Assembly: GCA_049274945.1 (NCBI GenBank)
Contig: JBASTP010000009.1
Span: 4,441-68,440 of the forward strand
Length of the DNA stretch: 64,000 bases
From: Patescibacteria group bacterium
Lineage (GTDB): Bacteria > Patescibacteriota > UBA1384 > GWA2-35-9 > JBASTP01
Direction: 5' to 3'
Shown: positions 1-64,000 of the stretch, in pieces
Layout of the letters: each line of letters begins with the position of its first letter
Numbering within the stretch: position 1 is the first letter of the stretch
Notes under the pieces: model-generated
Told to the model about the DNA's origin: nothing
The model's input: only the letters and a program-made list of their open reading frames with translations
The model's database searches: none
Translations under genes and position numbers: made by a program

Positions 1-189
1 ATTTTGGCAGGGCTCCTCACCGGAGCAGTGCTGCTTCAGCAGCGGGGTACCGCCCTGGGGGGTACGTTTGCTGGTGAAGGCACGGTGTACAGTTCTCGAA
101 GGGGCGTTGAAAAATACCTGTTCTACGCCACCATTTTTCTGGCAGTCGCGTTTATTGCGGTTGCAATCCTTGGCATAATACTCGCATGA
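1..189 (+). CDS. C-terminal fragment of a membrane protein continuing from upstream of the window
   Basis: Frame-1 ORF open to the window edge; ends in a hydrophobic helix IFLAVAFIAVAILGIILA. Confidence 0.3.
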   Translation: MLAGLLTGAVLLQQRGTALGGTFAGEGTVYSSRRGVEKYLFYATIFLAVAFIAVAILGIILA

Positions 190-1544
190 TTATTTCTCCT
201 AAGCCGTGGAGGAGGTTTGGCACTCCGGGTAACCGGCTGATGAAATTTTGGCGCGCGTGGCTTACTAATATTAAACCAGTCGACCGCCTGGCGCTCCTTA
301 TCCTGGCGGTTATTTTGGTTATCAACATCACCGTGTGGCAGGTGGTGGCCGCTCGTCGCGAGCACGCCGTCGAACCAGTCCCAGGCGGTACGTTTACCGA
401 GGCGATTCTGGCCGCCAACCAAGCCGAGGTGGATAAACAGCTTTCCCGATTAACCCACACGGGCCTGGTGCGGTTTGACCAAAACCATCAAATCCAGGGG
501 GCGGTGGCAACGGCGTGGGAGATCAAAGCCGATGGCCGCGAGTATCACCTAACGCTCCAGGATAAGTTCGATGCCCCGAGCGTCCGCGACCAACTGCTTA
601 CTCAAAAAGACACTTTGTCTGACGTAGCGATCGAAGCGCCTGAGGCCCATAAACTGGTGATTACCTTAGTCCAACCGTTTGGCCCATTTCTCGAAGAACT
701 CACGAAACCTACGTTGCCATATGGTCCGTTCGTAGCTAAAAAGCGCAGCTCCCGGGAAATCACCCTGGAGCGGAATCCGGAGGCGGCGGCTCCCCAAGTA
801 CTACTGGATCGGGTGATTGTGAGTATTTACCATGATAAAGCTGATTACGAACGTGCCTGGGCAGACCGGGCCGCCATGGGGTTTATTAACGTGAAAAACG
901 GCACAACTCGCTACCGCCACCACCAACTGGTGCTGCCGCGGGAGATGGTGCTGTTTTTCAACACTGATCGCAAAACATTACTTTCAAAAGATCTCAGGAC
1001 AAAGTTGCGCAACAACGAAAATATTGGTCAAAACGTTCAATTTACAATCACTGCTTCGAGCGTCGAAGCCAGCCGAACGGCCGCCGAAGACCTAAAAAAA
1101 CGATTAGAAAATCTGGGGGCAAAAGTCGAACTTAAGTTTCTTGATTTAACCGAGCTTGAGCAAGATATCATTCCCAAGCGCGACTACGACGCCCTGCTCA
1201 TGGGCATTGATTTTGGCGCCGACCCCGACCCGTACCCGTTTTGGCACTCGTCTCAGATCGGCGGCAAGGGCCGCAATTTGTCCCAGTTTGTTAACAAAGA
1301 CGCCGATAAGCTCCTTGAGCAAGCGCGCTTGATTACCGATCCCACCGCTCGCCAGGAAAAGTATGCCGCGTTCCAAAAGGTGCTCGATCAAGAGGCGCCG
1401 GCGATCTTTCTGGGCAAGCAGGTGGTTGACTACGAGCTATCGACTAAGGTGAAGGGCGCGCAGATTGGCCAAGGGGTAACGGTTTCCGACCGCTTCAGCA
1501 ATGTGCAGGAGTGGCATTTGAAGACTAAGAGGGTGCGGAAGTAA
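186..1544 (+). CDS. ABC transporter substrate-binding protein, family 5 (oligopeptide/dipeptide type), N-terminally TM-anchored; alternative start at 240
   Basis: C-terminal block DYDALLMGIDFGADPDPYPFWHSSQ is typical of SBP_bac_5; N-terminal TM segment LALLILAVILVINITVW. Confidence 0.55.
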   Translation: MIISPKPWRRFGTPGNRLMKFWRAWLTNIKPVDRLALLILAVILVINITVWQVVAARREHAVEPVPGGTFTEAILAANQAEVDKQLSRLTHTGLVRFDQNHQIQGAVATAWEIKADGREYHLTLQDKFDAPSVRDQLLTQKDTLSDVAIEAPEAHKLVITLVQPFGPFLEELTKPTLPYGPFVAKKRSSREITLERNPEAAAPQVLLDRVIVSIYHDKADYERAWADRAAMGFINVKNGTTRYRHHQLVLPREMVLFFNTDRKTLLSKDLRTKLRNNENIGQNVQFTITASSVEASRTAAEDLKKRLENLGAKVELKFLDLTELEQDIIPKRDYDALLMGIDFGADPDPYPFWHSSQIGGKGRNLSQFVNKDADKLLEQARLITDPTARQEKYAAFQKVLDQEAPAIFLGKQVVDYELSTKVKGAQIGQGVTVSDRFSNVQEWHLKTKRVRK

Positions 1545-1567
1545 GCGATTAGATCCTCGGGTGCAGG

Positions 1568-1597
1568 TAAAAAAATCGCCCCTTGGGGGGCGATGTT
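1568..1597. terminator. Bidirectional rho-independent terminator between convergent genes
   Basis: A-run, then hairpin atcgcccc-ttgg-ggggcgat, then T-rich tail, lying between the convergent ORFs ending at 1544 and 1596. Confidence 0.6.
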
Positions 1598-2540
1598 ATG
1601 GTCTCCAAATGAGCTGAGTGGGTTTGCCGTTTTGAGGCGGGCTCATGATTGATTGAAAAGTTATCCTTGTTATTCCCGGTTCTGAAGATTGATCGGTTGC
1701 GGCGAGGATTGCCTCTCGCGCAGTGTCGGTGATCGTTACTTCTCCAGCTTCTGCGTCCTTTGCGTAGGATATCGTTGCCGATATGAGCGACGGCAGTTGC
1801 GGATCGGTCCAGCGTTTTCTGGTCATTTTGCCGTGGTGTAAGGCAGCCCGCAGTTGCAAGCCTTGACTCGCGAGAAATCCGAGTCGAAGCCAAATAGAGG
1901 CTGCCATAATTTCCATTGCCGCTAAAACTGCCATTAAGTCTGCGGGATGAGTGCACGGGCGGTAGAATAAAAAGACCAAGGTACTGCCTGGCGAAAGCAA
2001 ATGCACCCCTCGATCAGTTTGTGCAATCGCCAACGCTTGATTTCGGAACTCCAAAAATAGTTTTAAGGGAGTGCCAGCTAGGCAAAAGCACATCGCTTGA
2101 CGATTGGTGGACCACTCGTCAAGTAACGCACCAAAGCCGTCCTTGAGGGGCGAGAAAGGTTCTTGGTCATGCAACTTCTGCAACTGGATTAATGCCTCAA
2201 CTGTTTTTTCTTGGTGCAGAGCCCTGCCAATCTTTTCGCGCAGCTTGTATCCATCATCGTTATCGAGTGTTTGGGAGTAGGCAATGATGCTCGGGATCTG
2301 CGAGTGCCAGTCAATCAGCTGTGTCAATTGTCTCATCATGTACAATGCCTCTGACCAAAGCCGTTGGTCTTCGGGGTGACGGCTATTAAGTACGCGGGAT
2401 AAAATAACACCGCTCGTTGGTTCATCATTGAGCTCGAATATTCTTGCAATTCTTCCGGCAAAGGATAGTTCAAAAGGTGACTGGCAGCTTGGGCAGACGC
2501 CACCTGAGTGACCTTGCTCACCGCAATGCAGGCAGACCAT
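1596..2540 (-). CDS. Hypothetical protein with N-terminal zinc-ribbon (CxxC...CxxC)
   Basis: 314-aa ORF; N-terminus MVCLHCGEQGHSGGVCPSCQ; no recognisable family. Confidence 0.5.
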   Translation of the reverse strand: MVCLHCGEQGHSGGVCPSCQSPFELSFAGRIARIFELNDEPTSGVILSRVLNSRHPEDQRLWSEALYMMRQLTQLIDWHSQIPSIIAYSQTLDNDDGYKLREKIGRALHQEKTVEALIQLQKLHDQEPFSPLKDGFGALLDEWSTNRQAMCFCLAGTPLKLFLEFRNQALAIAQTDRGVHLLSPGSTLVFLFYRPCTHPADLMAVLAAMEIMAASIWLRLGFLASQGLQLRAALHHGKMTRKRWTDPQLPSLISATISYAKDAEAGEVTITDTAREAILAATDQSSEPGITRITFQSIMSPPQNGKPTQLIWRP

Positions 2541-2680
2541 GACTGACTCCTTTGGCTCGAATGTGAATGTTCGTTACAACTTTATATATACCATTTTTTT
2601 GGCATCTCAACCAGCCCATTGCCTCGTTTCACAAGCTAATACTTTCCTAATAAGCTGCGATCAGCTAAGATATGGCCAAT

Positions 2681-2763
2681 GCCCGCGTGGCGGAATGGCA
2701 GACGCGCTGGCTTCAGGAGCCAGTAGCCGCAAGGCTGTGGAGGTTCAACTCCTCCCGCGGGCA
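2681..2763 (+). tRNA. tRNA-Leu (anticodon CAG), type II with long variable arm
   Basis: Acceptor GCCCGCG/CGCGGGC with discriminator A; anticodon stem CTGGC/GCCAG and loop TTCAGGA; 15-nt variable arm; T-loop TTCAACT. Confidence 0.85.
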
Positions 2764-2795
2764 CATGCATAGGTGATCTCACTCTTGACAACCTG

Positions 2796-2822
2796 TATGA
2801 TAGTGTATGATACTATATGATA
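2796..2822. promoter_or_regulatory. Three direct TATGATA repeats at 10-bp phasing immediately upstream of the RHH-fusion gene (candidate operator)
   Basis: gTATGATAgtgTATGATActaTATGATAgtt ends 4 nt before the ATG at 2827. Confidence 0.4.
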
Positions 2823-2826
2823 GTTC

Positions 2827-3705
2827 ATGGAACGCGAACGGCTTACTATCACGCTGCGCAAGGACCTGCTTACCGAAGTCGACCGCACGATCGACGGTCA
2901 GCGCATCCGCAACCGATCTCACGCCATTGAGTTCCTTTTAGCGCACTCACTCACCCCGCAAGTCTCTCGGGCGATTGTGTTAGCCGGCGGCGCCGGCGTG
3001 AAGATGCGGCCACTCACCCTGGAGCTGCCCAAAGCAATGATTCCCGTGCGTGGCCGCCCGATCTTGGAGCATACCCTCGATACGCTCCGGCGGGCCGATA
3101 TTCGTAATGTTACGGTGCTCGTGGGCGCCCTGGGCGACAAGATCCGCAACCACTTTGGCGACGGTTCGGCGTTTGGTATGAAGATCGAATATGTGCAGGA
3201 AGGCAAGCGGTCGGGCACGGCCGGCGGGCTGCGCAAGGCAGCGAGCAAATCATCGGGCGAGCCGTCTTTTAGGCGAGCCTCGCCTGACGGCGGGCCGCTG
3301 CTTTTAATTTACGGCGACGTGCTGGCGGACATTGATCTTAAGGACATGATCGAGTACCACAAAGATTGCGGCGCCAAGGCCACTCTGGCGGTTACCTCGG
3401 TAGACAAGGCGACTGATTGGGGCATCGTGCGGCTGCACGGCACGCGGATTGTGAGCTTCGAGGAAAAACCAAAGAACCACGTTGGCCAGAGCCACTTGGT
3501 GAACGCCGGCGTGGCGGTGATCGAGCCAAAATTATTGGATGCTATGCCGAATGCCGGTTTTTCCATGCTCGAGCGCGACGTGTTTCCCAAGCTCGCGCGA
3601 GCCGGGCAGCTCGCCGGCTACCTCTTCGAAGGTCAGTGGTTCGATATTGCGACGCCGGAAATTTACGAAGAAGCTCTGAAGAACTGGCAGCCGGTGAAAG
3701 CGTAA
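2827..3705 (+). CDS. Sugar-phosphate nucleotidyltransferase (glucose/mannose-1-phosphate NTP-transferase family) with N-terminal ribbon-helix-helix (CopG-like) domain
   Basis: RAIVLAGGAGVKMRPLT...AMIPVRGRPILEH is the NTP-transferase G-loop; first ~45 aa (MERERLTITLRKDLLTEVDRTIDGQRIRNRSHAIEFLL) fit an RHH fold. Confidence 0.75.
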   Translation: MERERLTITLRKDLLTEVDRTIDGQRIRNRSHAIEFLLAHSLTPQVSRAIVLAGGAGVKMRPLTLELPKAMIPVRGRPILEHTLDTLRRADIRNVTVLVGALGDKIRNHFGDGSAFGMKIEYVQEGKRSGTAGGLRKAASKSSGEPSFRRASPDGGPLLLIYGDVLADIDLKDMIEYHKDCGAKATLAVTSVDKATDWGIVRLHGTRIVSFEEKPKNHVGQSHLVNAGVAVIEPKLLDAMPNAGFSMLERDVFPKLARAGQLAGYLFEGQWFDIATPEIYEEALKNWQPVKA

Positions 3706-3819
3706 ACTTCAGCTGCAAGGGTCAGTGGACGCTTGAAGCTGCGCGTTGACGCTTGAGGCACATTCACAATTTACCGGCCGGAAGGTAGCTACGCTACCAG
3801 GCCAGAAAGGGCGTGGTCA

Positions 3820-4854
3820 GTGAATTTTCTGTCCAGTTTTTTAGGATGTGGGTGTAGGCAAGTGATCTGTAATTACCCGAGTCTGGCTGACATTCCACCT
3901 GAGGAGATCCCTAGGGTATTTGACCTCAGCCTTGAAGCAGAGGCGATCAGGGTCAAACCCGGAGGCTACAACGCCCATGTTATCATGATCCAGACCAAGC
4001 ACGGCAATCCTGATGTCGTCACCAAGCTTTATGGCGACAAAAAACGGGGATTCACCGAAGAGCAGGCAAGGATTGTTGCGTCTCACCTCGTCCACTATAG
4101 GATTTTGCTGACTGATTTCGGAATAGTCATCCCCCAGATGTGCGACATAGCAATCAGTGAGAACAGTGAGACAGGCATCTGGTGGGTGGTGGAAACCGAA
4201 CACTATTCCGGTTCAGACCAGCTGGCGGTGATCCGTACTGGAGCGCTCGAAAGGGTCGAGTGGGTGGTCAGGACCATGCTCGAGAGTTCGCTGCCATTTC
4301 TAACGACGGGCGAGCCGTTACCGATAGGTTTAGACCCACTACCTTCGAACTTCTGCATTTCTGAAGGTGAGACTGTCTTGACCTACGTTGATTTCATGCC
4401 GGTACGTTACGTCGAGGCCGGTGGCAGGGCGCTCGTTGAGTGGCCAGAGCCCACGACAGAACTCGGCTACAAGTTGGGGTTCTGGAAGCACTACATGGCA
4501 GTTGGTCTACTCACCGTAATGTTGACTCAGTTGTGTCGATATCGGCCTGAGTTCAGACCGCATTTCAAACGGGTCATCCTTGAGTTCCTACAACGCAATC
4601 GCGTTGGAAGGATTGCCGAGGAACTTGTCAGCTCACCAGGCTGGGAGATACGACGGACGCCAAACCTCCAAGAATTGGAAGAGCTGGTCGCTCAAAACGT
4701 CTACCACGCGCGTAATCTTGCGTGTGAATTGGCCTTCATAGGGCAGATCTCTCAGGAACAGCTCTCGGAGCTGTTCCGACTCTCTCACTTTGAAGACTCT
4801 TTTACTCTCCCGAAAATTCAATCAGTCGCGGCAGCGATTGCGGCCTTTCTCTGA
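3820..4854 (+). CDS. Hypothetical protein (possible kinase-like fold; weak)
   Basis: 344-aa ORF; followed by a convergent PHP gene; architecture resembles ORF 10980..11930. Confidence 0.45.
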   Translation: MNFLSSFLGCGCRQVICNYPSLADIPPEEIPRVFDLSLEAEAIRVKPGGYNAHVIMIQTKHGNPDVVTKLYGDKKRGFTEEQARIVASHLVHYRILLTDFGIVIPQMCDIAISENSETGIWWVVETEHYSGSDQLAVIRTGALERVEWVVRTMLESSLPFLTTGEPLPIGLDPLPSNFCISEGETVLTYVDFMPVRYVEAGGRALVEWPEPTTELGYKLGFWKHYMAVGLLTVMLTQLCRYRPEFRPHFKRVILEFLQRNRVGRIAEELVSSPGWEIRRTPNLQELEELVAQNVYHARNLACELAFIGQISQEQLSELFRLSHFEDSFTLPKIQSVAAAIAAFL

Positions 4855-4875
4855 TTTTCCTGGGTCCGATAACAC

Positions 4876-5763
4876 TCAGCTGGCCACAACATTGTGGCCA
4901 GCTTTTTTGTCAAGGTAGGTCAAGAACCCAGTGAACTCATCCTCGACTAAGCCAGTTTGGCCTAGGCTGATTTCCGGGTGGTGGATTTCGCCGTGCCAGT
5001 CGCTGCCACCGGTAATTGCCAGGTTGTGGCTTTTGGCGAGCTCAATGAAGTGGGTTACATCAGATTTACTATGACTGCTATGACGTACCTCGAGGCCATC
5101 CAATCCCCCGACGGTTAGCTGTTTTACAAGTGAAACGACGATTTCCTTGACCTGTTCGGTATTGTGGCTGCTTCGTTTGACATCGCCTGGGTGCCCTAGT
5201 ACCGCAATCCCACCAGCCCGGTGTATCAGATCAACCACTTGTTGAGGTTTTGGTACCCAATCACCGTAGGGGAGCCAGGCTGGTCCAGAGCGGCCGATTA
5301 ACTTTTGAGCTTCTTTAAGATCGAGATCATGTCTGGTCATTAATTCCTGAACTATATTGTATCTAGTTACCAGTTTTCCTTGACGCCGCTTAAGGAGTTT
5401 ATTGAAATCGATGGTGTAGTCGGTATGGCGTTTGAGTTTTTCTACGATTTTTATTGCTCGTTGTTCATAGCCTTTCCGAATCGGCTCAATAGCTTCGGCC
5501 AGTAAGCCACCTTCAAATTTTTTCGAATAACCTAGGATATGAATATCGATGCCTTGATGTTGACTTGTGATTTCAATCCCTTGGCAAGTCCACAATCCTA
5601 ACCGAGCTGCCTCGGAAATGGCCTGATCGAAGTGACCAATGCTGTTGTGGTCCGTCAGGACGACACCCTTGAGCCCGGCCTTCTTCGCTCTCTCAAAAAC
5701 GGTGGTAACATTGTAATCACCATCTGAATAGTCGGAATGGCAATGGAGATCGTAGGGATACAT
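4876..5763 (-). CDS. PHP-domain metal-dependent phosphoesterase (TrpH/YciV-like)
   Basis: Starts MYPYDLHCHSDYSDGDY...GLKGVVLTDHNS; C-terminal GGSDWHG motif. The ORF extends upstream to 5985, but the PHP domain begins at the Met at 5763. Confidence 0.8.
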   Translation of the reverse strand: MYPYDLHCHSDYSDGDYNVTTVFERAKKAGLKGVVLTDHNSIGHFDQAISEAARLGLWTCQGIEITSQHQGIDIHILGYSKKFEGGLLAEAIEPIRKGYEQRAIKIVEKLKRHTDYTIDFNKLLKRRQGKLVTRYNIVQELMTRHDLDLKEAQKLIGRSGPAWLPYGDWVPKPQQVVDLIHRAGGIAVLGHPGDVKRSSHNTEQVKEIVVSLVKQLTVGGLDGLEVRHSSHSKSDVTHFIELAKSHNLAITGGSDWHGEIHHPEISLGQTGLVEDEFTGFLTYLDKKAGHNVVAS

Positions 5764-6002
5764 TGCCGAAATTATACCATAAACATTACAAAAAAATGAC
5801 CGGGCGGGGCAGGTCATGGGTGGTAGAGGAGAAAAGAGTGAAAGAAGATTGGCAGTCACAAATGGGCGAGCGCCAGGGAGGTTATGGCTTTGGCGTGATC
5901 GTGGTTCCCTGATGATTTTATCGAGTGTTCGGTTGACTCGGCAGGATTCGGCGTCCCATAATCCGGTTTGTAGGTCAACTCGCATTTTGCTATGCTAATC
6001 AA

Positions 6003-6950
6003 ATGATCATTACTACAAAAAAGCTTTTCGAAGTCGCGTATCAAAAGTTCGCGATTGGGGCGTACAACATCAATAACCTCGAGCAGGCGGTGGGGCTCTT
6101 TCGCGGCAATGTGGAATCCAAGGCGCCGTTTATCATTCAGCTCTCGCGGGGCGCCCGCAAGTATACCGACAAAAAATTGCTTGAGGCCATTATCCGCGAG
6201 TGCGACAAGCTGTACCCCGAAGCGATTTTTGCCGTCCACCTTGACCACGGCGACGAGGATGCTGCCCACGATGCGATTGATTCCGGCTTTTATTCATCGG
6301 TGATGATTGACGCCTCGGACAAGCCGTTTGAGGAAAACGTGGCGATTAGCAAGCGCGTGGTTGACCATGCTCATGCCAAAGGCTTGGTGGTGGAGGCAGA
6401 GCTCGGGCGGCTCGGTGGCGTGGAAGAGGACATTGTAGGCGATGAATCAAATGTATTCCTAACCGACCCTGCCCAGGCTCAAGAATTCGTTAAGCGTACG
6501 CAATGTGACTCCTTGGCGGTGGCGATTGGCACCTCGCACGGCGCGTACAAATTTGCCGGCGCTCAAAAAGTCCATTTTGACCGGCTCGAGGCGATTGCCA
6601 AGGAGTTGCCCGGTTTTCCCCTGGTAATGCACGGCAGCTCATCGGTGCCACAGGATGAAGTGGCGCGCGTGAACGCCGCGGGCGGAACCCTCAAGGGTGC
6701 TAAGGGCGTGGACGAAAACGATTTTGCCAAAGCGGCAAAACTGGGCGTTACCAAAGTCAACATCGACACCGATGGCCGCCTCCTATGGACCCGCGTTCAC
6801 CGCGAGTACTTCCGCGATCACCCCGAAGGGATTGACTTCCGCGACCCGGGCAAGATTTTTATAGCAGAGTACGCCAAGTTGATTGCTCACAAAAACGAGG
6901 TGCTCGGCTCGGCTGGAAAAATAGAAGAAGTTCGAAAGGCGTTGAGCTAA
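6003..6950 (+). CDS. fba: Fructose-1,6-bisphosphate aldolase, class II
   Basis: N-terminus KKLFEVAYQKFAIGAYNINNLEQ, AVHLDHGDE, and the GTSHGAYKF and MHGSS metal/phosphate-binding motifs. Confidence 0.9.
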   Translation: MIITTKKLFEVAYQKFAIGAYNINNLEQAVGLFRGNVESKAPFIIQLSRGARKYTDKKLLEAIIRECDKLYPEAIFAVHLDHGDEDAAHDAIDSGFYSSVMIDASDKPFEENVAISKRVVDHAHAKGLVVEAELGRLGGVEEDIVGDESNVFLTDPAQAQEFVKRTQCDSLAVAIGTSHGAYKFAGAQKVHFDRLEAIAKELPGFPLVMHGSSSVPQDEVARVNAAGGTLKGAKGVDENDFAKAAKLGVTKVNIDTDGRLLWTRVHREYFRDHPEGIDFRDPGKIFIAEYAKLIAHKNEVLGSAGKIEEVRKALS

Positions 6951-6992
6951 TAAGCTATTGAGTTAAATAGGCTAACGGCTAATAGTAAAAAA

Positions 6993-7361
6993 ATGGCGAG
7001 TGATTTTACTGAATTAAGGATTTGGCAAAGAGCCTCAGAACTAGCTACTAAGATCTATAATCTCACTAAAGGATTCCCTAAAGAGGAATTGTATGGACTA
7101 ACAAGTCAGTTAAGGAGAGCTGCCATTTCAGTGCCCGCAAATATTGCTGAAGGGTATGGTCGCCGGAATAAGCAAGAGATCATTCAATTCGTATTAATTA
7201 GTAGAGGTTCTCTTGCGGAGGTTAGGAGCCATATTGCCGTTGCAAAAAACCTAGGTTTTCTTCCTTTGCATGACGCGAATGAAATAGATCAGGAATATCA
7301 GGGTTTAGCTAAAGGTATTAATGTTTTCCTAAAATCTTTCAGAAACTCAAAGCCTATCTAG
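6993..7361 (+). CDS. Four-helix-bundle protein (23S rRNA intervening-sequence protein family)
   Basis: TELRIWQRA...LPKEELYGLTSQLRRAAISVPANIAEGYGR matches that family; the gene is markedly AT-rich versus its neighbours. Confidence 0.8.
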   Translation: MASDFTELRIWQRASELATKIYNLTKGFPKEELYGLTSQLRRAAISVPANIAEGYGRRNKQEIIQFVLISRGSLAEVRSHIAVAKNLGFLPLHDANEIDQEYQGLAKGINVFLKSFRNSKPI

Positions 7362-8156
7362 CTAATAGCTTAAAGCCTTAATGGCTTGCAGAATCTCTTG
7401 ATGGATCAAGCCATTACTCGCCGTGAGGGTAACTTTTTTTTCGGTATCCAGGCTGATTGGCTCGGAAACCGTTACCTTGCCGCCGGCCTCGGCAACCAGG
7501 AGCATACCGCCGGCGATATCATGGGTGTTGATCCGCGCCACGGTGAAAAAATCAACTCTGCCGGCGGCCACGCTGGCAAGGTTGAGCACGGTTGATCCGA
7601 GGACGCGAAACCGTTTGATTTGCGGGCCAAGGATGTTCAGGGCTTTAAGCAGGACGGCATTATTATGGCCGGCTTCGATGATCCCAAATGATTGGGCCAA
7701 TTTGTCAGTTTTTGACACTGTGATTTTGAATGGTTTGCCGTCGCCGCTTGCAAGGTAGGCACCCTTGCCTTTTTGGGCGTAAAACAGCTCACCTTCAACC
7801 GGCGCCGATATTGCGGCAACCACTGGCTGCTTGCCCTTGAGCAGGGCAATGGAAATGGAAAAGTAGGGCAGCCCCGCGGCAAAGTTACCGGTGCCGTCGA
7901 GTGGATCGATTACCCAGGTGTAAGGGGAATCTTTTTTAATAAAGCCGGTTTCCTCGGCGAGGATATTGTGGCTCCCAAAGTTTGCCTGGATAATTTTAAT
8001 AATTGCTCGCTCGGCCTCTAGATCGGCCTCGGTTACAATATCTTTCGGGTTACCACCTTTCATTTCAACCGTTTCGATCTTGCGGAAATGCTTAAGTAAA
8101 ATCTCCGCCGCTTTGTTTACGGCATTCAGGGCAACGTTGAGCTCGTTTGATACCAT
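7362..8156 (-). CDS. Inositol monophosphatase family protein (SuhB/CysQ-like)
   Basis: WVIDPLDGTGNFAAGLPYFSISIAL signature. Confidence 0.85.
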   Translation of the reverse strand: MVSNELNVALNAVNKAAEILLKHFRKIETVEMKGGNPKDIVTEADLEAERAIIKIIQANFGSHNILAEETGFIKKDSPYTWVIDPLDGTGNFAAGLPYFSISIALLKGKQPVVAAISAPVEGELFYAQKGKGAYLASGDGKPFKITVSKTDKLAQSFGIIEAGHNNAVLLKALNILGPQIKRFRVLGSTVLNLASVAAGRVDFFTVARINTHDIAGGMLLVAEAGGKVTVSEPISLDTEKKVTLTASNGLIHQEILQAIKALSY

Positions 8157-8161
8157 AGGGC

Positions 8162-9775
8162 TTGATTGTAGCAGGTTTTTTCGCTATAATCTACGCAGTT
8201 ATGAATACCCTTCAACAACGTTTCCCGAAAGTTTACCAGGACTTTTTTTCGCAGTGTACCAAGGTGGCCTCCGCACCGCACTCGTTTTTTTGGTTTGGCG
8301 ATTTGACCGGGTTATGGGGCGGTAAGACGATAATCCAAAAACTGCCAATGCGGTTTTATGTGGGACTGCAGCCGATTAACAAAAATCGCTTCGAGGTAGA
8401 CCCAGAGTTTACCGCCTATAGCCGCATGAGCGATCAGTTTGAGACGGTGCGGTTTGATGAGTTTGTGGTGAAACGCCTGTCAACCTACGGGGTCGCCAAC
8501 CTACGAGGTTGGCGTTTGCGTTTTTTTTCGGAAGTTTCGATTGGCGTGTCGCTTGGCGCCGTTGGTGCCCTCGCCGCCTGCGTAGCCAGTCTCAAACAGT
8601 TAACCCTTAGGGTTGGCGAACCAAGAACCCTAAGGGTTAGGTATTCGGATAAGTTATTTCATGAGGCGTGGGAAATTGCCCGGTTGCTGCAAGATAACAA
8701 ATCTTCGGGCGCCAGCGCCTACGCTGCCCTTACCGAATCAGCTTACCCGATTGTTTTTTCTTCCACCTGGCCCACGTTTTCCGCCAAACCAATTGGCCCA
8801 GGGAGCGCGCCAAGTGATGATCCTGTCTGGCCGATTGATTTCGCGCTGGTATTTTCCGGCAAGATTGTTAAGGGCGAGGCGGTAGTGCGAAGCATCGAGT
8901 CGGCCAGAGATCAGCTCGTTAACGGCGGCTGGCAGACGTATCTTAACATGCTCGATCTTGTGAGCGCCGAAGGCGCCAAAGCGCTCGGGCAGCTCCTCAA
9001 AAAAGGCACGTCTGAGGCAGCGATCGAGCGACTGTTTGACCTTATGAATCAGTACCAGAACTTGCTCCACTTCGTGAATCTTTCAACACCGCAGCTTGAC
9101 ATGATTTATGGGAGTGTCCACCGGATCGCCAACAAATCGGCGAATCAAGTTGGCTCGGGCGCCAAAATTACTGGTTTGGGCAAGGGCGGCGAAATGTTGG
9201 TGGCTTTGCCATATGGCGAGCACCGCAAAGAGCTCGAAGCCTGGACTAACGAGGCCGGTTACTCGCTCGACTACGCTTCCTGGCGCGACGGTTTTTCGTC
9301 CGAGGGTGTGGTGGTAGAACAGGACATCGAGGCTGGCAAGCGTTCAGGGTTCCTCAAGGGCGATCTTGTGAAAGTTCACACTTGGCAAGAACATCACCAC
9401 CAAACTAGCCTAGAAGAATATACCAAAGTAAAACCTAAGTCATTCGATCTCTTGCTCGATCAGATAACCAATCGAGTCTATATCAAGGGTAAACCAGTAG
9501 ACTCAACCAAGTTGCCCTCGCAAAAAGCCGTGGTGACGATTGTTGGCAAGCTGCTGCAAACTGATACCTGGCAACTGGCCAATTCGGAAATCCCTTTGCC
9601 CACCTATGCCCAATCCCGCTACGACCTCCACGGCAAGGTGGTGATTCCGTTTGTAAAAGCGCTCAAGGTATCGGCGGCTGACTTCAGTCTGAAGTTGAGC
9701 GGCGGACTCTACGACGACTATACCTTGAAGTTAGAAGCCAATCGCCTTAAAATTTGTTTGGTGATGAGGTTTTGA
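8162..9775 (+). CDS. Divergent GHMP-kinase-superfamily-like protein with long C-terminal extension
   Basis: Three GHMP-like blocks: APHSFFWFGDLTGLWGG (motif I-like), SIGVSLGAVGALAACVAS (motif II-like) and SGAKITGLGKGGEMLV (motif III-like). Confidence 0.45.
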   Translation: MIVAGFFAIIYAVMNTLQQRFPKVYQDFFSQCTKVASAPHSFFWFGDLTGLWGGKTIIQKLPMRFYVGLQPINKNRFEVDPEFTAYSRMSDQFETVRFDEFVVKRLSTYGVANLRGWRLRFFSEVSIGVSLGAVGALAACVASLKQLTLRVGEPRTLRVRYSDKLFHEAWEIARLLQDNKSSGASAYAALTESAYPIVFSSTWPTFSAKPIGPGSAPSDDPVWPIDFALVFSGKIVKGEAVVRSIESARDQLVNGGWQTYLNMLDLVSAEGAKALGQLLKKGTSEAAIERLFDLMNQYQNLLHFVNLSTPQLDMIYGSVHRIANKSANQVGSGAKITGLGKGGEMLVALPYGEHRKELEAWTNEAGYSLDYASWRDGFSSEGVVVEQDIEAGKRSGFLKGDLVKVHTWQEHHHQTSLEEYTKVKPKSFDLLLDQITNRVYIKGKPVDSTKLPSQKAVVTIVGKLLQTDTWQLANSEIPLPTYAQSRYDLHGKVVIPFVKALKVSAADFSLKLSGGLYDDYTLKLEANRLKICLVMRF

Positions 9776-9788
9776 AGCAACTTGACAA

Positions 9789-10769
9789 TTGGAAGGAGGT
9801 GGAACTGACATGGAAAGCTCAGCTGATGTTTTGTTTGATGAGCAATGGCCGATCATTGCCCAGGTCCAGACGATTCTCGATACGCGACGGGCATTGCCTA
9901 CGCACTGGTGGGAGCAGATTAGATTTGATAGCAGCCTGGCAAGGTTGGTCTCAAAGTCAGTTGGCGCTGGCTTTTATGACAGCATCCTCTATGAGGACGG
10001 TGTTAGCCTGCAACGATCGCTTTCGTCGCTGATCGGCCAGTACCGGATCAGGCAGCCTGAGATTACGAGGGTTGAACAACAGGTTGGTCAACTCAGGCTG
10101 GTCTGCAAGTATGACTCATTTGTCAACTACACCACGGAACGCTACAACCTTAAGGGTTTAGCACGGATTTACCGATCAGTGCTGGCAGGGCTGACTAGTT
10201 ATCCTGAGCTCGTTTCATACCTCGGAGAGGAGCTCAACCAACCCTCGGTCGTGGTTGATCTCTGTTGCGGCACCGGTCAGATTAGCCATTCCCTGTTCGG
10301 TAAGGTAGCCTGCCAGCGGATCTGCCTCGACCTGTCTCCGGGTATGTTACAAGACGGATTGCGGTCTGGGTATCTGGACACAAGCTACCCGTACTGTGCA
10401 AACGCTGAGCAACTGCCGCTCAGGCAGCGGGCGGTTAACCTGATGCTACTGATTTTTGGGCTCGATACCGTCGAGCGCCCTCGGCAGGTGTTAGTGGAGA
10501 TTAGCCGGGTGCTGGCGCCAGCTGGCAAGCTCTTGCTCGTCACGCCGTTGCCGTTCCGCTACACCTCTGATGGTATTCACTTCGTTACCCCGGATGATCG
10601 CGTTGGTCCTGGCGAAGACTGGCTTGAAGATCTCACGGCCCTAGCAATCTGCCTGGAAAGCGTTGACCTGCGTATCTACCGCTGGGGAGTCTCAACCTAC
10701 TACCACAGCGACATCCGCGGGCTCAAGCAATCGGCTGCCTTCACTTTCTTGATTGACCACTTTCACTAA
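9789..10769 (+). CDS. Class I SAM-dependent methyltransferase
   Basis: Motif I VVDLCCGTGQIS; post-I acidic residue; LAPAGKLLLVTP. Confidence 0.7.
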   Translation: MEGGGTDMESSADVLFDEQWPIIAQVQTILDTRRALPTHWWEQIRFDSSLARLVSKSVGAGFYDSILYEDGVSLQRSLSSLIGQYRIRQPEITRVEQQVGQLRLVCKYDSFVNYTTERYNLKGLARIYRSVLAGLTSYPELVSYLGEELNQPSVVVDLCCGTGQISHSLFGKVACQRICLDLSPGMLQDGLRSGYLDTSYPYCANAEQLPLRQRAVNLMLLIFGLDTVERPRQVLVEISRVLAPAGKLLLVTPLPFRYTSDGIHFVTPDDRVGPGEDWLEDLTALAICLESVDLRIYRWGVSTYYHSDIRGLKQSAAFTFLIDHFH

Positions 10770-10799
10770 CCCTGCACCAGCCGGCGCAGGGGTTTTTTT
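10770..10799 (+). terminator. Rho-independent terminator
   Basis: ccctgcaccagccggcgcaggg hairpin followed by ttttttt. Confidence 0.6.
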
Positions 10800-10979
10800 G
10801 TCAACTGACGGCTGTTTCCATACTTTTCCGGGCAGAAATGGTCAAACTTAGGAATTAAAGGGTCGCGGAGATTTTAAAAGTCCGCGGCCCTATTTTTGTA
10901 TATTTTTTCAATTTTTTTCTAGGCGGTGGAGTTTAGTGTTAGTAGCACGTTCTTGCACAACAAGGAAGAAGGTGAATAG

Positions 10980-11930
10980 ATGACTGGTGAGCTCGTGGTG
11001 CCCAAGCCGTATCGAGCTTACACGCTCGAATGGCGCAAATCTTCGGGCTATGCTGATATTTATTGTTTGGCCAACGGGACTTCCAGAGTCGTTGCCAAGC
11101 GCATCAAGAGGAACAATGGTGATTCAGGGTTCCTCGGGATGTGTACGGTCACCGAAAAGTTTAGAACAACCCTCGCTGACGTTGGAGTACCGGTGCCCGA
11201 GCTATATGAGTTTCATCAAGTGTCAAACGGAGAGTCGCCCGACGTCTGGCACATCGTATCATACGCTGGAGAAGATCTGCTCGCCCAGCTCATCAACCAC
11301 CCCCACCGCGCGCAAGAAATGGTAACGCACGTTCTCGCGGCAATCGAAGGGGTTCTCTCTCAAACCAATCGCACCTTGGGCCTTGATCCGAGGTTGTCGA
11401 ATTTTGGTGACACCTACTTCGATCTGTTTCCTCCGCTGATTGTGTTGTCTGGGATGCCGTATGTCCACTACCCCAATCCCACCGATCCGAAACTCATCGA
11501 GCGGGAATTGGAGCGTAAGTTTACGCCCGAGGGGATCGTTCGCCGGTTGCGGTTTGAGCTGATGGTGCACAACCCCCAATGGGACCGACTTATTTCAGCA
11601 ACGGTGAGTCGGATCTACTGCGAACCGTTACGTTCACGGTTGACTGACTACCTAAGCCAATTGCCAGACAATCGAGTGGACCCTGAGACCAAGGACCGGA
11701 GTCAGATCGGCGAGTTAATCCACCGCTGCATAGCGGTTGACGACATTGACTCGCTACGGGAAATTGCGGCGAAGATTATTCCGGTATCAAATGGCCGCCA
11801 CGTAACGATGAACGATGTTTTTCACCTCACGAGCCATTTCCATAGTTCCAGCAACTATCCAGCTTCTCGAGCCCAACGGCTTGAGATGTTCCTCACAATG
11901 ATGGAAACCTACCTTTCCTCAAAGGGTTAG
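10980..11930 (+). CDS. Hypothetical protein (possible kinase-like fold; weak)
   Basis: 316-aa ORF; convergent with PHP gene 11927..12829; no confident family. Confidence 0.45.
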   Translation: MTGELVVPKPYRAYTLEWRKSSGYADIYCLANGTSRVVAKRIKRNNGDSGFLGMCTVTEKFRTTLADVGVPVPELYEFHQVSNGESPDVWHIVSYAGEDLLAQLINHPHRAQEMVTHVLAAIEGVLSQTNRTLGLDPRLSNFGDTYFDLFPPLIVLSGMPYVHYPNPTDPKLIERELERKFTPEGIVRRLRFELMVHNPQWDRLISATVSRIYCEPLRSRLTDYLSQLPDNRVDPETKDRSQIGELIHRCIAVDDIDSLREIAAKIIPVSNGRHVTMNDVFHLTSHFHSSSNYPASRAQRLEMFLTMMETYLSSKG

Positions 11931-12829
11931 CCGCGTTCGGCTACCCTTTTTTGTATCTGACGAGTTATGAGCTTGAATTCGTTCATGGTGACGCCACCAT
12001 CCCCCAGATATCGGTCCGGGCTTTTAACAAATCCATGCCAGTCAGAACCACCGGTCTCAAGCAACTTATACTGTTTAGCGAGTTTACGGTAATGTTGTAG
12101 TTGTTTAGGCGTGTGTTTGGCGGATCTGACCTCGAGCGCATCCAAACCATGATGAGCCAGGTTGGGTATAAGTTTTTCAATGAGTTCTTCGAGCTTGTTA
12201 TTTGGAAGATCGTTGAATCCACGGTAGTTGCCGGGATGGGCCAGCGTGGCAATGCCACCGGCGTTATGGATAAGCGTTATTGCTTTTGCCGGCGACATCG
12301 CCCAAGCCGCGGTGCCAACTGGGACATAGGCGGCACCGCCACCGTGCATTAATTCCCGAGCTTCACCGAGCGGAATGTTTCGTTCTTTGGCAATGGCGGT
12401 TGAAATGTGGTACTTGACCACAACTAGTCCATTTGGCAATGTGCGAGCAATATCCTCATACTTTAGCTTGGTGGCGCCAGAGCCCCGGAGTTTTGCAAGC
12501 ATCGTTTCCGCTCTCTCCTTCATACCTTCGAGCGTTTCATGGAGACCACTGTTGAGCACCGCTAGGTTAAAGTTGTTGCTATAACCAATGATGTGAACTT
12601 CCATGCGTTTATATTTGGTCGAGATTTCAACTCCTTCAAGGGTCTGGAGAGAGAATTTGTTCGCCAGGCGCCGGTAGGTCCCGCCGAGTCCTTTCGTCAC
12701 GTCGTGCTCAGTAAGCACGATCCCTTTTAGTCCAGCTCGCTTCGCCTCGCGAAAGACTCGGGTAGGTGGATAATCTCCGTCAGACCAATTAGAGTGCACG
12801 TGCAGGTCGCATGGAAATTTTGGTTTCAT
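11927..12829 (-). CDS. PHP-domain metal-dependent phosphoesterase (TrpH/YciV-like), paralog of 4876..5763
   Basis: CDLHVHSNWSDGDY...GLKGIVLTEHD and ETGGSDWHG; roughly 40% identical to the other PHP protein. Confidence 0.8.
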   Translation of the reverse strand: MKPKFPCDLHVHSNWSDGDYPPTRVFREAKRAGLKGIVLTEHDVTKGLGGTYRRLANKFSLQTLEGVEISTKYKRMEVHIIGYSNNFNLAVLNSGLHETLEGMKERAETMLAKLRGSGATKLKYEDIARTLPNGLVVVKYHISTAIAKERNIPLGEARELMHGGGAAYVPVGTAAWAMSPAKAITLIHNAGGIATLAHPGNYRGFNDLPNNKLEELIEKLIPNLAHHGLDALEVRSAKHTPKQLQHYRKLAKQYKLLETGGSDWHGFVKSPDRYLGDGGVTMNEFKLITRQIQKRVAERG

Positions 12830-12883
12830 AACGTAATTTTCTCCTATTTTTCTATAAAGAAAAAGCGGGGAGTACCCGCAGTA

Positions 12884-13816
12884 TTAATAGTTGAATAGTT
12901 TGATGATTTGGCGGGCAGCCCGGTCGACATCATCGTTGACTACATAGACATCGATCGATTGAGCAGTGTCTGCTAGGTGCCGGACGGCTCGTTCTAGTCG
13001 CCGCATCAGGGCATCTTCGGTAACCGTTCCCTTGGAAGATCTTTGGGAACGTTCCTCGGCAGAGCGTGTCCTCGCCCGCCGAGCCATTTCCTCGAGCGAC
13101 GGCGGTAGTAGAAAAACCAAGACAAATGGGATATCGTGCAATGCAGCCTCGGTTTTAATATTTCTCGCTGTCCCCGCACCCGAATCAATGTAGAATTGTT
13201 CACCTCGTGATAATGCTTCAAGAAGCTGCTGTTTTGGTATGCCAGCTTTGTTCTCAATAGCCCCAGTGGCTTTATCAATAGCTTCGGTCGGGCAGAGGAT
13301 TTCGCCTGCCGCCTTCTGGCGTTCGTATTCATCATCGCTCAAAAAGATGTAATCAACGCCTTCAACCTCACCAGGTCTCGGAGCTCTCGTATTGACGCGC
13401 GGCAGACGGCGAATGCCCGCATCCTCGAGTTTTTTGCCAACAGTGCCTTTGCCTGCTCCGGATGGAGCAGTCAGCACCAAAAACCGAGGGGCAACATCAC
13501 GCCGCTCAAATTGCTCTAAGGTGAATCGCTCGAGGTTGCTTGGGATTGTATTTGGCTGGTGTTCATCCAACTTGTGCTGCTGCGCTACGCTAATGAGTGC
13601 AGCATTCCAAGCTTGAATTAGTTGATTCATGGTTTGCTCCATAACAAGGTACTGGGTCGAACGGACCTCTGTTAGTTTATACTTTTCGTGTTGAGATGTC
13701 AACCTTATTACACCCACACCGCCAAAATGGCACCCGATACCGCCAGCACGATTAGGTGGTAGCTTAAACGCAGCTCTGGCTAATACGGCGAGATAGTTAA
13801 TAGTGACATCAGTCAT
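12884..13816 (-). CDS. gmk: Guanylate kinase with ~100-aa N-terminal extension (true start may be internal)
   Basis: P-loop LVLTAPSGAGKGTVGKKL; RLPRVNTRAPRPGEVEGVDYIFLS matches the GMP-binding region. Confidence 0.7.
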   Translation of the reverse strand: MTDVTINYLAVLARAAFKLPPNRAGGIGCHFGGVGVIRLTSQHEKYKLTEVRSTQYLVMEQTMNQLIQAWNAALISVAQQHKLDEHQPNTIPSNLERFTLEQFERRDVAPRFLVLTAPSGAGKGTVGKKLEDAGIRRLPRVNTRAPRPGEVEGVDYIFLSDDEYERQKAAGEILCPTEAIDKATGAIENKAGIPKQQLLEALSRGEQFYIDSGAGTARNIKTEAALHDIPFVLVFLLPPSLEEMARRARTRSAEERSQRSSKGTVTEDALMRRLERAVRHLADTAQSIDVYVVNDDVDRAARQIIKLFNY

Positions 13817-13914
13817 TGATAATTCCTCTCAACTTTACTGCTTGACCTTTGTATGATTATATTCCCCAGGGGCTGATTTTTTCAAGATAATTTGGTAAAA
13901 TAGCTGAGAATAAT

Positions 13915-13999
13915 GCCCAGGTGGTGAAACCCGGTAAACACGCTAGCTCGAGGAGCTAGTGCCCGCAAGGGCTTGGAGGTTCAAATCCTCTCCTGGGCA
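13915..13999 (+). tRNA. Type-II tRNA, best read as tRNA-Leu (anticodon GAG) with unusual C at position 33
   Basis: Acceptor GCCCAGG/CCTGGGC with discriminator A; anticodon stem CTAGC/GCTAG and loop TCGAGGA; hairpinned variable arm GCCCGCAAGGGC; T-loop TTCAAAT. Confidence 0.65.
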
Positions 14000-14044
14000 C
14001 ACAGGTAATCGAACCTGAATAATTGAGCGGTTAAGAAAGGAATT

Positions 14045-14263
14045 GTGATGGTTACTATGAGTGAACAAGCTGCTGATATTTCCACCTGGCCGATCGAGTT
14101 TCTTGACAAGCAGGCTACTTGCCCTTGCGGGGCAACCGTTAGTTTGCACATTAATCACGATCAAGGCTCCGAAAAACGGTTCGACGGCCATTTGATGGTT
14201 CGGGATGAGGGAGCACCGAGACCCTGCCCTTACCACGGCAAGCCAATATCCCAAGAGCAATAA
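14045..14263 (+). CDS. Small Cys-containing hypothetical protein (72 aa)
   Basis: CPCG...CPYHG spacing; followed by a terminator-like hairpin. Confidence 0.3.
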   Translation: MMVTMSEQAADISTWPIEFLDKQATCPCGATVSLHINHDQGSEKRFDGHLMVRDEGAPRPCPYHGKPISQEQ

Positions 14264-14291
14264 CCCGGCTCTTTTTCCACTCCCCCCAAGC

Positions 14292-14314
14292 CACCGCCCA
14301 GCGGCGGCTTTTTT
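14292..14314 (+). terminator. Rho-independent terminator
   Basis: ccgcc-cagc-ggcgg hairpin followed by ttttttt. Confidence 0.5.
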
Positions 14315-14321
14315 TGGCCGG

Positions 14322-14350
14322 ATTGAAGGAATCAAAAAATTCGCGTAAAA
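14322..14350 (+). promoter_or_regulatory. Sigma70-like promoter for the tRNA-Phe/tRNA-Val transcription unit
   Basis: TTGAAG, 17-nt spacer, TAAAAT, positioned ~20 nt upstream of tRNA-Phe. Confidence 0.4.
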
Positions 14351-14371
14351 TACCCACTAGATTGACAATAT

Positions 14372-14443
14372 GCCTGGGTAGCTCAGTGGTAGAGCGCATC
14401 CCTGAAGAGGATGGCGTCGGTGGTTCAATTCCGCCCCCAGGCA
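14372..14443 (+). tRNA. tRNA-Phe (anticodon GAA)
   Basis: GCCTGGGTAGCTCAGTGGTAGAGC...; anticodon loop CTGAAGA; T-arm GGTGGTTCAATTCCGCC; acceptor CCCAGGC plus A. Confidence 0.9.
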
Positions 14444-14456
14444 CATTCGGTCGCTT

Positions 14457-14512
14457 AGCCCCGACGATTCGAGAAAAATTCTGATGTCGGGGTCCCGACC
14501 GGAGCGTCGGGA
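14457..14512. repeat. Double-hairpin palindromic element, copy A (CCCCGAC-loop-GTCGGGG then TCCCGAC-loop-GTCGGGA)
   Basis: Two adjacent perfect 7-bp stems in the tRNA-Phe/tRNA-Val spacer; the same stems recur at 47878..47932. Confidence 0.5.
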
Positions 14513-14536
14513 CTCAATTAGGCCCGTTAGATTCTT

Positions 14537-14608
14537 GCTCACTTAGCTCAGCGGTAGAGCATCTGGTTTACATCCAGAGGGTCGTAGGTTCGAATCCTAC
14601 AGTGAGCA
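14537..14608 (+). tRNA. tRNA-Val (anticodon TAC)
   Basis: GCTCACTTAGCTCAGCGGTAGAGC; anticodon loop TTTACAT; T-arm GTAGGTTCGAATCCTAC; acceptor AGTGAGC plus A. Confidence 0.9.
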
Positions 14609-14619
14609 CAATTCCTCTA

Positions 14620-15000
14620 ATGATTGATTATTTTAGTTCTTTTTTTCTCGATCCGATTCCGCCCACGAGCGGCTTTCTCGTTGTGCCGGCGCTCCTATTC
14701 CTTGGCCTCATAGGAGCCGGCCTCCGTCTTTCGTTCAAGTTCAAGCCGATCCACGGGCTCCAGGAAAAACTCCGGGGCTACTGGTCCAACGCGGTTTGGA
14801 CAACTGGCATATTGGGATTCGTTGCGCTGGGCTTCCGGTACTTGGGTACCCCTTGGCTTGGCTCAAATCTTGTGCTAGGATTGATTATCGTAACCTTCGG
14901 CGCGTGGGCTCTCATAGTTTACGCCTGGCAGCGCAAGGGCTACCGCGAAGAATTAGAGCTACTGGAACGCCGCAAGATTCACGAAAAATATTTACCTTAA
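14620..15000 (+). CDS. Small integral membrane protein (about 126 aa, 3 TM)
   Basis: ORF track starts it at a GTG inside tRNA-Val; the ATG at 14620 (MIDYFSSFFLDPIPP...) is more plausible; hydrophobic throughout. Confidence 0.45.
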   Translation: MIDYFSSFFLDPIPPTSGFLVVPALLFLGLIGAGLRLSFKFKPIHGLQEKLRGYWSNAVWTTGILGFVALGFRYLGTPWLGSNLVLGLIIVTFGAWALIVYAWQRKGYREELELLERRKIHEKYLP

Positions 15001-15005
15001 ATCCC

Positions 15006-16142
15006 ATGACCAAGACAAAACCAATTACCGGAATGGCTGATCTCCTGGAAGCCCACGGCGCCGCCGTGGTGCCGTTTCGTAGTCAAGAGGTAGTTGAGGT
15101 TACGATCACCGCGATCACCAAATCGAAAATTTGGGTGGATGTTGCAAATCTCACCACCGGCTTTATTCCCGATCGAGAGTTCAGTTTCGATGTTTCAACG
15201 CTCAAGGTGGGTGACACGGTGCTCGCCCAGGTGATCATGCCCGAAAACGAAGATGGCTACGTGATCTTTTCGCTCCGCCGCGCCGACCGCGAGCGCATCT
15301 GGCGCACCCTCGAGGAAAAGCACGGTAGCGGCGATCCGCTCGCCGTCCGGGTAACCGCGGCCAATCGCGGCGGCCTGATTGTTGACTTTGCCGGAATCGA
15401 AGGTTTTCTGCCGGTTTCCCACCTCGCCTCGAATCACTATCCTAAAGTCGAGGGCGGCGACACCACTAAGATTCTCACTAAGCTCCGCGAGCTCATGAAC
15501 CAAGATCTCCAAGTCAAGGTGATCAACTTTGATCGCACCGCGGGCAAGCTGATTTTTTCCGAACGCGCCGCCGGCGATGAAAAAATGGAGCAGGCGATCA
15601 GCCGTCTCAAGGTGGAAGATATTGTTAAAGTTACCATCTCCGGCATTGTGGATTTTGGCCTCTTTGTTCGTTTTAAACCCACTGGCCTGGAAGAAGATGT
15701 GGAAGGGTTAATCCACATCTCCGAGGTGAGCTGGGAGCGCGTGGACGATTTAGGTAAGCGGTTCAAGGTGGGTGAAAAAATCGATGCTAAGGTAATTTCA
15801 CTCGAAGACGGCCGGGTCTCCTTCTCGCTCAAGCGGCTGGGGGAAGATCCGTGGGAAAAGGGTGCGGCCAAGCTCACGGTTGGCACTAAACTTAAGGGCG
15901 AGGTCACCCGGGTTACGCCGTTTGGCAGTTTTGTGAAACTCGGCCCTGGGGTGGAAGGGTTAGTCCACCGCGACGCAACCACTAAACCACTGGAAGTTGG
16001 CTCAAGCCACCAATTTACGATTGTGGAAGTAGATGCCAACGCTCACAAAGTTTCGCTCTCCATGAAAGAGGCTAAATCAGCCGCCAAGGCCTTGCCTAAA
16101 CCGAAGAAAACTGCTACAAAGAAAGTGGCCGCTAAGGCCTGA
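15006..16142 (+). CDS. rpsA: 30S ribosomal protein S1 (four S1 domains, Lys/Ala-rich tail)
   Basis: Repeated S1-fold blocks (GFIPDREFS..., GLIVDFAGIEGFLPVSHLA..., GIVDFGLFVRF...GLIHISEVSW, VTRVTPFGSFVKL...GLVHRD). The ATG at 15006 follows the stop of the upstream ORF; the ORF-track start at 14796 would overlap it. Confidence 0.85.
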   Translation: MTKTKPITGMADLLEAHGAAVVPFRSQEVVEVTITAITKSKIWVDVANLTTGFIPDREFSFDVSTLKVGDTVLAQVIMPENEDGYVIFSLRRADRERIWRTLEEKHGSGDPLAVRVTAANRGGLIVDFAGIEGFLPVSHLASNHYPKVEGGDTTKILTKLRELMNQDLQVKVINFDRTAGKLIFSERAAGDEKMEQAISRLKVEDIVKVTISGIVDFGLFVRFKPTGLEEDVEGLIHISEVSWERVDDLGKRFKVGEKIDAKVISLEDGRVSFSLKRLGEDPWEKGAAKLTVGTKLKGEVTRVTPFGSFVKLGPGVEGLVHRDATTKPLEVGSSHQFTIVEVDANAHKVSLSMKEAKSAAKALPKPKKTATKKVAAKA

Positions 16143-16164
16143 CGTTCTCTTACAAATGAGGTGA

Positions 16165-17886
16165 TTGGTTATGTCCAAACGAGTACCGCTTGCGCTCGCA
16201 GTGGTTCTGGTTATTGTTGGATTGAGGAGCGGCGCTCCCCAAGACTCAGAAAACCCCTACCGTTGGTCTCGGCCGGTGCGAGGGACTATCCATAGTCATT
16301 CGATTTACAGCAACGACCTTACCTTTCAGATGCGCGGGATGGTCAAAGATCTTGACCACCGCTTTTCCGAAGACGTCGAGGCGATGATTAAGCGAGCTGA
16401 GCGGCTCGGGCTCAACTTTTTGTTGCTCCAGGACCACGGCGAAAAGCTGGCCCTCGGTCACTGGTACCATGAGGGTGAGCTTGAACGCAATAGCGATAGG
16501 GTTAACTTCGCCGGCGGCCCTAGCTACGGCCTGCTCTGGGTGGTGCGGGGATTCGAATGGACCCAAGGCAGCTTGGTTGATTCCAAGCCAGTGCCTCACA
16601 AGGCGCGCGAGGGCGAGATCAACCATGTTGGCGTGTTCCGGACAGAAGACTTTACCGGCACTTCGCTGCGGCCAGAAACCGGCATGCCGGTCAGCTCAAA
16701 TCTAGCAGCGCTCTATCGTTGGTTGCTTATGCACGATCCAAACAAAGTCTTCTGCTCGTTCAATCACCCGAGCTATGGCTCAAGCCAGTTCAACGACTTC
16801 GCCATTCCCGCTGGCATGGAACATATTGTAGATTATTTTCGGATGATCGAGGTCGGCTCCGGTTCGTCGATTTTCTACGAGGGGCCTGACAAGCTCGAAA
16901 GGCATTACCAAAAAGCGCTCCAGCGCGGCTGGCGACTCATGCCGGCAATCGGCGCTGACAATCCAGGCAAGTTGACTTACCAAAATGCCCGCAAACGCCA
17001 CACCGCGGTCTGGGTGGATAACGTGCGGGGCCAGCACCCATTTTTCGACCACGTCCGGGAGTGTTGCGGCTTTGCGAGCGAGGACGAGGACGCGGTGGCT
17101 GAGTTGTGGTTCACCGGCGTGCACGACGCAATGGGGTTCGATCGTCGCAACCCGGTGATGGGGCAGCGCGATTGGCTCTACTGCGATGTTTACCCGCCGA
17201 CGCTCAATTACCGCGTATACGATCAAGGTAAGGCCGAAGGTTGGCGCCAGATTAAGATCGTTCGCGTGCGGCAAAATCAGATTGATGAGTCCACGGTCGG
17301 TCGCATCGAGGGTCGTCTCGTCATCGAACCGAGCTTTGACGATATTTGTTTTTACCTCAAGGCACAGCAGCTCGATGGCGACATGCTGCTGACTGCCCCG
17401 ATTTGGGTGACCAACCGGCAGCTGCTCGTAAGTGGCGCGGTCACTCACCCCTGGCTTGGCGTGCTGCGCTGGGAACTCCATGGCATTCGCCAGGGCGAGC
17501 GCAACGGCCATCCGGTCATGCCGCCCATCCAGCCAGAACTCAGGTTGCGGGCTAGCCAGCTGGCCATCCCGGAAGATTGGCAGCTTAGGATCGACTGGGT
17601 GAAACCGACCCCCAACCGCGACATTAGCGCGGCATACTATCAGACAGTTAGACCGACCGTGATTGACCGTGCGAATCTCACCCTCTTTCCTCCTACCGAA
17701 TTTGCGACGTCTCCGTTCAAGGACCGCTGTGGGGGTCAGTTTCCAGACCCGGCGTCGAGTGCAAATCTGGACGAAGGCGATACTCGCTACCACATCAATC
17801 TCTATTGGTACTCGTCAAGCTCCGGAGCAGAGTCAGCGCCAGTTTTGACGATCCCTTTTTACATCAGACCGCTCAACTTCCGTTGA
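16165..17886 (+). CDS. Secreted hypothetical protein with N-terminal PHP-like metal-binding block
   Basis: Signal peptide MVMSKRVPLALAVVLVIVGLRSGAP; RGTIHSHSIYSNDLTF...LGLNFLLLQDHGE resembles the start of a PHP domain. Confidence 0.55.
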   Translation: MVMSKRVPLALAVVLVIVGLRSGAPQDSENPYRWSRPVRGTIHSHSIYSNDLTFQMRGMVKDLDHRFSEDVEAMIKRAERLGLNFLLLQDHGEKLALGHWYHEGELERNSDRVNFAGGPSYGLLWVVRGFEWTQGSLVDSKPVPHKAREGEINHVGVFRTEDFTGTSLRPETGMPVSSNLAALYRWLLMHDPNKVFCSFNHPSYGSSQFNDFAIPAGMEHIVDYFRMIEVGSGSSIFYEGPDKLERHYQKALQRGWRLMPAIGADNPGKLTYQNARKRHTAVWVDNVRGQHPFFDHVRECCGFASEDEDAVAELWFTGVHDAMGFDRRNPVMGQRDWLYCDVYPPTLNYRVYDQGKAEGWRQIKIVRVRQNQIDESTVGRIEGRLVIEPSFDDICFYLKAQQLDGDMLLTAPIWVTNRQLLVSGAVTHPWLGVLRWELHGIRQGERNGHPVMPPIQPELRLRASQLAIPEDWQLRIDWVKPTPNRDISAAYYQTVRPTVIDRANLTLFPPTEFATSPFKDRCGGQFPDPASSANLDEGDTRYHINLYWYSSSSGAESAPVLTIPFYIRPLNFR

Positions 17887-17892
17887 CTTTGG

Positions 17893-17920
17893 CCCGGCGA
17901 CTTTACGCCGGGTTTTTTTT
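17893..17920 (+). terminator. Rho-independent terminator
   Basis: cccggcg-actttac-cgccggg followed by tttttttt. Confidence 0.8.
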
Positions 17921-17939
17921 CTGCTACTCTAGCTAGATT

Positions 17940-18413
17940 ATGGTAATCATCTCAAAATCCGAGGATCGGTTTGAAATTAAAACCAAGACATCAACCATCA
18001 CCACGGGCGAAACTGTTTCGATTAACGGCGTCGAACTGGTGGGGCCGGGCGAGTACGAAATCGGCGATTGCAAAATTCTCGGCATCCCCCCATCGGTGTA
18101 CCTCATCGAATCGGAAGATTTGCGCATCGCCTACCTTGATCGGCTTTCAGATATGTTGAGTGAAGATCAAATCGAGGCGCTCTCCGAGCCCGATATTCTT
18201 TTTGTGCCAACCGGCGGGAGCGGCACGCTCGATCCCAAATCCGCGGAGCGGCTGGTGGCGCTCATCGATCCAAAAATTGTGATTCCCATGCTGGGAGATA
18301 TTGCGTCAGTTGTTAAGCAGCTCGGTGGCACATCGGAAGAGCTCAGCCAGTTAAAAATTACCCGCCAAAGCTTGCCCCAAGACGGGCGCCGTGTCGTGGT
18401 ACTAAAGCCATGA
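17940..18413 (+). CDS. Small MBL-fold-like hydrolase (Lactamase_B_3/UlaG-like, weak)
   Basis: 157 aa; LFVPTGGSGTLDPKSAERLVALIDPKIVIPM resembles the C-terminus of short MBL-fold proteins; translationally coupled (ATGA) to nrnA. Confidence 0.45.
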   Translation: MVIISKSEDRFEIKTKTSTITTGETVSINGVELVGPGEYEIGDCKILGIPPSVYLIESEDLRIAYLDRLSDMLSEDQIEALSEPDILFVPTGGSGTLDPKSAERLVALIDPKIVIPMLGDIASVVKQLGGTSEELSQLKITRQSLPQDGRRVVVLKP

Positions 18414-19381
18414 ACGGAGCGTTAGCTCAAGTTGTTGATCTCATTACCAATCTCGATCGTATCTTACTATTGGTCCACCTCGAGCCCGATGGCGACACGC
18501 TCGCTTCTTCACTCGCCCTCGCGGCATCCATCCGCCAGCTCGGCAAATCGGTGGTAGTGGCTGGCCGCGATCCGGTGCCGGGCGTGTTCCAATTTTTGCC
18601 CGGCGCCTACACCATTACCAACGATTTTCTGCTTTCTGACTACGAGCTCGTGGCCGTGATCGACTGCGGCGATCTGAGGCGCACCGGATTTCCGGAACGG
18701 CTTATTCAGTTTGCCAAAACCAAAGGGCGGTTAGTAAACATTGATCATCACGGAAGATCTGATCTTCATAAAATTGCGAATGTTAATTTTTGGGATCCTC
18801 AGGCCTGCGCCGCCGGCCAGTTGGTAATAGCAATAATAGACGGATTGGGTGCCGACATCACCGGCGACATTGCCACGTGCCTGCTCACCGCGATTTATAC
18901 CGACACCGGCGGGTTTCGCCACGCCAACACCACCCCCTCAACGTTGCGCCTCGCCGCGCGCCTTTTGAACGAGGGCGCGCGGTTACGAGAGATCACCGAG
19001 CATTTACTTAACTCAAAATCAATTGCCTCGCTTCGCCTGCTGGGCCTCGTGCTCTCGCGGATCAAACGGTTCCGCAAACTGGGCCTCGTGTCTTCGTTCG
19101 TTACCCACCACGACCTCGAGCGGCTGGGGGGTTCGCCAACCGATTTGGCGGGGGCGGTCAACGTGATTGGCCAAACGCCCGGCGCCAAGGCCTCAATTCT
19201 CTTTACTGAAGTTGACGACGGCAAGCTTAAGGCCTCAATCCGCACCGAGACCGATGGCGTTGACGTTTCCCAGTTCGCCGAGATTTTTGGCGGCGGCGGC
19301 CACCGCCGCGCCTCGGGTTTTCTAATCGATGGCAAAATTATCCGTAAAGGCAGGAAGTTTGAAATCGACCTCCCAAGCTAA
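18410..19381 (+). CDS. nrnA: DHH/DHHA1 phosphoesterase (NrnA-like oligoribonuclease / pAp phosphatase)
   Basis: LLVHLEPDGDTLASSLALA (DHH motif), IDHHGRSD, C-terminal GGGGHRRASG (DHHA1). Confidence 0.8.
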   Translation: MNGALAQVVDLITNLDRILLLVHLEPDGDTLASSLALAASIRQLGKSVVVAGRDPVPGVFQFLPGAYTITNDFLLSDYELVAVIDCGDLRRTGFPERLIQFAKTKGRLVNIDHHGRSDLHKIANVNFWDPQACAAGQLVIAIIDGLGADITGDIATCLLTAIYTDTGGFRHANTTPSTLRLAARLLNEGARLREITEHLLNSKSIASLRLLGLVLSRIKRFRKLGLVSSFVTHHDLERLGGSPTDLAGAVNVIGQTPGAKASILFTEVDDGKLKASIRTETDGVDVSQFAEIFGGGGHRRASGFLIDGKIIRKGRKFEIDLPS

Positions 19382-20009
19382 CCTCGTTGCCGAAACGATC
19401 GCCACTTACGATAGAACGGCGGACGTTTACGCGGCCGGCACCGTGGATGAAGTTCGCAAAACCCGCCCAATGGCCGAGTGGTTTATCGAACGGTTAGGTG
19501 GCAAAAAGGTTATTGAAATTGGTTGCGGCCCGGGCTACGATGCCAAGCATTTTTCCGAGCACGGGCTCGCACTCACGGCCATCGATCTTTCGGCTGGCTT
19601 TGTGGCGATGGCTGCCAAACGCGCCCCAAAAGCGCGCGTATTGAAGATGGACATGCGTCACCTCAAATTCCCGCCCCATGGGTTTGACGGCATTTGGGCA
19701 ATGGCATCATTTCTCCACGTGCCCAAATTAGAGGGCGAAAAAACCCTGCGTGGCTTTAAGCGCGTGCTCAAGCCCGGCGGGTTGCTGTTTATTTCCGTAA
19801 AAATCGGCCAGGGTGAAAAAGTGATCAGCAAGAAACGCTACGGTGGCGGTGTTCGCAACCACGGCGGCATTAAGTTTTTCGCCTATTACAGCGAGCGAGG
19901 TTTTAAACAATTACTCAAACGCTGCGGGTTTACCATTCTCAAAACCGCGATCACCAAAAACCGCTACGAAGACCCGTTCATTAACGTATTTGCGAAAAAG
20001 GACCTCTAG
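19329..20009 (+). CDS. Class I SAM-dependent methyltransferase (start uncertain; alternative ATG at 19470)
   Basis: KVIEIGCGPGYDAKHF motif I, LKPGGLLFISV; the 5' 53 nt overlap nrnA. Confidence 0.7.
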   Translation: MAKLSVKAGSLKSTSQANLVAETIATYDRTADVYAAGTVDEVRKTRPMAEWFIERLGGKKVIEIGCGPGYDAKHFSEHGLALTAIDLSAGFVAMAAKRAPKARVLKMDMRHLKFPPHGFDGIWAMASFLHVPKLEGEKTLRGFKRVLKPGGLLFISVKIGQGEKVISKKRYGGGVRNHGGIKFFAYYSERGFKQLLKRCGFTILKTAITKNRYEDPFINVFAKKDL

Positions 20010-20253
20010 CTATTTCCGCTTGCGGGTTTTGGCGTCGCGGATGAGCACTCCGCCTTTAACGCGGCTCACATTTAGCTTTTGCTTGCGCCGCCACCCGAGT
20101 GAATTTACGAGAGCCTTGGGCAAAGTAATGTAGTTCGTGTATTTACCCAGTTCTCCAATTTTTCTGACGTATGCCATGCTATATAGGGTACTATATAATA
20201 CTTATATACTATATTATATAGTATCTCCCGATCGTCGTCAACTCCATAATAAC

Positions 20254-21435
20254 TTAACGCTCGTAGGTTGTGGGTTTCGAGAATGATCCGCTGCCTGAGC
20301 AGCTAGCTTGGGTGAGTTCGACTTGCATGGTGGTGGCGTTCGTTAGCTGGATAAGTAACGATCCGCTGCGGGCGATATTGCCAGAGCCCGGTTGGGCATC
20401 GGTCTGGTAGCAGTACACGGTGCCATCGGGTTTTACCTCACTAAACTCGCGATTGATCGTGCCCTCGTGTTTTGGCATAAACGCAATCTTAGTGGGGCTA
20501 CCAATCACTCCGCCGATCGAAGCAATACCCACTGATGGATCAAAGTTATCGTGAACGAGGGCAATACTTTTATCCCAGTTACCCGGTTGATCAATCAGAT
20601 CGCTGGCTTTTACGCCGGTAATCCAGTCGCCTTGGGCCGTTCCTGGAACGTCCTGGTTCACCTCGCCGCAGCGCGGTTCGATGGTGCGTTTGGTTCGAGA
20701 CGACCCGAGTTTTTCATAGAGTGTGGCTTTAGTGGCTTCGTCAAACAAATCGAGCGGGCACACGAAGTGCAGGGCATCGGAGCGGTAGCGTTTGGGGTTA
20801 GCGTAGGGCTTGCCCGATTGCCGCCGATCAACCGCTTGAATGTCCAGGCCGGTTGCCGTGCCGCCCCCGGCGGTGCCGATGATTTCTCCAGCTTTCATGG
20901 CGTAGTTTAATTGGGCGCGGCAGTAGGTGTAGTCGTCGCCGGGCCGGGGCACCTGGGTATCACACGAGGGCCTCGCGGCTTCAAACGCCGCCTGCAATTG
21001 CGGCGAAATGCTCGTAACGTGGCCAAAGTTTAACCGCACGTCTTTGCACGCGGTAATATCGAGGGCGTAGTCATCGCTCCAAACCGCGCCTTGTTTTTTG
21101 GCGGTATTGTGATTGATCGATTGGACAACAATATCGCCCGGGGCGCGCACGGGCCTATCGTAGGCCGGATCGATGGTGTTGTTTTCTTTAATTACCACGT
21201 AGATGTGGTCGGTGGGGACGGTGTGGTCGGGCGGGCTCAAGTTACCCAGTGGGGTGATCGAAAGAAAATCTGTTGGGGCAATCGGGGAAGCGGTAAACAT
21301 GCCGCCAGGGGCGCACTCTGGCCCACCAATGGTATTTACTAGTTTAGGTGTACGCCGGCGTAGTTCACCGACCACCATCGTAAAAAATACCGCGACCAAG
21401 ATAACAACTAACCCAACGACAATTTTTTTGAGCAT
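20254..21435 (-). CDS. Membrane-anchored/secreted hypothetical protein
   Basis: N-terminal TM MLKKIVVGLVVILVAVFFTMVV; 393 aa, Gly/Thr/Ser-rich extracytoplasmic part; no family recognised. Confidence 0.55.
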   Translation of the reverse strand: MLKKIVVGLVVILVAVFFTMVVGELRRRTPKLVNTIGGPECAPGGMFTASPIAPTDFLSITPLGNLSPPDHTVPTDHIYVVIKENNTIDPAYDRPVRAPGDIVVQSINHNTAKKQGAVWSDDYALDITACKDVRLNFGHVTSISPQLQAAFEAARPSCDTQVPRPGDDYTYCRAQLNYAMKAGEIIGTAGGGTATGLDIQAVDRRQSGKPYANPKRYRSDALHFVCPLDLFDEATKATLYEKLGSSRTKRTIEPRCGEVNQDVPGTAQGDWITGVKASDLIDQPGNWDKSIALVHDNFDPSVGIASIGGVIGSPTKIAFMPKHEGTINREFSEVKPDGTVYCYQTDAQPGSGNIARSGSLLIQLTNATTMQVELTQASCSGSGSFSKPTTYER

Positions 21436-21502
21436 TCCCCCTCCTCGTTTCTTTGAGTGTACTGCAAGTTTTGATGCTACTCAATCCGCATGATTGCTGC
21501 AC

Positions 21503-21530
21503 AAAAAAAGCGGTCGCCGGAGGCGACCGC
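21503..21530 (-). terminator. Rho-independent terminator (minus strand) downstream of purB and a small ORF
   Basis: gcggtcgcc-gga-ggcgaccgc hairpin with an A-run on the + strand (T-run on the - strand). Confidence 0.6.
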
Positions 21531-21556
21531 CGATGCAATGGCGGAAGAAAGAGTGG

Positions 21557-21796
21557 TTACTCGCGAACGGCGAGACGGAGGAGATTCCGGTCGGTGAAAA
21601 AGTTCACGATTGTCAACCGATCTGGCAAGTGGGCAATCTCGATTAGCGAAAGCTTTCTATGGAACGCACACTCGTAGGCTTTTCTCGCTGCAGAAATGAA
21701 CGTTTCGTCACCACAGACCACGCCCCAGACTTCGCACCCGATGATTTCAGTAGTGAATGCGCCTTCGCGATGAGAGTTCCAATCGATATTTTCCAT
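21557..21796 (-). CDS. Small hypothetical protein (79 aa) between purB and its terminator
   Basis: ORF placed exactly between the purB stop and the minus-strand terminator; no homology recognised. Confidence 0.3.
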   Translation of the reverse strand: MENIDWNSHREGAFTTEIIGCEVWGVVCGDETFISAARKAYECAFHRKLSLIEIAHLPDRLTIVNFFTDRNLLRLAVRE

Positions 21797-21808
21797 AGCA
21801 AGCTCGTC

Positions 21809-23287
21809 TCACTTTCCGAGGATTTCCCGATACAGCACACCCTCGTTTCGCAGGAGATATTCAAAATCGAATACTCTGTTCCACTGCGCTTGCGCCGTTG
21901 CGTCTTCGAATATTGCCGCTAAGCATTCATTCCACCGCCCAACAGTAGCTTGGTCGACTGCCAGTTGGTCCGAGGTGCGCAACTGTGCGTGTAAAATTAA
22001 CGTCTGGATTGATACCGGTTCTGGCAAAAGTAGCAATTCCTGCATCCCAGCTTGGGCGTTGGCAAGCGATGAAGATCGTTCATTCCGGAGTTGCCTTGCT
22101 GCCTCCGATGGCTCAAAAACATTGGCGGCCGCGAGCTTAACAATTCGGTAGGAATCCTCTGCGGTTAAGCCATGTTGTTCGCCGAACTCCTCAAGTATTT
22201 CTTTGGCCACCGAGGCGGCGTAGGTGCCGCGCGATTCGACGATCTCGAGAAGCATGACATCTGGCCGAACTACCAAACCCTCGAGCACCCGCACCATCGT
22301 CGAAACAGAATGAACGGTAACGTGGCACAAATCGGCCCAAGCCACCCGCTCGACCGATGATTGTTCAATGGCGCGCTCCTCCCACGTGATGGCGTTGCCT
22401 TCGATCATTTCCAAGAAGCCTTTCGCCATCCGCCACATGCCCTCGATCTTTTCCGTGTTGATGGTGTTTTTCTTGTGGGGCATGGCAGAGGAACCGGTTT
22501 GTTTTTTGCCGAATGGTTCCTGGACGATGGGGTAACCACTGCGGGCTGCCAGGCGGATATCAAGCGCAATCTGCTGGAGCGCGGTGACAAGGTCGTAAAC
22601 TGCTCGACCGAGCGGCAGAAAGAGGCTCCGAGGCAGAATCTGGGTAGCGCCGTAGTAGGGCTCGAGCTTGAGGATTTTTAGCGCCTCGCGCTCTACCTCG
22701 GGTGAAACGCCAGTGTAGTTACCTACTGCGCCAGAGAGTTTGGAATATTTGAGTTCGGTAATTGCCCTATCTAACGCTCGCAGCGCACTATTTAGCAATC
22801 GGAACCAGGAAAGGCAGCGCTTGCCGAAGCTCTGCAAGTCGGCCCACTGGCCATGGGTTCGGCCGATCATTGGCGTGTAGCGGTACTCATGGGCAAGATC
22901 TCGTAAGACATTCAAGGCTGTATGGCTGATTTCTGCAATGTGTAAACCAGCTTCCTTAAGCGTCAGCACGAAGCCTGATTCCTCGGTGTCGTACGAGGTA
23001 AGTCCCTGGTGCCAGAACTTTTGGAGTGGGACTGGTATCCACCGGAGTCTTTCATCCAGCCAGGCCTGCAGGTCGTGGTGGATTTGCCCTTCGCGATCGT
23101 GCCACCAGTTAATGTCGCATGGCCGACTGTTCAGCATCATGAATACCGCGTTGTAAGTACCTTTTGGGTAGTTTCCCAGTTTTTCCTGAGCGGCGATCAC
23201 CGCGAGTTCGGTTTTCTGCCAACCGGCCACTTTGTGCTCTTCAGAGAAGATTTCACTGATTCTAGGATGAGCGTATCGTTTGATCAT
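21809..23287 (-). CDS. purB: Adenylosuccinate lyase
   Basis: MIKRYAHPRISEIFSEE N-terminus, TPMIGRTHGQWA, fumarate-lyase signature GSSAMPHKKNTINTE. Confidence 0.85.
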   Translation of the reverse strand: MIKRYAHPRISEIFSEEHKVAGWQKTELAVIAAQEKLGNYPKGTYNAVFMMLNSRPCDINWWHDREGQIHHDLQAWLDERLRWIPVPLQKFWHQGLTSYDTEESGFVLTLKEAGLHIAEISHTALNVLRDLAHEYRYTPMIGRTHGQWADLQSFGKRCLSWFRLLNSALRALDRAITELKYSKLSGAVGNYTGVSPEVEREALKILKLEPYYGATQILPRSLFLPLGRAVYDLVTALQQIALDIRLAARSGYPIVQEPFGKKQTGSSAMPHKKNTINTEKIEGMWRMAKGFLEMIEGNAITWEERAIEQSSVERVAWADLCHVTVHSVSTMVRVLEGLVVRPDVMLLEIVESRGTYAASVAKEILEEFGEQHGLTAEDSYRIVKLAAANVFEPSEAARQLRNERSSSLANAQAGMQELLLLPEPVSIQTLILHAQLRTSDQLAVDQATVGRWNECLAAIFEDATAQAQWNRVFDFEYLLRNEGVLYREILGK

Positions 23288-23390
23288 TTATAGCTCAACT
23301 CCTTCTGTTGTCACGGTGCGGGACGATAACGTCACCCCTATTATGCCAAAATGATAAAAATATACTAGAGTACAGGTTCTGCAGATTTTT

Positions 23391-23474
23391 TGGTGCCGGG
23401 GGCGAGATTCGAACTCGCAAGCCTTTCGGCAAGGGATTTTAAGTCCCTCGTGTATACCATTCCACCACCCCGGC
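23391..23474 (-). tRNA. tRNA-Leu (anticodon TAA), type II, CCA encoded
   Basis: Reverse complement reads GCCGGGGTGGTGGAATGGTATACAC G AGGGA CTTAAAA TCCCT ...GCGAGTTCGAATCTCGC CCCCGGC ACCA. Confidence 0.9.
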
Positions 23475-23517
23475 TAAACGAATTTTATCGAACATTAACT
23501 CCTGATACAATAAGGTA

Positions 23518-23766
23518 ATGATCTTTTTTACAAAGCACGCCCGCGAGAAATTTAAAGTTCTCAAGGCGCACAAGTTTTCGGTAACGCGATCCAAGGTGAT
23601 GAAAACTTTGCGTGATCCTGACCACATCGACCGCTCGCGTTTTCCAATCCTGATTGCCGAGCGTGGATTTGACGAACAGAGGGTGTTACGGGTAGTATAT
23701 AAACGAGAAGGGAACGATATTACTGTTATCACATTTTACCCAGCAAAAAGGGGTCGCTATGAATAA
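23518..23766 (+). CDS. DUF4258-family protein (putative toxin of a DUF4258/DUF2283 pair)
   Basis: FTKHAREKFKVLKAHKFSVTRSKVMKTL...VLRVVYKREGNDITVITFYPAKRG matches the DUF4258 pattern (HA.eR...gis..ev...l / ViTvY). Confidence 0.65.
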   Translation: MIFFTKHAREKFKVLKAHKFSVTRSKVMKTLRDPDHIDRSRFPILIAERGFDEQRVLRVVYKREGNDITVITFYPAKRGRYE

Positions 23767-23995
23767 ACCACACCCAAAAATCCGTTATGAATCCCAAGCC
23801 GATGTGCTGAGTTATGAGCTTACCAAAGAGCCGATTGACCATGCGGAGGAAATTGGCAATTTTATTGTTCACTTTACCGAAGATAACTCCCCGGTATTGG
23901 TGGAAATCTTGAACGCGCGGGAGTTCTTGGATAGTTCGGGCAGCTTAGTTCACAAGGGTTCTCAGAAATCTTCAAAACTGGCCCCAGTACGATAA
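23759..23995 (+). CDS. DUF2283-family protein (putative antitoxin partner)
   Basis: IRYESQADVLSYELTKEPIDHAEEIGNFIVHFTEDNSPVLVEILNAREF matches DUF2283 (MKITYDxEADaLYIxL...GIEIL); overlaps upstream gene by 8 nt. Confidence 0.65.
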   Translation: MNKPHPKIRYESQADVLSYELTKEPIDHAEEIGNFIVHFTEDNSPVLVEILNAREFLDSSGSLVHKGSQKSSKLAPVR

Positions 23996-24017
23996 TTTCT
24001 GCTACAATCGTACTACG

Positions 24018-24686
24018 ATGCAACGAGTCTTGATTAAGTGGTCTATGACGGTGGTGGTGCTCTTTGTGGCAATGTTGGCATTGTTCAACGTACGGCCCGG
24101 TCTTTTTGCCGACGCTGTCTATCCTCTAAAGTTCAAAAGCGAGATTGTGGCTGCCGCAGAAGAGTTCCACCTACGCCGCACCTTGATCGCCGCGCTGATT
24201 TTCACCGAAAGCCGATTTAAGGAAGGGTGTCCTAAATCAAATCGGGGGGCAATCGGGCTAACCCAAATGCTGCCCTCTACTGCCGCTGGGGTAGCTCAAA
24301 ATCTGGGAGTGGCGGATTTTTCAGTGCAAAAACTCTGTTCTGATCCAAGTCTCGCGATTCGGCTCGGAACGGCTTATTTGCGCTCGGCTTACGACCGGGC
24401 AATTGGCAAGGGTGCAACTCCCGAACTCGCCGAGCGAGTGGCGCTCGCCCACTATAATGGCGGCCCGCGGGCCGCGGACGTGCTGCTTGCGACCAATAAG
24501 ACTGCCGGGCTAGCCAACGAAACAAGGAAGTTTGTGCCTCTTGTGCTCGATCGGGAGAAAGTATATCTCGAACTCTACGGCGATGATTGGGGCGGGGAAG
24601 TGGAAGAACCGTTTGCCTTTAAACCGGGCCAGAACATCTTTAACTTACTTGATCCTAACAAGCTTGCAGCATTTCTAGGTTCGTGA
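24018..24686 (+). CDS. Lytic transglycosylase (SLT domain), membrane anchored
   Basis: ALIFTESRFKEGCPKSNRGAIGLTQMLPSTAAG...AYLRSAYD...ALAHYNGGP. Confidence 0.8.
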   Translation: MQRVLIKWSMTVVVLFVAMLALFNVRPGLFADAVYPLKFKSEIVAAAEEFHLRRTLIAALIFTESRFKEGCPKSNRGAIGLTQMLPSTAAGVAQNLGVADFSVQKLCSDPSLAIRLGTAYLRSAYDRAIGKGATPELAERVALAHYNGGPRAADVLLATNKTAGLANETRKFVPLVLDREKVYLELYGDDWGGEVEEPFAFKPGQNIFNLLDPNKLAAFLGS

Positions 24687-26311
24687 TGACATCGCAAGAT
24701 ATTCGTGACAAATTTGTAGCGTTTTTCAAGGAGAAAGGACACACCGAACTACCTGCTTCTTCGCTCGTACCTACCGATCCATCGGTGCTGTTTACCACTG
24801 CCGGGATGCAGCAATTTAAGGAGTGGTTTGTTAAACCCGAACTCGCCAAGCATAAACGGGTGGTGACGATTCAACCGTGCCTGCGCACCTCGGATATCGA
24901 AGCAGTGGGCGACGAGACTCACCTAACTTATTTTGAAATGCTCGGCAATTTTTCGTTTGGTGTTTACGGTAAAAAAGAAGCCATCGAATATGCGCTCGAA
25001 TGGTTCAGAAAAGATTTCGGAGTTGAGGAATCAATGCTCACTTTTTCTTACTTCGGCGGCGAGGGGGTATTGGAGGAAGATAGCGAATCACGAGCAATAC
25101 TGTTTGACCGGCTCGACCCCAAGTCGATAGAAAAAAAGGGAAGAAGCGACAATTTTTGGGGTCCGACCGGGGATACTGGGCCATGTGGGCCGACCGTAGA
25201 GTTCTATTACAAAGGCATCGAAATTTGGAATCTGGTATTTAATGAATATTTTTTCGACGGGAACAATTATAAAAAACTGGAAAAACTGGGCATCGATACC
25301 GGTGCCGGATTGGAGAGAATTGCAGCGACGTTAAACGGCTTCGAAAGTGTTTTCGAAACCGATGAGCTAAAAGCCCTCTTGGATATACTCCCCGAGGGCG
25401 ACCTGCGCTCGCGGCGGATTATTGTTGACCACGTCCGGGCGATCAACGGTTTGATAGGAGACGGGGTTATACCATCGAACAAAGCCCAGGGCGCGGTGCT
25501 GCGCCGGCTCATTCGCCGCGCGTTTACCCACGGCCGGCTGATTAGCGCGGACGATGATTTAGTAGCACAGTTGGTTAGTAGCACTGTAGCACGGATAGTG
25601 AAAACCGAGGTTGAAAAATTTTCCCAAACTCTGAAACAATCTATGAAAATCTATTCTCGAATTCTCGAGAAATCAAGAAAAGAAATTTCTGGTGAAGATG
25701 CTTTCCTACTCAAGGAAAGTTATGGCTTACCTGTCGAGTTAACGCAGGAATTGGCTCGCAAAGATGGTTATTCTGTTGACATGGCTGGTTTTCAACTTTA
25801 TGAATTAAAACATGTCGAGGCATCTGCCATGAGCTCTCCTGTCAAATTCAAAGGTGGGCTTGTTGAAAGAACCCCGGAAACAACTCGCTTGCACACAGCC
25901 CACCACTTATTACTCGCCGCGTTGCGAAAGGTGCTTGGCGAGCATGTAGTGCAGCGCGGGTCCAATATTACATCTGATCGTCTCCGAATCGATTTCTCAC
26001 ACCCCCGAGGCGTGAAGGAGGAAGAATTACGTAAAGTTGAAAAGTTGGTTAATCAATGGATTAAAGACGATCTTGAAGTTACGCGCGAAGAAATGTCGTT
26101 GCAAGAAGCGTTCAAAAAAGGCGCCCTGGGCGAATTCGGCGCGACCTATCCGGAAAAAGTGAGTGTGTATAGCATTGGTAATCCTCCAGTGTCGGTCGAA
26201 ATTTGCGGCGGGCCTCATGTGACAAAAACATCAGAAATCGGCAAGTTTAGAATAGTGAAAGAAGAATCATCGGGGTCTGGCATTAGACGGATAAGGGCAG
26301 TCCTTGACTAG
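24683..26311 (+). CDS. alaS: Alanine--tRNA ligase, compact form (catalytic + tRNA-recognition + editing domains, no C-Ala domain)
   Basis: FVAFFKEKGHTELPASSLVP...SVLFTTAGMQQFK...RVVTIQPCLRTSDIEAVGDETHLTYFEMLGNFSFG; editing-domain HTAHHLL...ICGGPHV; only 542 aa. Confidence 0.8.
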   Translation: MMTSQDIRDKFVAFFKEKGHTELPASSLVPTDPSVLFTTAGMQQFKEWFVKPELAKHKRVVTIQPCLRTSDIEAVGDETHLTYFEMLGNFSFGVYGKKEAIEYALEWFRKDFGVEESMLTFSYFGGEGVLEEDSESRAILFDRLDPKSIEKKGRSDNFWGPTGDTGPCGPTVEFYYKGIEIWNLVFNEYFFDGNNYKKLEKLGIDTGAGLERIAATLNGFESVFETDELKALLDILPEGDLRSRRIIVDHVRAINGLIGDGVIPSNKAQGAVLRRLIRRAFTHGRLISADDDLVAQLVSSTVARIVKTEVEKFSQTLKQSMKIYSRILEKSRKEISGEDAFLLKESYGLPVELTQELARKDGYSVDMAGFQLYELKHVEASAMSSPVKFKGGLVERTPETTRLHTAHHLLLAALRKVLGEHVVQRGSNITSDRLRIDFSHPRGVKEEELRKVEKLVNQWIKDDLEVTREEMSLQEAFKKGALGEFGATYPEKVSVYSIGNPPVSVEICGGPHVTKTSEIGKFRIVKEESSGSGIRRIRAVLD

Positions 26312-26359
26312 CGTGCTAGTGTGCTATAGTAAACTCATACGCAAGGAAAAGGAAGGGGA

Positions 26360-29300
26360 ATGCTACAACATGCTTGGGAACGGTTGAGGATGAGCGGCCG
26401 AGTGGCGCTCAGGTTGGCGTTGGTCGGTGGTTCGTTTTTATTGTTTACGACACTCCTGGGTATTACGATACCCACTAACGATGCAAGGCAGCTCGGCAAA
26501 GAATCAGCTGCGGAAGACGCCATCACCAGAGATCTCAATGAATTGAACGGCACGCAAACGCTGGTAGAAGGCCAACTGGTTATCAACAAGGAATCTGCCG
26601 CCCCAACGAGCGGCCAGGAAATTCGTAAGTCAATTACCCTTTCGTCCGGCAACACCGTTGATCTCAAAACAAATCAGGATGAGCGTTTCTCAATTATTGA
26701 AGCAAGGCCAGACATCACCACGTTCGCTGCGGCTGGCGGCGGTAGCAGCATCGTGACCTCAACTCCGCCCGAAGCGATACCGGAAAAAATTGATCCTGAG
26801 CTTGTGGCAGAGTTTGAGGCGGGCAGCAAGCAAGAGCCGGTGATTATTGAACTTAACAATATTGAGCCGCCGGAGTCCGGCGACAACTCCCAAGAAGGCA
26901 AGCAGAAAAAAGAAAAGCTCAAGCAGGCTGAGCAGAAACTAGGGAAGACGCTTGGTCGGAGTGGTGATGTCAAACAAGAGCTCGATTTGCAGATCGCGAG
27001 CGCCGTAGCGGCCACGGTTGACAAAAAGGGTCTCGCCAAGCTCACTGCCGATCCTTCGGTCAAGCGCATTGAGTTAGATCGCGAGGTCAAAGCAGTGCTC
27101 GATACCTCACTTGACGAGATCAAGGTTAAGGATGTGTGGCCTTCGTTTGATCGGAACAATCAAACGATGACTGGCGTGGGCAAGCGGGTTGCGATCATTG
27201 ACACCGGCGTTGACTACCGTCACGGCGATTTAGGAGGTTGCCTGGGTGCCAATTGCAAAGTGATCGGCGGGTATGATTTTGTCAACAATGACGCCGATCC
27301 TCTGGATGACCACGGCCACGGCACCCATGTGGCGGCCACCGCGGCTGGCAAGGGCACGTTGAATGGCGTTGCGCCAGATGCCAAGATCCTCGCCTACAAA
27401 GTACTGAACCAGTACGGTTCGGGATCATGGTCTAACGTGATTGCGGCAATCGGGCGAGCGACTGACCCAAACAATGATGGTAATACCGCCGACCACGCTG
27501 ACGTGGCGAATATGAGTTTGGGTGGTTCTGGTAATCCTGATGATGCGATCAGTCGGGCAGTTGATAACTCATCAGCCGTCGGGGTGGTTCATGCGATTGC
27601 CGCCGGCAATTCTGGCTCGAGCCCAAGCACGATCGGGACGCCCGGCACTGCTCGATCCGCCATCACAGTGGCTGCTTCCTGTAAGGCTGCTCAGGTCGGC
27701 GTTTACGGGTACTGTGCCACGCCGATCGCCAGCTTTAGTTCTCGCGGCCCGCTGGTCTGGAACGGCGAGGACATCCAAAAGCCGGACCTTGCCGCGCCCG
27801 GGGTTTACATTTGTGCCGCTTACATTGCCGCCGGCAGCTGTGCGAGCGGTTCTTACACCCGACTGTCCGGCACCTCGATGGCCACGCCTCACGTTGCCGG
27901 GGCCGCTGCCTTAGCTCGGCAGGCCTACCCGGACTATACGCCCGCCCAAATTAAGCAGCTTCTGAAAAGCACGGCGCGTTCGCTCGGCGGCAGCCTAACA
28001 TACAACGATCAAGGCGCTGGCTTGATTGATGTTAAAGCGGCGATTCCAGCCAATACTCAACTGACAGCGAGTCCATTGCGTTGGCAAGCGGTGAGCAACC
28101 CGAGTGTAAAACTTTCGACTTCGGAGCAAACGTTTTCGGTTACCCCAACGGTGCCGGAAATTTCCGCGCTTGCGGTAACCCACACGCTGTCCCAGCCCGG
28201 TATCACGCTGGCGTTTGACACCACCACCCTCCTCGTCTCGGGGCAAGGTAGCGCCACACTCAAGGCAACCGTAATCGTGGACAACGATCTTGTTAAATCC
28301 GGCAGCTACCAAGCCAATATCGTGCTCGCCGAATCCGGCACGACCAAAGGAATTATTCCGATCGACATAACGGTCAAGCCGACGATCACGTTTGGTTCAA
28401 CTGCCGAGATTAACTACACCGTTGATAATCCGAGCCTGACGACCTGGACTTCGCCGATCAAACCGCTGACCATCACCAATCTAAGAGCTGACATTGCCCT
28501 GAGTGTAACGGCTAGCGTGGTTGGTTTCCCTGGTAATGTTACCTTAAAGAGTAACCCATCGCCGATCCTAGTGGGAGCCGGCGCTCAAGCGAGCGTAGAC
28601 ACCTGGCTTGAAGTGGCTAACACCGGACTTGCCAATGGCACCTACCGCGGCAGCGTTAAGTTAGAATCCACTTCTGGTTCAACAATGGTGCCGGCCTCAT
28701 TCACCAAGTTCTATGTTCTGGAGATCAAGGACCCAACCAACTCGATCGTGGGCGGGACGCTCTGGATCCACGACCGCCAAGCCACTCAGTACTCGCGCTC
28801 CATGACCACAAACTCAACCACTCTCTACTTGAATGCCGCCGGCCCCTACGATATCGTGGCGTTCTATCCCCAAGTGTACGACACTGACGGTCGTCATATG
28901 TACACGGTGTTCAAAGAAGGGGTGGGCTTGGCTGCCACCGGCCAGGCGTCGGTCGCGATCAGCCGATCTGACGCCAAAAACGAAGTCAAGCTCGTGCCCA
29001 CTGATTCGGACGGCAACCGGGTTGCAAAGCTTTATGATATGAGCTACGGCATCGTCTATCTGTCCCGTCCAAGTTTGACTTCGTATGGGTCTTTGGCGGG
29101 CAGCGAATTTTCACCCGATGTCACCAAGCACTACTACTCGGATGTGAGCACGAACTACCAGGTTTTCCACCAGTTCATCAACCCGCCCTACACGCCGGCT
29201 GCCAAGGTGCACCTCTACTACGACGGTTTCAAGAGTTTGAGCGGCAACCAAACCACGGCCAACGCCGCCGCAGATTTCAAGAGTCTCCGTCACGAACTTT

Positions 29301-31315
29301 CCGTCAACCGAGCCGATGGTTCAATCGCGCCTCAACTGACAAGCTGCCTCATGTCAATATCCTGTATTGCGAACGGGTCGTATCCTGCCGCCTCACTGCC
29401 TTTGAGTCAAACCTTCTACTCGCTGACGCCGCCGACGCTCGCACCACCCAATGACACGAGGTACTATCTCAGATCAGATATCAATCGCACCGGTTGCGTG
29501 GCCGGCGAGACCTGCCATTCGGCCTTTATCACACCGTGGTTGGATATCATAAACCAAAAACGGCGGCTGTTTGACCCACTGCCCGCAATACAAGATGGCA
29601 CGATCTATAACGGCCTTGGACCGGTTTTTCCGGCAATCAAGTTTTTGAACGCCGCGAGCGGTATCAACCTCTACCCTTATTTTTACGGACCAAGGGCCGC
29701 GTTCTTGCGGCAGGACTACTCGGTCGGCGAGTACGACCCGATTAGCTACCAGATGGTCAACCAGCAGGGCTCGCTGATTTCCCAAGGAACCCTGCCGCGG
29801 CTGTCGCTCACAAGCGGCATTACTCCTTCCACTCCCTATGGCCCATTGCTCAACCTAGCTCCGAGCGGCGGCACTCTGGATTTCAAGATTGACTTGTTTG
29901 GCTACCGGGTTCGCAACCAAGCGATGAAAGCCAAGTTTTCGGCCAAGTTCAACCTTGCCTCAACCGATTCGAACCCGCCGGCGATCAAACGGCTCTACTT
30001 TTTTACGGGCGGCAAGCGCAGCGAACTCTACGAACCGGGATTGAATAACCGTCTCGAATTCGAGCTCGATCCGATCGGCGGCTCGATCACCCAGGCCAAG
30101 GTCTCTTACGCCACCGACGGCGTGAGCTTTACGCCACTGCCGGTGCAAGGCAGCTTTGGCAGCTACGCGGTTGATCTGCCAAACCTTCCGGCTGCGACCA
30201 AGCTGAGCTTGCAGATAGAAGGATCGGATGCGGCTGCGAACAGCTTGAGTTACACCTTCGAGTTGCCGGCCAACCTCGACCAGATCAAGCCGACCACTCG
30301 ATTCAGCAACCTCTTAGCCAACGCTTACTTATCCAAGATCGCCAGCATTATTGCCTCGGCAAGCGACGATCGCGGCATCGCCAAAGTTGAGCTCTACCGC
30401 TCGAGCGTGCTGATTGGTAGCAAGGCCGAGCCGCCCTTCGAGATTCCTTGGGACACTCGGGCGGTAACCGATGGCAGCTACACTTTGCAGCTCAAAGCGT
30501 ACGACGGCGCGGGCAACACTGCCACGGCCGACCTTGCTGTTACCGTTGACAACACCCCGCCGATCATCTACCAAATCAGCCAGCCGGGCGATACGTTAAC
30601 CAAGGGCGTGGCCGAGCTCGTTACCAGCTACTACGATCGGTTCGGGGTCACTAAGGTTGAGTATGACATTGACGGCGCCTACCACGGCCGAGCCACAGCC
30701 TTCCCCTGGATTGTCTATTGGGATACTCGCTCGCTTGCGAGCGGCTCGAGCCACTCGATTGTGTCTAAGGTCTACGACTATGCGGGCAATGTTTCGACCT
30801 CACCGGCTAAGCGAGTAACAGTGTATGATGCGCTACCGATCGTTTCGCCGCCGTCATCACCGGCCCCTGCTCCAGCTCCGCCGCCATCAGTCCCTTCGAG
30901 GAGTGCTCCGTCAGGAGAATCAAGACCGTCCCAACCATCGCCAAGCCAACCGGCGGCAGACGCACCAGCTCCGTCTCAACCCCAACAAGTTTCAGGCGGT
31001 CCGGCACCTGCTCCAGCACCGCCGCCAGCTCCGCCGCGTAAGCTCCGGCCGCTCAACAAAAAAGACCAGCGGCTTAAGTCCACGATCGAGCGTCAGCTCA
31101 AGAGCGCGGAAGGCCAAGTAAGCAAGTTCGAGGGACAACTTGGCGGTTTTCGCGCCAAGGAAGCCCAGCTTGCCGGCCAGCCGCAAACAGGCCGAGTCGC
31201 TCGTCAACTTCGTTCGGTGAGATCGAGTATCTCTCGGGCCGAACAAAGTTTAAACGCCGCCCGCGCCAAACGGTCTGAAGTCAGCTCTCGATTCGATAAG
31301 TTGATTTATTATTGA
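26360..31315 (+). CDS. Giant secreted subtilisin-like serine protease (peptidase S8) with long beta-rich extension, Pro-rich linker and C-terminal coiled-coil tail
   Basis: Catalytic triad blocks VAIIDTGVDYRH (Asp), DDHGHGTHVAATAAG (His), LSGTSMATPHVAGAAALARQ (Ser); N-terminal TM/signal; PPSSPAPAPAPPPSVPS...PAPAPAPPPAPP linker; 1651 aa. Confidence 0.85.
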   Translation: MLQHAWERLRMSGRVALRLALVGGSFLLFTTLLGITIPTNDARQLGKESAAEDAITRDLNELNGTQTLVEGQLVINKESAAPTSGQEIRKSITLSSGNTVDLKTNQDERFSIIEARPDITTFAAAGGGSSIVTSTPPEAIPEKIDPELVAEFEAGSKQEPVIIELNNIEPPESGDNSQEGKQKKEKLKQAEQKLGKTLGRSGDVKQELDLQIASAVAATVDKKGLAKLTADPSVKRIELDREVKAVLDTSLDEIKVKDVWPSFDRNNQTMTGVGKRVAIIDTGVDYRHGDLGGCLGANCKVIGGYDFVNNDADPLDDHGHGTHVAATAAGKGTLNGVAPDAKILAYKVLNQYGSGSWSNVIAAIGRATDPNNDGNTADHADVANMSLGGSGNPDDAISRAVDNSSAVGVVHAIAAGNSGSSPSTIGTPGTARSAITVAASCKAAQVGVYGYCATPIASFSSRGPLVWNGEDIQKPDLAAPGVYICAAYIAAGSCASGSYTRLSGTSMATPHVAGAAALARQAYPDYTPAQIKQLLKSTARSLGGSLTYNDQGAGLIDVKAAIPANTQLTASPLRWQAVSNPSVKLSTSEQTFSVTPTVPEISALAVTHTLSQPGITLAFDTTTLLVSGQGSATLKATVIVDNDLVKSGSYQANIVLAESGTTKGIIPIDITVKPTITFGSTAEINYTVDNPSLTTWTSPIKPLTITNLRADIALSVTASVVGFPGNVTLKSNPSPILVGAGAQASVDTWLEVANTGLANGTYRGSVKLESTSGSTMVPASFTKFYVLEIKDPTNSIVGGTLWIHDRQATQYSRSMTTNSTTLYLNAAGPYDIVAFYPQVYDTDGRHMYTVFKEGVGLAATGQASVAISRSDAKNEVKLVPTDSDGNRVAKLYDMSYGIVYLSRPSLTSYGSLAGSEFSPDVTKHYYSDVSTNYQVFHQFINPPYTPAAKVHLYYDGFKSLSGNQTTANAAADFKSLRHELSVNRADGSIAPQLTSCLMSISCIANGSYPAASLPLSQTFYSLTPPTLAPPNDTRYYLRSDINRTGCVAGETCHSAFITPWLDIINQKRRLFDPLPAIQDGTIYNGLGPVFPAIKFLNAASGINLYPYFYGPRAAFLRQDYSVGEYDPISYQMVNQQGSLISQGTLPRLSLTSGITPSTPYGPLLNLAPSGGTLDFKIDLFGYRVRNQAMKAKFSAKFNLASTDSNPPAIKRLYFFTGGKRSELYEPGLNNRLEFELDPIGGSITQAKVSYATDGVSFTPLPVQGSFGSYAVDLPNLPAATKLSLQIEGSDAAANSLSYTFELPANLDQIKPTTRFSNLLANAYLSKIASIIASASDDRGIAKVELYRSSVLIGSKAEPPFEIPWDTRAVTDGSYTLQLKAYDGAGNTATADLAVTVDNTPPIIYQISQPGDTLTKGVAELVTSYYDRFGVTKVEYDIDGAYHGRATAFPWIVYWDTRSLASGSSHSIVSKVYDYAGNVSTSPAKRVTVYDALPIVSPPSSPAPAPAPPPSVPSRSAPSGESRPSQPSPSQPAADAPAPSQPQQVSGGPAPAPAPPPAPPRKLRPLNKKDQRLKSTIERQLKSAEGQVSKFEGQLGGFRAKEAQLAGQPQTGRVARQLRSVRSSISRAEQSLNAARAKRSEVSSRFDKLIYY

Positions 31316-31376
31316 GCGTGACAAGCGAAGATTCTCCGTTTACAATTGACGAGTAACTTTTTTTTGGCAGTCCGAT

Positions 31377-33017
31377 ATGGATCAAGAATACAAATACGAC
31401 TATTTGATTTTAGGAACGGGCATGTCGGCGCTCACCGCCGGCGCGCTGCTGGCGAACGCCGGTTATAAAGTGTGCATGCTCGAAGCCCACGACATTCCCG
31501 GCGGTTACGCCCAATCGTTCAAATGGGGCGATTTTTACTTTTGCGGCCAGGTGCACTACATTTGGGGGTGCGGCCCGGGCGGCAAAATCAACACGTTTCT
31601 TAAAAAGCTCGGCCTGGAAAACGATATCACCTTTGAGCTCTACGACATCAATGGTTACGATCGGGTGGGTTTGCCGGATGGCAAGATTGTTTCCATCCCC
31701 AACGGTTTTGACGAACTGGCCGAAAATATTGAAAAAGCCTACCCCGGCCAAAAGGCCAACGTCCAAAAGTTTACCAAAACTTTGCTCGATATTCGCGCGG
31801 AACTGCGCCGGATTCCCGACCGTAAAATTGCCTGGTGGGAATATGTAACCAAAATCTGGGGGTTCCCCAATCTCATAAAATACCGCAACAGTACGCTCCA
31901 AGATATCTTTGACGAATGTAAGCTAAGTCCGGAGGCCCAGGCCGTCCTGGCAGGCAACGCCGGCGATTTTATGCTGCCTCCCAAAGAGCTTTCGATTTTT
32001 CCCTACGCGGCGCTGTTTTGCGGCTACAATGGCGGCGCCTACTACCCAACTAAACATTATAAATACATGATCGATCGGATCGCCCAATCGATCACCGGGC
32101 ACCGCGGCTGCCACATTTTCTACGAAACGCTCGTGACGAAAATCAATGTTGAGGGCGATCGGGTAACGAGCGTCGAAACGCAAGATGGCCGAACCTTTAC
32201 CGCGCGAACCATTATTTGCAACATCGATCCCAAAGCCGCCGCCAAGATGATTGGATATGATAAACTCCCAGCCCGTTACACGCGCAAACTCAACTATACC
32301 TACTCGGGTTCTTCACTTATGGTGTACCTTGCGCTCAAGGATATCGATCTCGTGAAATCCGGTTTGGGCCGGTGGAACTTGTGGCACCTTGGCCAGTGGG
32401 ATGTTAATAAAATCTGGGATGATCAGAAAAAGGGCGACTTTAGCCACCCGTGGTTTTTTATGTCAACACCTACCTTGCATTCCAAAGCCCCCGGCACCGC
32501 GCCTGCCGGACATGAGATTGTTGAGATTGCCACCTATACTGAGCACGTAGACTGGAAGGCGCTCCACGATCAAGATTACAAGGCCTACGAAGCCAAAAAA
32601 AATGCCTTGGTTGAAAAGCTCCTTGATATTATTGAAGCACGCTATATCCCTAATATCCGCAAACACATCGTGGTTAAGCTTCCCGGCAGTCCTACCTCCA
32701 ACGAAGAGTGGGCGTGGGCGCCCATGGGCAACGCCTATGGGCAAACCATGACGCCCAAAGAAATCGGCATCCGCCGTTTTCCCATGGATACGCCGTTTAC
32801 CAACTTCTACTTTTGCAATGCCACGGCCGGCTATGCCAGCATCTACGCCACGGTCGGTAATGGCATCAGCCTCTATGCCAAACTGACCGGCGATGATTTT
32901 TACCACCTCTCCGATGGTCCGACCGACGAGGAGTTTGCTGCTCAAGCACGAGCAATGAGTTCGGCGGCCCGTTTACCAGATCGCGCCGCTCCCTCGGTCC
33001 AAGGAGCGTTCAAGTAG
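31377..33017 (+). CDS. FAD-dependent oxidoreductase, phytoene-desaturase/amine-oxidase family (CrtI-like)
   Basis: YDYLILGTGMSALTAGALLANAGYKVCMLEAHDIPGGYA dinucleotide-binding N-terminus; 546 aa. Confidence 0.75.
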   Translation: MDQEYKYDYLILGTGMSALTAGALLANAGYKVCMLEAHDIPGGYAQSFKWGDFYFCGQVHYIWGCGPGGKINTFLKKLGLENDITFELYDINGYDRVGLPDGKIVSIPNGFDELAENIEKAYPGQKANVQKFTKTLLDIRAELRRIPDRKIAWWEYVTKIWGFPNLIKYRNSTLQDIFDECKLSPEAQAVLAGNAGDFMLPPKELSIFPYAALFCGYNGGAYYPTKHYKYMIDRIAQSITGHRGCHIFYETLVTKINVEGDRVTSVETQDGRTFTARTIICNIDPKAAAKMIGYDKLPARYTRKLNYTYSGSSLMVYLALKDIDLVKSGLGRWNLWHLGQWDVNKIWDDQKKGDFSHPWFFMSTPTLHSKAPGTAPAGHEIVEIATYTEHVDWKALHDQDYKAYEAKKNALVEKLLDIIEARYIPNIRKHIVVKLPGSPTSNEEWAWAPMGNAYGQTMTPKEIGIRRFPMDTPFTNFYFCNATAGYASIYATVGNGISLYAKLTGDDFYHLSDGPTDEEFAAQARAMSSAARLPDRAAPSVQGAFK

Positions 33018-34276
33018 TCCCCGGCGAAGTAGATCCCTCCCTCGCCTTGGTGGTGGCGGGTAAAATTACTGACCACGGAAACAGTGCCATGTTCGAATGT
33101 TGGCATAGCGGCCGGCCAGCGAACTAGATCGTGAAAGAAGACTTCTTTTGATCGCTCGCGAGCTTCCGGACAAACTGTGAATAACGCTCGTCGTACAATC
33201 CGATTAATCTCCTGATCACTTTTCTTAAGGAGTTGCTGGGCCGCTTCGTCGTGGAGATAAACATTAAGGAGAGTGTGATTGTCTCGCACTAACTCTTGGC
33301 CTTTTCGGCCCTCAAAAATACAGCAGCTGATGATTTGGTTTTCCACAAACGGGACATAGATGCACTGGGTGGTGTCGGAGAATAGATCGAGCGGGACGCG
33401 GTATGACAGCACAATGCTAGCGGCGTACTTACTTGCTTTAAGCATGGTTTTTTGGGCAGCGGTTGGGTTTGAGAGTAGTCTTAGCGCCGCCGGCGCCGGG
33501 CACGCCAACACCACCGCCGAAAAGTGCTCGTCTTTTCCATCTATTCGGATTCGACACTCGTTTTTGATTGAACTAACGCCCTCGATTTTAGCTCGATATC
33601 GGACGGTAAGTTTTCTGGCTAATGCTTTGGGAATCGCTGACATCCCGCCCCTCGGATGCCGGGCAGTGAAGTTGCCTTTTGTTTTCATCATGGTAAGCAT
33701 ACCAAAGACAACCGCGGTGCTCATCGCAGCGGACCGGTAGAAATGGAGGGCGGCGGTAAGGGGATCAATGAGATAATCAACCACCTCATCGCCCATCTCT
33801 CGCCGGAGGTAGCTGCCCGCCGGCTCAAAATCCAAGGTCGGCCGGATCGTTGAGAGATCAAAAAAATTGCCCGGGCCCGATCGAAATAGGCTTTTGAGCA
33901 GCCATTTCACAAGACGGAGCCGAGCAGGCAACGAAATAACATTCAGCCGAAAAACACCCAAGGGGCCGCGCGCGCCGTAGCGGTAGGTTTTGCCGCTACG
34001 GATTACCCGATGGCGGCTGCCCGATATCATCGGAGTTAATGCAACACCGAACTCCGCCGCATAGGATTTCAGCTGATGGTAATCCTCGCTCAAAAAGGTC
34101 GCCCCTGGATTGAACTGGAAGCCGTTTTTGAAGCGCGTTGCCATACGACCGCCAGGGACTCCGGTTTTTTCATAAACCACCACGGTAAAACCAGCATTTT
34201 TTAGCTCATAAGCCGCGGTAAGCCCGGCAATGCCTGCGCCAATTACCGCTACTCGAGTTTCCGCGTGTTGCTTCAT
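32942..34276 (-). CDS. FAD-dependent oxidoreductase, amine-oxidase/protoporphyrinogen-oxidase-like
   Basis: RVAVIGAGIAGLTAAYELKNAGFTVVVYEKTGVPGGRMAT; 3' end overlaps the preceding gene by ~75 nt. Confidence 0.75.
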   Translation of the reverse strand: MKQHAETRVAVIGAGIAGLTAAYELKNAGFTVVVYEKTGVPGGRMATRFKNGFQFNPGATFLSEDYHQLKSYAAEFGVALTPMISGSRHRVIRSGKTYRYGARGPLGVFRLNVISLPARLRLVKWLLKSLFRSGPGNFFDLSTIRPTLDFEPAGSYLRREMGDEVVDYLIDPLTAALHFYRSAAMSTAVVFGMLTMMKTKGNFTARHPRGGMSAIPKALARKLTVRYRAKIEGVSSIKNECRIRIDGKDEHFSAVVLACPAPAALRLLSNPTAAQKTMLKASKYAASIVLSYRVPLDLFSDTTQCIYVPFVENQIISCCIFEGRKGQELVRDNHTLLNVYLHDEAAQQLLKKSDQEINRIVRRALFTVCPEARERSKEVFFHDLVRWPAAMPTFEHGTVSVVSNFTRHHQGEGGIYFAGDYLNAPWTEGAARSGKRAAELIARA

Positions 34277-34317
34277 CTTTGCAGTGTACCGAAAAGTCCG
34301 TATACTTTACTAGACGT

Positions 34318-35259
34318 ATGACGATCTATGATCTACTCATTATTGGCGCCGGGCCAGCCGGCATCGAAGCCGCCCTCCAGGCCGCGGCGCGCGGTCTTAG
34401 CTATTTGCTAATCGATAAGTTCGACGCCGGCTCGCTGATTGAGCAGACCATGAATAACAAAAAGTTCTACCAGATTTATGGCCGAAACGTCGATCTTTTG
34501 AAAGGTACTCTTGCCTTTCCCGATCGTGCCAAAGGGTACGAGCTCGTTGCGCTCTGGAAGCAGCAAGTCGCGCCGCTCGCGTTCCACAAAAACGAGTCGC
34601 TCAAGACCATTACCCGTTCTGGCCAGGAACCATTTGTCGTTACTACCACCAAAGATCAGTATCAGGCCCGGTATGTGCTCCTTACGAGCGGCACGTTCGA
34701 ACATCACAAAACCCTCCAAGTGGATGGCGAGCACGGCAACCCAAAAGTCCACTACACCCTCGACTACTACCAGGACTACCGCGACCAGGCGGTGGTAGTG
34801 GTGGGCGGCGGCAACACGGCGCTCGAGACCGCGATTTATTTTGGCGATGCCAACAAGGTAACTTTGCTCGTTCGTCGGGACCGTTTTACCGAGAGCGCGA
34901 CCGAGGCAAACCAGATGGCGATCCGCGAGTTGGTACAAAAAGGTACGCTGCACGTGGTCTACCATGCCGCGGTTATGCAGATTACGCCCCAGGAGATAGC
35001 CGTCCAAACCGGCCAAGGCCCACTCACGCTACCGTACGATTTGCTTTTTGTTCATATTGGTTTTGAAAAGCCAACCGATTTTCTAGCAAGCCTTGGCCTG
35101 CAGGTGCGTAACGGCGAGCCGGTGTACAACGAAAAGTTTGAGTCTAACATCCCGGGCCTCTACATTGCCGGTGCGCTCACCGGCTCGGATTCAATCGTAG
35201 AATGCGCCAACCAAACCTACCAAGTCGTCCACCAGTTGCCTAATTCCCCTGGCATTTAG
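34318..35259 (+). CDS. Pyridine nucleotide-disulfide oxidoreductase (thioredoxin-reductase-like)
   Basis: YDLLIIGAGPAGIEAALQAA FAD site and VVVVGGGNTALETAIYF NAD(P) site; start placed at the ATG at 34318 (MTIYDLL). Confidence 0.75.
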   Translation: MTIYDLLIIGAGPAGIEAALQAAARGLSYLLIDKFDAGSLIEQTMNNKKFYQIYGRNVDLLKGTLAFPDRAKGYELVALWKQQVAPLAFHKNESLKTITRSGQEPFVVTTTKDQYQARYVLLTSGTFEHHKTLQVDGEHGNPKVHYTLDYYQDYRDQAVVVVGGGNTALETAIYFGDANKVTLLVRRDRFTESATEANQMAIRELVQKGTLHVVYHAAVMQITPQEIAVQTGQGPLTLPYDLLFVHIGFEKPTDFLASLGLQVRNGEPVYNEKFESNIPGLYIAGALTGSDSIVECANQTYQVVHQLPNSPGI

Positions 35260-35278
35260 CCTCACGATTGGGTATACT
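35250..35278 (+). promoter_or_regulatory. Conserved sigma70-like promoter of cassette copy 1 (TGGCAT-17-TATACT)
   Basis: Near-identical to the element at 37799..37827, including the shared GCATTTAGCCT core. Confidence 0.4.
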
Positions 35279-35321
35279 ATAGCTGCAACAAATCTGAAAA
35301 AAACGGAAAGTGAACTTCCTT

Positions 35322-35444
35322 ATGGAAATGGAAGAATGGGACTGGGAACACACTATTTTTGGGAGGATTCTCCTGCTCTTTGCGAGCATTATTGGGTTTA
35401 CCGCATGGGACATTTACTGGTCACTCTTCAGTGAGCGGCGGTGA
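35322..35444 (+). CDS. 40-aa hydrophobic micropeptide (cassette copy 1)
   Basis: MEMEEWDWEHTIFGRILLLFASIIGFTAWDIYWSLFSERR; paralog of peptide 37880..38005; stop overlaps the next start region. Confidence 0.45.
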   Translation: MEMEEWDWEHTIFGRILLLFASIIGFTAWDIYWSLFSERR

Positions 35445-35449
35445 ACTCC

Positions 35450-35776
35450 ATGATATCGATCATAACCAAGTATCGGCATAGGCGTCGAAGACAAGTCAGT
35501 GCGCAAATCAATTTTCCACCGGATCAATACCAAGGCCCCTGGATATGGAATAAGGTGGTTGGAGCATTTCTGGTTGCGGTTGCGGGGGCGCTTCTTTTCA
35601 ATTACTTTTTGCCATGGTCCATCATAACGTTTTTTTTGGAACCTCTCCGATATCCAATCGCATACGTAGCTCGCGTGTGCGATTTTTGTTATTTGCATTA
35701 TCAGCAGAGTAGTGTCAATATATATCTTGACCTTGCAGTTGGTCTCGCCCTTAAACAATTGACGGGAGATGATTAA
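35450..35776 (+). CDS. Small 2-3-TM membrane protein (cassette copy 1)
   Basis: QGPWIWNKVVGAFLVAVAGALLFNYFLPW parallels YGFWTWDRIFFGLLVASVGSLITLFFGPYW in 38015..38356. Confidence 0.5.
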   Translation: MISIITKYRHRRRRQVSAQINFPPDQYQGPWIWNKVVGAFLVAVAGALLFNYFLPWSIITFFLEPLRYPIAYVARVCDFCYLHYQQSSVNIYLDLAVGLALKQLTGDD

Positions 35777-36884
35777 TATGTTTTTGCCCGGTGAATCGCA
35801 ATTGCTCGACGTAATGACTCGTGTTGCCGCTCAGAAGGATCATGGGATTGGCCACGTCCTGCGCGTTGGCTGCTACGTTCGGCTGATTATGGAAAAGACA
35901 GGGGGCTTTACGCCGGAAGCTTGTGAGCGAGTAGAGATGATTGCCCGCATCCACGACATTGGCAACACCGTGATCCTCGATACGATCCTGGATAAACAAG
36001 ACCCTCTAATCGATTGGGAACGATTGGAAATTGCCCAACATTCGGTAGCCGGTTGTGAAATGTTAGGCAATGTTTTTCATGAATTTTTGCCAATGATCCG
36101 CCACCATCATGAAAATTGGGACGCGAGCGGTTATCCCGATCACCTGGCTGGCGAACGAATTCCGCCTATGGCCCGGATTCTGCGGATGGCTGACGCCTTT
36201 GACGCCATGACCAGTTGGCGGCCGTACCGCATAAATCCGATCAATGTTGATCAAGCTATCCAGCAATTAAGAACCAAAGCCGGAATCGAGTTTGACCCAA
36301 AGCTCGTGCCAGTATTTGCGGACCAGGTTGATAAAATCAGCGCCATCATCAAGTGGATAGGCAATAGTACGCCACTCCATCATGACAGTCGTCTGGCGAT
36401 TGACTTTAACGTTATTGCTGGAGGGGCGGCCCTTACTGACGCATGGCATAGTAAGAGCCATGCGTTCCTAAATTTTCCGGAGAATCCCGGCGTGGTTGAC
36501 TTGCTTCGGGAACTTTCCTGCCGCTACTTCCGGGGTTGGGTTTTTATCTGGCCAAACTCGTCGAGAGAATGGAATGATCACAAGCAAGACCAGTGGTTAC
36601 GCCACCACCATGTTTTCGATCGCGCCTGCATTGCAAATTGGTCACTGGACTATTATATGTGTAATGTTGTTACAGCGTGCCGAGATTCGGCAATCTCACA
36701 CTTCATCGGATATGATCCAGAAACCCTCAAAAAACTATTGGGAATAGTGCCGAACTTATACCTTTTCAGACGAGATTCACTTCGCATCCCTGTCGACTTA
36801 AGGATTAAGGTTGCTAACTCAACCCAGCAACTCACTAATTCGATCATCCAACCCTGGCCCATGGCAATTCCTCCAGAGGCGTAA
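35769..36884 (+). CDS. HD-GYP domain protein (c-di-GMP phosphodiesterase family) with uncharacterised ~170-aa C-terminal domain
   Basis: HDIGNTVI ... HHHENWDASGYPDHLAGERIPPMARILRMADAFDAMTSWRPYR is the HD-GYP signature. Confidence 0.8.
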   Translation: MINMFLPGESQLLDVMTRVAAQKDHGIGHVLRVGCYVRLIMEKTGGFTPEACERVEMIARIHDIGNTVILDTILDKQDPLIDWERLEIAQHSVAGCEMLGNVFHEFLPMIRHHHENWDASGYPDHLAGERIPPMARILRMADAFDAMTSWRPYRINPINVDQAIQQLRTKAGIEFDPKLVPVFADQVDKISAIIKWIGNSTPLHHDSRLAIDFNVIAGGAALTDAWHSKSHAFLNFPENPGVVDLLRELSCRYFRGWVFIWPNSSREWNDHKQDQWLRHHHVFDRACIANWSLDYYMCNVVTACRDSAISHFIGYDPETLKKLLGIVPNLYLFRRDSLRIPVDLRIKVANSTQQLTNSIIQPWPMAIPPEA

Positions 36885-36992
36885 CGCCACGACGCCCAAG
36901 CACCTTTACGGTGCTCTTTTTTGTCCTCTCAGGCGTACATAGAGGCGTACATACGATTTTTATCCCGCTCGTCGGGTAAGAAACCCCAAAGA

Positions 36993-37760
36993 CACTTCCG
37001 AAGTGGGAATAGGTTACACATTGGTACATTTTTGACAATTGTTGTATGTTAGACTTATGGCACGCCGAAAAGAAATACTCGCAACCGGAGAAATTTACCA
37101 TGTGTTCAATAGGTCGATAGACAATAAAACTATTTTCAACTCCTCAATAGAGTTAAACCGCTTTTTGAATTTAATAAGGTTCTATGGATGTCTCAGGCCA
37201 ATCCGATTCTCTAAATTAACCGTCCAGCAACGAGAACTAATGATCAAGAAAAACGGTGGCGAGCCAATTGTTGAAATCATCTGTTATTGCTTGATGCCTA
37301 ATCATTTTCACTTATTGCTTAAACAGCTAAATGAAGGAGGCATTACCTCTTTTTTACGAAAAATCAGTGATGGATACAGTCGTTACTTTAATCTCATTCA
37401 TCACCGTGCTGGACCATTATTTCAAAACAATTTTAAAGCAGTCAGAATAGCTACTAACGAACAATTGCTCCATGTTTCTCGATACATTCATCTTAACCCT
37501 CTCACTGCCTATTTAGTTAATAATCTTGACGACTATCGTTGGTCTTCTTACCACGAATATATTAGCAGTAGTGACCTGAGGAATAGTGATTTCACCTGCA
37601 ACAAGAAATTAATTCTGGATCAATTCAAAAAGAAGTCCGGTTATCGAGCATTTGTGTTAGACAATGCGAATTACCAGAAAAAGTTAAAGGAAATCCAATA
37701 TCTTCTTATCGAGAATCCGACATAATTACCGAAGTGACACCTGAAGACACTTCGGAAGTG
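36993..37760 (+). mobile_element. REP-associated tyrosine transposase (RAYT) unit: gene plus flanking CACTTC(C/G)GAAGTG palindromes
   Basis: Palindrome CACTTCCGAAGTG at 36993..37005; hairpin CCGAAGTG-acacctgaaga-CACTTCGG at 37729..37756 immediately after the stop; AT-rich gene. Confidence 0.55.
37039..37725 (+). CDS. IS200/IS605-like Y1 HUH transposase of the RAYT (TnpA-REP) type
   Basis: HUH motif CYCLMPNHFHLLLK and catalytic-Tyr motif SRYIHLNPLTAYLV (compare E. coli RAYT HMHCIW / YIYINPVKHGWV). Confidence 0.8.
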   Translation: MLYVRLMARRKEILATGEIYHVFNRSIDNKTIFNSSIELNRFLNLIRFYGCLRPIRFSKLTVQQRELMIKKNGGEPIVEIICYCLMPNHFHLLLKQLNEGGITSFLRKISDGYSRYFNLIHHRAGPLFQNNFKAVRIATNEQLLHVSRYIHLNPLTAYLVNNLDDYRWSSYHEYISSSDLRNSDFTCNKKLILDQFKKKSGYRAFVLDNANYQKKLKEIQYLLIENPT

Positions 37761-37798
37761 TCCGGAATCACCAGGATCAGCATTCGCGCTTCTGCGGC

Positions 37799-37827
37799 TT
37801 GCATTTAGCCTGGAAATTGGTTACAGT
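37799..37827 (+). promoter_or_regulatory. Conserved sigma70-like promoter of cassette copy 2 (TTGCAT-17-TACAGT)
   Basis: Shares the GCATTTAGCCT core and downstream CTGAAAAA / GAAAGTGA blocks with copy 1. Confidence 0.4.
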
Positions 37828-37879
37828 GTGTGGGCAATCAACCTGAAAAATAGAAAGTGAGGTATTCCTAGTGGGCGAG

Positions 37880-38005
37880 ATGCAATGGAACCGGGAACAC
37901 GGTGTCTTGGGGACGCTGCTCCTGGGCTTCTTGAGCCTTATTTGGTTTTCTGCGTACGAGATTTACTGCTATCTTGTACCGCGCGGTGGTAATAACCGGA
38001 GGTGA
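37880..38005 (+). CDS. 41-aa hydrophobic micropeptide (cassette copy 2)
   Basis: MQWNREHGVLGTLLLGFLSLIWFSAYEIYCYLVPRGGNNRR; paralog of 35322..35444. Confidence 0.45.
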   Translation: MQWNREHGVLGTLLLGFLSLIWFSAYEIYCYLVPRGGNNRR

Positions 38006-38014
38006 CTGAATGCA

Positions 38015-38356
38015 ATGAAACCTTGGTATAAATCCCCACATACCATACGCCTTCCCGACACCTTCCCGGAGGGGGAAGAGTATTATGGATTCTGGACCTG
38101 GGACAGGATTTTTTTCGGCCTCCTGGTCGCCTCGGTTGGGTCGCTGATTACCCTGTTTTTCGGCCCGTACTGGTTTGAGCATCTCTGGCATACCGGTTCA
38201 ATCGTCTGCGGTTTTGCCTGGAGTTTTCTGCTGATGTGCAAAAGCAAGGTTCCTTGGCAGGAACGATTTGGGATGTGGCTTTTCGGAGCGGCGTTGATTG
38301 GCGCCATAATATATCTCGCCCTCATTATTTACGGCATTCAGGCCGCAAGCGCATAG
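38015..38356 (+). CDS. Small 3-TM membrane protein (cassette copy 2)
   Basis: 113 aa; paralog of 35450..35776; chosen over the overlapping minus-strand ORFs. Confidence 0.5.
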   Translation: MKPWYKSPHTIRLPDTFPEGEEYYGFWTWDRIFFGLLVASVGSLITLFFGPYWFEHLWHTGSIVCGFAWSFLLMCKSKVPWQERFGMWLFGAALIGAIIYLALIIYGIQAASA

Positions 38357-38371
38357 CGCTGTGCGGTTTTT

Positions 38372-39658
38372 TTGTTGCCTGAACTGGCATATAATGATGG
38401 AAGGATGGGACTGCTGAATATCTTTTCGGGTAAAGGCCTGGCCAATTGGGCGATCTCGCTTGACATCGGCACCGAGTTTATTAAGAGTATGATTTTTGAG
38501 GTCAAGGACGGCAAAGCGCACATTAAGGGCGTGGGCCGGAGCCGCCAAAAACTTTCGGACATGCAGGGCGGGGTGGTCACCGATATCGCCGGGGTAATTG
38601 GGAGCTGCGAAAAATCGCTCGAGTTGGCAGTTGAACAGGCTAAGGTGCTCCCCAAGCAAGTGATCATTGGGATTGCCGGGGAGCTCGTGAAAGGCACCAC
38701 CACTGCGGTTCACTACGAACGGGCTAAACCGAAAAGCCAGATTGACTTACCCGAACTCAAAGAGATTATCACCAAAATCCAGCGGCAGGCGTTCGACAAG
38801 GCGCGGCGCACCCTGGCCTGGGAAACCGGCCATGCCGAGATCGACGTGCGCCTGGTGAATGCGGCAATCGTGGATGTAAAAATCGACGGCTATAAAGTAA
38901 CCAATCCCTTGGGATTCCAGGGTAAGGATGTGGAGGTGGGGGTATTCAACGCCTTCGCGCCGATTGTCCACCTGGGCGCACTCCAGACGATCGCCGAAGA
39001 GCTCCAGCTCGATTTGCTCTCCGTCGCCCCGGAGCCGTACGCCGTGGCCCGAGCGGTGTCGGAGGACGAGTCCGTTGAGTTCTCGGCAATTTTTGTGGAC
39101 ATTGGCGGCGGCACCACCGACGTGGCACTGGTGCGCGCCGGCGGAATCGAGGGTACCAAGATGTTTGCCATGGGCGGCCGCACCTTCACGAAGCGGATTG
39201 CGGAGGAGCTGGGCGTGCCGTTCCAAAAAGCCGAGGAGCTCAAACTGGAATATTCAGATAAAAGTTTGCCGAGCGTAAAAACCAAGCAGATTGCCGAGTT
39301 TCTCGAACTCGATTGCGATGTGTGGGTTGAGGGGCTCAGAATCGTGCTCGAGGAGTTTGGCGCAACCGACCTGCTGCCCTCCCGAATATTGCTGTGCGGC
39401 GGCTCCTCCCAGCTGCCCGATATCTACCAGAGACTCTCTGCCAAAGAGTGGGTGAAGGATTTGCCCTTTGCCCGCAAGCCGGTGGTGCAGTTTATCAAAG
39501 CGGCAGAAGTATCACGCGTGGTAGACGACACCGGGTCGGAGCGGGACGCCGCCGACATCACGCCTATGGCGCTCGCAAACCTGGCGACCGATCTGGTTGG
39601 CCACCCGGCACCGGTTGAGGGTGTATTATCAAAAGTAGTGGAAACGCTGAGAAGCTGA
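38372..39658 (+). CDS. ftsA: Cell division protein FtsA (actin-like ATPase)
   Basis: ISLDIGTEFIKSMIFE (phosphate 1), VDIGGGTTDVALVRAG (phosphate 2), LLCGGSSQLP (adenosine motif). Confidence 0.85.
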   Translation: MLPELAYNDGRMGLLNIFSGKGLANWAISLDIGTEFIKSMIFEVKDGKAHIKGVGRSRQKLSDMQGGVVTDIAGVIGSCEKSLELAVEQAKVLPKQVIIGIAGELVKGTTTAVHYERAKPKSQIDLPELKEIITKIQRQAFDKARRTLAWETGHAEIDVRLVNAAIVDVKIDGYKVTNPLGFQGKDVEVGVFNAFAPIVHLGALQTIAEELQLDLLSVAPEPYAVARAVSEDESVEFSAIFVDIGGGTTDVALVRAGGIEGTKMFAMGGRTFTKRIAEELGVPFQKAEELKLEYSDKSLPSVKTKQIAEFLELDCDVWVEGLRIVLEEFGATDLLPSRILLCGGSSQLPDIYQRLSAKEWVKDLPFARKPVVQFIKAAEVSRVVDDTGSERDAADITPMALANLATDLVGHPAPVEGVLSKVVETLRS

Positions 39659-39696
39659 GCCAACGGCTCATCCTGAGCGAAGTCGAAGGATAAAGA

Positions 39697-41271
39697 ATGG
39701 ACGATTTTATTTACCTAGAACCAGACGAAGAGATCCCGACCATCCTCAAGAAGCTCAAAAAGAGCGCCAGCGAGTCGGTGGGATTGGTGGTGCCGCGCGG
39801 CTCGATCACCCTGCAGTCGGCGATCAATTTAAAGCTCCTCAAGCAAGAAGCGGTGAAGCTCGGCAAGGACATTGCGATTGTTACGGCAGATTCAATCGGC
39901 CAGCACCTGGCGGCGCAAGCCGGGCTCACGGTGTTTGAGTCGGTTAAAAGCAACCAGCCGATTGCGATGCGCAAGCGCGCGAGTGAGGATGAGCCAAAAT
40001 TGGGCGAGCCGGCCGAGCAAAAGCAAAATGGCCCGGCTGGCGTAAACGTCCGCCACTTCCAGACGGAAACCATTGAGCCTGAAAAACAGTATGTTGAGCC
40101 CGAGCGCACCCACGCACCGCTACCGGCCCGCCGGCGGGTAAAGGGAGCCGTGGTGGTGGCCATCGCCCTGGTTGTTCTCCTTCTTTATACCTTTATTGTG
40201 CCGCGCGTCACGATTACCGTGGAGGTGCTCGGCGAGCCGCTCGAGCGGGAGCTCACCTTGAGCGCGGCAACGGTTTCAGGCGCCGGCGAACAGGTGGTTC
40301 CGGCGACGCTCGAGGAGGCCACCAAGGAGCGAACCCAGACGTTCAAAACCACCGGCCAAAAGAACGTGGGCGAAAAGACCAAGGGCACGATCACCTTAAA
40401 TAACGCGTGGTCTTCCGATAATGTGTCGCTTGCCGCTGGCACTAAGCTCACGAGCAATGGGATAGCGTTTCGGCTCACCCAGGCGGTAATAATCCCGGGG
40501 GCATCGGTGAGTTTGGTGGCCGGCCAGGCCCAAACCAACCCGGGCAAAATCGACGGCGCGATCGAGGCCGAGGGATCGGGCGAAGCCGGCAACGTTGCGC
40601 CGGGCAAGTTCACCATTACCTCAATTGAAGCGATTAAACAAAGCAAGATCTACGGCGAGTCAACCACCAAACTCACCGGCGGCTCATCGCGGTTCATTGG
40701 CGTGGTGTCCGAGGAAGATCTGAAAACCGCCCGCACCACCCTCGAAGGCGAACTCAAAAACGAGCTCAAGGAAAGTATTGTCAGTAAAGCCGCCGGCCGC
40801 ATTGCGCTCGATCAAGCGGTCAAGCTCGAACAAATTGACGAGAAATCAAGTAAGCAAGTGGATGAGGAAGCGGGAGAGTTCGAACTCAAGCTCAAGGGTA
40901 ACCTCAAGGCGATTGTTTTTACCGAAGAAGATTTCCGCAAAGCATTCTTAAACGATCTAGCGCAGGAGATAGGCGAGGACCACGAGGTGGTGTTTGGGCC
41001 GTCAGACGAAATCACCACCACGGTAGAGGAAGCTGATTTTGAGAATGGCCGGCTCCAGTTGCGGGGGTTACTGAAAAGTCAGATCGCGCCCAAAATTGAC
41101 CAAGCGCAGTTAAAACAGACGATTCGTTTTAAGTCGTTCCCGGGCACCGAAAAAATCATCCGCGATTTGCCGCAAGTCAGCAATGTCGAAATCAGCATCT
41201 CACCGCGCGCTTCCCTTAAGCGGATTCCGCTTTTGCCCACCAACGTGAAGTTCGATATCAAGCATAAATAA
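39697..41271 (+). CDS. Bitopic membrane protein of unknown function (cytoplasmic N-domain, one TM, large extracytoplasmic domain) in the division/wall cluster
   Basis: TM VVVAIALVVLLLYTFIV around residue 150; no tubulin GGGTGTG motif, so not FtsZ. Confidence 0.55.
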   Translation: MDDFIYLEPDEEIPTILKKLKKSASESVGLVVPRGSITLQSAINLKLLKQEAVKLGKDIAIVTADSIGQHLAAQAGLTVFESVKSNQPIAMRKRASEDEPKLGEPAEQKQNGPAGVNVRHFQTETIEPEKQYVEPERTHAPLPARRRVKGAVVVAIALVVLLLYTFIVPRVTITVEVLGEPLERELTLSAATVSGAGEQVVPATLEEATKERTQTFKTTGQKNVGEKTKGTITLNNAWSSDNVSLAAGTKLTSNGIAFRLTQAVIIPGASVSLVAGQAQTNPGKIDGAIEAEGSGEAGNVAPGKFTITSIEAIKQSKIYGESTTKLTGGSSRFIGVVSEEDLKTARTTLEGELKNELKESIVSKAAGRIALDQAVKLEQIDEKSSKQVDEEAGEFELKLKGNLKAIVFTEEDFRKAFLNDLAQEIGEDHEVVFGPSDEITTTVEEADFENGRLQLRGLLKSQIAPKIDQAQLKQTIRFKSFPGTEKIIRDLPQVSNVEISISPRASLKRIPLLPTNVKFDIKHK

Positions 41272-41666
41272 TGTCAGTTCTTGCAATAGATTGGGGCAGC
41301 AAGCACGTGGGCCTGGCGATTTCCTACTCCGGAGTTTATGCCAAGGAGCTCACGGTTTTATCCAATAAGCCGATATTGTTTGATGAGCTAAAAAAGCTGA
41401 TTGCCGAACATCAAGTTTCCACCATCGTGGTGGGTTTACCAAAAAATAACGACGGCTCAGAAGCGGTGATTGCGCACAACGTGCGGAGTTTTGCCACCAA
41501 GCTCAAACGGCAGTTCAAGTTGCCGGTGATGTTTGAAAACGAGCACCTTACCAGTAAAGAGGCGGTTCGGTTGCTTGAGGGCGTGGTTGACCCGGCTGAT
41601 CCGCGGATTGATGCTGCCTCGGCCAAGCTCATTCTTGAACAGTATCTTGCCGACCGTATTATATAA
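41271..41666 (+). CDS. ruvX: Holliday-junction-resolvase-like protein YqgF/RuvX (pre-16S rRNA nuclease)
   Basis: MSVLAIDWGSKHVGLAIS...TIVVGLPKNNDGSE. Confidence 0.85.
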   Translation: MSVLAIDWGSKHVGLAISYSGVYAKELTVLSNKPILFDELKKLIAEHQVSTIVVGLPKNNDGSEAVIAHNVRSFATKLKRQFKLPVMFENEHLTSKEAVRLLEGVVDPADPRIDAASAKLILEQYLADRII

Positions 41667-41690
41667 GTCTTATATACTACAGTATATCAT

Positions 41691-42668
41691 ATGCTATCTA
41701 AATATCGTAAAATTTTGATGATTGTGCTTGCCGGAGTGGCCGCCCTCGCAGTTGTTTGGTACGTACTGCTCACCGCGCTCATGGCCCGGCCGGTGTCGGG
41801 TGAGATCAAAACCGAAGTGCTTGACATCAAGCCAGGCAGCTCGAGCTGGCAGACTGCCAAGGAGCTAAAACGCAAAAGGTTGATCCGATCGTCGGCGCAG
41901 TTTTGGTTTAATCTCAAGCTCACCGGCCGGGCAGTCCAAGCAGGCATCTACTATCTTTCGCCATCACAGTCCGGGCGGGAAATCATGCGGGTGATCGCCA
42001 AGGGTGAGGTCTCTGAATACCGCATTACCATCCCCGAGGGCTGGCGGATCGAGCAAATTGGGCAACTGCTTGAGAGCCGCAACATTGTTACTGCCGCGCC
42101 GTTCAATCAAGCTGCCCAGGGCAAAGAAGGCAAACTGTTCCCCGACACGTACCGGTTGAGCCTAGGAATCTCTGCGGCGGAGATTGTCGAAAAGATGACG
42201 GCTAATTTTGCCAAGCGAATTGAAGGGCTGAAACTAACGAACGAGCATCTGATTATCGCTTCGATTGTCGAGCGCGAGGCAAAGCATGATGAGGATCGGC
42301 CCAAAATGGCCGGGGTGTACAGTAATCGCCTTAAAATCGGCATGGCGCTCGAGGCCGATCCCACGGTGCAATATGCTCTCGATACTCAACGCCTTAAAGA
42401 CTCAACGCCTCAAGGCCTCAAAACCTTTAAGTTCTGGCAACCGCCTACCGCCGACCAAAACAAAAATTTTGAATCACTCTACAACACCTACCGGCATAAG
42501 GGGCTGCCGCCGGGTCCAATTTGCAATCCCGGCCTTAAATCGATTCAAGCCGCTCTGAACCCCGAAAAGCACGACTATTACTTTTTTTTCAACCTTCAGG
42601 ATGGTTCAACGATCTATAGTAAAACCCGCGACGAGCACGACGCCAACCGCAAGAAGTACGGGGTATGA
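41691..42668 (+). CDS. mltG: Endolytic murein transglycosylase MltG (YceG family)
   Basis: N-terminal TM; TIPEGWRIEQIG; YNTYRHKGLPPGPICNPG. Confidence 0.85.
   Translation: MLSKYRKILMIVLAGVAALAVVWYVLLTALMARPVSGEIKTEVLDIKPGSSSWQTAKELKRKRLIRSSAQFWFNLKLTGRAVQAGIYYLSPSQSGREIMRVIAKGEVSEYRITIPEGWRIEQIGQLLESRNIVTAAPFNQAAQGKEGKLFPDTYRLSLGISAAEIVEKMTANFAKRIEGLKLTNEHLIIASIVEREAKHDEDRPKMAGVYSNRLKIGMALEADPTVQYALDTQRLKDSTPQGLKTFKFWQPPTADQNKNFESLYNTYRHKGLPPGPICNPGLKSIQAALNPEKHDYYFFFNLQDGSTIYSKTRDEHDANRKKYGV
42621..42668. repeat. Direct repeat 1 (last 48 nt of mltG) bounding the AbiEii-module insertion
   Basis: aaaacccgcgacgagcacgacgccaaccgcaagaagtacggggtatga repeats, with ~5 differences, at 43574..43620. 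Confidence 0.6.
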
Positions 42669-42686
42669 TATGGTATAATTAAGACT

Positions 42687-42962
42687 ATGAAAACCGCCAA
42701 GTTGCCCTCGTTTTTCCAATCAATTTTTTGGGACACCCGGCTTGCAAATATTGACTACAAAAAACATTCCCGCTATGTGATCGAGCGTGTGCTCCAGTGG
42801 GGCAGGCCCCAGCACGTACGCTGGCTACTCGGCCACTATTCGAAACGCATGATTTTGCATGTGGCAAAAACCGGGCGGGAAGTCCGCCCAGAGCGCAAAT
42901 ATTTCTGGAAGTTCTATTTAACTCACCAACGAAAAAAACGAACAAAATTATATGCACACTGA
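42687..42962 (+). CDS. Small basic hypothetical protein, candidate partner (antitoxin/regulator) of the AbiEii-like gene
   Basis: 91-aa ORF directly upstream of, and overlapping by 11 nt, the AbiEii-like gene; no family recognised; AT-rich. Confidence 0.4.
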   Translation: MKTAKLPSFFQSIFWDTRLANIDYKKHSRYVIERVLQWGRPQHVRWLLGHYSKRMILHVAKTGREVRPERKYFWKFYLTHQRKKRTKLYAH

Positions 42963-43575
42963 AGCGCTTGCTCCAAAAACAAAAAAAGCTTTCGAGCTAC
43001 TTGGAACCGTGGAGATGATCCAACAATTTTATTTGGCAGGTGGTACTGCGGCCGCATTATATCTTGGCCATCGGTCCTCCCACGATCTTGATTTTTTTTC
43101 AACTCAAAGATTTGATTCGGAATTACTAAGACTTGAACTCGAAAAGGTAGGGAATCTTGCAATCGAATTCAAAAAAAAAGATACCTTGCTAGGAAAGTTT
43201 AACGGGGTAAAAATTAGTTTTTTTTATTACCCGTACCCCTTGATTCAACCGTTGGCTTACTTTGACTCAGTTGCTATCACCAATCAAAAAGATATTGCAG
43301 CAATGAAAATTAATGCGATTGCTGGTCGCGGGATTAAACGAGATTTCATTGATCTCTACTCACTCATGGAAGCCAATCATTGGCGATTGATTGAAGTAAT
43401 AGCGTGGTTCATGAAAAAATACAAAAAATCAAATTACAACATGGTGCACGTTCTCAATGCGTTAATTTATTTTGAGGATGCTGACAAAACCCCGATTCCA
43501 AAAATGATCACACCGATTGATTGGGGAAAGATTAAAGAATATTTCCGCGATGCGGTCAAAGAAATTGAACTGTAA
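42952..43575 (+). CDS. AbiEii/AbiGii-family nucleotidyltransferase (type IV toxin-antitoxin toxin-like; DUF1814)
   Basis: FYLAGGTAAALYLGHRSSHDLDFFS matches the family hallmark (GGTAL...R.SxDLDF); strongly AT-rich versus flanks. Confidence 0.7.
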   Translation: MHTEALAPKTKKAFELLGTVEMIQQFYLAGGTAAALYLGHRSSHDLDFFSTQRFDSELLRLELEKVGNLAIEFKKKDTLLGKFNGVKISFFYYPYPLIQPLAYFDSVAITNQKDIAAMKINAIAGRGIKRDFIDLYSLMEANHWRLIEVIAWFMKKYKKSNYNMVHVLNALIYFEDADKTPIPKMITPIDWGKIKEYFRDAVKEIEL

Positions 43576-43620
43576 AACCCGCGACGAGCACAACGCGAAC
43601 CGCAGAAGTATGGGGTCTGA
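43574..43620. repeat. Direct repeat 2: degenerate pseudo-copy of the mltG 3' end
   Basis: aaaacccgcgacgagcacaacgcgaaccgcagaagtatggggtctga; a 1-nt deletion breaks the frame. Confidence 0.6.
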
Positions 43621-43664
43621 TCTGCCTTTGACATATTCCTAAATTTTGCTACACTGGCTCTACC

Positions 43665-44708
43665 ATGCTCAACCGTCTGTTCGGTGTTTTTTCTCACGAC
43701 ATGGGTATAGATCTTGGTACAGCCAATACGCTGGTCTATGTGAGGGGAAAAGGGATTGTGATCAACGAGCCGTCCGTGGTGGCGATCAACCAAAAAACCA
43801 AGCAAATTCTGGCGATCGGCGAGGAAGCGCGGAAGATGGTGGGGCGTACGCCGGCCCACATTGTGGCAATTCGACCGCTCGTTGACGGTGTGGTCTCGGA
43901 TTTCGAGGTGACCCAAGAGATGCTCAAATATTTTATCGGTAAAGTGCACGACGAACGCTTTTCTTTGTTTCCCCGCCCCCGCGTCGTGATTGGCATTCCC
44001 TATGGCGTTACCGAGGTGGAGCGCCGTGCGGTGGAAGAAGCGGCCATCAATGCCGGCGCCCGCGAGGTATTCCTCATTGAGGAACCGCTTGCCGCGGCGA
44101 TCGGCGCGCGGTTGCCGGTACAGGAAGCTGGTGGCTCTTTTATTGTGGACATTGGCGGCGGTACCACCGAGGTAGCGGTGATCTCGCTCGGCGGCGTGGT
44201 GGCAAGCCGCTCAATCCGGATCGCCGGCGATGAAATGGACCAAGACATTATCACTTTTGCCCGCGACCAGTACAATTTGCTGCTCGGTGAAAAAACGGCC
44301 GAGGGCATCAAGATTGCAATCGGTTCTGCCATTCCGTTGCAAGAAAAACTTGAAACGGTGATGCGGGGTCGCGACTTGGTGCTCGGACTGCCTAAAGAAG
44401 TTTCCGTGAGCTCGGATGAGATCCGCAAAGCGCTTTCCCGTTCGGTTACGACGATCGTTGACGCCGTAAAAAACACGCTTGAGGAAACGCCGCCCGAACT
44501 CGTGGCGGACATTATGCAACGGGGAATCGTGCTGGCCGGCGGCGGTGCGCTCCTGCGCGGCCTTGATAAATTGATCAAACAAGCAACCCAGATTGATGTT
44601 CATATCGCCGATGATCCGCTCACGGCCGTGGTGCGGGGAACCGGGTTAGTGCTCGAGGATCTCGATAGTCTCCGCGAAGTATTACTGCCCACGGAGTTTG
44701 CTCGTTAG
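43665..44708 (+). CDS. mreB: Rod shape-determining protein MreB
   Basis: GIDLGTANTLVYVRGKGIVINEPSVVAI; DIGGGTTEVAVISLGG; VLAGGGALLRGLDK. Confidence 0.9.
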   Translation: MLNRLFGVFSHDMGIDLGTANTLVYVRGKGIVINEPSVVAINQKTKQILAIGEEARKMVGRTPAHIVAIRPLVDGVVSDFEVTQEMLKYFIGKVHDERFSLFPRPRVVIGIPYGVTEVERRAVEEAAINAGAREVFLIEEPLAAAIGARLPVQEAGGSFIVDIGGGTTEVAVISLGGVVASRSIRIAGDEMDQDIITFARDQYNLLLGEKTAEGIKIAIGSAIPLQEKLETVMRGRDLVLGLPKEVSVSSDEIRKALSRSVTTIVDAVKNTLEETPPELVADIMQRGIVLAGGGALLRGLDKLIKQATQIDVHIADDPLTAVVRGTGLVLEDLDSLREVLLPTEFAR

Positions 44709-44711
44709 GCT

Positions 44712-45494
44712 ATGGGCCGCCCGCAGCTTATTGCTATTTTGATCGTAATTGCCGTCACGGCCGCTGTTGCTCCGGCCTCAGTGGGGCTTAATATCAAACG
44801 ATCCGGGCAACGGGTCGTTACTCCGCTTACCCGGCCTTTTGCGCAGGGCTATGCGAGCGTAGCTTCTTTTTTTCATGCCATTGCAATATTGGGATCGATC
44901 ATTCCCCAGTCAAACGATCTCAAGCGCGAGAACTTGCAACTCCAGGCGCGTCTTAGTGAGCTTGAAGAGGTGGTACGTGAAAATGATACGCTCCGCCGCG
45001 AGCTTGCTGCGCGTGAGGCTGCCAAGGAGCGGAAATTCCTCTCTGCCCAGGTGGTTGGCCATTCGTCGGTTAAATTTGTGCCGGAGCTCGTGATCGATCG
45101 AGGTGCACGCGATGGGGTAGCCCACTATCAGCCCGTCCTCGTTGCCGGCCAGCTTATTGGGGTAGTGGTGGATGCCGGTGAAACCACTGCTACGGTGCGG
45201 CTCATTACCGCCCACAATTCGGTGGTTCCGGTAATCCTTGCTAACTCCCGGGCAACCGGTTTGCTGCGCGGTGGCTTGCGTGGGCTAGTGGTGGAAGATT
45301 TGCCGACCGATGTCGAGGTACACCCCGGCGAGCCGGTGGTTACCGAAAAGATCAGCCCGTTTGAATATAAGGGGATCCAAGTTGGGACGATGGAGAAGGT
45401 GGTCAGTTCGCAGTCCGAAATTTTCCAGGTGGTTTCGGTTAACTCACCCATTGATTTCACTACGATCAGTTTTGTAACGGTGGTTATCCAATGA
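44712..45494 (+). CDS. mreC: Rod shape-determining protein MreC
   Basis: N-terminal TM, coiled coil (LKRENLQLQARLSELEE), beta-rich C-domain; position after mreB. Confidence 0.8.
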   Translation: MGRPQLIAILIVIAVTAAVAPASVGLNIKRSGQRVVTPLTRPFAQGYASVASFFHAIAILGSIIPQSNDLKRENLQLQARLSELEEVVRENDTLRRELAAREAAKERKFLSAQVVGHSSVKFVPELVIDRGARDGVAHYQPVLVAGQLIGVVVDAGETTATVRLITAHNSVVPVILANSRATGLLRGGLRGLVVEDLPTDVEVHPGEPVVTEKISPFEYKGIQVGTMEKVVSSQSEIFQVVSVNSPIDFTTISFVTVVIQ

Positions 45495-45922
45495 GTTTTT
45501 TACCATTCATTCTTGGACTAGCTGGTGGACTCCTGGGAGGGAGCCTGCCTGTCGCGATTCATACAATGCTTATTATACCGGCTTGGTACCTTGCTCACGA
45601 CAGGGTGCAGGAAGCGCTGCTTTGTGCGTTTGTTGGCGGCCTTGCCGCGGAGATATTTTCGCCCTGGCGGTTTGGCATGCTCACCATAGCCACCCTCGCA
45701 AGTGTTCTGATTACCCAGGTGATAATTACCCGGGTGCTCTCAGTTTCGGGAACCTTGCGATTGGTAGTTTCACTCCTCCTTCTCACCACTATTTTTTCGC
45801 TACCGGCCTCACTGGTAGCCGAGGGCTACCGGCTCCTCCCTATGAGTATCTTGCTCACCACCGCAGTTGGTTTTGTACTATTAGGATTATATGACGTTCG
45901 AAGACGACGGCTATATAGCTGA
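45491..45922 (+). CDS. mreD: Rod shape-determining protein MreD (by position and multi-TM topology)
   Basis: 143-aa polytopic membrane protein, ATGA-coupled to mreC, upstream of PBP2. Confidence 0.55.
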   Translation: MSFLPFILGLAGGLLGGSLPVAIHTMLIIPAWYLAHDRVQEALLCAFVGGLAAEIFSPWRFGMLTIATLASVLITQVIITRVLSVSGTLRLVVSLLLLTTIFSLPASLVAEGYRLLPMSILLTTAVGFVLLGLYDVRRRRLYS

Positions 45923-47690
45923 ATACGACCCGGCCGAATTTTTCGGCCGGGCTACCGCCGCTACCCCCTTTATGGTGGCGAGTTGGGTTATGATCGTCGT
46001 GTTTTTGATTGCGTTCGGGCGGCTGGTTGATCTCCAGATTGTCAAAGGTGCCAAAAATTTCTTTCTGGCAGAAGGTAACCGGGTGCGGGAGACTCCTATT
46101 ATCGCGCCGCGCGGTATTTTCCTTGATAGGAGCGGCGAGCCAATTATCAAAAATGTGGTGCGCTATTCGCTTGCCGTAATACCGGCAGATCTGCCGCGTG
46201 ATAAAGACAGCCGGGACAGTATCCTTACTAAGATTGCGGACGCAACTTCTATAAAGCGATCGCAGATTGATGGTCAATTTAAGGACGTTAACCGCGCAAG
46301 TTTCGACCCCGTCACCGTTGCTGATAATTTGAACAAAGAAGACGCCCTGCGCCTCGAGATTTTTTTCGGCGAGCAACCCGGAGTGATCATACAAAAAATT
46401 CCAACCCGTCAGTATGAGGATGCAGGTTTTGCGCACCTTGTTGGTACCATTGGAAAAATTTCGAAACCCGAACTCCTTAAACGACCTGACTATCGAATTA
46501 CCGACTGGATTGGTAAATCAGGCCTTGAACTGGTCTATGAAGATAAGCTTAGGGGCCACCATGGCGGCACCAAGGTGGAGGTAAATGCCAAGGGTTCGGT
46601 TGTTCGATTGATCGGCGAGGTACGGCCGGAGCGGGGTGAGGATCTTAGGCTCACCGTCGACCGTAATTTGCAGAAAGCCGGCATGGAAGCGCTCGCGAAA
46701 GTGGCGCCGAAGGGCGGCGCGCTCGTTGCCATGAATCCAAAAACCGGCGAAATTTTGGCCCTTGGTTCATTTCCCGAGTTCGATGCTAATGCCATTATCG
46801 GCGGCGACGAACCTACGATCACCAGTGTATTTAACGATGCTCGCCGGCCGCTCATTAATCGAGCGATTGCTGCCGCGTTTCCTTCGGGTTCCACCATTAA
46901 GCCATTGTGGGCGACTGCGGCGCTTTCGGAACATACGATTACCGAGAACACCAAACTCGATACTTCCGCGGGATCGATCAGAATTGGCGAGTTCGTTTTT
47001 GAAGATTGGAAAACCCACGTCACAAGTGACGTCAGGCAAGCAATCGCCGAATCGAATAACATTTTTTTCTATGCGGTGGCCGGCGGTTACCAAAACATCA
47101 AAGGGCTTGGTCCGGACAAAATGAACGAGTGGGCAAAACGTTTTGGCTTGGGGGCCGATACTGGCATTGATTTGCCGGGCGAGGTGGCCGGTTTCGTTCC
47201 CTCGGCCGAGTGGAAAAAGCGCACCACCGGTGAGCGGTGGTTCGTGGGGGATAGTTACAACCTTGGGATTGGCCAAGGTAACTTGCTCATTACGCCGCTC
47301 CAGCTTACCCGCGCGGTAGCTGCTATTACTACCGGTAAGCTGGCTCGGCCCTATATTCTTTCCGGTACCCAGGCAGAGTTTAAGGAACTTGATGCTAGGC
47401 CGGAAGTGCTTGCCACGGTACGAGAAGGCATGCGGCTGGCGGTAACCTCTGGCTCAGGGAGGCAGCTTAGCGATTTCAAAGACAAAAACGGCTCTCCGGT
47501 TGAAGCCGCCGCAAAGACGGGAACTGCCCAAGCTGGCAAGGGTGACAAAACCCACGGGTGGATGGTGGCGTTCGCGCCATACCGTGATCCGGAGATCGTA
47601 GTAGTGGCGTTTGCCGAAGAAGGCGGCGAGGGCCACGCCACCGCCGGACCAGTGATAAAAGCCATGCTTGAGCAGTGGTTCAAGCGGTGA
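45891..47690 (+). CDS. mrdA: Penicillin-binding protein 2 (class B transpeptidase)
   Basis: SGSTIKP (SxxK), ESNN (SxN), KTGTAQ (KTG); N-terminal TM. Confidence 0.85.
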   Translation: MTFEDDGYIAEYDPAEFFGRATAATPFMVASWVMIVVFLIAFGRLVDLQIVKGAKNFFLAEGNRVRETPIIAPRGIFLDRSGEPIIKNVVRYSLAVIPADLPRDKDSRDSILTKIADATSIKRSQIDGQFKDVNRASFDPVTVADNLNKEDALRLEIFFGEQPGVIIQKIPTRQYEDAGFAHLVGTIGKISKPELLKRPDYRITDWIGKSGLELVYEDKLRGHHGGTKVEVNAKGSVVRLIGEVRPERGEDLRLTVDRNLQKAGMEALAKVAPKGGALVAMNPKTGEILALGSFPEFDANAIIGGDEPTITSVFNDARRPLINRAIAAAFPSGSTIKPLWATAALSEHTITENTKLDTSAGSIRIGEFVFEDWKTHVTSDVRQAIAESNNIFFYAVAGGYQNIKGLGPDKMNEWAKRFGLGADTGIDLPGEVAGFVPSAEWKKRTTGERWFVGDSYNLGIGQGNLLITPLQLTRAVAAITTGKLARPYILSGTQAEFKELDARPEVLATVREGMRLAVTSGSGRQLSDFKDKNGSPVEAAAKTGTAQAGKGDKTHGWMVAFAPYRDPEIVVVAFAEEGGEGHATAGPVIKAMLEQWFKR

Positions 47691-47850
47691 GGTATTTTAG
47701 ACGCCTCCGTCGGGCATGGCTGCGCGCCCGCCTACCGGCAGGCAGGCGTCGGGTCCCGTCGCCACCAGGCTCCTCGCGCCAACGTGCTCGCCAAAGCCTC
47801 TCCGTCGGCTATAAATGCTTTAATAATAGGGTATTGGGTATTGACAACTA

Positions 47851-47879
47851 TTTTTTTTTGCCCATAATCAACACATAAG
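47851..47879 (+). promoter_or_regulatory. Sigma70-like promoter upstream of greA (TTGACA-17-ATAATC)
   Basis: Near-consensus -35 and -10 hexamers; the transcript would begin with the double-hairpin element. Confidence 0.45.
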
Positions 47880-47932
47880 CCCCGACGTAAAGTCGGGGTC
47901 CCGACCCCCGATTGAAGATCCGGGCGTCGGGA
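47878..47932. repeat. Double-hairpin palindromic element, copy B, in the greA leader
   Basis: CCCCGAC-gtaaa-GTCGGGG then TCCCGAC-20-nt loop-GTCGGGA; same stems as 14457..14512. Confidence 0.5.
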
Positions 47933-47960
47933 TATTCGTAAAAGTAGACATAATTTTCCA

Positions 47961-48419
47961 ATGAAAACAGTCGTTATTTCTCAATCAGGATTGGATAAAC
48001 TCAAGGAAGAAGTCCAAAATCTCAAGCAGGTGCGCCGGCCCGAGATAATCGGAAGGATCGCCCAGGCGCGCGAGTACGGCGATCTTTCAGAGAACGCCGA
48101 GTACGAGGATGCCCGCAATGAACAGTCGTTTATCGAAGGGCGGATTCAAGAGCTCGAGGATATGATCAAGCATGCTCAGGTGGTGGCGAAAGCATCGGGA
48201 AACGGGCACGTTACCATTGGTTCTACGGTCAAGGTAAAACTTGACGGGAAGCCCATGACTTTTACTCTCGTAGGATCGCAAGAGGTTGATCCTGCAACCG
48301 GAAAAATCTCAATTGAGTCACCAATCGGTAAGGCGCTCCTTGGCCACAGGGTAGGGGAGACGGTTGAGGTAGAGGTCCCCGCGGGCAAGACCCGCTACCA
48401 GATCCTTTCGATCTCGTGA
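47961..48419 (+). CDS. greA: Transcription elongation factor GreA
   Basis: ISQSGLDKLKEEVQNLKQVRRPEI...EYGDLSENAEYEDARNEQSFIEGRIQELE. Confidence 0.9.
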   Translation: MKTVVISQSGLDKLKEEVQNLKQVRRPEIIGRIAQAREYGDLSENAEYEDARNEQSFIEGRIQELEDMIKHAQVVAKASGNGHVTIGSTVKVKLDGKPMTFTLVGSQEVDPATGKISIESPIGKALLGHRVGETVEVEVPAGKTRYQILSIS

Positions 48420-48425
48420 TACGAT

Positions 48426-48484
48426 AGTAGTCAGGAGTACCAAACAAAAACCCCTGACTACTTGTTCCCTGACTACTGACTACT
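48426..48484. repeat. Hairpin (agtagtcagg / cctgactact) followed by tandem CTGACTACT repeats between greA and lysK
   Basis: cctgactact-tgttc-cctgactact-gactact; 10-bp stem with a 17-nt loop. Confidence 0.4.
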
Positions 48485-48490
48485 ATTATT

Positions 48491-49987
48491 ATGTCATTCT
48501 GGCCAGAGTATCACGCTAACCAAATTTTAAAAGAGCGAGGCAATAAGCTCGTTTTCGCAACCGGCATTACGCCGTCGGGGCCCATTCATATTGGTAATCT
48601 GCGTGAAATCCTGACGGCTGATTTTGTGGTGAAAGCGCTCGCTGATAAGGCAAAAATTACGTTCTACTATATTGCCGATGATTTTGATCCGCTGCGTAAG
48701 GTCTACCCCTTTTTAGACAAAAGCTACGAGGCTCATATTGGCAAACCATATTTTTTGATTCCTTGCCCATGCGGTAAGCACGCCTCGTACGCTGATCATT
48801 TTATGGCGCCGTTTTTAACGGCCATCAAAGAATTGGGAGTTGTAGCTAAGCTGCTACTGGTCTCGGAGCTCTACCACAGCGGCCGGTATACCGACGCAAT
48901 CATCAAGGTCATCGAGGGGCGCGAAAAAATCAAAGCAATTTTAGAAGAAACTTCGCAGCGGAAAATCGAGGAAGGGTGGTTTCCCTTTAACCCACTCTGT
49001 CGTGGCTGCCAAAAACTGCGCGGCAAGGTTACTGATTTCGATCTTACAAACCACACGGTGAGTTTTAAGTGCCCTGATTGCGGCGATAGGGGAGTAGCTG
49101 ATTTTTCCAAAGGTGAAGGTAAGCTCCCGTGGCGCATTGACTGGCCGGCCCGCTGGTGGATGCTCGGCGTCAATGTTGAACCGTCTGGCAAGGATCATGC
49201 CTCGCCGGGCGGCAGTTATGAAACAGGGGAGCGGATTGCCAAAGAAATTTTTGACTCCCCTGCCCCCTACCCTATCGTTTACGAGCGGGTCCACCTGCGC
49301 GGCGAAGGGGCGATGCATTCCTCTACCGGGCTGGCGATCGAGGCTTCGGAGATTCTGAAAGCAGTCTCCCCTACCGTCATTCGTTATTTTTTCGCTCGCT
49401 CACAATCGGAGCGCCACATTAATTTTGATCCCGGCGAGGGAGTGATCCAACTCTATGATGAGTACCGCACCCTCAAACCGTCCGATCCTGCCTACAAAAT
49501 TGCCACCGTCGAACCGTTGCCCGATGTCCCCTACCGCCACCTCGTGATGATCTACCAGGCTTCAGCAAAAAATACGGACACGGTACTCGAGGCACTTAAG
49601 CGAACTGATCATGGCGTGAAAGATACGAAAACCCTTGAGCCATTACTCAAAAGAATTGACGTGTGGCTTGAACAGTACGCGCCGGAGCGCTATAAGTTCA
49701 CCGTGCAAAAAGTACTACCCTCTGGTGCGAAAACACTCTCAGCCGAGCAAAAGCATTTTCTTAATCAGCTGCTTACTTTGGTTGAATCGAAAAAGGCCTG
49801 GACCGGTGAAGATTTACATGCCAAGATTCACGATCTTCGTAAAGGACAGGATATACCGCCAAAAGAGGCGTTTGCGGCCATTTACCAAATTTTTCTTGGG
49901 CAGGATTCCGGCCCCCAGGTGGGTTGGTTTTTGGCAGCCATGGATAGGGCGTTTGTGATCGAACGATTACAACAGGCGACAAAATAA
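48491..49987 (+). CDS. lysK: Lysine--tRNA ligase, class I (archaeal-type LysK)
   Basis: ATGITPSGPIHIGNLREILTADFV matches the class-I LysRS HIGH region (Pyrococcus SGITPSGYVHVGNFRE); zinc-knuckle CRGC...CPDCG insertion. Confidence 0.75.
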   Translation: MSFWPEYHANQILKERGNKLVFATGITPSGPIHIGNLREILTADFVVKALADKAKITFYYIADDFDPLRKVYPFLDKSYEAHIGKPYFLIPCPCGKHASYADHFMAPFLTAIKELGVVAKLLLVSELYHSGRYTDAIIKVIEGREKIKAILEETSQRKIEEGWFPFNPLCRGCQKLRGKVTDFDLTNHTVSFKCPDCGDRGVADFSKGEGKLPWRIDWPARWWMLGVNVEPSGKDHASPGGSYETGERIAKEIFDSPAPYPIVYERVHLRGEGAMHSSTGLAIEASEILKAVSPTVIRYFFARSQSERHINFDPGEGVIQLYDEYRTLKPSDPAYKIATVEPLPDVPYRHLVMIYQASAKNTDTVLEALKRTDHGVKDTKTLEPLLKRIDVWLEQYAPERYKFTVQKVLPSGAKTLSAEQKHFLNQLLTLVESKKAWTGEDLHAKIHDLRKGQDIPPKEAFAAIYQIFLGQDSGPQVGWFLAAMDRAFVIERLQQATK

Positions 49988-50008
49988 AAATAGATAAAAA
50001 ATTAAAAA

Positions 50009-50070
50009 TTATCTTATCGACTTATATACACGATCGCTTCAATAAGTCGATATAGGAAAATAGGATAAGT
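50009..50070. promoter_or_regulatory. Nested palindrome (CTTATC-GACTTAT ... ATAAGTC-GATA ... GATAAG) centred on CGATCG upstream of the PaaX-like gene; candidate operator
   Basis: TATCGACTTAT (50015..50025) and ATAAGTCGATA (50042..50052) are an 11-bp inverted repeat; outer CTTATC/GATAAG arms. Confidence 0.4.
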
Positions 50071-50074
50071 TATA

Positions 50075-50728
50075 GTGCCAGTCGAGAAAAAGCAAATCTA
50101 TCGGCAACTGGGCGTCGTATCGGTAAAATTATTATTGCTATCGCTCTTTGATGTTGCGGCACTCTTCGGAAGTTTGGATCATAGAAAACGGTATGCTCGA
50201 GCATATGACGAATATTTAACGTGGCGAGCCAAGGATTATCGCCGTTTTTATCGCCTTGTCTATCGTTTAAAAACCGCGGGGCTTATAGCAACGTATCAAG
50301 AAGGTAAACAACGATTCATAGAGTTGACACCCGAAGGAAAGCGAAAAATTGTCCACTACCTTTTTGAAGATGGGAAAGTGCCGTTGCCCAAGTCGTGGGA
50401 CGGTAAATGGCGCGTCGTAGTGTTCGACATACCGGAAAGTCAAAAGCCAGTCCGTGATGCGGTGCGCCAGTTACTCAATCGGGTTGGATTTTACCAACTG
50501 CAGCGGAGTGTTTATATCTATCCTCATGACTGCGTAGGAATTATCCGATACCTCGAACAGATCTATGATATTAACGAATATGTTCAGTTCATGGTTGCCG
50601 AACGGGTAGAAACTGAAGAAGACCTCATTGCTTTATTCCATGATCGGGGGATTATTAAACGAATAGTAAAGCTATCTGGTAAAAATAAATTAGGCAATAA
50701 CGAATCGACATATAGAAACGATCGCTGA
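50075..50728 (+). CDS. PaaX-like winged-helix regulator (Cas2-like C-terminal fold)
   Basis: WDGKWRVVVFDIPESQKPVRDAVRQLLNRVGFYQLQRSVYIYPHD matches the PaaX C-terminal domain. Confidence 0.6.
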   Translation: MPVEKKQIYRQLGVVSVKLLLLSLFDVAALFGSLDHRKRYARAYDEYLTWRAKDYRRFYRLVYRLKTAGLIATYQEGKQRFIELTPEGKRKIVHYLFEDGKVPLPKSWDGKWRVVVFDIPESQKPVRDAVRQLLNRVGFYQLQRSVYIYPHDCVGIIRYLEQIYDINEYVQFMVAERVETEEDLIALFHDRGIIKRIVKLSGKNKLGNNESTYRNDR

Positions 50729-50790
50729 AATAGGTCGATAAGCGGCTAAGATTGGTTGGAATGACCTAATCGGTTTGGTATACTTGAGCA

Positions 50791-52014
50791 ATGGTAGACA
50801 TCAAATTTATCCGAGACAATACTGAGCTAGTCAAGAAAGCACTCGCCAAAAAACATACAGTGTTTGATGTTGAAAAGCTGCTCAAGCTCGATGAGGTCCG
50901 CAAAGCAGCGCTTGCTGAAGTCGAAGCCATCCGCCATAAACTCAACGAAGCTGCCAAGGCTAAAGATCAAAAAGAAGGTAAACTTATCAAAGAAGCCCTC
51001 AAAAAAGCAGAAAGCCGTTTACAGGAAGCAGAGCACGCTTTTAACAATTTGGCAGTTCAATTTCATAACATTCCCCACGAAAGCGTGCCGAGTCAAGATC
51101 AAGGTAACAAGACGGTTGGCACTTGGGGCGCAGAACAGAACTTCGATTTCAAACCAAAAGATCACCTCGAACTTGGCGAGGCGCTCGATCTTATTGATGT
51201 TAAGCGGGCGGCGAAAGTTTCCGGCACGCGGTTTGGTTATCTCAAAAACCAGGCAGTTGAGCTCGAGTTTGCTTTGATACGCTGGGTTTTTGAAAAACTT
51301 ACTAACAAGGGATTTACGCTAATGGTTCCTCCGGTGCTCGTGCGAGAGCAGGCAATGTTTGGCACTGGATTTTTCCCCACGGAAAAAGAAGAATATTACA
51401 AAACTGCCACCGATGATTTGTATCTAGCGGGTACATCAGAGGTGCCGCTCGCTTCCTACCATGCCCAAGAAGTGCTCAATCAAAACTCGCTACCAATGAA
51501 GTATGCGGGGTTCTCAACATCGTTCCGGCGTGAAGCTGGCAGTTATGGCAAGGACACGCGCGGGATCTTTCGAGTTCATCAATTCGATAAAATTGAAATG
51601 TTTGTGTATGCCGATCCCGCTAAATCTTGGGATGAGTTTGAAGCCCTCTCCGAGATCTCAAAAGAAATATTTAGCGAACTCGGGTTGCATTTTCGCCAGG
51701 TGGTAATGAGTGGCGGCGAACTTGGTGCGCCCAATGCCAAAAAATATGATTTTGAGGTTTGGATTCCCTCGTACAACGATTTTCGTGAACTCGCCTCATG
51801 CTCGAATGATACTGATTTTCAGGCGCGTCGGTTGGATATTAAGTTTCGTGACAAATCAGGAAACACTAGCTACGTCCATACGCTAAACAATACCGCCCTG
51901 GCCATCGGCCGCACCCTTGTGGCAATTATTGAACACTATCAGCAAAAAGATGGCTCGGTCAAAGTACCGCAGGTTTTGCATAAGTATCTCTCATTTACTG
52001 AGATCAAAAAGTGA
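50791..52014 (+). CDS. serS: Serine--tRNA ligase
   Basis: N-terminal coiled-coil arm (MVDIKFIRDNTELVKKALAKK...); class II motifs FRREAGSYGKDTRGIFRVHQFDKIE and GELGAPNAKKYDFEVWIP. Confidence 0.9.
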   Translation: MVDIKFIRDNTELVKKALAKKHTVFDVEKLLKLDEVRKAALAEVEAIRHKLNEAAKAKDQKEGKLIKEALKKAESRLQEAEHAFNNLAVQFHNIPHESVPSQDQGNKTVGTWGAEQNFDFKPKDHLELGEALDLIDVKRAAKVSGTRFGYLKNQAVELEFALIRWVFEKLTNKGFTLMVPPVLVREQAMFGTGFFPTEKEEYYKTATDDLYLAGTSEVPLASYHAQEVLNQNSLPMKYAGFSTSFRREAGSYGKDTRGIFRVHQFDKIEMFVYADPAKSWDEFEALSEISKEIFSELGLHFRQVVMSGGELGAPNAKKYDFEVWIPSYNDFRELASCSNDTDFQARRLDIKFRDKSGNTSYVHTLNNTALAIGRTLVAIIEHYQQKDGSVKVPQVLHKYLSFTEIKK

Positions 52015-52343
52015 AAGTTATTATTCACGACAAAAATGTGAAGCTAAGCGGAGCCGATCGCGAGTATTGCGAGCAAAAGTTTTTAAAGTTAGAAAAGTAT
52101 GTTAACGCCGAGCCAACCATAGCCGAAGCCCATTTTGAATCCCAGCGCGGGTTGATTATGTTGCACCTTACCGTTACCCACCCTCATGAAAAAATACCCG
52201 ACCACTTTGACGAACAGGGCCATGGCTCGCGCGAGGTAGTTGATCTTGTGAAAGAACGCGCAGAGGAACACTTGCGTCGTAACCAAGAGCGTGGAAAGTC
52301 CTCCAGATTTCGCCATTTCTGGAGAAGAATTTTTAAGAGATAG
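52011..52343 (+). CDS. hpf: Ribosome hibernation promoting factor (HPF/RaiA family), GTG start
   Basis: MKVIIHDKNVKLSGADREYCEQKFLKLEKY parallels HPF N-termini; 110 aa. Confidence 0.8.
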   Translation: MKVIIHDKNVKLSGADREYCEQKFLKLEKYVNAEPTIAEAHFESQRGLIMLHLTVTHPHEKIPDHFDEQGHGSREVVDLVKERAEEHLRRNQERGKSSRFRHFWRRIFKR

Positions 52344-52390
52344 CCCTCGCAATTTGGCAAGATTTGAGTTAGAATCCGGGATAACGATAG

Positions 52391-55042
52391 ATGAAATTTC
52401 TTGAGCGTATTTTTGGTGATCCCTCACAACGAGTTGTTAAAAGGACTCGATCGGTAGTTGATCGTATCAATGCCCTCGAGCCTGACTACGAGAAATTATC
52501 CGACGCGGAATTGAAGGAACTAACGAGGAAGTTTAAAGAAAGAATAGCTAAGGGCACAACAGCTGATGAGTTGGCTCCGGAGGCTTTTGCTGCCGTGCGC
52601 GAGGCGGCCAAGCGATCAATCGGCCAGCGCCACTACGATGTGCAGCTCACCGGTGGCATGGTGCTCCACCAGGGCAAAATTGCGGAGATGAGAACCGGTG
52701 AGGGTAAAACTCTTGTGGCCACCCTGCCGCTCTACCTTAACTCACTTGCCGGCAAGGGTGTTCACCTGATTACGGTCAACGACTTTTTGGCAAAGTTTCA
52801 TGCCCAGTGGATGGGGCCGATCTATGAGGCCCTGGGTATTACGGTGGGGGCAATCGGACACGAAGCTTCGTTTATCTACCGGGGTGAGCCCCGCGAGACC
52901 GATGATCCCACCTGGCGCAACCTTTGGCCAATCTCACGCAAGGAAGCCTACTTGGCCGACATTACCTATGGCACGAACAACGAGTTTGGCTTCGACTACC
53001 TGCGCGACAATATGGTGTATTCAGCCGAGTCACGGGCACAGCGGCCGTTCCACTACGCCATCGTCGACGAGATTGATTCAATTTTGATTGATGAAGCGCG
53101 GACCCCACTCATCATCTCTGCGCCTGCCGAAGAGTCGGCTTCCTGGTACCAGCGTTTTGCCGAGCTTACCCCCAGGCTGAGGCCTGGAGAGGATGTCGAA
53201 ATCGATGAGAAGCTGCGTTCCACCACACTCACCGACCCTGGTATCAAGAAAATGGAGCAGCTCCTCGGTATGCCTAATCTGTATGATCCGCAACATGTTT
53301 CGATGGTGCACCACTTAGAACAGGCTTTGCGTGCGCAGTTTATGTACCAGAAAGACAAAGACTATGTGGTAAAAGATGGCGAAATCGTGATTGTGGATGA
53401 GTTTACCGGTCGGCTGATGCTCGGGCGGCGCTATTCAGAAGGGTTGCACCAGGCGATCGAGGCAAAGGAAAAAGTCGAGGTGAAACGCGAATCAGATACC
53501 TTGGGCACAATTTCATTCCAAAACCTTTTCCGGCTCTACCCTAAACTTGCTGGCATGACGGGAACCGCTAAGACCGAAGAAGAAGAGTTCTGGCGGATTT
53601 ACGGGCTTGAGGTGGTGGTGATCCCAACCAACCGGCCGATGGTGCGGGTGGATCACCAAGACAAGATTTATAAAACTGAGGAAGCGAAGTTCGCCGCAGT
53701 AGTGGCTGATGTTAAAGAACATTACGAGCAGGGCCAGCCGGTCTTGATCGGCACAATCTCAATTGAAAAAAACGAACAGCTCTCTAAACTCCTCAAACGC
53801 GAGGGTATCAAGCACGAGTTGCTCAACGCCAAAAACCACGAAGGTGAGGCTAAAATTATTGCCCAAGCGGGGCGCAAGGGTGCGGTAACATTGGCCACCA
53901 ACATTGCTGGCCGAGGTGTGGATATTTTACTTGGTGGCACGCCGCCTGGCGAGCAAGCCGCCACCCAAGAAGGCATGGCAACCCTGAGCAAGGATAAACG
54001 GACGATTCAAGATTGGCAGAAAGAGCACGAAGCGGTAGTCGAGGCAGGCGGGCTCCACGTGGTGGGTACCGAACGCCACGAGTCGCGCCGGATCGACAAC
54101 CAGTTGCGCGGCCGTGGCGGCCGGCAGGGCGACCCTGGCTCAAGCCAATTCTACGTTTCAATGGAAGACGATCTGATGCGTATTTTCGGCGGCGATCGGC
54201 TCAAGGCGTTAATGGATCGGCTAAAAGTGCCTGACGATATCCCAATCGAAAACTCGCTCGTTTCGAGCTCCATTGAACAGGCCCAGAAAAAAGTCGAAGG
54301 CCACAACTTCGATATTCGCAAGCACTTGCTCGAGTACGACGATGTTTTGAATAAACACCGCGAAGCGATCTACAAGAAACGCGGTTTTATTCTGGAAGGA
54401 AAAGGTAAGAACGCTGCCGGCGAGCCAATACCGCTCCACGAAGAGATTTTGGAAATCCTTGGTGATGGACGGGGTGAGTACGAGAAAAAATACGAAAAGT
54501 ACGGCGCGCAGCTGATGGACGGTTTGGAACAAACGGTTTACTTGCGGGTGATTGACACGTTTTGGATTGACCACTTGAACTTAATGTCGGATCTGCGCGA
54601 AGGGATCGGCTTGCGAGGCTACGCTCAGCGCGACCCGCTGGTCGAATATAAACAAGAAGCGTATCACCTCTACCAGCGCCTGCTACGTTCGATCGAGGAT
54701 GAAGTGGTAAATATCCTGACGAAGGTCGAAATCGCACCGCAACAAGTACCCCAACCTCAGTCCACGCCACGGCAACCTCAACAAATCCCCACGGCCGAGA
54801 AAATTGTTGAGGTAACACCTCAACCTACTGAGCCGTTAAAACCAGAACCAAAACTCCAGCCCAAGTCCTCAGGCGTAACGGTGACGGTTCGTAAAAAAGG
54901 AGAGAAGTCGATTACTCAATCACTTAATAACTCAGCCACTCAACCACTCTCACAATTACCCTCTGCTATTCCCAAAGTCGGTAGGAACGAGCCCTGTCCA
55001 TGCGGCAGCGGGAAAAAGTTTAAGCGGTGCCACGGCGCCTAA
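52391..55042 (+). CDS. secA: Preprotein translocase ATPase SecA
   Basis: [18 protein letters not shown]...; Walker [15 protein letters not shown]; DEAD-like [19 protein letters not shown]; C-terminal zinc finger [14 protein letters not shown]. Confidence 0.95.
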
Positions 55043-55052
55043 AGTAGCAGCT

Positions 55053-56039
55053 ATGAATCCAATCATTCCCCAAAAATTAAAGAGAGGCGATACCGTTGCA
55101 GTAATTGCTCCTTCTCGTTCTTTGGCAATGATTTCGCAAGAAACCCAAGATATAGCTAATCAGAGATTTGCAGAACTGGGTTTAACACTTGCCTTCGGTA
55201 AACATGTTCAAGAAAGAGACGAATTTGAATCATCAAATATAGAATCTCGTATCCAGGATCTGCACGCAGCTTTCACCGATTCTAATATCAAGGCTATTCT
55301 GACAGTCATCGGCGGTTTTAATTCCAATCAGCTCCTACGATATATTAATTGGGATTTACTTAAAGATAATCCTAAAATTTTTTGTGGCTACTCTGATATT
55401 ACGGTACTGAACAATGCGATCTTTACTAAGACTGGTCTGGTGAGCTATTCTGGGCCTCATTATTCTGCATTCGGAGAAAAGCTTTATCTCGATTACACAC
55501 TCGAATACTTTAAAAAATGTTTGATGTCCGATGAATCGTTTACTATTGAGCCGGCTAAAGATTGGTCTGATGATTTTTGGTGGAAGAATCAAGATGCTAG
55601 GGAACCAATAAAAAATGATGGCTGGCTGGTAATTAACGAAGGAAAAGCAAGCGGCACAATTCTCGGCGGAAATCTTTGTACGTTGAATCTTCTGCAGGGC
55701 ACAGAATATTTCCCATCGCTGGAAAATTCAATCCTCTTTTTAGAGGATGATGAAGAATCAATGCCATATCATTTCGATCGCGATTTGCAGTCAATTATTC
55801 ACTTGCCGGATTTTCCCAAAGTCAAAGGTTTGGTGATTGGCCGCTTCCAAAAAGCCAGCAAGATGAATAGCGAGCTACTCACAAAAATTATCAAAACGAA
55901 AAAAGAACTCGATAGCATCCCAGTGCTCGCATATGTTGATTTTGGCCATACGAGCCCCATGATTACCTTCCCAATCGGCGGAAAATTGGAAATGCAGGCG
56001 AGTGAATCCAGCTCGATCTTGCGAGTGGTAAAACATTAA
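55053..56039 (+). CDS. LD-carboxypeptidase (peptidase S66; LdcA/MccF-like)
   Basis: LKRGDTVAVIAPSRS N-terminus and S66 fold spacing; AT-rich gene. Confidence 0.75.
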   Translation: MNPIIPQKLKRGDTVAVIAPSRSLAMISQETQDIANQRFAELGLTLAFGKHVQERDEFESSNIESRIQDLHAAFTDSNIKAILTVIGGFNSNQLLRYINWDLLKDNPKIFCGYSDITVLNNAIFTKTGLVSYSGPHYSAFGEKLYLDYTLEYFKKCLMSDESFTIEPAKDWSDDFWWKNQDAREPIKNDGWLVINEGKASGTILGGNLCTLNLLQGTEYFPSLENSILFLEDDEESMPYHFDRDLQSIIHLPDFPKVKGLVIGRFQKASKMNSELLTKIIKTKKELDSIPVLAYVDFGHTSPMITFPIGGKLEMQASESSSILRVVKH

Positions 56040-56041
56040 AT

Positions 56042-56542
56042 ATGAAATTTATTTTTACAGTGAAAATTAAAGAAGGTCTAAACTGGATAGTCGCAATCCT
56101 CCGCAAGCACAAAATTCCGTTTCAAATTACAGGTGGGTTAGCTGCAAGGGTATATGGCTCAAAACGGCCGATCAACGATATTGATATAGATATTCCTGAA
56201 GAATATTTTGACCGTATCCTGAAAGATGTAAAACCATATATTATTTTTGGTCCTGCTCACTATCGAGATAAACGTTGGGATTTGCAGCTTCTCACTCTCA
56301 ACTATCATGGACAAGAAATTGATATCGGTGGTGCATATCAAACTAAGATTAATGATGCAAGAACTGGTAAATGGCGTGCGATGCCTAGCGATTTATCAAG
56401 AATAGTTAAGCACGAATTATTCGATATTACTTTGCCAGTTACTAATCCAGAGGATTTGGTAGATTATAAGCGTATGCTAGTAGGTGATCATCAAAAAGAA
56501 GATATCAGCGCTATTCTCAAATTCTTAAGAAAATCAGAATAG
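56042..56542 (+). CDS. Small nucleotidyltransferase of the ANT(2'')/Lnu(A)-like family
   Basis: FQITGGLAARVYGSKRPINDIDIDIPEE parallels ANT(2'')-Ia WIGGGWAIDARLG...HDDIDLTFP and Lnu(A) WLDGGWGVD...HRDIDID. Confidence 0.55.
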   Translation: MKFIFTVKIKEGLNWIVAILRKHKIPFQITGGLAARVYGSKRPINDIDIDIPEEYFDRILKDVKPYIIFGPAHYRDKRWDLQLLTLNYHGQEIDIGGAYQTKINDARTGKWRAMPSDLSRIVKHELFDITLPVTNPEDLVDYKRMLVGDHQKEDISAILKFLRKSE

Positions 56543-56547
56543 AGAAT

Positions 56548-56967
56548 ATGAAACTGGGCCACGTGCATATTAAAGTGCGAGACATTAAGCGAGCAGAAAC
56601 GTTTTATACCAAACTGCTGGGGTTTAAGGTGACGGAGCGATTTGAGGATCAGTATGTCTTCCTCGCCTTTGACAAAGCGCACCATGATTTAGCGCTAAAA
56701 AATGTTGGCGTTGATGCCCCTATTCCATCGCATAATTCGACCGGGCTTTACCACTTTGCATTTGAGGTGGCAAATGAGAATGAACTAAAGGCGCTATATC
56801 AAAAATTGAAACAAAACGGTATAGTGCTTACGCCCGTAGATCATGGCATATCAAAAGCATTTTATTTTTCCGATCCGGATGGTAATGGAATAGAAGTATA
56901 CGTTGATACTCGCCACAAGCGCACCGCGTGGGGCGGAAAAGAACTAGTTTTAGATTTGGAAAATTAG
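56548..56967 (+). CDS. VOC-family protein (glyoxalase / bleomycin-resistance / dioxygenase fold)
   Basis: MKLGHVHIKVRDIKRAETFYTKLLGFKV...YHFAFEV. Confidence 0.8.
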   Translation: MKLGHVHIKVRDIKRAETFYTKLLGFKVTERFEDQYVFLAFDKAHHDLALKNVGVDAPIPSHNSTGLYHFAFEVANENELKALYQKLKQNGIVLTPVDHGISKAFYFSDPDGNGIEVYVDTRHKRTAWGGKELVLDLEN

Positions 56968-57344
56968 CGCTCTAAAAGTTCTTTGATCGCGCCGAAGTAG
57001 TAATCGTCCCAGCCGTTCGCAAAACTTTTTACTTCTTCTTCTGGGAGATCGGTATGAATGAGCTCGACCCGTGTTTTGCCGTTTTCATCGGTAAGTTTGA
57101 TAGTTACCTTAGATGGTTTTTCCCAATCACCGCCAAACCAATCCTGAACCAGCTTTTTGTTTGGTACCACTTCGGTCGTGGTGCCGTGGATATCGCCGCC
57201 CCACAGGCTAAACTTGGTACCCACCTGATCGTTCATCTTCGCTGGCCCGGCACCCCAGCGATCAATAATTTTAGGGGTAACCAGCGCCTGCCACACGCTA
57301 CCAGGCGATGCGGCGATGAGGTAGGTCTTTTTAATCGTCTCCAC
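56964..57344 (-). CDS. SRPBCC-superfamily protein (AHSA1 / activator of Hsp90 ATPase-like)
   Basis: KTYLIAASPGSVWQALVTPKIIDRWGAGP...GWDDYYFGAIKELLE. Confidence 0.75.
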   Translation of the reverse strand: METIKKTYLIAASPGSVWQALVTPKIIDRWGAGPAKMNDQVGTKFSLWGGDIHGTTTEVVPNKKLVQDWFGGDWEKPSKVTIKLTDENGKTRVELIHTDLPEEEVKSFANGWDDYYFGAIKELLER

Positions 57345-57351
57345 TCATGCC

Positions 57352-59652
57352 ATGATAGTACAAAAGCTTGCTATGAGAAAGTATGCCCTCGCGTTAATTC
57401 CATTAGTTGCGATCCTTGCCTTCTGGCAAATCTACAAATTGTACCTTGGGTACGAAGATTTGGCACTGTTTTACATGCTCCAGCACCGGGCCGAGGCGTT
57501 GGCCGAACTTGCCAAGCAGCCGAACTTCAATATCTACCGCCACCATTTTTGGTTAATACCTTGGCAGTTTAAATTGTTCGACTATAATCCATTACCCTAC
57601 TATATAGTTTCGGTACTTACCTACATTGCGTCTGGTTTTATGCTCTATTGGTTTACCCGAAAGCTTGCTTCGCCTAAAAGTGCGCTCGTTGCCGCTGCCG
57701 TTTTTATGAGCGGTTACTTTGGTCTCGAGACTATTTGGTGGAGTGCGTTCAACGGCCATCAAACCTACCTGGTGATTATTTTATTGCTCGCCTCAACCGG
57801 ATTTTTGATTGAGTATGCTCAAAAGGGTAAACTACCAAACTATCTTGTGTCGCTGGTCTTGTTTGCACTTACCGTATTCCTTTTTCAGTTTCGGGCGTTT
57901 TTACTCTTTTTCCCACCGCTGATCACTCTTGGAGTATTCCGTAGGCCCGTCAAGAAGGCGATCTATGAAGCGTTGCCGTTCATCGCCATTTTTGCCCTGG
58001 CAATCGTAAAAGTTGCCGGTTCTGGGGTATCAAATATTAGTCATAGCTCAACATTGCCGATCCTCGACGGCATCAAAGCAGTAGTCGGCAATATTGGAGC
58101 ATCAGTGGTGCCGCTTAGCATATTTCTTAAGGAGGAGCTAGCAATACCGATCTATATTGTTGTTGGGCTAGCGGGAATTGGTTTGCTGGCCAAACAAGCA
58201 AAACGCTCGCAGGCTTGGGCCTGGGTGCTAGGCTATCTCATACTTACATCTGCCGCGACTGCAGGATCAGTCTTCCTGGGCGGCAGCCCAATCCTTGTAT
58301 ATGAAAACTCGGTAAGATTTATCACCCCTATTTTTTTGGGGATCGCGATTGCGATCGGCTTGAGTTACGACCACTTTGGTAAACAAAAATATACTGCCTC
58401 AATCATTTGCGGATTTATAGTGCTTAATGTCATTTTATCGAACTATTATATTGCCACACGATCCAGCCGCCACAGCGAGCTGCGCACCTTTTATATATCG
58501 CTTAAACGCGAGGTGCCTGAGTTGCCAGAAAAAGCCGTGATTCAAATTGGTTTCTTGCGCAATTCGATTGGGTCATTTACCCCAGGTTATGTGGTACCAC
58601 CGGATGCCTATATTGCCGGGCTCTATGGCAAGCACCTTGGAGACGTAAAACTATCAAGATCATTTGATGAATCAATCGAGTATTTGCGCGCTAACAGATT
58701 GAACGAGGATAACTGGTTTTTCTTTAACTACGATCAGGGAAAAATCGAAGATTTATCACCACAATTGCGTGATATTCTGAGGAGTGGCAAGGTGAATGGA
58801 CAACCATCATTCTCACCCGCACTGATTGAACTCGAGGTTCAGGCCAAATTCAAAGAAGCAGATTTTTCCTGCCCGAGCACGGCGAAAATGCTCGGGCAGC
58901 TTCACCTTAAGGCGCTACAACACCAGTGGTTCAAAAACGCGAAAGTGACTACCGTGCCGATGCTCGACGATCATAAACCTGAGCATCTCCTTGATGGTGA
59001 TTATGATACTTCCTGGACAGCGCGCGACTGGAGCCAACCGGTATTCTTCCAAGTAGAACTTCAGGAGCCCATCGCAATCGACGAGGTGCGCTGGCCCGCC
59101 TTGCCCGGCCGTCGGGCAGGGAGAATGCCAACGATATATGACATTGAACTTTCATTGGATGGCCAAACCTGGCGGAAACTTGGTACACCTCCTCTTGATA
59201 CTCCGTCGAAGTTCATTAGGGTAACGATTGATAAAACACTCGATGGGCGCTCGCCTCAAATTGACGAACTTGACATTTTTGAGAGTCCTTCGGACATTAA
59301 GTACGGTGATGACTACAAAGAGTTTGTGGAATTAAAAAAGAAACCCGTTGATTGTTTCCCGGAACTGACCACGGCCGGTAGCCTCCCGCACGCGTACGAT
59401 AGTCAGGTGACCGTTCCGATTCACTGGTTGAGTGAAGCTAATCAAACATTCCGACCGGAGCGAGAAATTAATATAACTATTCCAGCCGATGGCAAAACCC
59501 ATCGCATCAAGCTCCCTTTGAATTTCGGATTGCAGGCGGCTCGGGACCACGAGATCACCAAGATAGAAATAGGAACACCAAATCTCCCGGCCGATGTAGA
59601 ACTAAAAAATTACAAATTAATCTACCCAACTATAGCCGAACTCCTCAAATAA
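57352..59652 (+). CDS. Polytopic membrane protein (GT-C-like glycosyltransferase fold suspected) with C-terminal F5/8 type C (discoidin) domain
   Basis: About 11 predicted TM helices in the first 400 aa; DGDYDTSWTARDWSQPVFFQVELQEPIAIDEVRW matches the discoidin fold. Confidence 0.55.
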   Translation: MIVQKLAMRKYALALIPLVAILAFWQIYKLYLGYEDLALFYMLQHRAEALAELAKQPNFNIYRHHFWLIPWQFKLFDYNPLPYYIVSVLTYIASGFMLYWFTRKLASPKSALVAAAVFMSGYFGLETIWWSAFNGHQTYLVIILLLASTGFLIEYAQKGKLPNYLVSLVLFALTVFLFQFRAFLLFFPPLITLGVFRRPVKKAIYEALPFIAIFALAIVKVAGSGVSNISHSSTLPILDGIKAVVGNIGASVVPLSIFLKEELAIPIYIVVGLAGIGLLAKQAKRSQAWAWVLGYLILTSAATAGSVFLGGSPILVYENSVRFITPIFLGIAIAIGLSYDHFGKQKYTASIICGFIVLNVILSNYYIATRSSRHSELRTFYISLKREVPELPEKAVIQIGFLRNSIGSFTPGYVVPPDAYIAGLYGKHLGDVKLSRSFDESIEYLRANRLNEDNWFFFNYDQGKIEDLSPQLRDILRSGKVNGQPSFSPALIELEVQAKFKEADFSCPSTAKMLGQLHLKALQHQWFKNAKVTTVPMLDDHKPEHLLDGDYDTSWTARDWSQPVFFQVELQEPIAIDEVRWPALPGRRAGRMPTIYDIELSLDGQTWRKLGTPPLDTPSKFIRVTIDKTLDGRSPQIDELDIFESPSDIKYGDDYKEFVELKKKPVDCFPELTTAGSLPHAYDSQVTVPIHWLSEANQTFRPEREINITIPADGKTHRIKLPLNFGLQAARDHEITKIEIGTPNLPADVELKNYKLIYPTIAELLK

Positions 59653-59667
59653 GGGTAAAATATCGCT

Positions 59668-60606
59668 ATGGCACGATACCTGATAACCGGTGCAGCTGGT
59701 TTTGTGGGTGCTAATCTGGTGCGCCTCCTTGTTGGTAAGGGTACCGTTTTTTGCACCACCCATCCCAAAGATAATCTTTGGCGGCTTAATGATATTAAAA
59801 AGAAGATTTCTCTAGTACCACTTGATTTGGCCGATTTTGATGCGGTGCGAAGAGCCGTGAAAACCATAAAGCCAGATTACATCTTCCACCTTGCGGCGTA
59901 CGGCACCTATCCTTCTCAGCGAGACTTCCGAAAAATTTTTAATGCCAATACCTTGGGAACTGCCAATCTGCTAGAAGCGCTCAATCCGTTACCTTATAAA
60001 GCTTTTGTCATGACCGGCTCAAGTTCCGAATATGGTTACAAATCTAAGCCAATGAAGGAATCCGAAGTGCTTCAACCTAATTCGTTCTACTCGGCTACCA
60101 AAGGGGCGGCAACGCTGATTGCGCAAGCTTATGGAGGGGTGGAACGCAAACCTACGGTAATACTGCGGTTGTTCTCGATTTATGGCCCGTGGGAAGAGCC
60201 GGGTCGCTTTATTCCTACTGCGCTCGCAAAATGTCTAAAGGGGAATGTGCTAACGGTCACCAGTGGCAAGGAAGTACGCGATTTTGTATATATTGAGGAT
60301 ACCATCGCTGCACTACTCCTTGCCGCGAAAAAGGCTAACCAGCTTAGAGGGCAAATTTTCAACATCGGTTCAGGCAAACAAATGAAGATTACCGATGCGG
60401 CTAAAAAGATTAGCAAAATTGTTGGAACGGGTGGAAAGATTTCGATTGGCGGTTATCCAAGCCGACCCTGGGATGCTACCACTCGTTGGCAAGCAGATAC
60501 CCGCAAGTCACGGACACTACTTGGTTGGCGTCCAACAAAAAGTTTCGAGCAGGGGATAACAAAAACTGCCGACTGGCTGAAAGACTATATGGATTTATAC
60601 CAATGA
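59668..60606 (+). CDS. NAD-dependent epimerase/dehydratase (extended SDR; UDP-sugar epimerase-like)
   Basis: ITGAAGFVGANLV Rossmann motif; YSATK catalytic YxxxK. Confidence 0.85.
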   Translation: MARYLITGAAGFVGANLVRLLVGKGTVFCTTHPKDNLWRLNDIKKKISLVPLDLADFDAVRRAVKTIKPDYIFHLAAYGTYPSQRDFRKIFNANTLGTANLLEALNPLPYKAFVMTGSSSEYGYKSKPMKESEVLQPNSFYSATKGAATLIAQAYGGVERKPTVILRLFSIYGPWEEPGRFIPTALAKCLKGNVLTVTSGKEVRDFVYIEDTIAALLLAAKKANQLRGQIFNIGSGKQMKITDAAKKISKIVGTGGKISIGGYPSRPWDATTRWQADTRKSRTLLGWRPTKSFEQGITKTADWLKDYMDLYQ

Positions 60607-61412
60607 CTATTACGCAGCTTACTAAATTAACGCGCACGATGCGGCGCGAGATTATCGAGATTTCCCACCAAAACCACGGCAGTCATGTTGGTTCGTCGTT
60701 TTCGATCATCGATATTCTGTCAGCCCTTTATTTTATGGTGATGCGGGTATATCCAAAGCAGCCCTGGCACTCTAACCGAGATCGATTTGTGCTTTCGAAA
60801 GGCCACGCCGCACTGGCACTCTACACCGTACTCGCCCACCGGGGGTTTTTTTCGCCAAAACTGCTCCAAACATTTCTAAAGGATGGCAGCTTGTTGGTTG
60901 GTCATCCAGAGGGTAGAACTCTTCCTGGGGTTGAAGCTACCACTGGCTCGCTCGGCCACGGTTTATCGGTTGCCGACGGCATGGCCTTGGCGGCAAAACG
61001 GAGCGGTAAGCGTAACCGGGTATTTGTGCTCCTGTCCGATGGTGAGTGCGATGAAGGCGAGGTGTGGGAAGCAGCGCTTTTCGCGGCCCACCATAAGCTC
61101 GACAACCTTACCGTGATCATTGACTACAACAAACTTCAGGCGCTTGGCAATACTAATACGGTGCTCGAGCTGGAGCCGTTTGCCAGCAAGTGGGAAAGTT
61201 TTGGATTTTCAGTGCGACAACACGGTGGCCATAACCTGGCAACCCTTACTAAAACTCTTAGCCGGCTGCCGTTTAGGCGCGGTAAACCCTCGGTGCTCAT
61301 CGCTCAAACTACCATGGGTAAAGGGGTGTCCTTTATGGAAGATCAACTGGCTTGGCACTACCTCGAGCCAACCAAGCAGCACCTGGACCGCGCCGAGCAG
61401 GAGTTACAATGA
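60603..61412 (+). CDS. Transketolase, N-terminal (TPP-binding) subunit of a split enzyme
   Basis: HVGSSFSIIDILSALYF, LSKGHAALALYTVLA, GSLGHGLSVADGMALA; start at the ATG at 60603 overlapping the epimerase stop (ATGA). Confidence 0.85.
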   Translation: MTITQLTKLTRTMRREIIEISHQNHGSHVGSSFSIIDILSALYFMVMRVYPKQPWHSNRDRFVLSKGHAALALYTVLAHRGFFSPKLLQTFLKDGSLLVGHPEGRTLPGVEATTGSLGHGLSVADGMALAAKRSGKRNRVFVLLSDGECDEGEVWEAALFAAHHKLDNLTVIIDYNKLQALGNTNTVLELEPFASKWESFGFSVRQHGGHNLATLTKTLSRLPFRRGKPSVLIAQTTMGKGVSFMEDQLAWHYLEPTKQHLDRAEQELQ

Positions 61413-62323
61413 GAAATGATTTACTTGCGCTCCTCATAAAGAAAGTAGCGAGTGATAAGTCCGTGGTGTTCATCGTAGGAGATCTTGGGTTCGGTGTGGT
61501 TGAACCCTTTATGAAGCAGTTTCCCAAACAATTTCTCAATGCCGGGGTAGCGGAAGGTAATATGGTGGGAGTCGCCGCTGGAATGGCGCTCGAAGGATTC
61601 ACCCCGGTTTGCTACACCATTGGTACGTTTATGAGCCTGCGGCCACTTGAACAAATTCGTGATGATGTTTGCGTACGCAATCTGAATGTAAAGTTTATTG
61701 GCATCGGTGCTGGGTACGGTTACTCAATCTATGGCCCAACCCACCACAGCAACGACGATATTGGTGTTTTAAGGAATCTACCGAACATGGTAATTCTTTC
61801 TCCAGCTGATCCCCTGGAGCTTAAGGGGGCCTTTAGGGCAATGTTTAGTTATAAAGGCCCGGTGTATCTTAGATTACCGCGACGTTCGGTTGAACCGGTC
61901 CATGCTAGGCTGCCTCGTTTCAAGCTTGGGGGATCAATTATTGTTAAGCCGGGTAAGGACCGTTTTATCTTTGCTACCGGTACCATGGTTACTAACGCGC
62001 TCGAGGCCGCCAAACACCTTGACGAGCAGGGCAAGCCGACCGGCGTAGTTTCGTTTCCTACGATCAAACCGATCGACCGCAATTTCATTATTAACGTTGC
62101 CAAGCGAGCCAAACTCATTGTGACATTAGAGCCACATAGCATTATCGGTGGTTTAGGTTCCGCGGTTGCTGAAGTACTAGCCGAGGTGCCAACTAAGGGC
62201 TGGTTCAAGCGGTTGGGCTACCCGGATCAGTTTGTCCATGTGTCGGGTTCTGAAAAATACTTGGAAAAAAAATTTGGCCTCGATCCCGCTTCGGTAGCAG
62301 CTCATATTACTAAGCTTTCTTGA
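61409..62323 (+). CDS. Transketolase, C-terminal (pyrimidine-binding) subunit
   Basis: FLNAGVAEGNMVGVAAGMALEG, YGPTHHSNDDIGVLRNLPNM; the ATG at 61409 overlaps the N-subunit stop (ATGA). Confidence 0.85.
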   Translation: MRNDLLALLIKKVASDKSVVFIVGDLGFGVVEPFMKQFPKQFLNAGVAEGNMVGVAAGMALEGFTPVCYTIGTFMSLRPLEQIRDDVCVRNLNVKFIGIGAGYGYSIYGPTHHSNDDIGVLRNLPNMVILSPADPLELKGAFRAMFSYKGPVYLRLPRRSVEPVHARLPRFKLGGSIIVKPGKDRFIFATGTMVTNALEAAKHLDEQGKPTGVVSFPTIKPIDRNFIINVAKRAKLIVTLEPHSIIGGLGSAVAEVLAEVPTKGWFKRLGYPDQFVHVSGSEKYLEKKFGLDPASVAAHITKLS

Positions 62324-63087
62324 TGGAAGAGTTACACTACGACGAAATGAGCCGGCTCGAGGAGTCACACTGGTGGCACCTGGCGCGGCAGCAAATTATT
62401 CCCGATTGGCTCGGCAGACAGCTCGGCGAGCTGGGATTCAAACGCGACTCGAAAATTCTTGATCTTGGCTGCGGCACCGGTAAGATCCTCAACATTCTGA
62501 AGCAATTTGGTGAGACCACCGGACTCGATTCGTCTCATAAGGCAATCGCCTATGCTAAGTCCAAAGGCGCAGGCAAGCTAGTGGTTGGCGATGCTACAAA
62601 ATTGCCCTTCAAAAAAGAGAGTTTTGATGTGGTAAGCGGCATGGAGCTCCTTGAACATATCAAAGATGATTCTGGCGCTCTTAAGGAATGGCGGCGGGTG
62701 CTTAAACCCAACGGTGTGCTTTTTTTAACCTGCCCGGCCTACATGTGGATGTGGGGCCCGGCTGATAAGTTTGCTCATCATGAAAGGCGGTATACCCGCG
62801 GGCAGCTGGTTACCTTACTAAAGCGCAACGGTTTTCGGCCAGTCAGGGCAAGTTACTTTAATACCATACTCTTTCCCGGGGTGGCACTCATTAGGCTTGC
62901 GCGTAAACCGTTTGTTAAGCTCGACACTATGAAAGGTGAAGATCTTGCAAAAGCGTTTGATTTTCATATTGGCCCAAAGTTTTTAGGCCGTTACCTCTAC
63001 TCGCTGTTTTCGCTTGAACGTTATTTGCTGCGCTGGTTTAATCTGCCATTTGGCGTATCGATCATAGTGTTAGCCCAAAAACAATGA
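62320..63087 (+). CDS. Class I SAM-dependent methyltransferase
   Basis: ILDLGCGTGKILNIL motif I; VLKPNGVLFLT. Confidence 0.75.
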   Translation: MMEELHYDEMSRLEESHWWHLARQQIIPDWLGRQLGELGFKRDSKILDLGCGTGKILNILKQFGETTGLDSSHKAIAYAKSKGAGKLVVGDATKLPFKKESFDVVSGMELLEHIKDDSGALKEWRRVLKPNGVLFLTCPAYMWMWGPADKFAHHERRYTRGQLVTLLKRNGFRPVRASYFNTILFPGVALIRLARKPFVKLDTMKGEDLAKAFDFHIGPKFLGRYLYSLFSLERYLLRWFNLPFGVSIIVLAQKQ

Positions 63088-63815
63088 AAGCCATTCGACA
63101 AGCTCAGGCTAAACAACTCTCACTCGTTTTGCCGATTCACAATCACGCTGATTTTGTTGAAAAAGTTATCAAAAAAACCGACCGAGTGCTTGCGGATGCG
63201 GGGTTGGACTTCGAGTTGATTCTTGTTGAAAACGGCTCAACCGATGGAAGTTTAGAGGTTTGCAGGAAACTCGCCCGTGAGAATAAGCGCATTAAACTTT
63301 TGCGAACACAAGCTGGCTACGGCCGCGCTATTATCAAAGGCCTAAAAAATTCGCGGGGAACTATTGTAGGCTATTCCGAAGCAAACGGGCTCATTTATCC
63401 TAATGTTATTCCCTACCTGGTTTGGTTACTGGAAGATAGGCACTGCGATCTTGCTAAGGGGTTGCGAGTCGAACGCGAGAGCACGTTCCGGGCCGTTCAA
63501 TCAAAGATTTACAATGCTCTCGCTAACTTAATGTTTGGGTTATCGCTCAAGGATGCCAACACCTGCCCAAAATTATTTCCCCGTAGCTACCTCAAGGTGT
63601 TTATGCTCGAACATCCCCAGTCATTTATCGATCTGGAAATCATGATTAAGGCAAAAGAGCTGGGGTTAAAAATCTTTGAGGTACCGATTCCCTACCTCGC
63701 CCGGGCCGGCGGCAAATCGCTCACCAATTGGGGTACGGCCTGGCAGTTTATTGCCAACATGGTATCGTGGCGGTTTAGTAAGTTAAGAGTATGGCGAAGC
63801 AAGCTAAAAAAATAA
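63084..63815 (+). CDS. Family 2 glycosyltransferase (DPM1-like)
   Basis: LSLVLPIHNHADFV...LILVENGSTDGS. Confidence 0.8.
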   Translation: MKAIRQAQAKQLSLVLPIHNHADFVEKVIKKTDRVLADAGLDFELILVENGSTDGSLEVCRKLARENKRIKLLRTQAGYGRAIIKGLKNSRGTIVGYSEANGLIYPNVIPYLVWLLEDRHCDLAKGLRVERESTFRAVQSKIYNALANLMFGLSLKDANTCPKLFPRSYLKVFMLEHPQSFIDLEIMIKAKELGLKIFEVPIPYLARAGGKSLTNWGTAWQFIANMVSWRFSKLRVWRSKLKK

Positions 63816-64000
63816 TTACCGTAGCGATCGGTTCAACGAGCCCGGTCAAGCTTAAAGCAACCGAGCTTGCGTTCACCGAAGCTTTCGGAAAAGTTACAGT
63901 GCTAGCAGTTGAAACTAACTCCGGGGTGCGCGATCAGCCGATCACCCGGGCCGAAGCGTTGGAAGGCGCAACCAATCGGGCAAAAGCCGCCCTGCAAAAG
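63790..64000 (+). CDS. Inosine/xanthosine triphosphatase-like (YjjX family), 5' part only; continues past window end
   Basis: KIITVAIGSTSPVKLKATELAFTEAFG...NSGVRDQPITRAEALEGATNRAKAA parallels the YjjX N-terminus. Confidence 0.5.

What the first reader, a model, noticed from the sequence alone, without database searches (positions are those of the whole stretch)
35250..38356. Duplicated promoter + micropeptide + small TM-protein cassette bracketing an HD-GYP gene and a RAYT transposase
Two paralogous cassettes sit 2.5 kb apart. Each comprises a sigma70-like promoter with a shared GCATTTAGCCT core and conserved CTGAAAAA / GAAAGTGA leader blocks, a 40-41-aa hydrophobic peptide (W-x-x-EH...LL.F.S.I.F.A...IY), and an overlapping ~110-aa three-TM protein with a conserved (Y/Q)G(P/F)W(I/T)W motif. 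The non-coding leaders are conserved at least as well as the coding parts, which suggests a regulatory RNA element or attenuator. The cassettes bracket an HD-GYP gene with an unknown C-terminal domain and a RAYT-type HUH transposase. I cannot assign either cassette protein to any family. The arrangement looks like a membrane-embedded two-component module (peptide + partner), possibly coupled to c-di-GMP turnover, carried on or duplicated around a mobile element.
Basis: seen in the sequence. Interest (0 to 1): 0.8.

Follow-up and report, generated by a model that had tools for sequence, protein, structure and literature searches.

The report
Duplicated orphan membrane-protein operon beside ftsA
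The two look-alike cassettes are real copies of a small two-gene membrane-protein operon of unknown function, found only in a narrow Patescibacteria lineage next to the cell-division gene ftsA; one copy is half-decayed, and the HD-GYP and transposase genes between them are unrelated insertions.

Summary
Cassette 1 (35249-35776) and cassette 2 (37799-38373) are homologous from the -35 box to the first helix of the larger protein: leader 68%, peptide gene 64%, flanks random.

The interpretation needs revising.
1. The conserved "leader blocks" are a sigma-70-type promoter, an A-rich tract and a Shine-Dalgarno site. There is no conserved RNA fold and no Rfam match.
2. The upstream "three-TM protein" is a pseudogene. 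It has a +1 frameshift in a T8 run and a 135-nt deletion, and reads out of frame through its old stop codon and terminator.
3. Only eight related loci turned up in billions of proteins and metagenome contigs. In every one where the downstream flank is held, the membrane-protein gene lies directly upstream of ftsA. None carries an HD-GYP gene.
4. The REP-flanked RAYT unit (36989-37762, 36-39% GC) sits at a different site in a relative.

The peptide and the intact membrane protein are under purifying selection (dN/dS 0.2-0.3). They match no Pfam, NCBIfam, PHROGs, PADLOC or PDB family.

Verdict: a lineage-restricted, dispensable orphan operon, duplicated with one copy decaying, at a gene-gain hotspot between alaS and ftsA. 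Function unknown. Modest interest.

The parts
35249..35321 (+). Cassette 1 promoter and leader: -35 CTGGCA (35249-35254, overlapping the TAG stop of the upstream Pyr_redox gene at 35257-35259), -10 TATACT (35273-35278), an A-rich tract, and a degenerate Shine-Dalgarno GGAAAGTGA.
   Evidence: Promoter scan; five-way leader alignment; 68% identity to the cassette-2 leader with 0/500 shuffles reaching the score.
35322..35444 (+). Peptide gene 1 (40 aa, MEMEEWDWEHTIFGRILLLFASIIGFTAWDIYWSLFSERR): single-pass hydrophobic peptide. Annotated in the NCBI MAG as WAP74_03595.
   Evidence: ORF list. 63-65% identical to the peptides of L004 and L001 with dN/dS 0.23-0.28. Exact match P0008.
35441..35776 (+). 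Decayed type-B membrane-protein gene ('TM1' ORF). Homologous to the family only over ~35441-35629. It has a +1 frameshift in the T8 run 35630-35637 and a 135-nt net deletion at ~35645/35647. The ancestral stop TAG at 35667-35669 is now out of frame.
   Evidence: blastn: L004 4211-4259 matches window 35647-35693 at 92%, E 1e-12. Frame +1 reads ...FFWNLSDIQSHT*, against L004 ...WNLGS[45 codons]ADIQSHT*.
35656..35693 (+). Retained intrinsic terminator of cassette 1 (12-pair hairpin plus T-run), now lying inside the TM1 ORF and upstream of the HD-GYP gene.
   Evidence: Terminator scan. Same hairpin as L004's terminator.
35769..36884 (+). HD-GYP-type phosphodiesterase gene. The start is more likely the ATG at 35778, downstream of GGGAG. 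HD_5 domain at aa 18-179; the C-terminal ~190 aa are unassigned. An inserted gene, not part of the cassette. Terminator at 36899-36915.
   Evidence: Pfam HD_5 E 2e-24 and HD E 1e-16. Absent from all related loci. Terminator.
36989..37762 (+). RAYT/IS200-like mobile unit: left palindrome GACACTTCCGAAGTG (36991-37007), Y1 transposase gene (ATG 37057 to 37725; HUH = HFHLL, YIHLNP), right palindrome (37746-37762). GC is 36-39% against ~52% in the flanks.
   Evidence: Pfam Y1_Tnp 29.2 bits, NCBIfam REP_Tyr_transpos 57.4 bits. Palindromes. Unit boundaries from homology with L001 2037-2801, which lies at a different site. GC profile.
37799..37870 (+). Cassette 2 promoter and leader: -35 TTGCAT (37799-37804), 17-nt spacer, -10 TACAGT (37822-37827), an A-rich tract, and Shine-Dalgarno GTGAGG (37857-37862).
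   Evidence: Read from the sequence; leader alignment; identity test.
37871..38005 (+). Peptide gene 2 (44 aa from GTG, MGEMQWNREHGVLGTLLLGFLSLIWFSAYEIYCYLVPRGGNNRR).
   Evidence: ORF list. Start codon aligned with the ATG of L018. 41-43% identical to peptide 1.
38015..38356 (+). Intact type-A membrane-protein gene (113 aa; YYGFWTWDRI motif, then three helices at 29-49, 52-76 and 80-112). NCBI WAP74_03610.
   Evidence: 77% identical to P0002/L001, dN/dS 0.33. Family of 7 in 1.84 billion representatives. AlphaFold2 model pLDDT 75.
38349..38373 (+). Intrinsic terminator of cassette 2: hairpin over the stop codon plus a T-run.
   Evidence: Terminator scan. The hairpin is kept with different stem sequences in 7 loci.
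38390..39658 (+). Conserved TATAAT box (38390-38395) and the ftsA-like gene (probable ATG at 38405). This is the constant downstream neighbour of the membrane-protein gene.
   Evidence: TIGR01174 ftsA E 2e-29. Junction alignment of 7 loci. Synteny.

Best explanation
SHOWN. The cassette is a self-contained bicistronic operon. It comprises a sigma-70-type promoter, a ~35-45-nt leader holding only an A-rich tract and a Shine-Dalgarno site, a 40-51-aa single-pass peptide gene, a translationally coupled ~107-117-aa three-helix membrane-protein gene, and an intrinsic terminator overlapping the stop codon.

SHOWN. The membrane-protein family is restricted to a narrow Patescibacteria lineage. There it sits immediately upstream of ftsA wherever the downstream flank is held, in a region between alaS and ftsA that has gained genes stepwise. 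More distant relatives have alaS next to ftsA with no such gene.

SHOWN. This genome holds two diverged copies:
- The downstream copy (type A, next to ftsA) is intact.
- The upstream copy (type B) keeps its promoter, peptide gene and terminator, but its membrane-protein gene is dead (frameshift plus a 45-codon deletion).
- The HD-GYP gene and the REP-flanked RAYT unit between the copies are later, unrelated insertions.

INFERRED.
- The two types are old paralogs from a tandem duplication, differentially lost or decayed in relatives. L001 keeps a cassette-1-like 5' part joined to a cassette-2-like 3' part. L004 and L018 keep type B only.
- The peptide probably arose as a partial duplicate of the W-x-W-D/E motif plus helix 1 of the membrane protein.
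- The two products probably assemble into a small helical membrane hetero-oligomer with a non-essential accessory role.
- The link to ftsA is mainly positional, because a terminator and a separate -10 box lie between the two genes.
For: Homology extent and significance.

Family size and context:
- Only P0002-P0007 in 1.84 billion representatives.
- Only two near-identical hits per query in 5.8 billion proteins.
- Contexts: L001, L003-L006 and L018.
- The membrane-protein gene is directly upstream of ftsA in the window, L003, L004, L005, L006 and L018.
- FtsA loci at 56-62% identity have alaS then ftsA and no family member.

Pseudogene:
- blastn of the L004 gene end plus terminator against window 35647-35693: 92%, E 1e-12.
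- The frame +1 translation restores WNL..DIQSHT*.
- A 12-pair terminator hairpin lies inside the ORF.
- An independently broken type-B gene occurs in L018.

Real genes: dN/dS is 0.22-0.33 for the peptides and 0.33 for TM2 against L001. Pyr_redox is 0.11-0.16 at comparable dS.

Leader is promoter plus RBS:
-. L001 has a canonical AAGGAG where the window has GAAAGTGA(GG).
- No consensus structure in the transcribed part. No Rfam match.

Terminator and separate ftsA signal: the hairpin is kept through compensatory stem changes, and TATAA is invariant in 7 loci.

RAYT as a separate mobile unit.

Mosaic relation of L001 to the two window copies.

Peptide against helix 1: BLASTP E 5e-4, hhalign E 0.006, and the same register in about 30 of 35 pairs.
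Against: - No experiment or homology says what the proteins do. The hetero-oligomer idea is inference from co-encoding only.
- The peptide-helix 1 homology is weak: hhalign probability 6%, and many pairwise shuffle p-values exceed 0.05.
- The order of events cannot be resolved with short contigs. An old duplication with differential loss and the capture of a second allele by recombination remain equally open.
- The frameshift lies in a homopolymer and could be an assembly error. L002, which is 100% identical, may derive from the same sample. The 135-nt deletion would still remove helices 2-3.
- In L018 the peptide ORF is intact although its partner gene is broken. That does not fit an obligate two-component complex.
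- Constant adjacency to ftsA could still reflect a functional link.
Confidence: 0.62

Rival explanations
1. Divisome accessory. The three-helix protein, with its peptide, is a lineage-specific membrane partner or regulator of FtsA, comparable in role to small division proteins such as CrgA or ZipA-like anchors. That would explain why it always sits directly upstream of ftsA.
For: Immediate, co-directional adjacency to ftsA in the window, L003, L004, L005, L006 and L018, despite a variable upstream neighbour (alaS, S8 protease or Pyr_redox). One member gives a sub-threshold CrgA hit, E 0.37.
Against: - A conserved intrinsic terminator and a separate TATAAT box lie between the gene and ftsA.
- Relatives with 56-62% identical FtsA lack the gene.
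- The gene is broken in L018 with nothing else upstream of ftsA.
- It evolves fast: 37-46% identity between loci whose FtsA is 77-95% identical.
- The CrgA hit is not significant.
Confidence: 0.2
2. Conflict module. The small hydrophobic peptide and its membrane partner act as a toxin/immunity, holin/antiholin-like or phage-exclusion pair. That would explain the fast divergence, the two very different types at one locus, the repeated decay and the nearby mobile DNA.
For: - Types A and B share only ~37-42% identity at a locus whose flanking genes are 85-95% identical.
- Decay in two lineages.
- RAYT next to the cassette in two genomes.
- An AbiEii toxin gene lies 4.6 kb downstream.
Against: - No match in PHROGs or PADLOC, and no holin or toxin Pfam family.
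- No phage genes nearby.
- L018 keeps the peptide while the partner is broken, which would be lethal for a toxin/immunity pair.
- dN/dS is below 1.
- No antisense-RNA signal was examined or found.
Confidence: 0.12
3. One reading: a membrane sensor/partner module functionally coupled to the HD-GYP c-di-GMP phosphodiesterase, with a regulatory RNA leader, moved or duplicated by the RAYT element.
For: Physical bracketing of the HD-GYP and RAYT genes in this genome. The TM1 ORF overlaps the HD-GYP start.
Against: - HD-GYP is absent from all six independent related loci.
- The overlap arises from out-of-frame read-through of a dead gene across a retained terminator.
- The leader has no conserved fold and no Rfam match.
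- The homology between the copies stops at the -35 box and does not reach the RAYT palindromes.
- The RAYT unit lies elsewhere in L001.
Confidence: 0.03
4. Spurious ORFs: the similarity is only a duplicated non-coding promoter region, and the small ORFs are not genes.
For: Very narrow distribution. The leader is the best-conserved segment. TM1 is indeed not a functional gene.
Against: - Intact peptide ORFs in five cassettes and intact membrane-protein ORFs in six loci. pN is well below pS.
- Conserved motif and helix pattern.
- Shine-Dalgarno sites at the right distance.
- The terminator is placed exactly at the stop codon.
Confidence: 0.03

Closest known systems
Small single-pass peptides co-encoded with a membrane partner (for example KdpF with KdpABC, CydX with CydAB, AcrZ with AcrB); comparison from general knowledge
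   Same: A ~40-aa hydrophobic one-helix peptide is encoded in the same operon as, and translationally coupled to, a polytopic membrane protein.
   Different: The partner here is only a 3-helix, ~110-aa protein with no recognisable transporter or enzyme domain. There is no sequence or fold match to any of these. The peptide appears to be a paralog of the partner's own first helix.
CrgA (PF06781), a small membrane cell-division protein of Actinobacteria
   Same: A small helical membrane protein encoded near cell-division genes and non-essential (general knowledge).
   Different: Only one of six members gives E 0.37, far below threshold. It has three helices rather than two, occurs in a different phylum, and is separated from ftsA by a terminator.
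RAYT / IS200-IS605 Y1 (HUH) transposases with flanking REP palindromes (PMC3116915, PMC5581495)
   Same: The gene at 37057-37725 has the Y1_Tnp domain, an HUH motif (HFHLL) and the catalytic-Tyr region (YIHLNP). It is flanked on both sides by the same palindrome.
   Different: It scores below NCBIfam's REP_Tyr_transpos cut-off (57 against 80 bits). Only two palindrome copies occur in 64 kb. The whole unit lies at different sites in two related genomes, so it behaves like a mobile IS200-like unit rather than a fixed, domesticated RAYT.
HD-GYP c-di-GMP phosphodiesterases (PF13487 HD_5; RpfG-type)
   Same: The gene at 35778-36884 has the HD_5 domain above threshold, the HD motif (HDIGN) and HHENWDASGYP.
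   Different: It has no receiver or other N-terminal sensor domain, and a ~190-aa C-terminal region with no family. It is not linked to the cassette in any other genome.
Type I toxins and holins (small hydrophobic membrane peptides)
   Same: Size, a single hydrophobic helix and a basic C-terminal tail.
   Different: No PHROGs, PADLOC or Pfam match and no phage context. The peptide is retained where its partner is broken.

Membership tests
HD-GYP phosphodiesterase (PF13487 HD_5) | HD_5 / HD profile match above Pfam's gathering score | tested here: met
   HD_5 86.7 bits (cut-off 27.2) and HD 61.6 bits (cut-off 22).
HD-GYP phosphodiesterase (PF13487 HD_5) | HD dyad and HHExxDGxGYP signature | tested here: met
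   The translation shows ARIHDIGN and HHENWDASGYP, with one G-to-A deviation.
HD-GYP phosphodiesterase (PF13487 HD_5) | c-di-GMP hydrolysis activity | not testable with these tools
   Needs an enzyme assay.
RAYT (REP-associated tyrosine transposase) | Y1_Tnp (IS200-like) domain with the HUH motif and catalytic Tyr | tested here: met
   PF01797 29.2 bits (cut-off 23). HFHLL and YIHLNP are visible.
RAYT (REP-associated tyrosine transposase) | NCBIfam REP_Tyr_transpos equivalog score | tested here: not met
   57.4 bits against a cut-off of 80.
RAYT (REP-associated tyrosine transposase) | Flanked by REP palindromes that are also dispersed in the genome | tested here: inconclusive
   The palindrome GACACTTCCGAAGTG lies on both flanks (36991-37007, 37746-37762). 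No further copies occur in the 64-kb window. The rest of the genome was not available.
Holin / antiholin or other phage small membrane proteins | Profile match to a phage protein family, and phage gene context | tested here: not met
   No PHROGs match at E<=0.01 for any window cassette protein. The only hits are two chance-level matches to unknown-function families in relatives: 0.018 for P0006 and 0.092 for the L018 peptide. The neighbours are housekeeping genes.
Known anti-phage defence systems (PADLOC) | Profile match to a defence-system component | tested here: not met
   No hits for cassette proteins, HD-GYP or RAYT.
Riboswitch / attenuator leader RNA | Conserved secondary structure with covariation, or an Rfam match, in the transcribed leader | tested here: not met
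   RNAalifold gives -2.7 kcal/mol, and the pairs lie upstream of the -10 box. Rfam gathering and E<=1 scans find nothing relevant. Only five sequences, so power is low.
CrgA-type small division protein (PF06781) | Profile match above Pfam's gathering score | tested here: not met
   One of six members at E 0.37; none significant.
The new family itself (three-helix protein upstream of ftsA) | Y-x-G-F-W-T-W-D/E-R-I motif, three helices, position directly upstream of ftsA | tested here: met
   TM2 meets all three. TM1 keeps only a degenerate motif and helix 1.

The most novel reading that the evidence does not exclude
The peptide and the three-helix protein form a previously undescribed, rapidly diversifying membrane module specific to one Patescibacteria clade. 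It would either tune FtsA-dependent division or mediate a conflict or host-interaction function. Its peptide would have been born by partial duplication of the partner's first helix. By the positive-inside rule (my reading of the sequences, not a tool result) the peptide would insert in the opposite orientation to that helix, giving an antiparallel pair of homologous helices.
Probability: 0.15. Interest if true: 0.5.

Novelty: new member of a known kind. Interest (0 to 1): 0.27.

Why it matters
As it stands, this is a clean small case of how reduced Patescibacteria genomes gain, duplicate and lose lineage-specific small membrane-protein genes at one hotspot, the alaS-ftsA junction. It includes a pseudogene that automated ORF calling reports as a 111-aa protein. 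It also shows a plausible route by which a micro-peptide gene arises from a fragment of its neighbour.

It would matter more if the family proved to act on FtsA. Cell division in these episymbiotic bacteria is poorly understood, and they lack many canonical divisome parts. The present evidence does not establish that link. The proposed connection to c-di-GMP signalling, which gave the finding its high first-stage score, is not supported.

Tried and rejected
- Genome-contig scans with the Pyr_redox protein and with a Pyr_redox alignment found no relatives.
- A metagenome scan with the membrane-protein alignment found nothing. The second scan, with an FtsA alignment, gave 22 loci.
- Pfam, NCBIfam, PHROGs and PADLOC scans of all cassette proteins and family members gave nothing significant.
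- A PDB profile search gave only E 4.8.
- Global MAFFT alignment of L004 against cassette 1 hid the internal deletion. Local blastn was needed.
- I considered that the shared GCATTTAGCCT core marks a remnant of the Pyr_redox 3' end carried along by the duplication. The 40 nt upstream of it are at random identity, and in L018 the same block lies after the stop codon. The evidence is therefore insufficient, and it is simply the -35 region.
- I considered co-transcription of the cassette with ftsA. This is rejected as the main mode because of the conserved terminator and the invariant TATAA box, although read-through is not excluded.
- Literature searches found nothing on this family or on HD-GYP function in Patescibacteria.

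Full report

Yes. The ORFs and motifs are at the stated coordinates.

- Cassette 1 has a promoter-like site with -35 CTGGCA at 35249-35254 and -10 TATACT at 35273-35278. It has a peptide ORF at 35322-35444 and a larger ORF at 35441-35776.
- Cassette 2 has -35 TTGCAT at 37799-37804, a 17-nt spacer and -10 TACAGT at 37822-37827. It has a peptide ORF at 37871-38005 and a larger ORF at 38015-38356.
- The peptides are 41% identical (E 5e-9). The larger proteins are 36% identical over the N-terminal 36 residues only (E 7e-6).
- I cut the DNA alignment into segments and shuffled each. The leader is 68% identical and the peptide gene 64% (0/500 shuffles reach either score). The first 62 codons of the larger gene are 51% identical (2/500).
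- The rest of that gene, the 40 nt upstream and the 60 nt downstream are at random level.
- The homologous block therefore runs from the -35 box to the first helix of the larger protein, and the leader is indeed the best-conserved part.
- The genes in between are an HD_5/HD-domain protein carrying HDIGN and HHENWDASGYP, and a Y1_Tnp / REP_Tyr_transpos protein.

**2. What the conserved leader is**

Three further cassettes from related genomes were found (L001, L004, L018; see section 3). A five-way alignment shows where the conserved columns fall:

- the -35 hexamer;
- the -10 hexamer (TAyAsT);
- an A-rich tract (CTGAAAAA / CTTAAAAA);
- a purine block 6-9 nt before the start codon. This block is a canonical AAGGAG in L001, and GAAAGTGAGG in cassette 2 and L018.

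The "GAAAGTGA" block is therefore the Shine-Dalgarno site. RNAalifold gives only -2.7 kcal/mol, and its few pairs lie upstream of the -10 box, so they are not transcribed. Rfam finds nothing at gathering thresholds or at E<=1. With a start ~7 nt after the -10 box, the leader is only ~35-45 nt long. A regulatory RNA or attenuator is not supported. Promoter and RBS constraint explain the pattern.

**3. Distribution and context**

The family is extremely narrow.

- Word-indexed searches of 5.8 billion proteins returned only the window's own proteins and one relative each. These were P0002 (77% to TM2, locus L001) and P0003 (identical to TM1, locus L002, which is 100% identical to the window).
- A profile HMMER search of 1.84 billion cluster representatives found six proteins in total.
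- A peptide profile found only peptide 1 and the L001 peptide.
- An FtsA-seeded metagenome scan added one more cassette, in L018.

The contexts are as follows:

| Locus | Gene order |
|---|---|
| L003 | alaS, membrane-protein gene, ftsA |
| L006 | alaS, membrane-protein gene, ftsA, 528-aa gene, ruvX, yceG ... mreB |
| L005 | S8-protease homolog, membrane-protein gene, ftsA |
| L004 | two amine-oxidase genes, Pyr_redox, peptide, membrane-protein gene, terminator, ftsA |
| L018 | amine oxidase, Pyr_redox, peptide, broken membrane-protein gene, terminator, ftsA |
| L001 | Pyr_redox, peptide, membrane-protein gene, terminator, RAYT (contig ends) |

Twenty further FtsA loci at 56-63% identity contain no family member. 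About a dozen of them have alaS lying directly upstream of ftsA.

The window shows the fullest version. Its order is alaS (24683), a 1651-aa S8 subtilase, two amine-oxidase-like genes, Pyr_redox, cassette 1, HD-GYP, RAYT, cassette 2, ftsA, a 524-aa gene, yceG, AbiEii, mreB, mreC and PBP2.

- The constant feature is therefore membrane-protein gene then ftsA.
- The upstream side is a gene-gain hotspot.
- The peptide gene occurs only in the loci that also have Pyr_redox upstream.
- No related locus has an HD-GYP gene.

**4. The upstream copy is half dead**

L004 carries an intact protein of the same type as cassette 1 ("type B": ...WDRIVGAFLIAIAGALGFNWFL...).

- Local blastn shows that L004's last codons, stop codon and terminator (4211-4259) match window 35647-35693 at 92% (E 1e-12). 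That stretch lies inside the TM1 ORF.
- Translating cassette 1 in the +1 frame gives ...FFWNLSDIQSHT*. L004 reads ...WNLGS-[45 codons]-ADIQSHT*.
- Relative to L004, cassette 1 has one extra T in the T8 run 35630-35637 and a net 135-nt deletion at about 35645/35647. The deletion removes helices 2 and 3.
- The annotated 111-aa ORF is in the family frame only for ~62 codons. It then runs out of frame across the old stop (TAG 35667-35669) and across a 12-pair terminator hairpin (35656-35684 plus T-run), and ends overlapping the HD-GYP start.
- L018 shows an independent decay of a type-B gene. Helix 1 and helix 3 are deleted with a frame change, while its 51-aa peptide ORF is intact.

**5. Are the intact genes real?**

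- Peptide pairs between genomes give dN/dS of 0.22-0.33.
- TM2 against L001 gives 0.33 (dN 0.18, dS 0.55).
- The neighbouring Pyr_redox gene gives 0.11-0.16.
- The membrane proteins share Y-x-G-F-W-T-W-D/E-R-I, a GP..FE..WH loop and a K/S..W/Q..FG loop.
- AlphaFold2 on the six-sequence alignment gives three helices (29-49, 52-76, 80-112) at mean pLDDT 75.
- Gene pairs are translationally coupled, either by a 4-nt overlap or by gaps of 5-9 nt.
- The terminator hairpin sits over the stop codon in all seven loci, with different stem sequences but preserved pairing. It is followed 12-20 nt later by an invariant TATAA(T) box only 9-10 nt before the ftsA ATG.

The cassette is therefore its own transcription unit, and ftsA appears to have its own -10 element.

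**6. History (inference)**

- L001's single cassette matches the window's cassette 1 from Pyr_redox through the 5' half of the peptide gene (81%). It then matches cassette 2 from codon ~23 of the membrane-protein gene through the terminator and the ftsA-proximal spacer (85%).
- Accordingly, the L001 peptide is 65% identical to peptide 1 but 42% to peptide 2, while its membrane protein is 74-77% identical to TM2.
- L004 and L018 carry only type B.
- The simplest reading is an old tandem pair (type B upstream, type A downstream), later resolved differently in each lineage. L001 would have lost the stretch between the two peptide genes. L004 and L018 would have lost the downstream copy. The window kept both, with decay of the type-B gene.
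- Capture of a second allele by recombination cannot be excluded with such short contigs.

The RAYT unit is delimited by homology with L001 as window 36989-37762 (palindrome, gene, palindrome). It has 36-39% GC against ~52% around it, and in L001 it lies downstream of the cassette terminator instead. It is an independent insertion. It is not the agent of the duplication, because the inter-copy homology stops 35 nt short of it.

**7. Origin of the peptide (weak inference)**

The peptide's W-D-W-E-H/D...F-G-R-I-L-L-L segment aligns with the membrane protein's W-T-W-D-R-I-F-F-G-L-L-V plus helix 1.

- BLASTP gives E 5e-4 for the L001 pair and 0.01 for a window pair.
- hhalign of the two family profiles gives E 0.006 in the same register.
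- The best Smith-Waterman alignment lands there in about 30 of 35 peptide-protein pairs, with shuffle p-values from 0.0005 to 0.5.
- tblastn second-best hits fall there too.

A partial duplication of the 5' end of the membrane-protein gene is a reasonable origin. Cassette 1's truncated gene shows how such a fragment can arise.

**8. Function**

No profile library matches: Pfam, NCBIfam, PHROGs, PADLOC and PDB sequences. Fold searches return only generic helix bundles.

What can be said:

- It is a small, co-expressed, membrane-embedded pair.
- It is under purifying selection, yet fast-evolving and dispensable.
- It sits at a fixed position beside ftsA but is transcriptionally insulated from it.

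My best estimate is a non-essential accessory membrane complex of peptide plus three-helix protein. A role at the divisome is the leading specific guess (about 0.2) and a conflict-type role comes next (about 0.12). Coupling to the HD-GYP enzyme is very unlikely.

**9. Comparison with known systems, and novelty**

- The HD-GYP gene meets the family's sequence criteria.
- The transposase meets the Pfam criterion but not NCBIfam's RAYT cut-off. It behaves like a mobile IS200-like unit, whereas typical RAYTs are single-copy genes flanked by REPs (PMC5581495, PMC3116915).
- The cassette proteins belong to no described family.
- In kind, this is an uncharacterised lineage-specific small-membrane-protein operon that has undergone duplication and decay. 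Both phenomena are ordinary. The family is new, but nothing points to a new mechanism.

Interest is modest, at 0.27.

Noticed in passing
window 38390-38407; L003-L006, L018 equivalents: An invariant TATAA(T) box lies only 9-10 nt upstream of the ftsA ATG in all seven loci, just after the cassette terminator. This implies a very short or nearly leaderless ftsA mRNA, or a different role for the box.
   Followed up: partly
window 24683-35259: The alaS-ftsA junction is a stepwise gene-gain hotspot. Distant relatives have alaS directly before ftsA. This genome has a 1651-aa S8 subtilase with Big domains, two amine-oxidase-like flavoproteins and a YpdA-like Pyr_redox gene inserted there.
   Followed up: partly
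window 42952-43575: An AbiEii-type nucleotidyltransferase toxin gene (type IV TA) sits between yceG and mreB. L006 has a different 265-aa gene at that position.
   Followed up: no
L018 2665-2953: In the closest relative (FtsA 95% identical) the 51-aa peptide ORF is intact although the adjacent membrane-protein gene is broken by two deletions. The peptide may function, or persist, without its partner.
   Followed up: partly
window 35251-35261 and 37801-37811: The 11-nt block GCATTTAGCCT is identical in the two copies within this genome. It differs at 2-4 positions in the orthologous leaders of L001, L004 and L018. Synonymous divergence between peptide 1 and peptide 2 (pS 0.37) is also lower than to orthologs (0.60-0.66). 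Local gene conversion between the two copies is possible.
   Followed up: no
window 36320-36884: The C-terminal ~190 aa of the HD-GYP protein match no Pfam or NCBIfam family. The protein also lacks any N-terminal receiver or sensor domain.
   Followed up: no
window 39697-41271: A 524-aa protein with one predicted membrane helix follows ftsA here, and a 528-aa one follows it in L006. It has no significant family match, only weak SepX/GlpR and GlxA-barrel hits. It may be a lineage-specific division protein.
   Followed up: no
window 13915-14609: A cluster of three tRNA genes (Leu-GAG, Phe-GAA, Val-TAC), plus Leu-CAG at 2681 and Leu-TAA at 23391 on the minus strand.
   Followed up: no

What the first reader, a model, noticed from the sequence alone, without database searches (positions are those of the whole stretch)
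36993..37760. RAYT-type tyrosine transposase flanked by CACTTC(C/G)GAAGTG palindromes
The HUH (NHFHLLL) and catalytic tyrosine (RYIHLNP) motifs identify a REP-associated tyrosine transposase. The perfect palindrome CACTTCCGAAGTG lies 34 nt upstream, and a hairpin CCGAAGTG...CACTTCGG sits directly after the stop. This matches the RAYT organisation with cognate REP flanks. The gene is AT-rich relative to the backbone. RAYT/REP systems are unexpected in a small, repeat-poor genome.
Basis: partly seen in the sequence, partly recalled or inferred. Interest (0 to 1): 0.6.

Follow-up and report, generated by a model that had tools for sequence, protein, structure and literature searches.

The report
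Hairpin-flanked Y1 transposase cassette in CPR bacterium
A 774-base, AT-rich cassette in a small Patescibacteria (CPR) genome carries a RAYT-like single-strand DNA transposase gene between two copies of its own palindrome; it belongs to a large CPR-wide family built the same way, and no genome-wide repeat (REP) population was found.

Summary
The ORF at 37057-37725 encodes a 222-aa HUH/Y1 enzyme (NHFH, RYIHLNP). Exact CACTTC[C/G]GAAGTG palindromes lie at 36993-37005 and 37748-37760, where shuffles give none. They sit inside a 17-nt direct repeat and 36-nt imperfect terminal inverted repeats.

The protein is class 2 TnpA_Y1 (Y---NP) and its best fold match is E. coli TnpA_REP. However, its motif signature is that of subclass 2.1/TIRYT, it misses the NCBIfam RAYT cut-off, and the hairpins lack the GT[AG]G foot. 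No other palindrome copy occurs in the remaining 63 kb.

The family is common in CPR, not unexpected. In 34 of 72 homologous loci the gene has a matched hairpin on both sides (null 6 of 794), with stems that differ between lineages.

The cassette is 0.37 GC against 0.51 for the window. Two related Berkelbacteria lack it at this locus. A third carries a 65%-identical version, apparently at the same site upstream of ftsA, with synonymous divergence well above that of the host genes.

Best reading: a compact REPtron/TIRtron-like unit that is, or recently was, mobile as a whole. It is a new member of a known kind, of moderate interest.

The parts
36989..37762 (+). The whole cassette (774 bp): left end, Y1 gene, right end
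   Evidence: The low-GC block (0.368 vs 0.512) coincides with it. Homology to the related element in L163 starts at 36989 and ends at 37762. The segment is 98.8% identical in L001, against 95.9% for the flank.
36989..37005 (+). Left 17-nt repeat AAGACACTTCCGAAGTG, containing the 13-nt palindrome 36993-37005
   Evidence: ACACTTCCGA.GTG is invariant in the window, L001, L163 and L164. The same palindrome lies upstream of a 44%-identical homologue in L074.
36991..37026 (.). Left 36-nt imperfect terminal inverted repeat: outer palindrome, an 11-nt spacer, and the inner half-site CACATTGG (37017-37024)
   Evidence: Inverted repeat I1, 75% complementary. The inner site ACACATTGG is invariant in four related elements.
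37057..37725 (+). Y1 (HUH) transposase-like gene, 222 aa. HUH is His83/His85 (37303-37311); the catalytic Tyr143 is at 37483-37485; the WSS tail motif is at residues 162-164.
   Evidence: Pfam Y1_Tnp scores 29.2 bits against a cut-off of 23. The invariant residues are listed. The AF2 model has pLDDT 90.6. The best fold match is 4er8_A TnpA_REP, E = 3e-7. Against L163, pN is 0.22 and pS is saturated, which indicates purifying selection.
37727..37762 (.). Right 36-nt imperfect terminal inverted repeat: inner half-site CCGAAGTG (37729-37736), an 11-nt spacer, and the outer perfect 17-nt palindrome GACACTTCGGAAGTGTC (37746-37762)
   Evidence: The ssDNA fold is -9.0 kcal/mol, z = -2.66. It is 92% identical (33 of 36) to the L163 right end, although the genes are only 69% identical in nucleotide sequence.
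36957..36978 (+). Left junction: a remnant of the terminator/promoter spacer that precedes ftsA in relatives (GATTTTTATCCCGCTCGTCGGGTA)
   Evidence: It aligns with the intact spacer of L162 and L077, GATTTTTTTATCCCG..GGGTATAATG. The Logan contig L161 is 100% identical to the window and ends at 36984.
37763..37792 (+). Right junction: a variable stretch of about 25-30 nt
   Evidence: The 96%-identical strain L001 has 102 nt here. That stretch includes an 18-nt tandem copy of the right palindrome arm and a remnant of the 3' end of a trxB-like gene.

Best explanation
The segment 36989-37762 is a compact, self-contained Y1 cassette. It carries one gene for a class 2 TnpA_Y1 (RAYT/TIRYT-like) HUH endonuclease. 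The gene is bounded by two copies of that enzyme's cognate palindrome, each set in a 36-bp imperfect terminal inverted repeat. This is a REPtron/TIRtron-like unit with no detectable dispersed repeat family.

Inferred mechanism, by homology with TnpA_REP and the IS608/ISDra2 TnpA: the enzyme binds the hairpins when the DNA is single-stranded. It cuts next to them with Tyr143, using a metal ion held by His83/His85, and forms a 5'-phosphotyrosine link. It then rejoins the ends. This would let the unit be cut out and pasted, and could also cause local rearrangements.

Shown here:
- the enzyme class and fold;
- the matched, lineage-specific hairpin pairs across the family;
- the foreign composition of exactly this segment;
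- its absence from the same locus in two related genomes, and a more diverged copy at what appears to be the same site in a third.

Inferred, not shown: that the enzyme is active, where it cuts, and that the unit moves as a whole.
For: Enzyme:
- Pfam Y1_Tnp scores above its cut-off.
- HUH, Tyr, N147/P148 and WSS are invariant in 28 sequences.
- The AF2 model has pLDDT 90.6.
- The best PDB fold is TnpA_REP bound to a REP hairpin, followed by the ISDra2 and IS608 TnpA structures.

Cognate ends:
- The exact palindrome pair has a chance expectation of about 0.
- 34 of 72 homologous loci have a perfect hairpin of at least 6 bp with the same stem on both sides of the gene, against 6 of 794 control windows.
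- Stems differ between loci, for example CACTTC/GAAGTG, ACACCC/GGGTGT, TCCACC/GGTGGA and CAAAGGG/CCCTTTG.
- Ends are more conserved than the gene: 33 of 36 nt against 69% nucleotide identity.
- A 44%-identical homologue keeps the same palindrome.

Mobility or horizontal origin:
- The GC drop of 0.37 against 0.51 coincides with the hairpin-bounded segment.
- The gene is AT-richer than its flanks in 39 of 39 long loci.
- L162 and L077 have trxB, a small gene and ftsA with an intact spacer and no cassette.
- L163 has a 65%-identical cassette after the small gene. Its pS is 0.93, against 0.39-0.50 for the flanking trxB and small gene, so the two cassettes are older than the host split.
- The sequence next to the right end differs between two strains that are 96% identical.
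- There is no TnpB or other transposase among the 41 ORFs scanned with Pfam out of the 49 of at least 180 aa in the window.
Against: - No second copy and no exact empty site were found.
- The window's cassette sits at the joint of an old, diverged duplication rather than in a simple insertion site.
- One homologue (P0117) is at the same locus in all 10 places shown, out of the 24 contigs read and 66 index blocks that list it, so it is stable there.
- Class 2 Y1 genes are reported as low-copy, and REPtrons as not transposing as units (PMC3333891, PMC5581495, PMC6006769).
- AT-richness is family-wide and so need not mean recent arrival.
- A pS of 0.93 is above the saturation level and may be inflated by the composition difference.
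- The L163 contig ends 22 nt after the cassette, so ftsA downstream of it is only probable.
- A few loci do carry extra solo or dimer hairpins (L140, L113, L090), which fits REP-like behaviour in trans.
Confidence: 0.6

Rival explanations
1. It is a classical RAYT/REP(IN) system. A single-copy, vertically kept RAYT flanked by its REPs maintains a genome-wide population of the CACTTC[C/G]GAAGTG palindrome in trans.
For: - The Y---NP class 2 motif is present and TnpA_REP is the best structural match.
- The gene is flanked by the palindromes.
- Some homologous loci have extra copies. L140 has an inverted dimer 1.2 kb away and a copy inside the gene; L113 and L090 have solo copies 1-2 kb away.
- Two diverged paralogues, each with its own hairpins, occur in L089 and L129, as described for RAYTs.
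Against: - There are no further copies in 63 kb, even with one mismatch, and half-sites are at chance level.
- Only 4 extra copies occur in 269 kb around homologues.
- The GT[AG]G foot is absent.
- The NCBIfam RAYT model scores below its cut-off.
- The motif signature is that of subclass 2.1, for which no REPs are known.
- The composition is foreign, and the cassette is absent from two relatives at this locus.
Confidence: 0.15
2. It is an immobile, domesticated or decaying Y1 gene. The flanking hairpins are relics or regulatory elements, such as binding sites for autoregulation. Presence and absence among relatives would then reflect deletions and recombination of a variable island, not movement of the cassette.
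For: - The locus is stable in one Levybacteria population.
- The region between trxB and ftsA is a rearranged island that also carries an orphan HD-GYP gene and a duplicated small gene.
- No multicopy evidence was found.
- The protein is under purifying selection.
Against: - The ends are more conserved than the gene, and they are matched within each element while differing between elements.
- The GC discontinuity coincides with the hairpin-bounded segment.
- Two cassettes in what appears to be the same spacer are more diverged than their hosts.
- The hairpins have no T-run, so they are not intrinsic terminators.
Confidence: 0.2
3. It is an ordinary IS200-group insertion sequence (TnpA_IS200, subclass 1.1).
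For: It is about 0.77 kb, carries a single tnpA-like gene, and has hairpins near both ends, which resembles IS200 itself. The fold matches IS608 and ISDra2 TnpA with TM about 0.6.
Against: - The Y motif is YIHLNP, not Y---Q.
- The HuH motif is NHFH, not DH[VI]H.
- The protein is 222 aa with a C-terminal tail, not about 150 aa (PMC6006769 Table 1).
- phmmer against the PDB finds only TnpA_REP.
- No tnpB is present among the window ORFs scanned.
Confidence: 0.03

Closest known systems
TIRYT / TIRtron (Di Nocera et al. 2013, PMC3733652), which corresponds to TnpA_Y1 subclass 2.1 of Quentin et al. 2018 (PMC6006769) and RAYT Group 1 of Bertels et al. 2017 (PMC5581495)
   Same: - The motif signature matches: NH[YF]H, the 'FQ' variant of the W motif, Y[IV]HLNP, and a proximal tail with SS.
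- The length is about 220-240 aa.
- The gene is flanked by terminal inverted repeats that can be partly or wholly self-complementary.
- Few or no other copies occur in the genome.
- The distribution is patchy.
   Different: - No Bac_DnaA_C, HTH_23 or HTH_28 C-terminal domain was detected by Pfam.
- The GGGGWSAS motif is absent from the repeats.
- Quentin et al. found no hairpin or REP-like flanks for subclass 2.1, whereas this CPR clade has tight matched hairpins in about half or more of its loci.
- CPR phyla are not mentioned in those studies.
E. coli TnpA_REP (RayT) and its REPtron (Ton-Hoang et al. 2012, PMC3333891; structure 4er8)
   Same: - It is the best sequence and fold match.
- It is a class 2 Y---NP enzyme.
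- The gene is bracketed by the palindromes that the enzyme binds as ssDNA hairpins.
   Different: - The match is only 16% identical over the aligned fold.
- The hairpins here have no GTAG guide.
- No dispersed REP/BIME population was seen.
- The cassette is compositionally foreign and is gained or lost as a unit, whereas REPtrons are described as not transposing as units.
IS200 (IS200/IS605 family, tnpA-only group)
   Same: It is a minimal element of about 0.7 kb with one Y1 gene and hairpins near both ends, with no tnpB. It inserts in intergenic DNA next to a terminator.
   Different: The enzyme belongs to a different class (Y---NP rather than Y---Q) and has an extra C-terminal tail. The ends form inverted repeats with the hairpins at the very termini. 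No multicopy evidence was found.

Membership tests
HUH Y1 transposase superfamily (Pfam PF01797 Y1_Tnp) | Profile match above the curated cut-off | tested here: met
   29.2 bits against a cut-off of 23, E = 1.1e-6.
HUH Y1 transposase superfamily (Pfam PF01797 Y1_Tnp) | An HUH metal-binding motif, a single catalytic Tyr and the Y1 fold | tested here: met
   His83-Phe-His85 and Tyr143 are invariant in 28 sequences. The model (pLDDT 90.6) matches TnpA_REP, ISDra2 and IS608 TnpA.
Class 2 TnpA_Y1 (TnpA_REP/RAYT in the broad sense, Quentin 2018) | Y motif Y---NP rather than Y---Q | tested here: met
   YIHLNP; N147 and P148 are invariant. The criterion is from PMC6006769.
RAYT / REPtron in the strict sense | NCBIfam equivalog REP_Tyr_transpos (NF047646) at or above its cut-off | tested here: not met
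   57.4 bits against a cut-off of 80.
RAYT / REPtron in the strict sense | Flanking palindromes carry a 5' GT[AG]G tetranucleotide at the hairpin foot | tested here: not met
   The feet read AAGA-CACTTC on the + strand and TTCC-/CGGA-CACTTC on the - strand.
RAYT / REPtron in the strict sense | The flanking palindrome is a dispersed repeat family, with tens to hundreds of copies per genome | tested here: inconclusive
   Only the two flanking copies occur in 64 kb, at 0-1 mismatch. The rest of the genome is not available. The scan of species-representative genomes found only 62 singleton stretches in other genomes, one of which (L074) is a true related element, and no genome with the pair.
RAYT / REPtron in the strict sense | A single-copy, vertically inherited gene | tested here: inconclusive
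   There is one copy in the window. It is absent at the locus in L162 and L077. A copy more diverged than the host genes occurs in L163. This argues against simple vertical descent, but genome-wide copy number is unknown.
TnpA_Y1 subclass 2.1 / TIRYT-TIRtron | Motif signature NHVH or NH[YF]H; W[EQ] or FQ; YIELNP or Y[IV]HLNP; proximal tail with SS; median length 238 aa | tested here: met
   NHFH, PLFQ, YIHLNP, WSS, 222 aa, compared with Table 1 of PMC6006769. This is a motif comparison only; the published subclass profiles were not available.
TnpA_Y1 subclass 2.1 / TIRYT-TIRtron | A distal C-terminal HTH domain (Bac_DnaA_C, HTH_23 or HTH_28) | tested here: not met
   Pfam at E <= 1 reports only Y1_Tnp. 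The model shows three short C-terminal helices at residues 184-219. The sub-group 2.1.2 is described as heterogeneous in this region.
TnpA_Y1 subclass 2.1 / TIRYT-TIRtron | The gene is flanked by terminal inverted repeats, with few or no other copies | tested here: met
   A 36-nt, 75% inverted repeat at 36991-37026 / 37727-37762, with no other copies in the window. The GGGGWSAS motif shared by some TIRs is absent.
IS200/IS605 TnpA (subclass 1.1) | Y---Q motif, DH[VI]H, and a core-only protein of about 150 aa | tested here: not met
   YIHLNP, NHFH, and 222 aa with a tail.
IS200/IS605 TnpA (subclass 1.1) | Several near-identical copies per genome, often with tnpB | tested here: inconclusive
   There is one copy and no tnpB among the 41 window ORFs scanned. 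No near-identical copies in different contexts were found among about 85 loci. The whole genome is not available.

The most novel reading that the evidence does not exclude
This CPR-wide clade would be class 2 (RAYT-like) Y1 elements that still transpose as whole units. They would use terminal hairpins the way IS200 does, with a preference for particular intergenic sites, here the terminator-promoter spacer just upstream of ftsA. That would make them a living intermediate between IS200-type insertion sequences and domesticated RAYT/REP systems, and one of the few mobile elements native to the very small CPR genomes.
Probability: 0.35. Interest if true: 0.55.

Novelty: new member of a known kind. 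Interest (0 to 1): 0.38.

Why it matters
CPR/Patescibacteria genomes are about 1 Mb and poor in repeats, and their mobile elements are little described. This cassette shows that a RAYT-like Y1 enzyme with its own hairpin ends is widespread there. It behaves as a discrete, compositionally foreign unit that is gained, lost or replaced at a fixed intergenic site next to an essential cell-division gene. If the unit is shown to move, it would bear on how IS200-like elements gave rise to RAYT/REP systems. It would also supply a very small hairpin-plus-enzyme pair for ssDNA cutting and joining. If it does not move, it is simply one more annotated 'transposase' of a known superfamily.

Tried and rejected
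- Genome-wide REP count. The scan of species-representative genomes for AAGACACTTCSGAAGTG returned 62 singleton stretches in other genomes. One of them, L074, turned out to be a true related element. No genome holds the pair, so the window's genome is not in that collection and the count could not be made.
- Exact empty site. The relatives L077 and L162 lack the cassette, but they also lack the HD-GYP gene and the second copy of the small gene. A clean filled-versus-empty comparison is therefore not possible for the window itself. The HD-GYP gene has no close homologue other than the same strain.
- Near-identical copies in different contexts. None were found among about 85 loci, though this is a weak test.
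- Inner half-site next to each hairpin as a family-wide rule. This was not supported statistically: 7-8 of 33 loci have one inside and 4-6 of 33 outside. It holds only for the window's close relatives and a 'CACC' subgroup.
- Hairpin orientation, direct or inverted, as a discriminator between IS200-like and REPtron-like layouts. Both occur in the family, and for the window it rests on one loop base.
- A formal covariation test on the hairpins. It was not run, because the hairpins had been selected for being palindromic and the test would be circular.
- Carriage on phages or plasmids. Only distant hits were found, at 35% identity or less.
- A promoter for the gene. The consensus scan found none on the + strand.
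- Known RNA families. None match in the region.
Full report
**Observation.** The + strand carries an ORF from 37039 (TTG) or 37057 (ATG) to 37725. An alignment with 27 homologues shows a conserved N-terminus starting at the ATG, so the product is 222 aa. His83, His85 (NHFH), Tyr143, Asn147, Pro148 (RYIHLNP) and W162-S-S are invariant or nearly so.

CACTTCCGAAGTG (36993-37005) and CACTTCGGAAGTG (37748-37760) are the only matches in the 64-kb window with 0 or 1 mismatch. Shuffles give 0.00 and 0.07 matches respectively. The 2-mismatch hits and the 8-nt half-sites elsewhere are at chance level.

The repeats extend beyond the 13-mers:
- a 17-nt direct repeat, AAGACACTTC[C/G]GAAGTG;
- a perfect 17-nt palindrome on the right, at 37746-37762;
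- 36-nt imperfect inverted repeats at 36991-37026 / 37727-37762, 75% complementary.

Each inverted repeat consists of an outer palindrome, an 11-nt spacer and an inner half-site. The left palindrome alone is a weak hairpin.

**The protein.**
- Pfam Y1_Tnp matches above its cut-off, at 29.2 against 23 bits.
- The NCBIfam equivalog for REP-associated tyrosine transposases matches below its cut-off, at 57.4 against 80 bits.
- By sequence, the only PDB relative is E. coli TnpA_REP, 4er8, at E = 0.023, with the HUH and Tyr motifs aligned.
- An AlphaFold model built from the alignment is confident, with pLDDT 90.6 and pTM 0.87.
- The model's best Foldseek match is 4er8_A, TnpA_REP bound to a REP hairpin (E = 3e-7, TM 0.70 on the target). 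The ISDra2, IS608 and IS200 TnpA structures follow, with TM about 0.6.

In the classification of Quentin et al. 2018 (PMC6006769, Table 1), Y---NP defines class 2 (TnpA_REP-like) and Y---Q defines IS200 TnpA. The combination NH[YF]H, 'FQ', Y[IV]HLNP, an SS tail and a length of about 238 aa is the signature of subclass 2.1. That subclass corresponds to Bertels' RAYT Group 1 and to Di Nocera's TIRYT. The window protein (NHFH, PLFQ, YIHLNP, WSS, 222 aa) fits that signature. This is a motif comparison, not a profile or tree placement. The HTH-type C-terminal domains described for subclass 2.1 were not detected by Pfam.

**Host and family.** The neighbouring ftsA product is 100% identical to a protein of a 'Patescibacteria group bacterium' on a 79.7-kb contig. 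That record annotates the Y1 gene as 'transposase' (MFY9484674.1). The nearest named relatives are Berkelbacteria.

The Y1 protein has more than 7,300 homologous 90%-identity clusters. At 50% identity there are 358 representatives at E <= 1e-30 and 8,464 at E <= 1e-10. The family is therefore common in these small genomes. No paper in the searched library links CPR with RAYT, REPIN or TIRYT, and Quentin et al. do not mention CPR phyla.

**The hairpins are a family feature.** Three homologues on long contigs (L002, L004, L014) and 80 metagenome loci were examined.

[quoted passage not shown] It is typically 20-70 nt before the start and 0-45 nt after the stop.
- The same test on 794 control window pairs gave 6 positives.
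- Many further loci have imperfect versions.
- Stems differ between loci: CACTTC/GAAGTG, ACACCC/GGGTGT, TCCACC/GGTGGA, TGTACACC/GGTGTACA, CAAAGGG/CCCTTTG and others.
- Close relatives of the window's element keep the same ends. This holds for L001 (99% aa identity), L163 (65%), L164 (60%) and L074 (44%).
- Both direct and loop-inverted arrangements occur in the family.

Outside the immediate gene flanks, only 4 additional hairpin copies were found in 269 kb. These extra copies are informative. L140 has an inverted dimer 1.2 kb away and a copy inside the gene. L113 and L090 have solo copies 1-2 kb away. L111 and L108 have doubled copies at one end. Two loci carry two diverged paralogues, each with its own hairpins. 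There is thus limited REP-like proliferation in some members, but nothing like a REP population.

**Composition and context.** The cassette is 0.368 GC against 0.512 for the window, and the drop coincides with the hairpin-bounded segment. GC3 is 0.39, against 0.53-0.70 for the neighbouring genes. The gene is AT-richer than its flanks in 39 of 39 long loci, with a median difference of -6 points. This fits a selfish or horizontally moving gene, but it also means AT-richness alone does not date the arrival.

None of the 41 ORFs scanned with Pfam (out of the 49 of at least 180 aa in the window) encodes a TnpB or another transposase. The remaining 8 were overlapping antisense ORFs or had been assigned by homology. 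The related genomes compare as follows.

- **L162 and L077 (no cassette).** L162 is Candidatus Berkelbacteria, GCA_016196985.1. Both have the order trxB-like gene, small membrane-protein gene, ftsA. Their spacer is intact, with a terminator, a TATAAT box and the ftsA start. They have no Y1 cassette and no HD-GYP gene.
- **The window.** The unit [trxB 3' end - spacer - small gene - terminator/promoter spacer] is present twice, at about 70% identity. An orphan HD-GYP gene is inserted in the first copy; its best non-self hits are 46% identical or less. The Y1 cassette sits exactly at the joint. Its left flank is the ftsA-type spacer up to GGGTA (36957-36978). Its right flank is a remnant of the trxB 3' end in strain L001, shortened to about 25 nt in the window.
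- **L163 (a diverged cassette).** This third relative has the trxB-like gene, the small gene, the spacer and then a Y1 cassette. About 22 nt that resemble the ftsA start follow it before the contig ends. Homology between the two cassettes begins at 36989 and ends at 37762. The right end is 33 of 36 nt identical, although the genes are only 69% identical in nucleotide sequence.

Between the window and L163, the proportion of synonymous differences is 0.50 for trxB and 0.39 for the small gene. For ftsA, which cannot be compared with L163, it is 0.48-0.51 against L162 and L077. For the Y1 gene it is 0.93, which is saturated, while pN is 0.22. The two cassettes therefore appear older than the split of their hosts, and the protein is under purifying selection.

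This pattern is best explained by independent arrival or replacement at the same spacer, or by a long-lived presence/absence polymorphism. Simple vertical descent fits less well. Two further hints are weaker. A Logan contig that is 100% identical to the window ends at 36984, 4 nt before the left repeat. The sequence abutting the right end differs between the window and the 96%-identical L001, and L001 has an 18-nt tandem copy of the palindrome arm there.

**Interpretation.** Identifying the cassette as a class 2 Y1 enzyme with cognate terminal palindromes is secure. Of the known layouts, the TIRtron of Di Nocera et al. fits best. A TIRtron is a RAYT-like gene flanked by inverted repeats that may be self-complementary, with few or no other copies, found in species without REPs.

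The cassette differs from a REPtron in lacking the GT[AG]G foot and a dispersed repeat family. [quoted passage not shown] It differs from IS200 in enzyme class and protein size.

The mechanism is inferred from the homologous enzymes: hairpin recognition on ssDNA, cleavage by Tyr143 with metal bound to the HUH motif, a 5'-phosphotyrosine intermediate, and rejoining. Neither the activity nor the cleavage positions were tested here.

I put 0.6 on the reading that the cassette is, or recently was, mobile as a whole. The rivals are a true RAYT/REP system (0.15), an immobile domesticated or relic gene (0.2), and IS200 proper (0.03).

**Limits.**
- No clean empty site and no second copy were found.
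- The subclass assignment rests on motifs.
- A pS above the saturation level suggests an effect of the composition difference.
- The L163 contig ends just after the cassette.

**Verdict.** This is a real, well-formed feature that is already annotated as a transposase. It is a new member, from an undescribed CPR clade, of a known kind of Y1 element. Interest is moderate, mainly for the consistent hairpin architecture in a subclass reported to lack hairpins and for the apparent site-specific turnover next to ftsA.

Noticed in passing
window 35195-35776, 36930-36978 and 37793-38404: The unit [trxB-like 3' end - spacer - small membrane-protein gene - terminator/promoter spacer] occurs twice at about 70% identity. 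The small ORFs at 35441-35776 and 38015-38356 are diverged paralogues. Relatives L162, L077 and L163 have only one copy. The Y1 cassette sits exactly at the duplication joint.
   Followed up: partly
window 35769-36884: An HD-GYP domain gene is inserted in the first copy of the duplicated unit. Apart from the same strain (L161, 100% identical), its best homologues are 46% identical or less over half the protein. Those that carry an organism name are non-CPR bacteria. It is probably a separate horizontal acquisition.
   Followed up: partly
L001 899-1005, against window 37763-37792: The 96%-identical strain has 102 nt where the window has about 25 nt, right after the right palindrome. The stretch includes an 18-nt tandem duplication (CGGAAGTGTCCGGAAGAT) and a remnant of the 3' end of a trxB-like gene. 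A similar tandem copy of the hairpin arm plus tail follows the right end in L002 and L074.
   Followed up: partly
window 36931-36954: The tandem 12-nt repeat AGGCGTACATAG / AGGCGTACATAC is a degenerate copy of the terminator hairpin that ends the small gene in relatives (GCACGCGTAGCCACGCGTGC).
   Followed up: partly
window 42952-43575: An AbiEii toxin (type IV toxin-antitoxin nucleotidyltransferase) gene lies in a low-GC patch, 0.44 GC over 43-44 kb. It is probably another mobile or acquired gene.
   Followed up: no
window 50075-50728 and 55001-57000: More low-GC stretches, at 0.40-0.42 GC. The first encodes a protein with a PaaX_M (Cas2-like) domain. The second holds an LD-carboxypeptidase gene and an unannotated stretch.
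   Followed up: no
L077 2239-3922: A restriction-modification cassette (N6_N4_Mtase, NmeDI_C and HinfI domains) lies between ftsA and the next conserved gene in this relative. It is absent from the window, where the two genes are 39 nt apart.
   Followed up: no
L140 227-272 and 1646-1662: The cognate hairpin of this homologue forms an inverted dimer, like a REPIN or BIME, 1.2 kb upstream of the gene. A further copy lies inside the Y1 reading frame without breaking it. This has been described for TnpA_Y1 subclass 2.4.
   Followed up: partly
L074 5001-5075 and L014 10700-10830: In L074, labelled 'uncultured Gammaproteobacteria', a 44%-identical cassette with the same CACTTCCGAAGTG palindrome lies about 25 nt downstream of a tRNA-Gln gene. 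In L014 the cassette lies next to what looks like a tRNA gene on the - strand (not checked with ARAGORN), whose 18-nt 3' end is duplicated about 90 nt away.
   Followed up: partly
L089 6001-6654 and 9510-10157; L129 334-969 and 4007-4640: Two diverged Y1 paralogues, 45% and 33% identical in amino acids, lie within 4 kb of each other. Where hairpins are visible, each paralogue has its own.
   Followed up: partly

What the first reader, a model, noticed from the sequence alone, without database searches (positions are those of the whole stretch)
42621..43620. AbiEii-like nucleotidyltransferase module inserted into the 3' end of mltG, bounded by ~47-bp direct repeats
The last 48 nt of mltG (42621..42668) recur at 43574..43620 with about 5 substitutions and a 1-nt deletion that breaks the frame. 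Between the two copies lie a 91-aa ORF and an AbiEii/DUF1814-like NTase (GGTAAALYLGHRSSHDLDFF). Both are much more AT-rich than the flanks. This looks like an integration that reconstituted the mltG 3' end and displaced a decaying original copy, yet no integrase is present. The small upstream ORF does not resemble AbiEi, so the pair may be a non-canonical type IV TA or abortive-infection module.
Basis: seen in the sequence. Interest (0 to 1): 0.7.

Follow-up and report, generated by a model that had tools for sequence, protein, structure and literature searches.

The report
Toxin-antitoxin-like cassette with recombination scar
A small two-gene cassette, a likely tRNA-modifying nucleotidyltransferase toxin plus an uncharacterised DUF6922 partner, was recombined into the end of the cell-wall gene mltG in an uncultured Patescibacterium, leaving the displaced original gene end as a scar; the feature is real and instructive, but it is a variant of a known kind of system.

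Summary
The last ~50 nt of mltG (R1, 42619-42672) recur at 43572-43624 (R2) with 4 substitutions and a 1-nt deletion. No such match occurs in shuffled sequence.

Between the copies lies a ~905-bp cassette: its own extended -10 promoter, a 91-aa DUF6922 protein and an overlapping 207-aa AbiEii/MenT-type (DUF1814) nucleotidyltransferase. Both genes are under purifying selection (dN/dS ~0.1).

Related Berkelbacteria-like contigs show:
- the same cassette after mltG without R2;
- the same cassette after rplL;
- decayed copies in which only the NTase is broken;
- one relative with R1, a promoter scar and R2 but no cassette;
- other TA-like cassettes at the same site.

R1 and the 200 bp before it are ~99% identical to one relative, whereas the body of mltG is ~10% diverged, as is R2. 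So R2 looks like the native gene end. It was probably displaced when "mltG end + cassette" was imported by homology-anchored recombination, with the right junction at a 9-nt microhomology (GTAAAACCC). No integrase is needed.

The NTase keeps the MenT catalytic signature RxSxDxD, K and D. DUF6922 is a helical protein with no solved relative and no AbiEi features. It is probably a new antitoxin class for a known toxin family. Toxicity and mechanism are untested.

The parts
41691..42668 (+). mltG (YceG family, 325 aa), intact. Its last ~200 bp (from ~42467) belong to a tract ~99% identical to relative L165.
   Evidence: Pfam PF02618 E 6e-78. The C-terminus SKTRDEHDANRKKYGV is conserved in 17 orthologues. 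Mosaic identity to L165.
42619..42672 (+). R1: the functional last 49 nt of mltG plus its stop codon and a few bases. It is the upstream copy of the direct repeat.
   Evidence: It is 54/54 identical to the L165 copy.
42671..42679 (+). Cassette promoter, an extended -10 (TGGTATAAT). It lies 7 nt upstream of the ATG, so the mRNA is probably leaderless. This is the left end of the cassette.
   Evidence: Conserved at the left end of the cassette in L003, L167, L165, L166 and L004, and in the L172 scar. The promoter function is inferred from sequence only.
42687..42962 (+). 91-aa DUF6922 protein, the putative antitoxin or neutraliser.
   Evidence: Pfam PF21956 E 6e-16, above the cutoff. 680 relatives at E<=1e-3 among 50%-identity representatives. 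AF2 model with pLDDT 90.6, a five-helix bundle. No PDB relative. dN/dS ~0.1.
42952..43575 (+). 207-aa short DUF1814 (AbiEii/MenT-like) nucleotidyltransferase, the putative toxin. It overlaps the upstream ORF by 11 nt, and its stop codon TAA lies inside R2.
   Evidence: Pfam PF08843 E 6e-11 and PADLOC AbiEii models. AF2 model pLDDT 96.5. Best PDB fold matches are JHP933, MenT1 and MenT4. Invariant GG, H40-R41-x-S43-x-D45-L46-D47, K119, D131 and D134. dN/dS ~0.1.
43572..43624 (+). R2: a frame-broken relic of an mltG 3' end (KTRDEHNANR|KYGV*), lying immediately upstream of the mreB -35 box.
   Evidence: Relative to R1 it has 3 synonymous changes and one D>N change that also occurs in orthologues. 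It is ~10% diverged from the R1 of L165, like the body of mltG.
43628..43655 (+). mreB promoter (TTGACA, 16 nt, TG-n-TACACT), the native sequence that once followed the mltG stop codon.
   Evidence: Consensus scan, 10 of 12 matches. Function is inferred.
43665..44708 (+). mreB, the first gene of the mreBCD-PBP2 cluster and the right-hand flank of the variable slot.
   Evidence: Pfam PF06723 E 2.5e-146. ruvX-mltG-(one gene)-mreB synteny is seen in Berkelbacteria contigs L170 and L171.

Best explanation
What it is. The feature is a compact cassette of about 905 bp. It has its own -10 promoter, a 91-aa DUF6922 protein and an overlapping 207-aa DUF1814 (AbiEii/MenT-type) nucleotidyltransferase. 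It occupies a variable slot just downstream of mltG in a Berkelbacteria-like Patescibacterium.

How it got there (inferred from comparisons). A block consisting of the last ~200 bp of mltG plus the cassette was imported by recombination from a closely related lineage in which the cassette sits directly after the mltG stop codon, as in L165. The left crossover was homologous, inside mltG. The right end was joined illegitimately, or through very short homology, at a 9-nt microhomology: GTAAAACCC, formed by the cassette's stop-codon region and the mltG codons Ser-Lys-Thr. That point lies 49 nt upstream of the recipient's stop codon. The recipient's own gene end was therefore pushed downstream as R2 and has since lost one base. 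This is homology-facilitated illegitimate recombination, or the equivalent single crossover of a circularised fragment. No integrase is involved.

How it works (inferred from family membership; not tested). The NTase is a toxin that adds nucleotides to tRNA 3' ends and blocks translation. DUF6922 is its cognate neutraliser. It probably binds the toxin and may induce autophosphorylation of the invariant Ser43 in the RxSxDxD active-site loop (type VII logic). The pair acts as an addiction and/or abortive-infection module.
For: Structure:
- The repeat and both ORFs are confirmed.
- The cassette is delimited at 42671-43580 by an 83% nt match to L003, which sits in a different (rplL) context. L167 shares that context.

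Variable slot after mltG:
- L165: cassette, then a 271-aa gene and a secreted-protein gene; no R2.
- L166: decayed cassette.
- L086: no cassette.
- L172: R1', then promoter + ATG scar, then R2', then a Polbeta (MntA-like) NTase module.
- L173: a divergent DUF6922-like gene plus a truncated NTase.
- L170 and L171: mltG, one gene, then mreB.

Import of R1 with the cassette:
- Window versus L165 shows 2 differences in 42467-42682 against ~10% divergence in 41459-42466. There is 1 difference in 42876-43508.
- R2 is 10% diverged from R1, and 3 of its 4 substitutions are synonymous.

Microhomology:
- The cassette tail is TAAAACCC in L003 and TGAAAACC in L167. The mltG sequence is AGTAAAACCC.
- The L172 scar joins ATG|AAAACC to R2'.

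Function:
- PF08843 and PADLOC AbiEii hits.
- Fold matches to JHP933, MenT1 and MenT4.
- Invariant R41xS43xD45xD47, K119 and D131/D134 match MenT1 R37xT39xD41xD43, K137 and D152 and MenT3 R76/S78 (PMC11375011).
- dN/dS is ~0.1 for both genes.
- In three independent decayed copies (L166, P0311, L173) the NTase catalytic part is lost while the DUF6922 part stays intact.
- Longer DUF6922 proteins carry an N-terminal HTH, mirroring AbiEi architecture.
- DUF6922-like small genes precede short AbiEii genes on the Aquifex ece1 plasmid and on Bacteroides plasmids.

Precedent: HFIR and single-crossover duplications are documented in PMC5361080 and PMC3240628.
Against: - No genome with the predicted empty site was found, that is, an intact mltG carrying the R2 allele directly followed by the mreB promoter.
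- The identity pattern against L165 is a multi-tract mosaic. The last 67 bp of the NTase are only 75% identical. L165 is therefore not the exact donor, and more than one recombination event occurred.
- The synonymous bias in R2 rests on only 4 substitutions (p ~0.1).
- The cassette tail 'AACCC' in L003 could have been carried from an R2-type junction rather than being native to the cassette. That would weaken the microhomology argument.
- Toxicity, neutralisation, tRNA modification and phosphorylation are all untested.
- A physical DUF6922-NTase interaction was not modelled.
- Gene-pair association was seen in about 8 loci only, not surveyed systematically.
Confidence: 0.6

Rival explanations
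1. Site-specific integration. An integrative element whose attachment site is the 3' end of mltG integrated and reconstituted the gene. R1 and R2 are attL and attR. The integrase and the rest of the element were later deleted, leaving only the two-gene module.
For: Direct repeats made of a gene's 3' end, with an intact upstream copy and a displaced downstream copy, are the classic footprint of such elements. In L165 further non-core genes follow the cassette.
Against: - Nothing but the cassette lies between the repeats, and the cassette ends coincide with the repeat ends.
- The same cassette occurs after mltG with no R2 (L165, L166) and after rplL with no flanking repeat (L003, L167).
- L086 shows that the secreted-protein gene following the cassette in L165 and L166 is native flank, not element cargo.
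- No integrase is present in any of the loci examined.
- Unrelated cassettes occupy the same site in L172 and L173.
Confidence: 0.1
2. In-situ duplication. The ~50-bp repeat was generated at the moment of insertion, either as a long target-site duplication or by replication slippage or template switching. R2 has since simply decayed by neutral drift.
For: The repeats flank the insert exactly. R2 has a frameshift, as expected for a non-functional copy. L172 R1' and R2' share the lineage-specific CATAAT in their first 26 nt, which would fit duplication within a lineage, or gene conversion.
Against: - R1 is 54/54 identical to L165 and sits in a 216-bp tract with only 2 differences, whereas the adjacent mltG body and R2 are each ~10% diverged. 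That is hard to obtain from drift of R2 alone.
- 3 of the 4 R2 substitutions are synonymous, and the fourth (D>N) is an allele seen in orthologues.
- No transposition machinery is present.
Confidence: 0.15
3. Assembly chimera. The MAG contig was mis-joined through a cassette shared by two co-occurring strains, so mltG-cassette and cassette-R2-mreB belong to different genomes.
For: In an independent Logan assembly of SRR28002976 the contigs break inside the cassette: L001 ends 38 bp after mltG, and L002 starts 226 bp before mreB. A second cassette variant is present in the same sample (L004). Identity to L165 is mosaic.
Against: - R2 is itself mltG-derived and sits directly before mreB, so an mltG end was next to mreB whatever the assembly did.
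- L002 independently contains the NTase 3' end, R2 and mreB. L001 independently contains mltG and the cassette's left end.
- ruvX-mltG-x-mreB synteny exists in L170 and L171.
- Even if the contig were chimeric, the R2 relic and the cassette would still need the same explanation.
Confidence: 0.05
4. Not a toxin-antitoxin or defence module. The NTase is a non-toxic modifying enzyme, for example a small-molecule or RNA nucleotidyltransferase such as ANT(2'')-Ia, and DUF6922 is an accessory or regulatory subunit.
For: ANT(2'')-Ia is also among the fold matches. There is no experimental toxicity. NCBIfam and PHROGs give no functional call. DUF6922 has no known function.
Against: - The best sequence-family and fold matches are AbiEii, MenT and JHP933.
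- The architecture is an overlapping small-gene/NTase-gene operon.
- The cassette is patchy and mobile in distribution, and sits in a slot that also holds an MntA-like module.
- Decay is asymmetric: the NTase is always the broken gene and the partner is kept.
- On the Aquifex plasmid the pair lies among CopG and MazE-PIN modules.
Confidence: 0.12

Closest known systems
MenAT1 (MenA1-MenT1, Rv0078B/Rv0078A) of Mycobacterium tuberculosis
   Same: Both have a short (~190-207 aa) DUF1814 NTase with R-x-S/T-x-D-x-D, K and D active-site residues. MenT1 is among the best fold matches. In both, a small partner without a wHTH is encoded immediately upstream. MenA1 neutralises by binding and inducing autophosphorylation of T39 (PMC11375011).
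   Different: The partner here is DUF6922, a five-helix bundle with no detectable similarity to MenA1. Sequence identity of the NTase to MenT1 is ~15%, detectable only by fold. No biochemistry exists for this pair.
AbiE (AbiEi-AbiEii) of Streptococcus agalactiae / Lactococcus
   Same: The NTase hits the AbiEii Pfam and PADLOC models. The operon is bicistronic with the neutraliser upstream. The expected role is abortive infection or toxin-antitoxin. Longer DUF6922 proteins have an N-terminal HTH followed by a C-terminal domain, like AbiEi.
   Different: There is no COG5340/AbiEi antitoxin and no HTH in the 91-aa protein. The NTase is ~25% shorter than canonical AbiEii. PADLOC-type rules would not call this an AbiE system.
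Homology-facilitated illegitimate recombination, as invoked for orphan 3' gene ends in T6SS effector-immunity and Rhs arrays
   Same: A conserved upstream gene serves as the anchor. The incoming module displaces the resident 3' end, which persists downstream as an orphan fragment (PMC5361080). Short duplications of the homologous end also arise from single crossovers (PMC3240628).
   Different: Here the displaced piece is only 49 nt of a housekeeping gene, not an immunity gene. The mechanism is inferred from sequence comparison in uncultured CPR bacteria, not observed.
Integrative elements that target gene 3' ends (tRNA, tmRNA or protein-gene att sites)
   Same: Imperfect direct repeats made of the target gene's 3' end flank the insert, and the gene is kept intact.
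   Different: There is no integrase. The insert is 0.9 kb. The same cassette occurs elsewhere without repeats.

Membership tests
AbiE abortive-infection / TA system | DUF1814 (AbiEii, PF08843) nucleotidyltransferase toxin | tested here: met
   PF08843 E 6e-11, 43.1 bits against a cutoff of 22.5. 12 PADLOC AbiEii models hit. Fold matches to DUF1814 structures.
AbiE abortive-infection / TA system | AbiEi (COG5340) antitoxin with an N-terminal winged HTH, encoded upstream | tested here: not met
AbiE abortive-infection / TA system | Toxicity neutralised by the partner; phage protection | not testable with these tools
   This needs expression and rescue assays and phage assays.
MenAT-type DUF1814 toxin (type VII logic) | Active-site signature: GG, R-x-[ST]-x-D-x-D with a phosphoacceptor Ser/Thr, a catalytic Lys and a distal Asp | tested here: met
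   G30, G31, R41, S43, D45, D47, K119, D131 and D134 are invariant in 27 family members. The spacing equals MenT1 R37/T39/D41/D43, K137 and D152 and MenT3 R76/S78 (PMC11375011).
MenAT-type DUF1814 toxin (type VII logic) | MenT/JHP933-like fold | tested here: met
   Foldseek against PDB: 4o8s E 1.9e-5, 8an5_B (MenT1) E 1e-4, 6y56 (MenT4) E 6e-4, with TM ~0.5. Sequence-only PDB searches found nothing.
MenAT-type DUF1814 toxin (type VII logic) | tRNA 3'-end nucleotide addition; antitoxin-induced autophosphorylation | not testable with these tools
   These are biochemical assays.
DUF6922 (PF21956) | Match to the family profile above the gathering score | tested here: met
   E 6.1e-16, 58.1 bits against a cutoff of 27, residues 10-59. 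680 relatives at E<=1e-3.
Integrative mobile element with att sites | Flanking direct repeats derived from the target | tested here: met
   R1 and R2.
Integrative mobile element with att sites | Element-encoded integrase or recombinase; repeats present wherever the element is inserted | tested here: not met
   There is no recombinase between the repeats or in related loci. The cassette occurs without R2 in L165 and L166, and without any repeat after rplL in L003 and L167.
Homology-facilitated illegitimate recombination product | Donor-like tract on the anchored side that ends in homologous sequence | tested here: met
   42467-42682 has 2 differences from L165, against ~10% divergence upstream.
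Homology-facilitated illegitimate recombination product | Microhomology at the illegitimate junction | tested here: inconclusive
   GTAAAACCC (9 nt) is shared by the cassette end and mltG at the junction. The cassette tail is TAAAACCC in L003 and TGAAAACC in L167, but differs in L165 and L166. Whether the tail is native to the cassette cannot be proven.
Homology-facilitated illegitimate recombination product | Existence of the pre-insertion (empty) recipient allele | tested here: inconclusive
   No contig with an intact R2-type mltG end followed by the mreB promoter was found. The closest cassette-free relative, L086, has a different downstream gene.

The most novel reading that the evidence does not exclude
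DUF6922 defines a previously unrecognised, HTH-less class of neutraliser for a minimal (~205 aa) DUF1814 tRNA-nucleotidyltransferase toxin. It acts by inducing autophosphorylation of the invariant Ser43. The pair would be a widespread TA/abortive-infection module of CPR/Patescibacteria, with remote versions on Aquifex and Bacteroides plasmids, that current defence-system finders miss because they require AbiEi. In addition, the 3' end of mltG would be a recurrent capture site where such cassettes are exchanged by homology-anchored illegitimate recombination.
Probability: 0.3. Interest if true: 0.6.

Novelty: new variant of a known kind. Interest (0 to 1): 0.42.

Why it matters
If DUF6922 is confirmed as the cognate partner, it becomes another structurally unrelated antitoxin class for DUF1814 (AbiEii/MenT) toxins. 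That would be a useful test of the proposed general rule that unrelated antitoxins all work by inducing toxin autophosphorylation.

The NTase subfamily is abundant in Patescibacteria: more than 2,500 clusters at 90% identity. These organisms have few recognised defence systems, so such pairs may be an under-counted part of their TA and defence repertoire.

The R1/R2 scar, together with the set of related loci, gives an unusually clear sequence-level record of how a cassette is gained, exchanged, decayed and lost at one chromosomal hotspot in uncultured bacteria, without any dedicated recombinase.

Tried and rejected
Searches that led nowhere:
- The exact-product look-up of the NTase and of P0001 found nothing.
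- The genome-contig scan with mltG returned only relatives at 40% identity or less, so no close species representative was found.
- Viral-contig scans found no relative of the NTase, and the DUF6922 alignment was too variable to scan.
- PHROGs and NCBIfam gave no hits.
- Rfam gave no RNA family in 41000-45000.
- PDB sequence searches with the NTase, its profile and its motif peptide found nothing meaningful.
- The afdb50 fold library was unavailable.
- The plasmid tblastn with DUF6922 gave no hit.
- No paper mentions DUF6922.

Leads rejected:
- The 271-aa gene of L165 is not homologous to the 265-aa gene between mltG and mreB in L170 and L171.
- R2 as a regulatory RNA or terminator: there is no Rfam hit and no terminator-like site on the + strand.
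- The 41-aa ORF 43517-43642 that reads through R2: there is no support for it as a gene.
Full report
**1. Observation**

The window comes from a Patescibacteria MAG. The 91-aa protein is identical to NCBI 'MAG: hypothetical protein WAP74_03635 [Patescibacteria group bacterium]'. The closest named relatives are Candidatus Berkelbacteria.

The gene order around the finding is:
- ruvX, 41271-41666
- mltG, 41691-42668
- a 91-aa ORF, 42687-42962
- a 207-aa ORF, 42952-43575
- mreB, 43665-44708, followed by mreC, mreD and PBP2

The reported repeat is real. Bases 42619-42651 recur at 43572-43604 with 2 mismatches, and 0 of 100 shuffles gave any match. It is the only local repeat of this kind in the 64 kb.

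Read to the stop codon, the two copies differ by four substitutions and a 1-nt deletion. Similarity runs a few bases past the stop, so R1 is 42619-42672 and R2 is 43572-43624.

The statement that both genes are much more AT-rich is only half right. The NTase is 38% GC, the small ORF 47%, and the flanks 53-56%.

**2. What the two genes are**

*The small ORF.* It is a member of Pfam DUF6922 (PF21956, E 6e-16). It has no AbiEi, NCBIfam, PADLOC or PHROG match.

An exhaustive HMMER search found 680 relatives at E<=1e-3 among 50%-identity representatives. Most are 75-115 aa long.

Longer family members carry an N-terminal HTH (HTH_11/DeoR/HTH_17) in front of DUF6922. That is the AbiEi-type arrangement of a DNA-binding domain followed by a neutralising domain. 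The 91-aa form lacks the HTH. No paper in the library mentions DUF6922.

*The NTase.* It matches Pfam AbiEii (PF08843, E 6e-11) and twelve PADLOC AbiEii models. It belongs to a large subfamily of 204-213-aa proteins, with more than 2,500 clusters, mostly from Patescibacteria.

Sequence searches of the PDB find nothing. The AlphaFold model (pLDDT 96.5) finds as best structural matches the DUF1814 proteins JHP933, MenT1 and MenT4 (E 2e-5 to 6e-4, TM ~0.5).

In a 27-member alignment the invariant residues are G30-G31, H40-R41-x-S43-x-D45-L46-D47, K119, R126, D131 and D134. This reproduces the MenT1 pattern R37-x-T39-x-D41-x-D43, K137 and D152, and MenT3 R76/S78. In those toxins the Ser/Thr is the phosphoacceptor through which antitoxins switch the toxin off (PMC11375011). 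The same mechanism has been reported for AbiEii T65 (bioRxiv 10.64898/2026.01.19.700257).

The GenBank model of this NTase (186 aa, P0004) starts at an internal Met. The conserved N-terminus supports the 207-aa form.

**3. The pair is a unit, it is functional, and it behaves like a toxin-antitoxin**

The two genes overlap by 11 nt. They are preceded by TGGTATAAT 7 nt before the ATG.

The same promoter-plus-two-gene unit was found in four related contexts:
- After rplL in a Berkelbacteria genome (L003), at 83% nt identity. The match spans window 42671 to 43580 and delimits the cassette.
- In the orthologous rplL context in L167, L168 and L169.
- After mltG in L165.
- As a more diverged, partial copy in L004.

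Between contexts, dN/dS is about 0.1 for both genes, so both encode selected proteins.

Three independently decayed copies all lost the catalytic part of the NTase while keeping the DUF6922 part intact:
- the 214-aa fusion in L166
- the 187-aa fusion P0311
- L173, where a divergent DUF6922-like gene (hhalign E 4e-5) is followed by an NTase truncated after ~36 residues

This asymmetry is what one expects if the NTase is the toxin and DUF6922 its neutraliser. That conclusion is an inference.

Outside CPR, short AbiEii genes are also immediately preceded by small proteins with remote DUF6922 similarity. This holds for Aquifex aeolicus plasmid ece1 (hhalign probability 86%, E 5e-6) and more weakly for Bacteroides plasmids (Pfam E 0.03, hhalign E 6e-4). 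On ece1 the pair lies among CopG and MazE-PIN modules.

**4. The mltG-downstream slot is a hotspot**

Close mltG relatives show a different content immediately after the stop codon in almost every lineage.

| Locus | mltG aa identity | What follows the mltG stop codon |
|---|---|---|
| L165 | 89% | Cassette, then a 271-aa gene and a large secreted protein; no R2 |
| L166 | 80% | Decayed cassette, then the secreted protein; no R2 |
| L086 | 73% | No cassette; mltG is followed after ~50 nt by the secreted-protein gene |
| L172 | 83% | R1', a 21-nt copy of the cassette promoter plus ATG, then R2', then a Polbeta/MntA-like NTase and a further small gene |
| L173 | 77% | A divergent DUF6922-like/NTase pair |
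| L170, L171 | 59% | One unrelated 258-265-aa gene, then mreB |

L086 is thus an empty site for the L165/L166 arrangement.

Synteny of mltG with mreB is therefore ancestral in the wider group. R2, an mltG end directly in front of the mreB -35 box, shows that in the window's lineage mltG once ran straight into the mreB promoter.

**5. How R2 arose**

Against L165, the window is a mosaic.

| Window segment | Identity to L165 |
|---|---|
| 40209-41408 | 98-100% |
| 41459-42466 (3' part of ruvX and most of mltG) | About 10% diverged |
| 42467-42682 (end of mltG, R1, promoter) | 2 differences |
| 42683-42875 | 92% |
| 42876-43508 | 1 difference |
| 43509-43575 | 75% |
| Beyond 43575 | No homology |

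R1 is 54/54 identical to the L165 copy. R2 is 10% diverged from it, the same level as the body of the window's mltG.

Of the four R2 substitutions, three are synonymous. The fourth (D>N) is an allele present in orthologues.

The simplest reading is that R2 is the native continuation of this lineage's mltG. R1 would have arrived, with the cassette, from an L165-like lineage in which the cassette lies directly after mltG.

The right-hand junction falls where the cassette end (…CTGTAA) and mltG (…AGTAAAACCC…) share GTAAAACCC. The rplL-context copies end TAAAACCC (L003) and TGAAAACC (L167), so this tail probably belongs to the cassette.

In L172 the scar joins the cassette's ATG|AAAACC to R2'. This is either a microhomology-mediated deletion of the cassette or an independent junction at the same mltG site.

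This is the footprint of homology-facilitated illegitimate recombination, or of a single crossover by a circularised fragment. Both leave displaced or duplicated 3' ends (PMC5361080 and PMC3240628).

The steps are inferred. I did not find the predicted empty-site allele. L165 is not the exact donor, because the last 67 bp of the NTase differ. The synonymous bias rests on only four sites.

**6. Alternatives**

- *Integrase-borne element with att sites.* This is unlikely. Nothing but the cassette lies between the repeats. The cassette occurs without repeats elsewhere. No recombinase is present. Unrelated cassettes use the same slot.
- *In-situ duplication followed by drift.* This does not explain why R1 belongs to a near-identical imported tract while R2 matches the divergence of the resident gene.
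- *Assembly chimera.* This is worth excluding, because an independent assembly breaks inside the cassette and a second cassette variant is in the same sample. However, both junctions are present in independent contigs, and R2 itself testifies to an mltG-mreB adjacency.
- *A non-toxic role for the NTase.* This cannot be excluded without experiments.

**7. Comparison with known systems, and verdict**

The toxin is a member of the DUF1814 AbiEii/MenT superfamily, with family profile, fold and active-site signature all met. The system fails the AbiE membership test on the antitoxin.

Known partners of DUF1814 toxins are COG5340 (AbiEi, MenA3, MenA4), COG4861, and the orphan small protein MenA1. 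DUF6922 is none of these.

In how it probably works, the closest analogue is MenAT1: a short toxin with a small partner that lacks an HTH. I therefore rate it a new variant of a known kind.

The repeat is a genuine and instructive recombination scar, not an att site. Interest is moderate. Nothing here overturns expectations. It does offer a candidate new antitoxin family for an actively studied toxin class, and a clean natural example of recombinase-free cassette capture in CPR bacteria.

Noticed in passing
L172:960-1130: A relative (mltG 83% identical) carries the mltG end (R1'), a 21-nt copy of the cassette promoter plus ATG, and then directly a second mltG-end copy (R2'). The cassette is gone, or was never completed, with the junction at AAAACC. 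A Polbeta/MntA-like NTase (153 aa) and the start of a HepT-like gene follow, so different TA-like modules are stacked at this site.
   Followed up: partly
L166:1161-1805 and protein P0311: These are in-frame fusions of an intact DUF6922 N-terminal part with only the C-terminal half of the NTase, after deletion of the catalytic GG...DxD region. They arose independently in two lineages.
   Followed up: partly
window 42952-43575: The GenBank protein for this gene (P0004, 186 aa) starts at an internal Met. The 21 upstream residues are conserved across the family, so the 207-aa start, which overlaps the DUF6922 gene by 11 nt, is the likely true one.
   Followed up: yes
window 42671-42689, 43650-43667; L165:3440-3457: Several genes here have a -10 box only 7-9 nt upstream of the ATG and no Shine-Dalgarno sequence. 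Examples are the cassette, mreB and the L165 271-aa gene. This suggests that leaderless or near-leaderless mRNAs are common in this organism.
   Followed up: no
window 42384-42415 (inside mltG): There is a 16-nt tandem direct repeat (ACTCAACGCCTTAAAG / ACTCAACGCCTCAAGG) at exactly the place where L165 has a 45-nt (15-aa) insertion. Orthologues also carry two alternative sequence blocks here (ADPTVQYALDT... and ADPGTQYAVDS...), so this is a recombination-prone variable loop of MltG.
   Followed up: partly
window 37039-37725: An AT-rich (36% GC) 228-aa ORF has an IS200-like Y1 transposase domain (PF01797, E 1e-6). It lies about 5 kb upstream of the finding and shows no evident link to the cassette.
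   Followed up: no
window 55053-56967: A second AT-rich islet (36-43% GC) encodes an LD-carboxypeptidase, a 166-aa NTase with a weak ANT(2'')-like match (PF10706, E 8.5e-4, below the cutoff) and a glyoxalase/bleomycin-resistance-fold protein. It is possibly another acquired block.
   Followed up: no
window 6993-7361 and 50075-50728: An AT-rich 122-aa '23S rRNA intervening-sequence protein' (four-helix bundle, PF05635) and a 217-aa protein with a PaaX central Cas2-like domain (PF20803). Both are small, compositionally deviant genes.
   Followed up: no
DUF6922 profile (alignment A4): There is a weak, repeated sequence resemblance of the KH..YIIERILE.G motif to Pumilio/PUF RNA-binding repeats (whole-sequence E 0.005). 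It is not supported by fold comparison and is probably coincidental, but noteworthy given that the toxin's presumed substrate is tRNA.
   Followed up: partly
L174:1158-1962 (Aquifex aeolicus plasmid ece1): An 82-aa hypothetical protein overlapping a 206-aa AbiEii-family gene is a remote DUF6922 relative (hhalign probability 86%). This extends the two-gene architecture to a cultured hyperthermophile, where it could be tested.
   Followed up: partly
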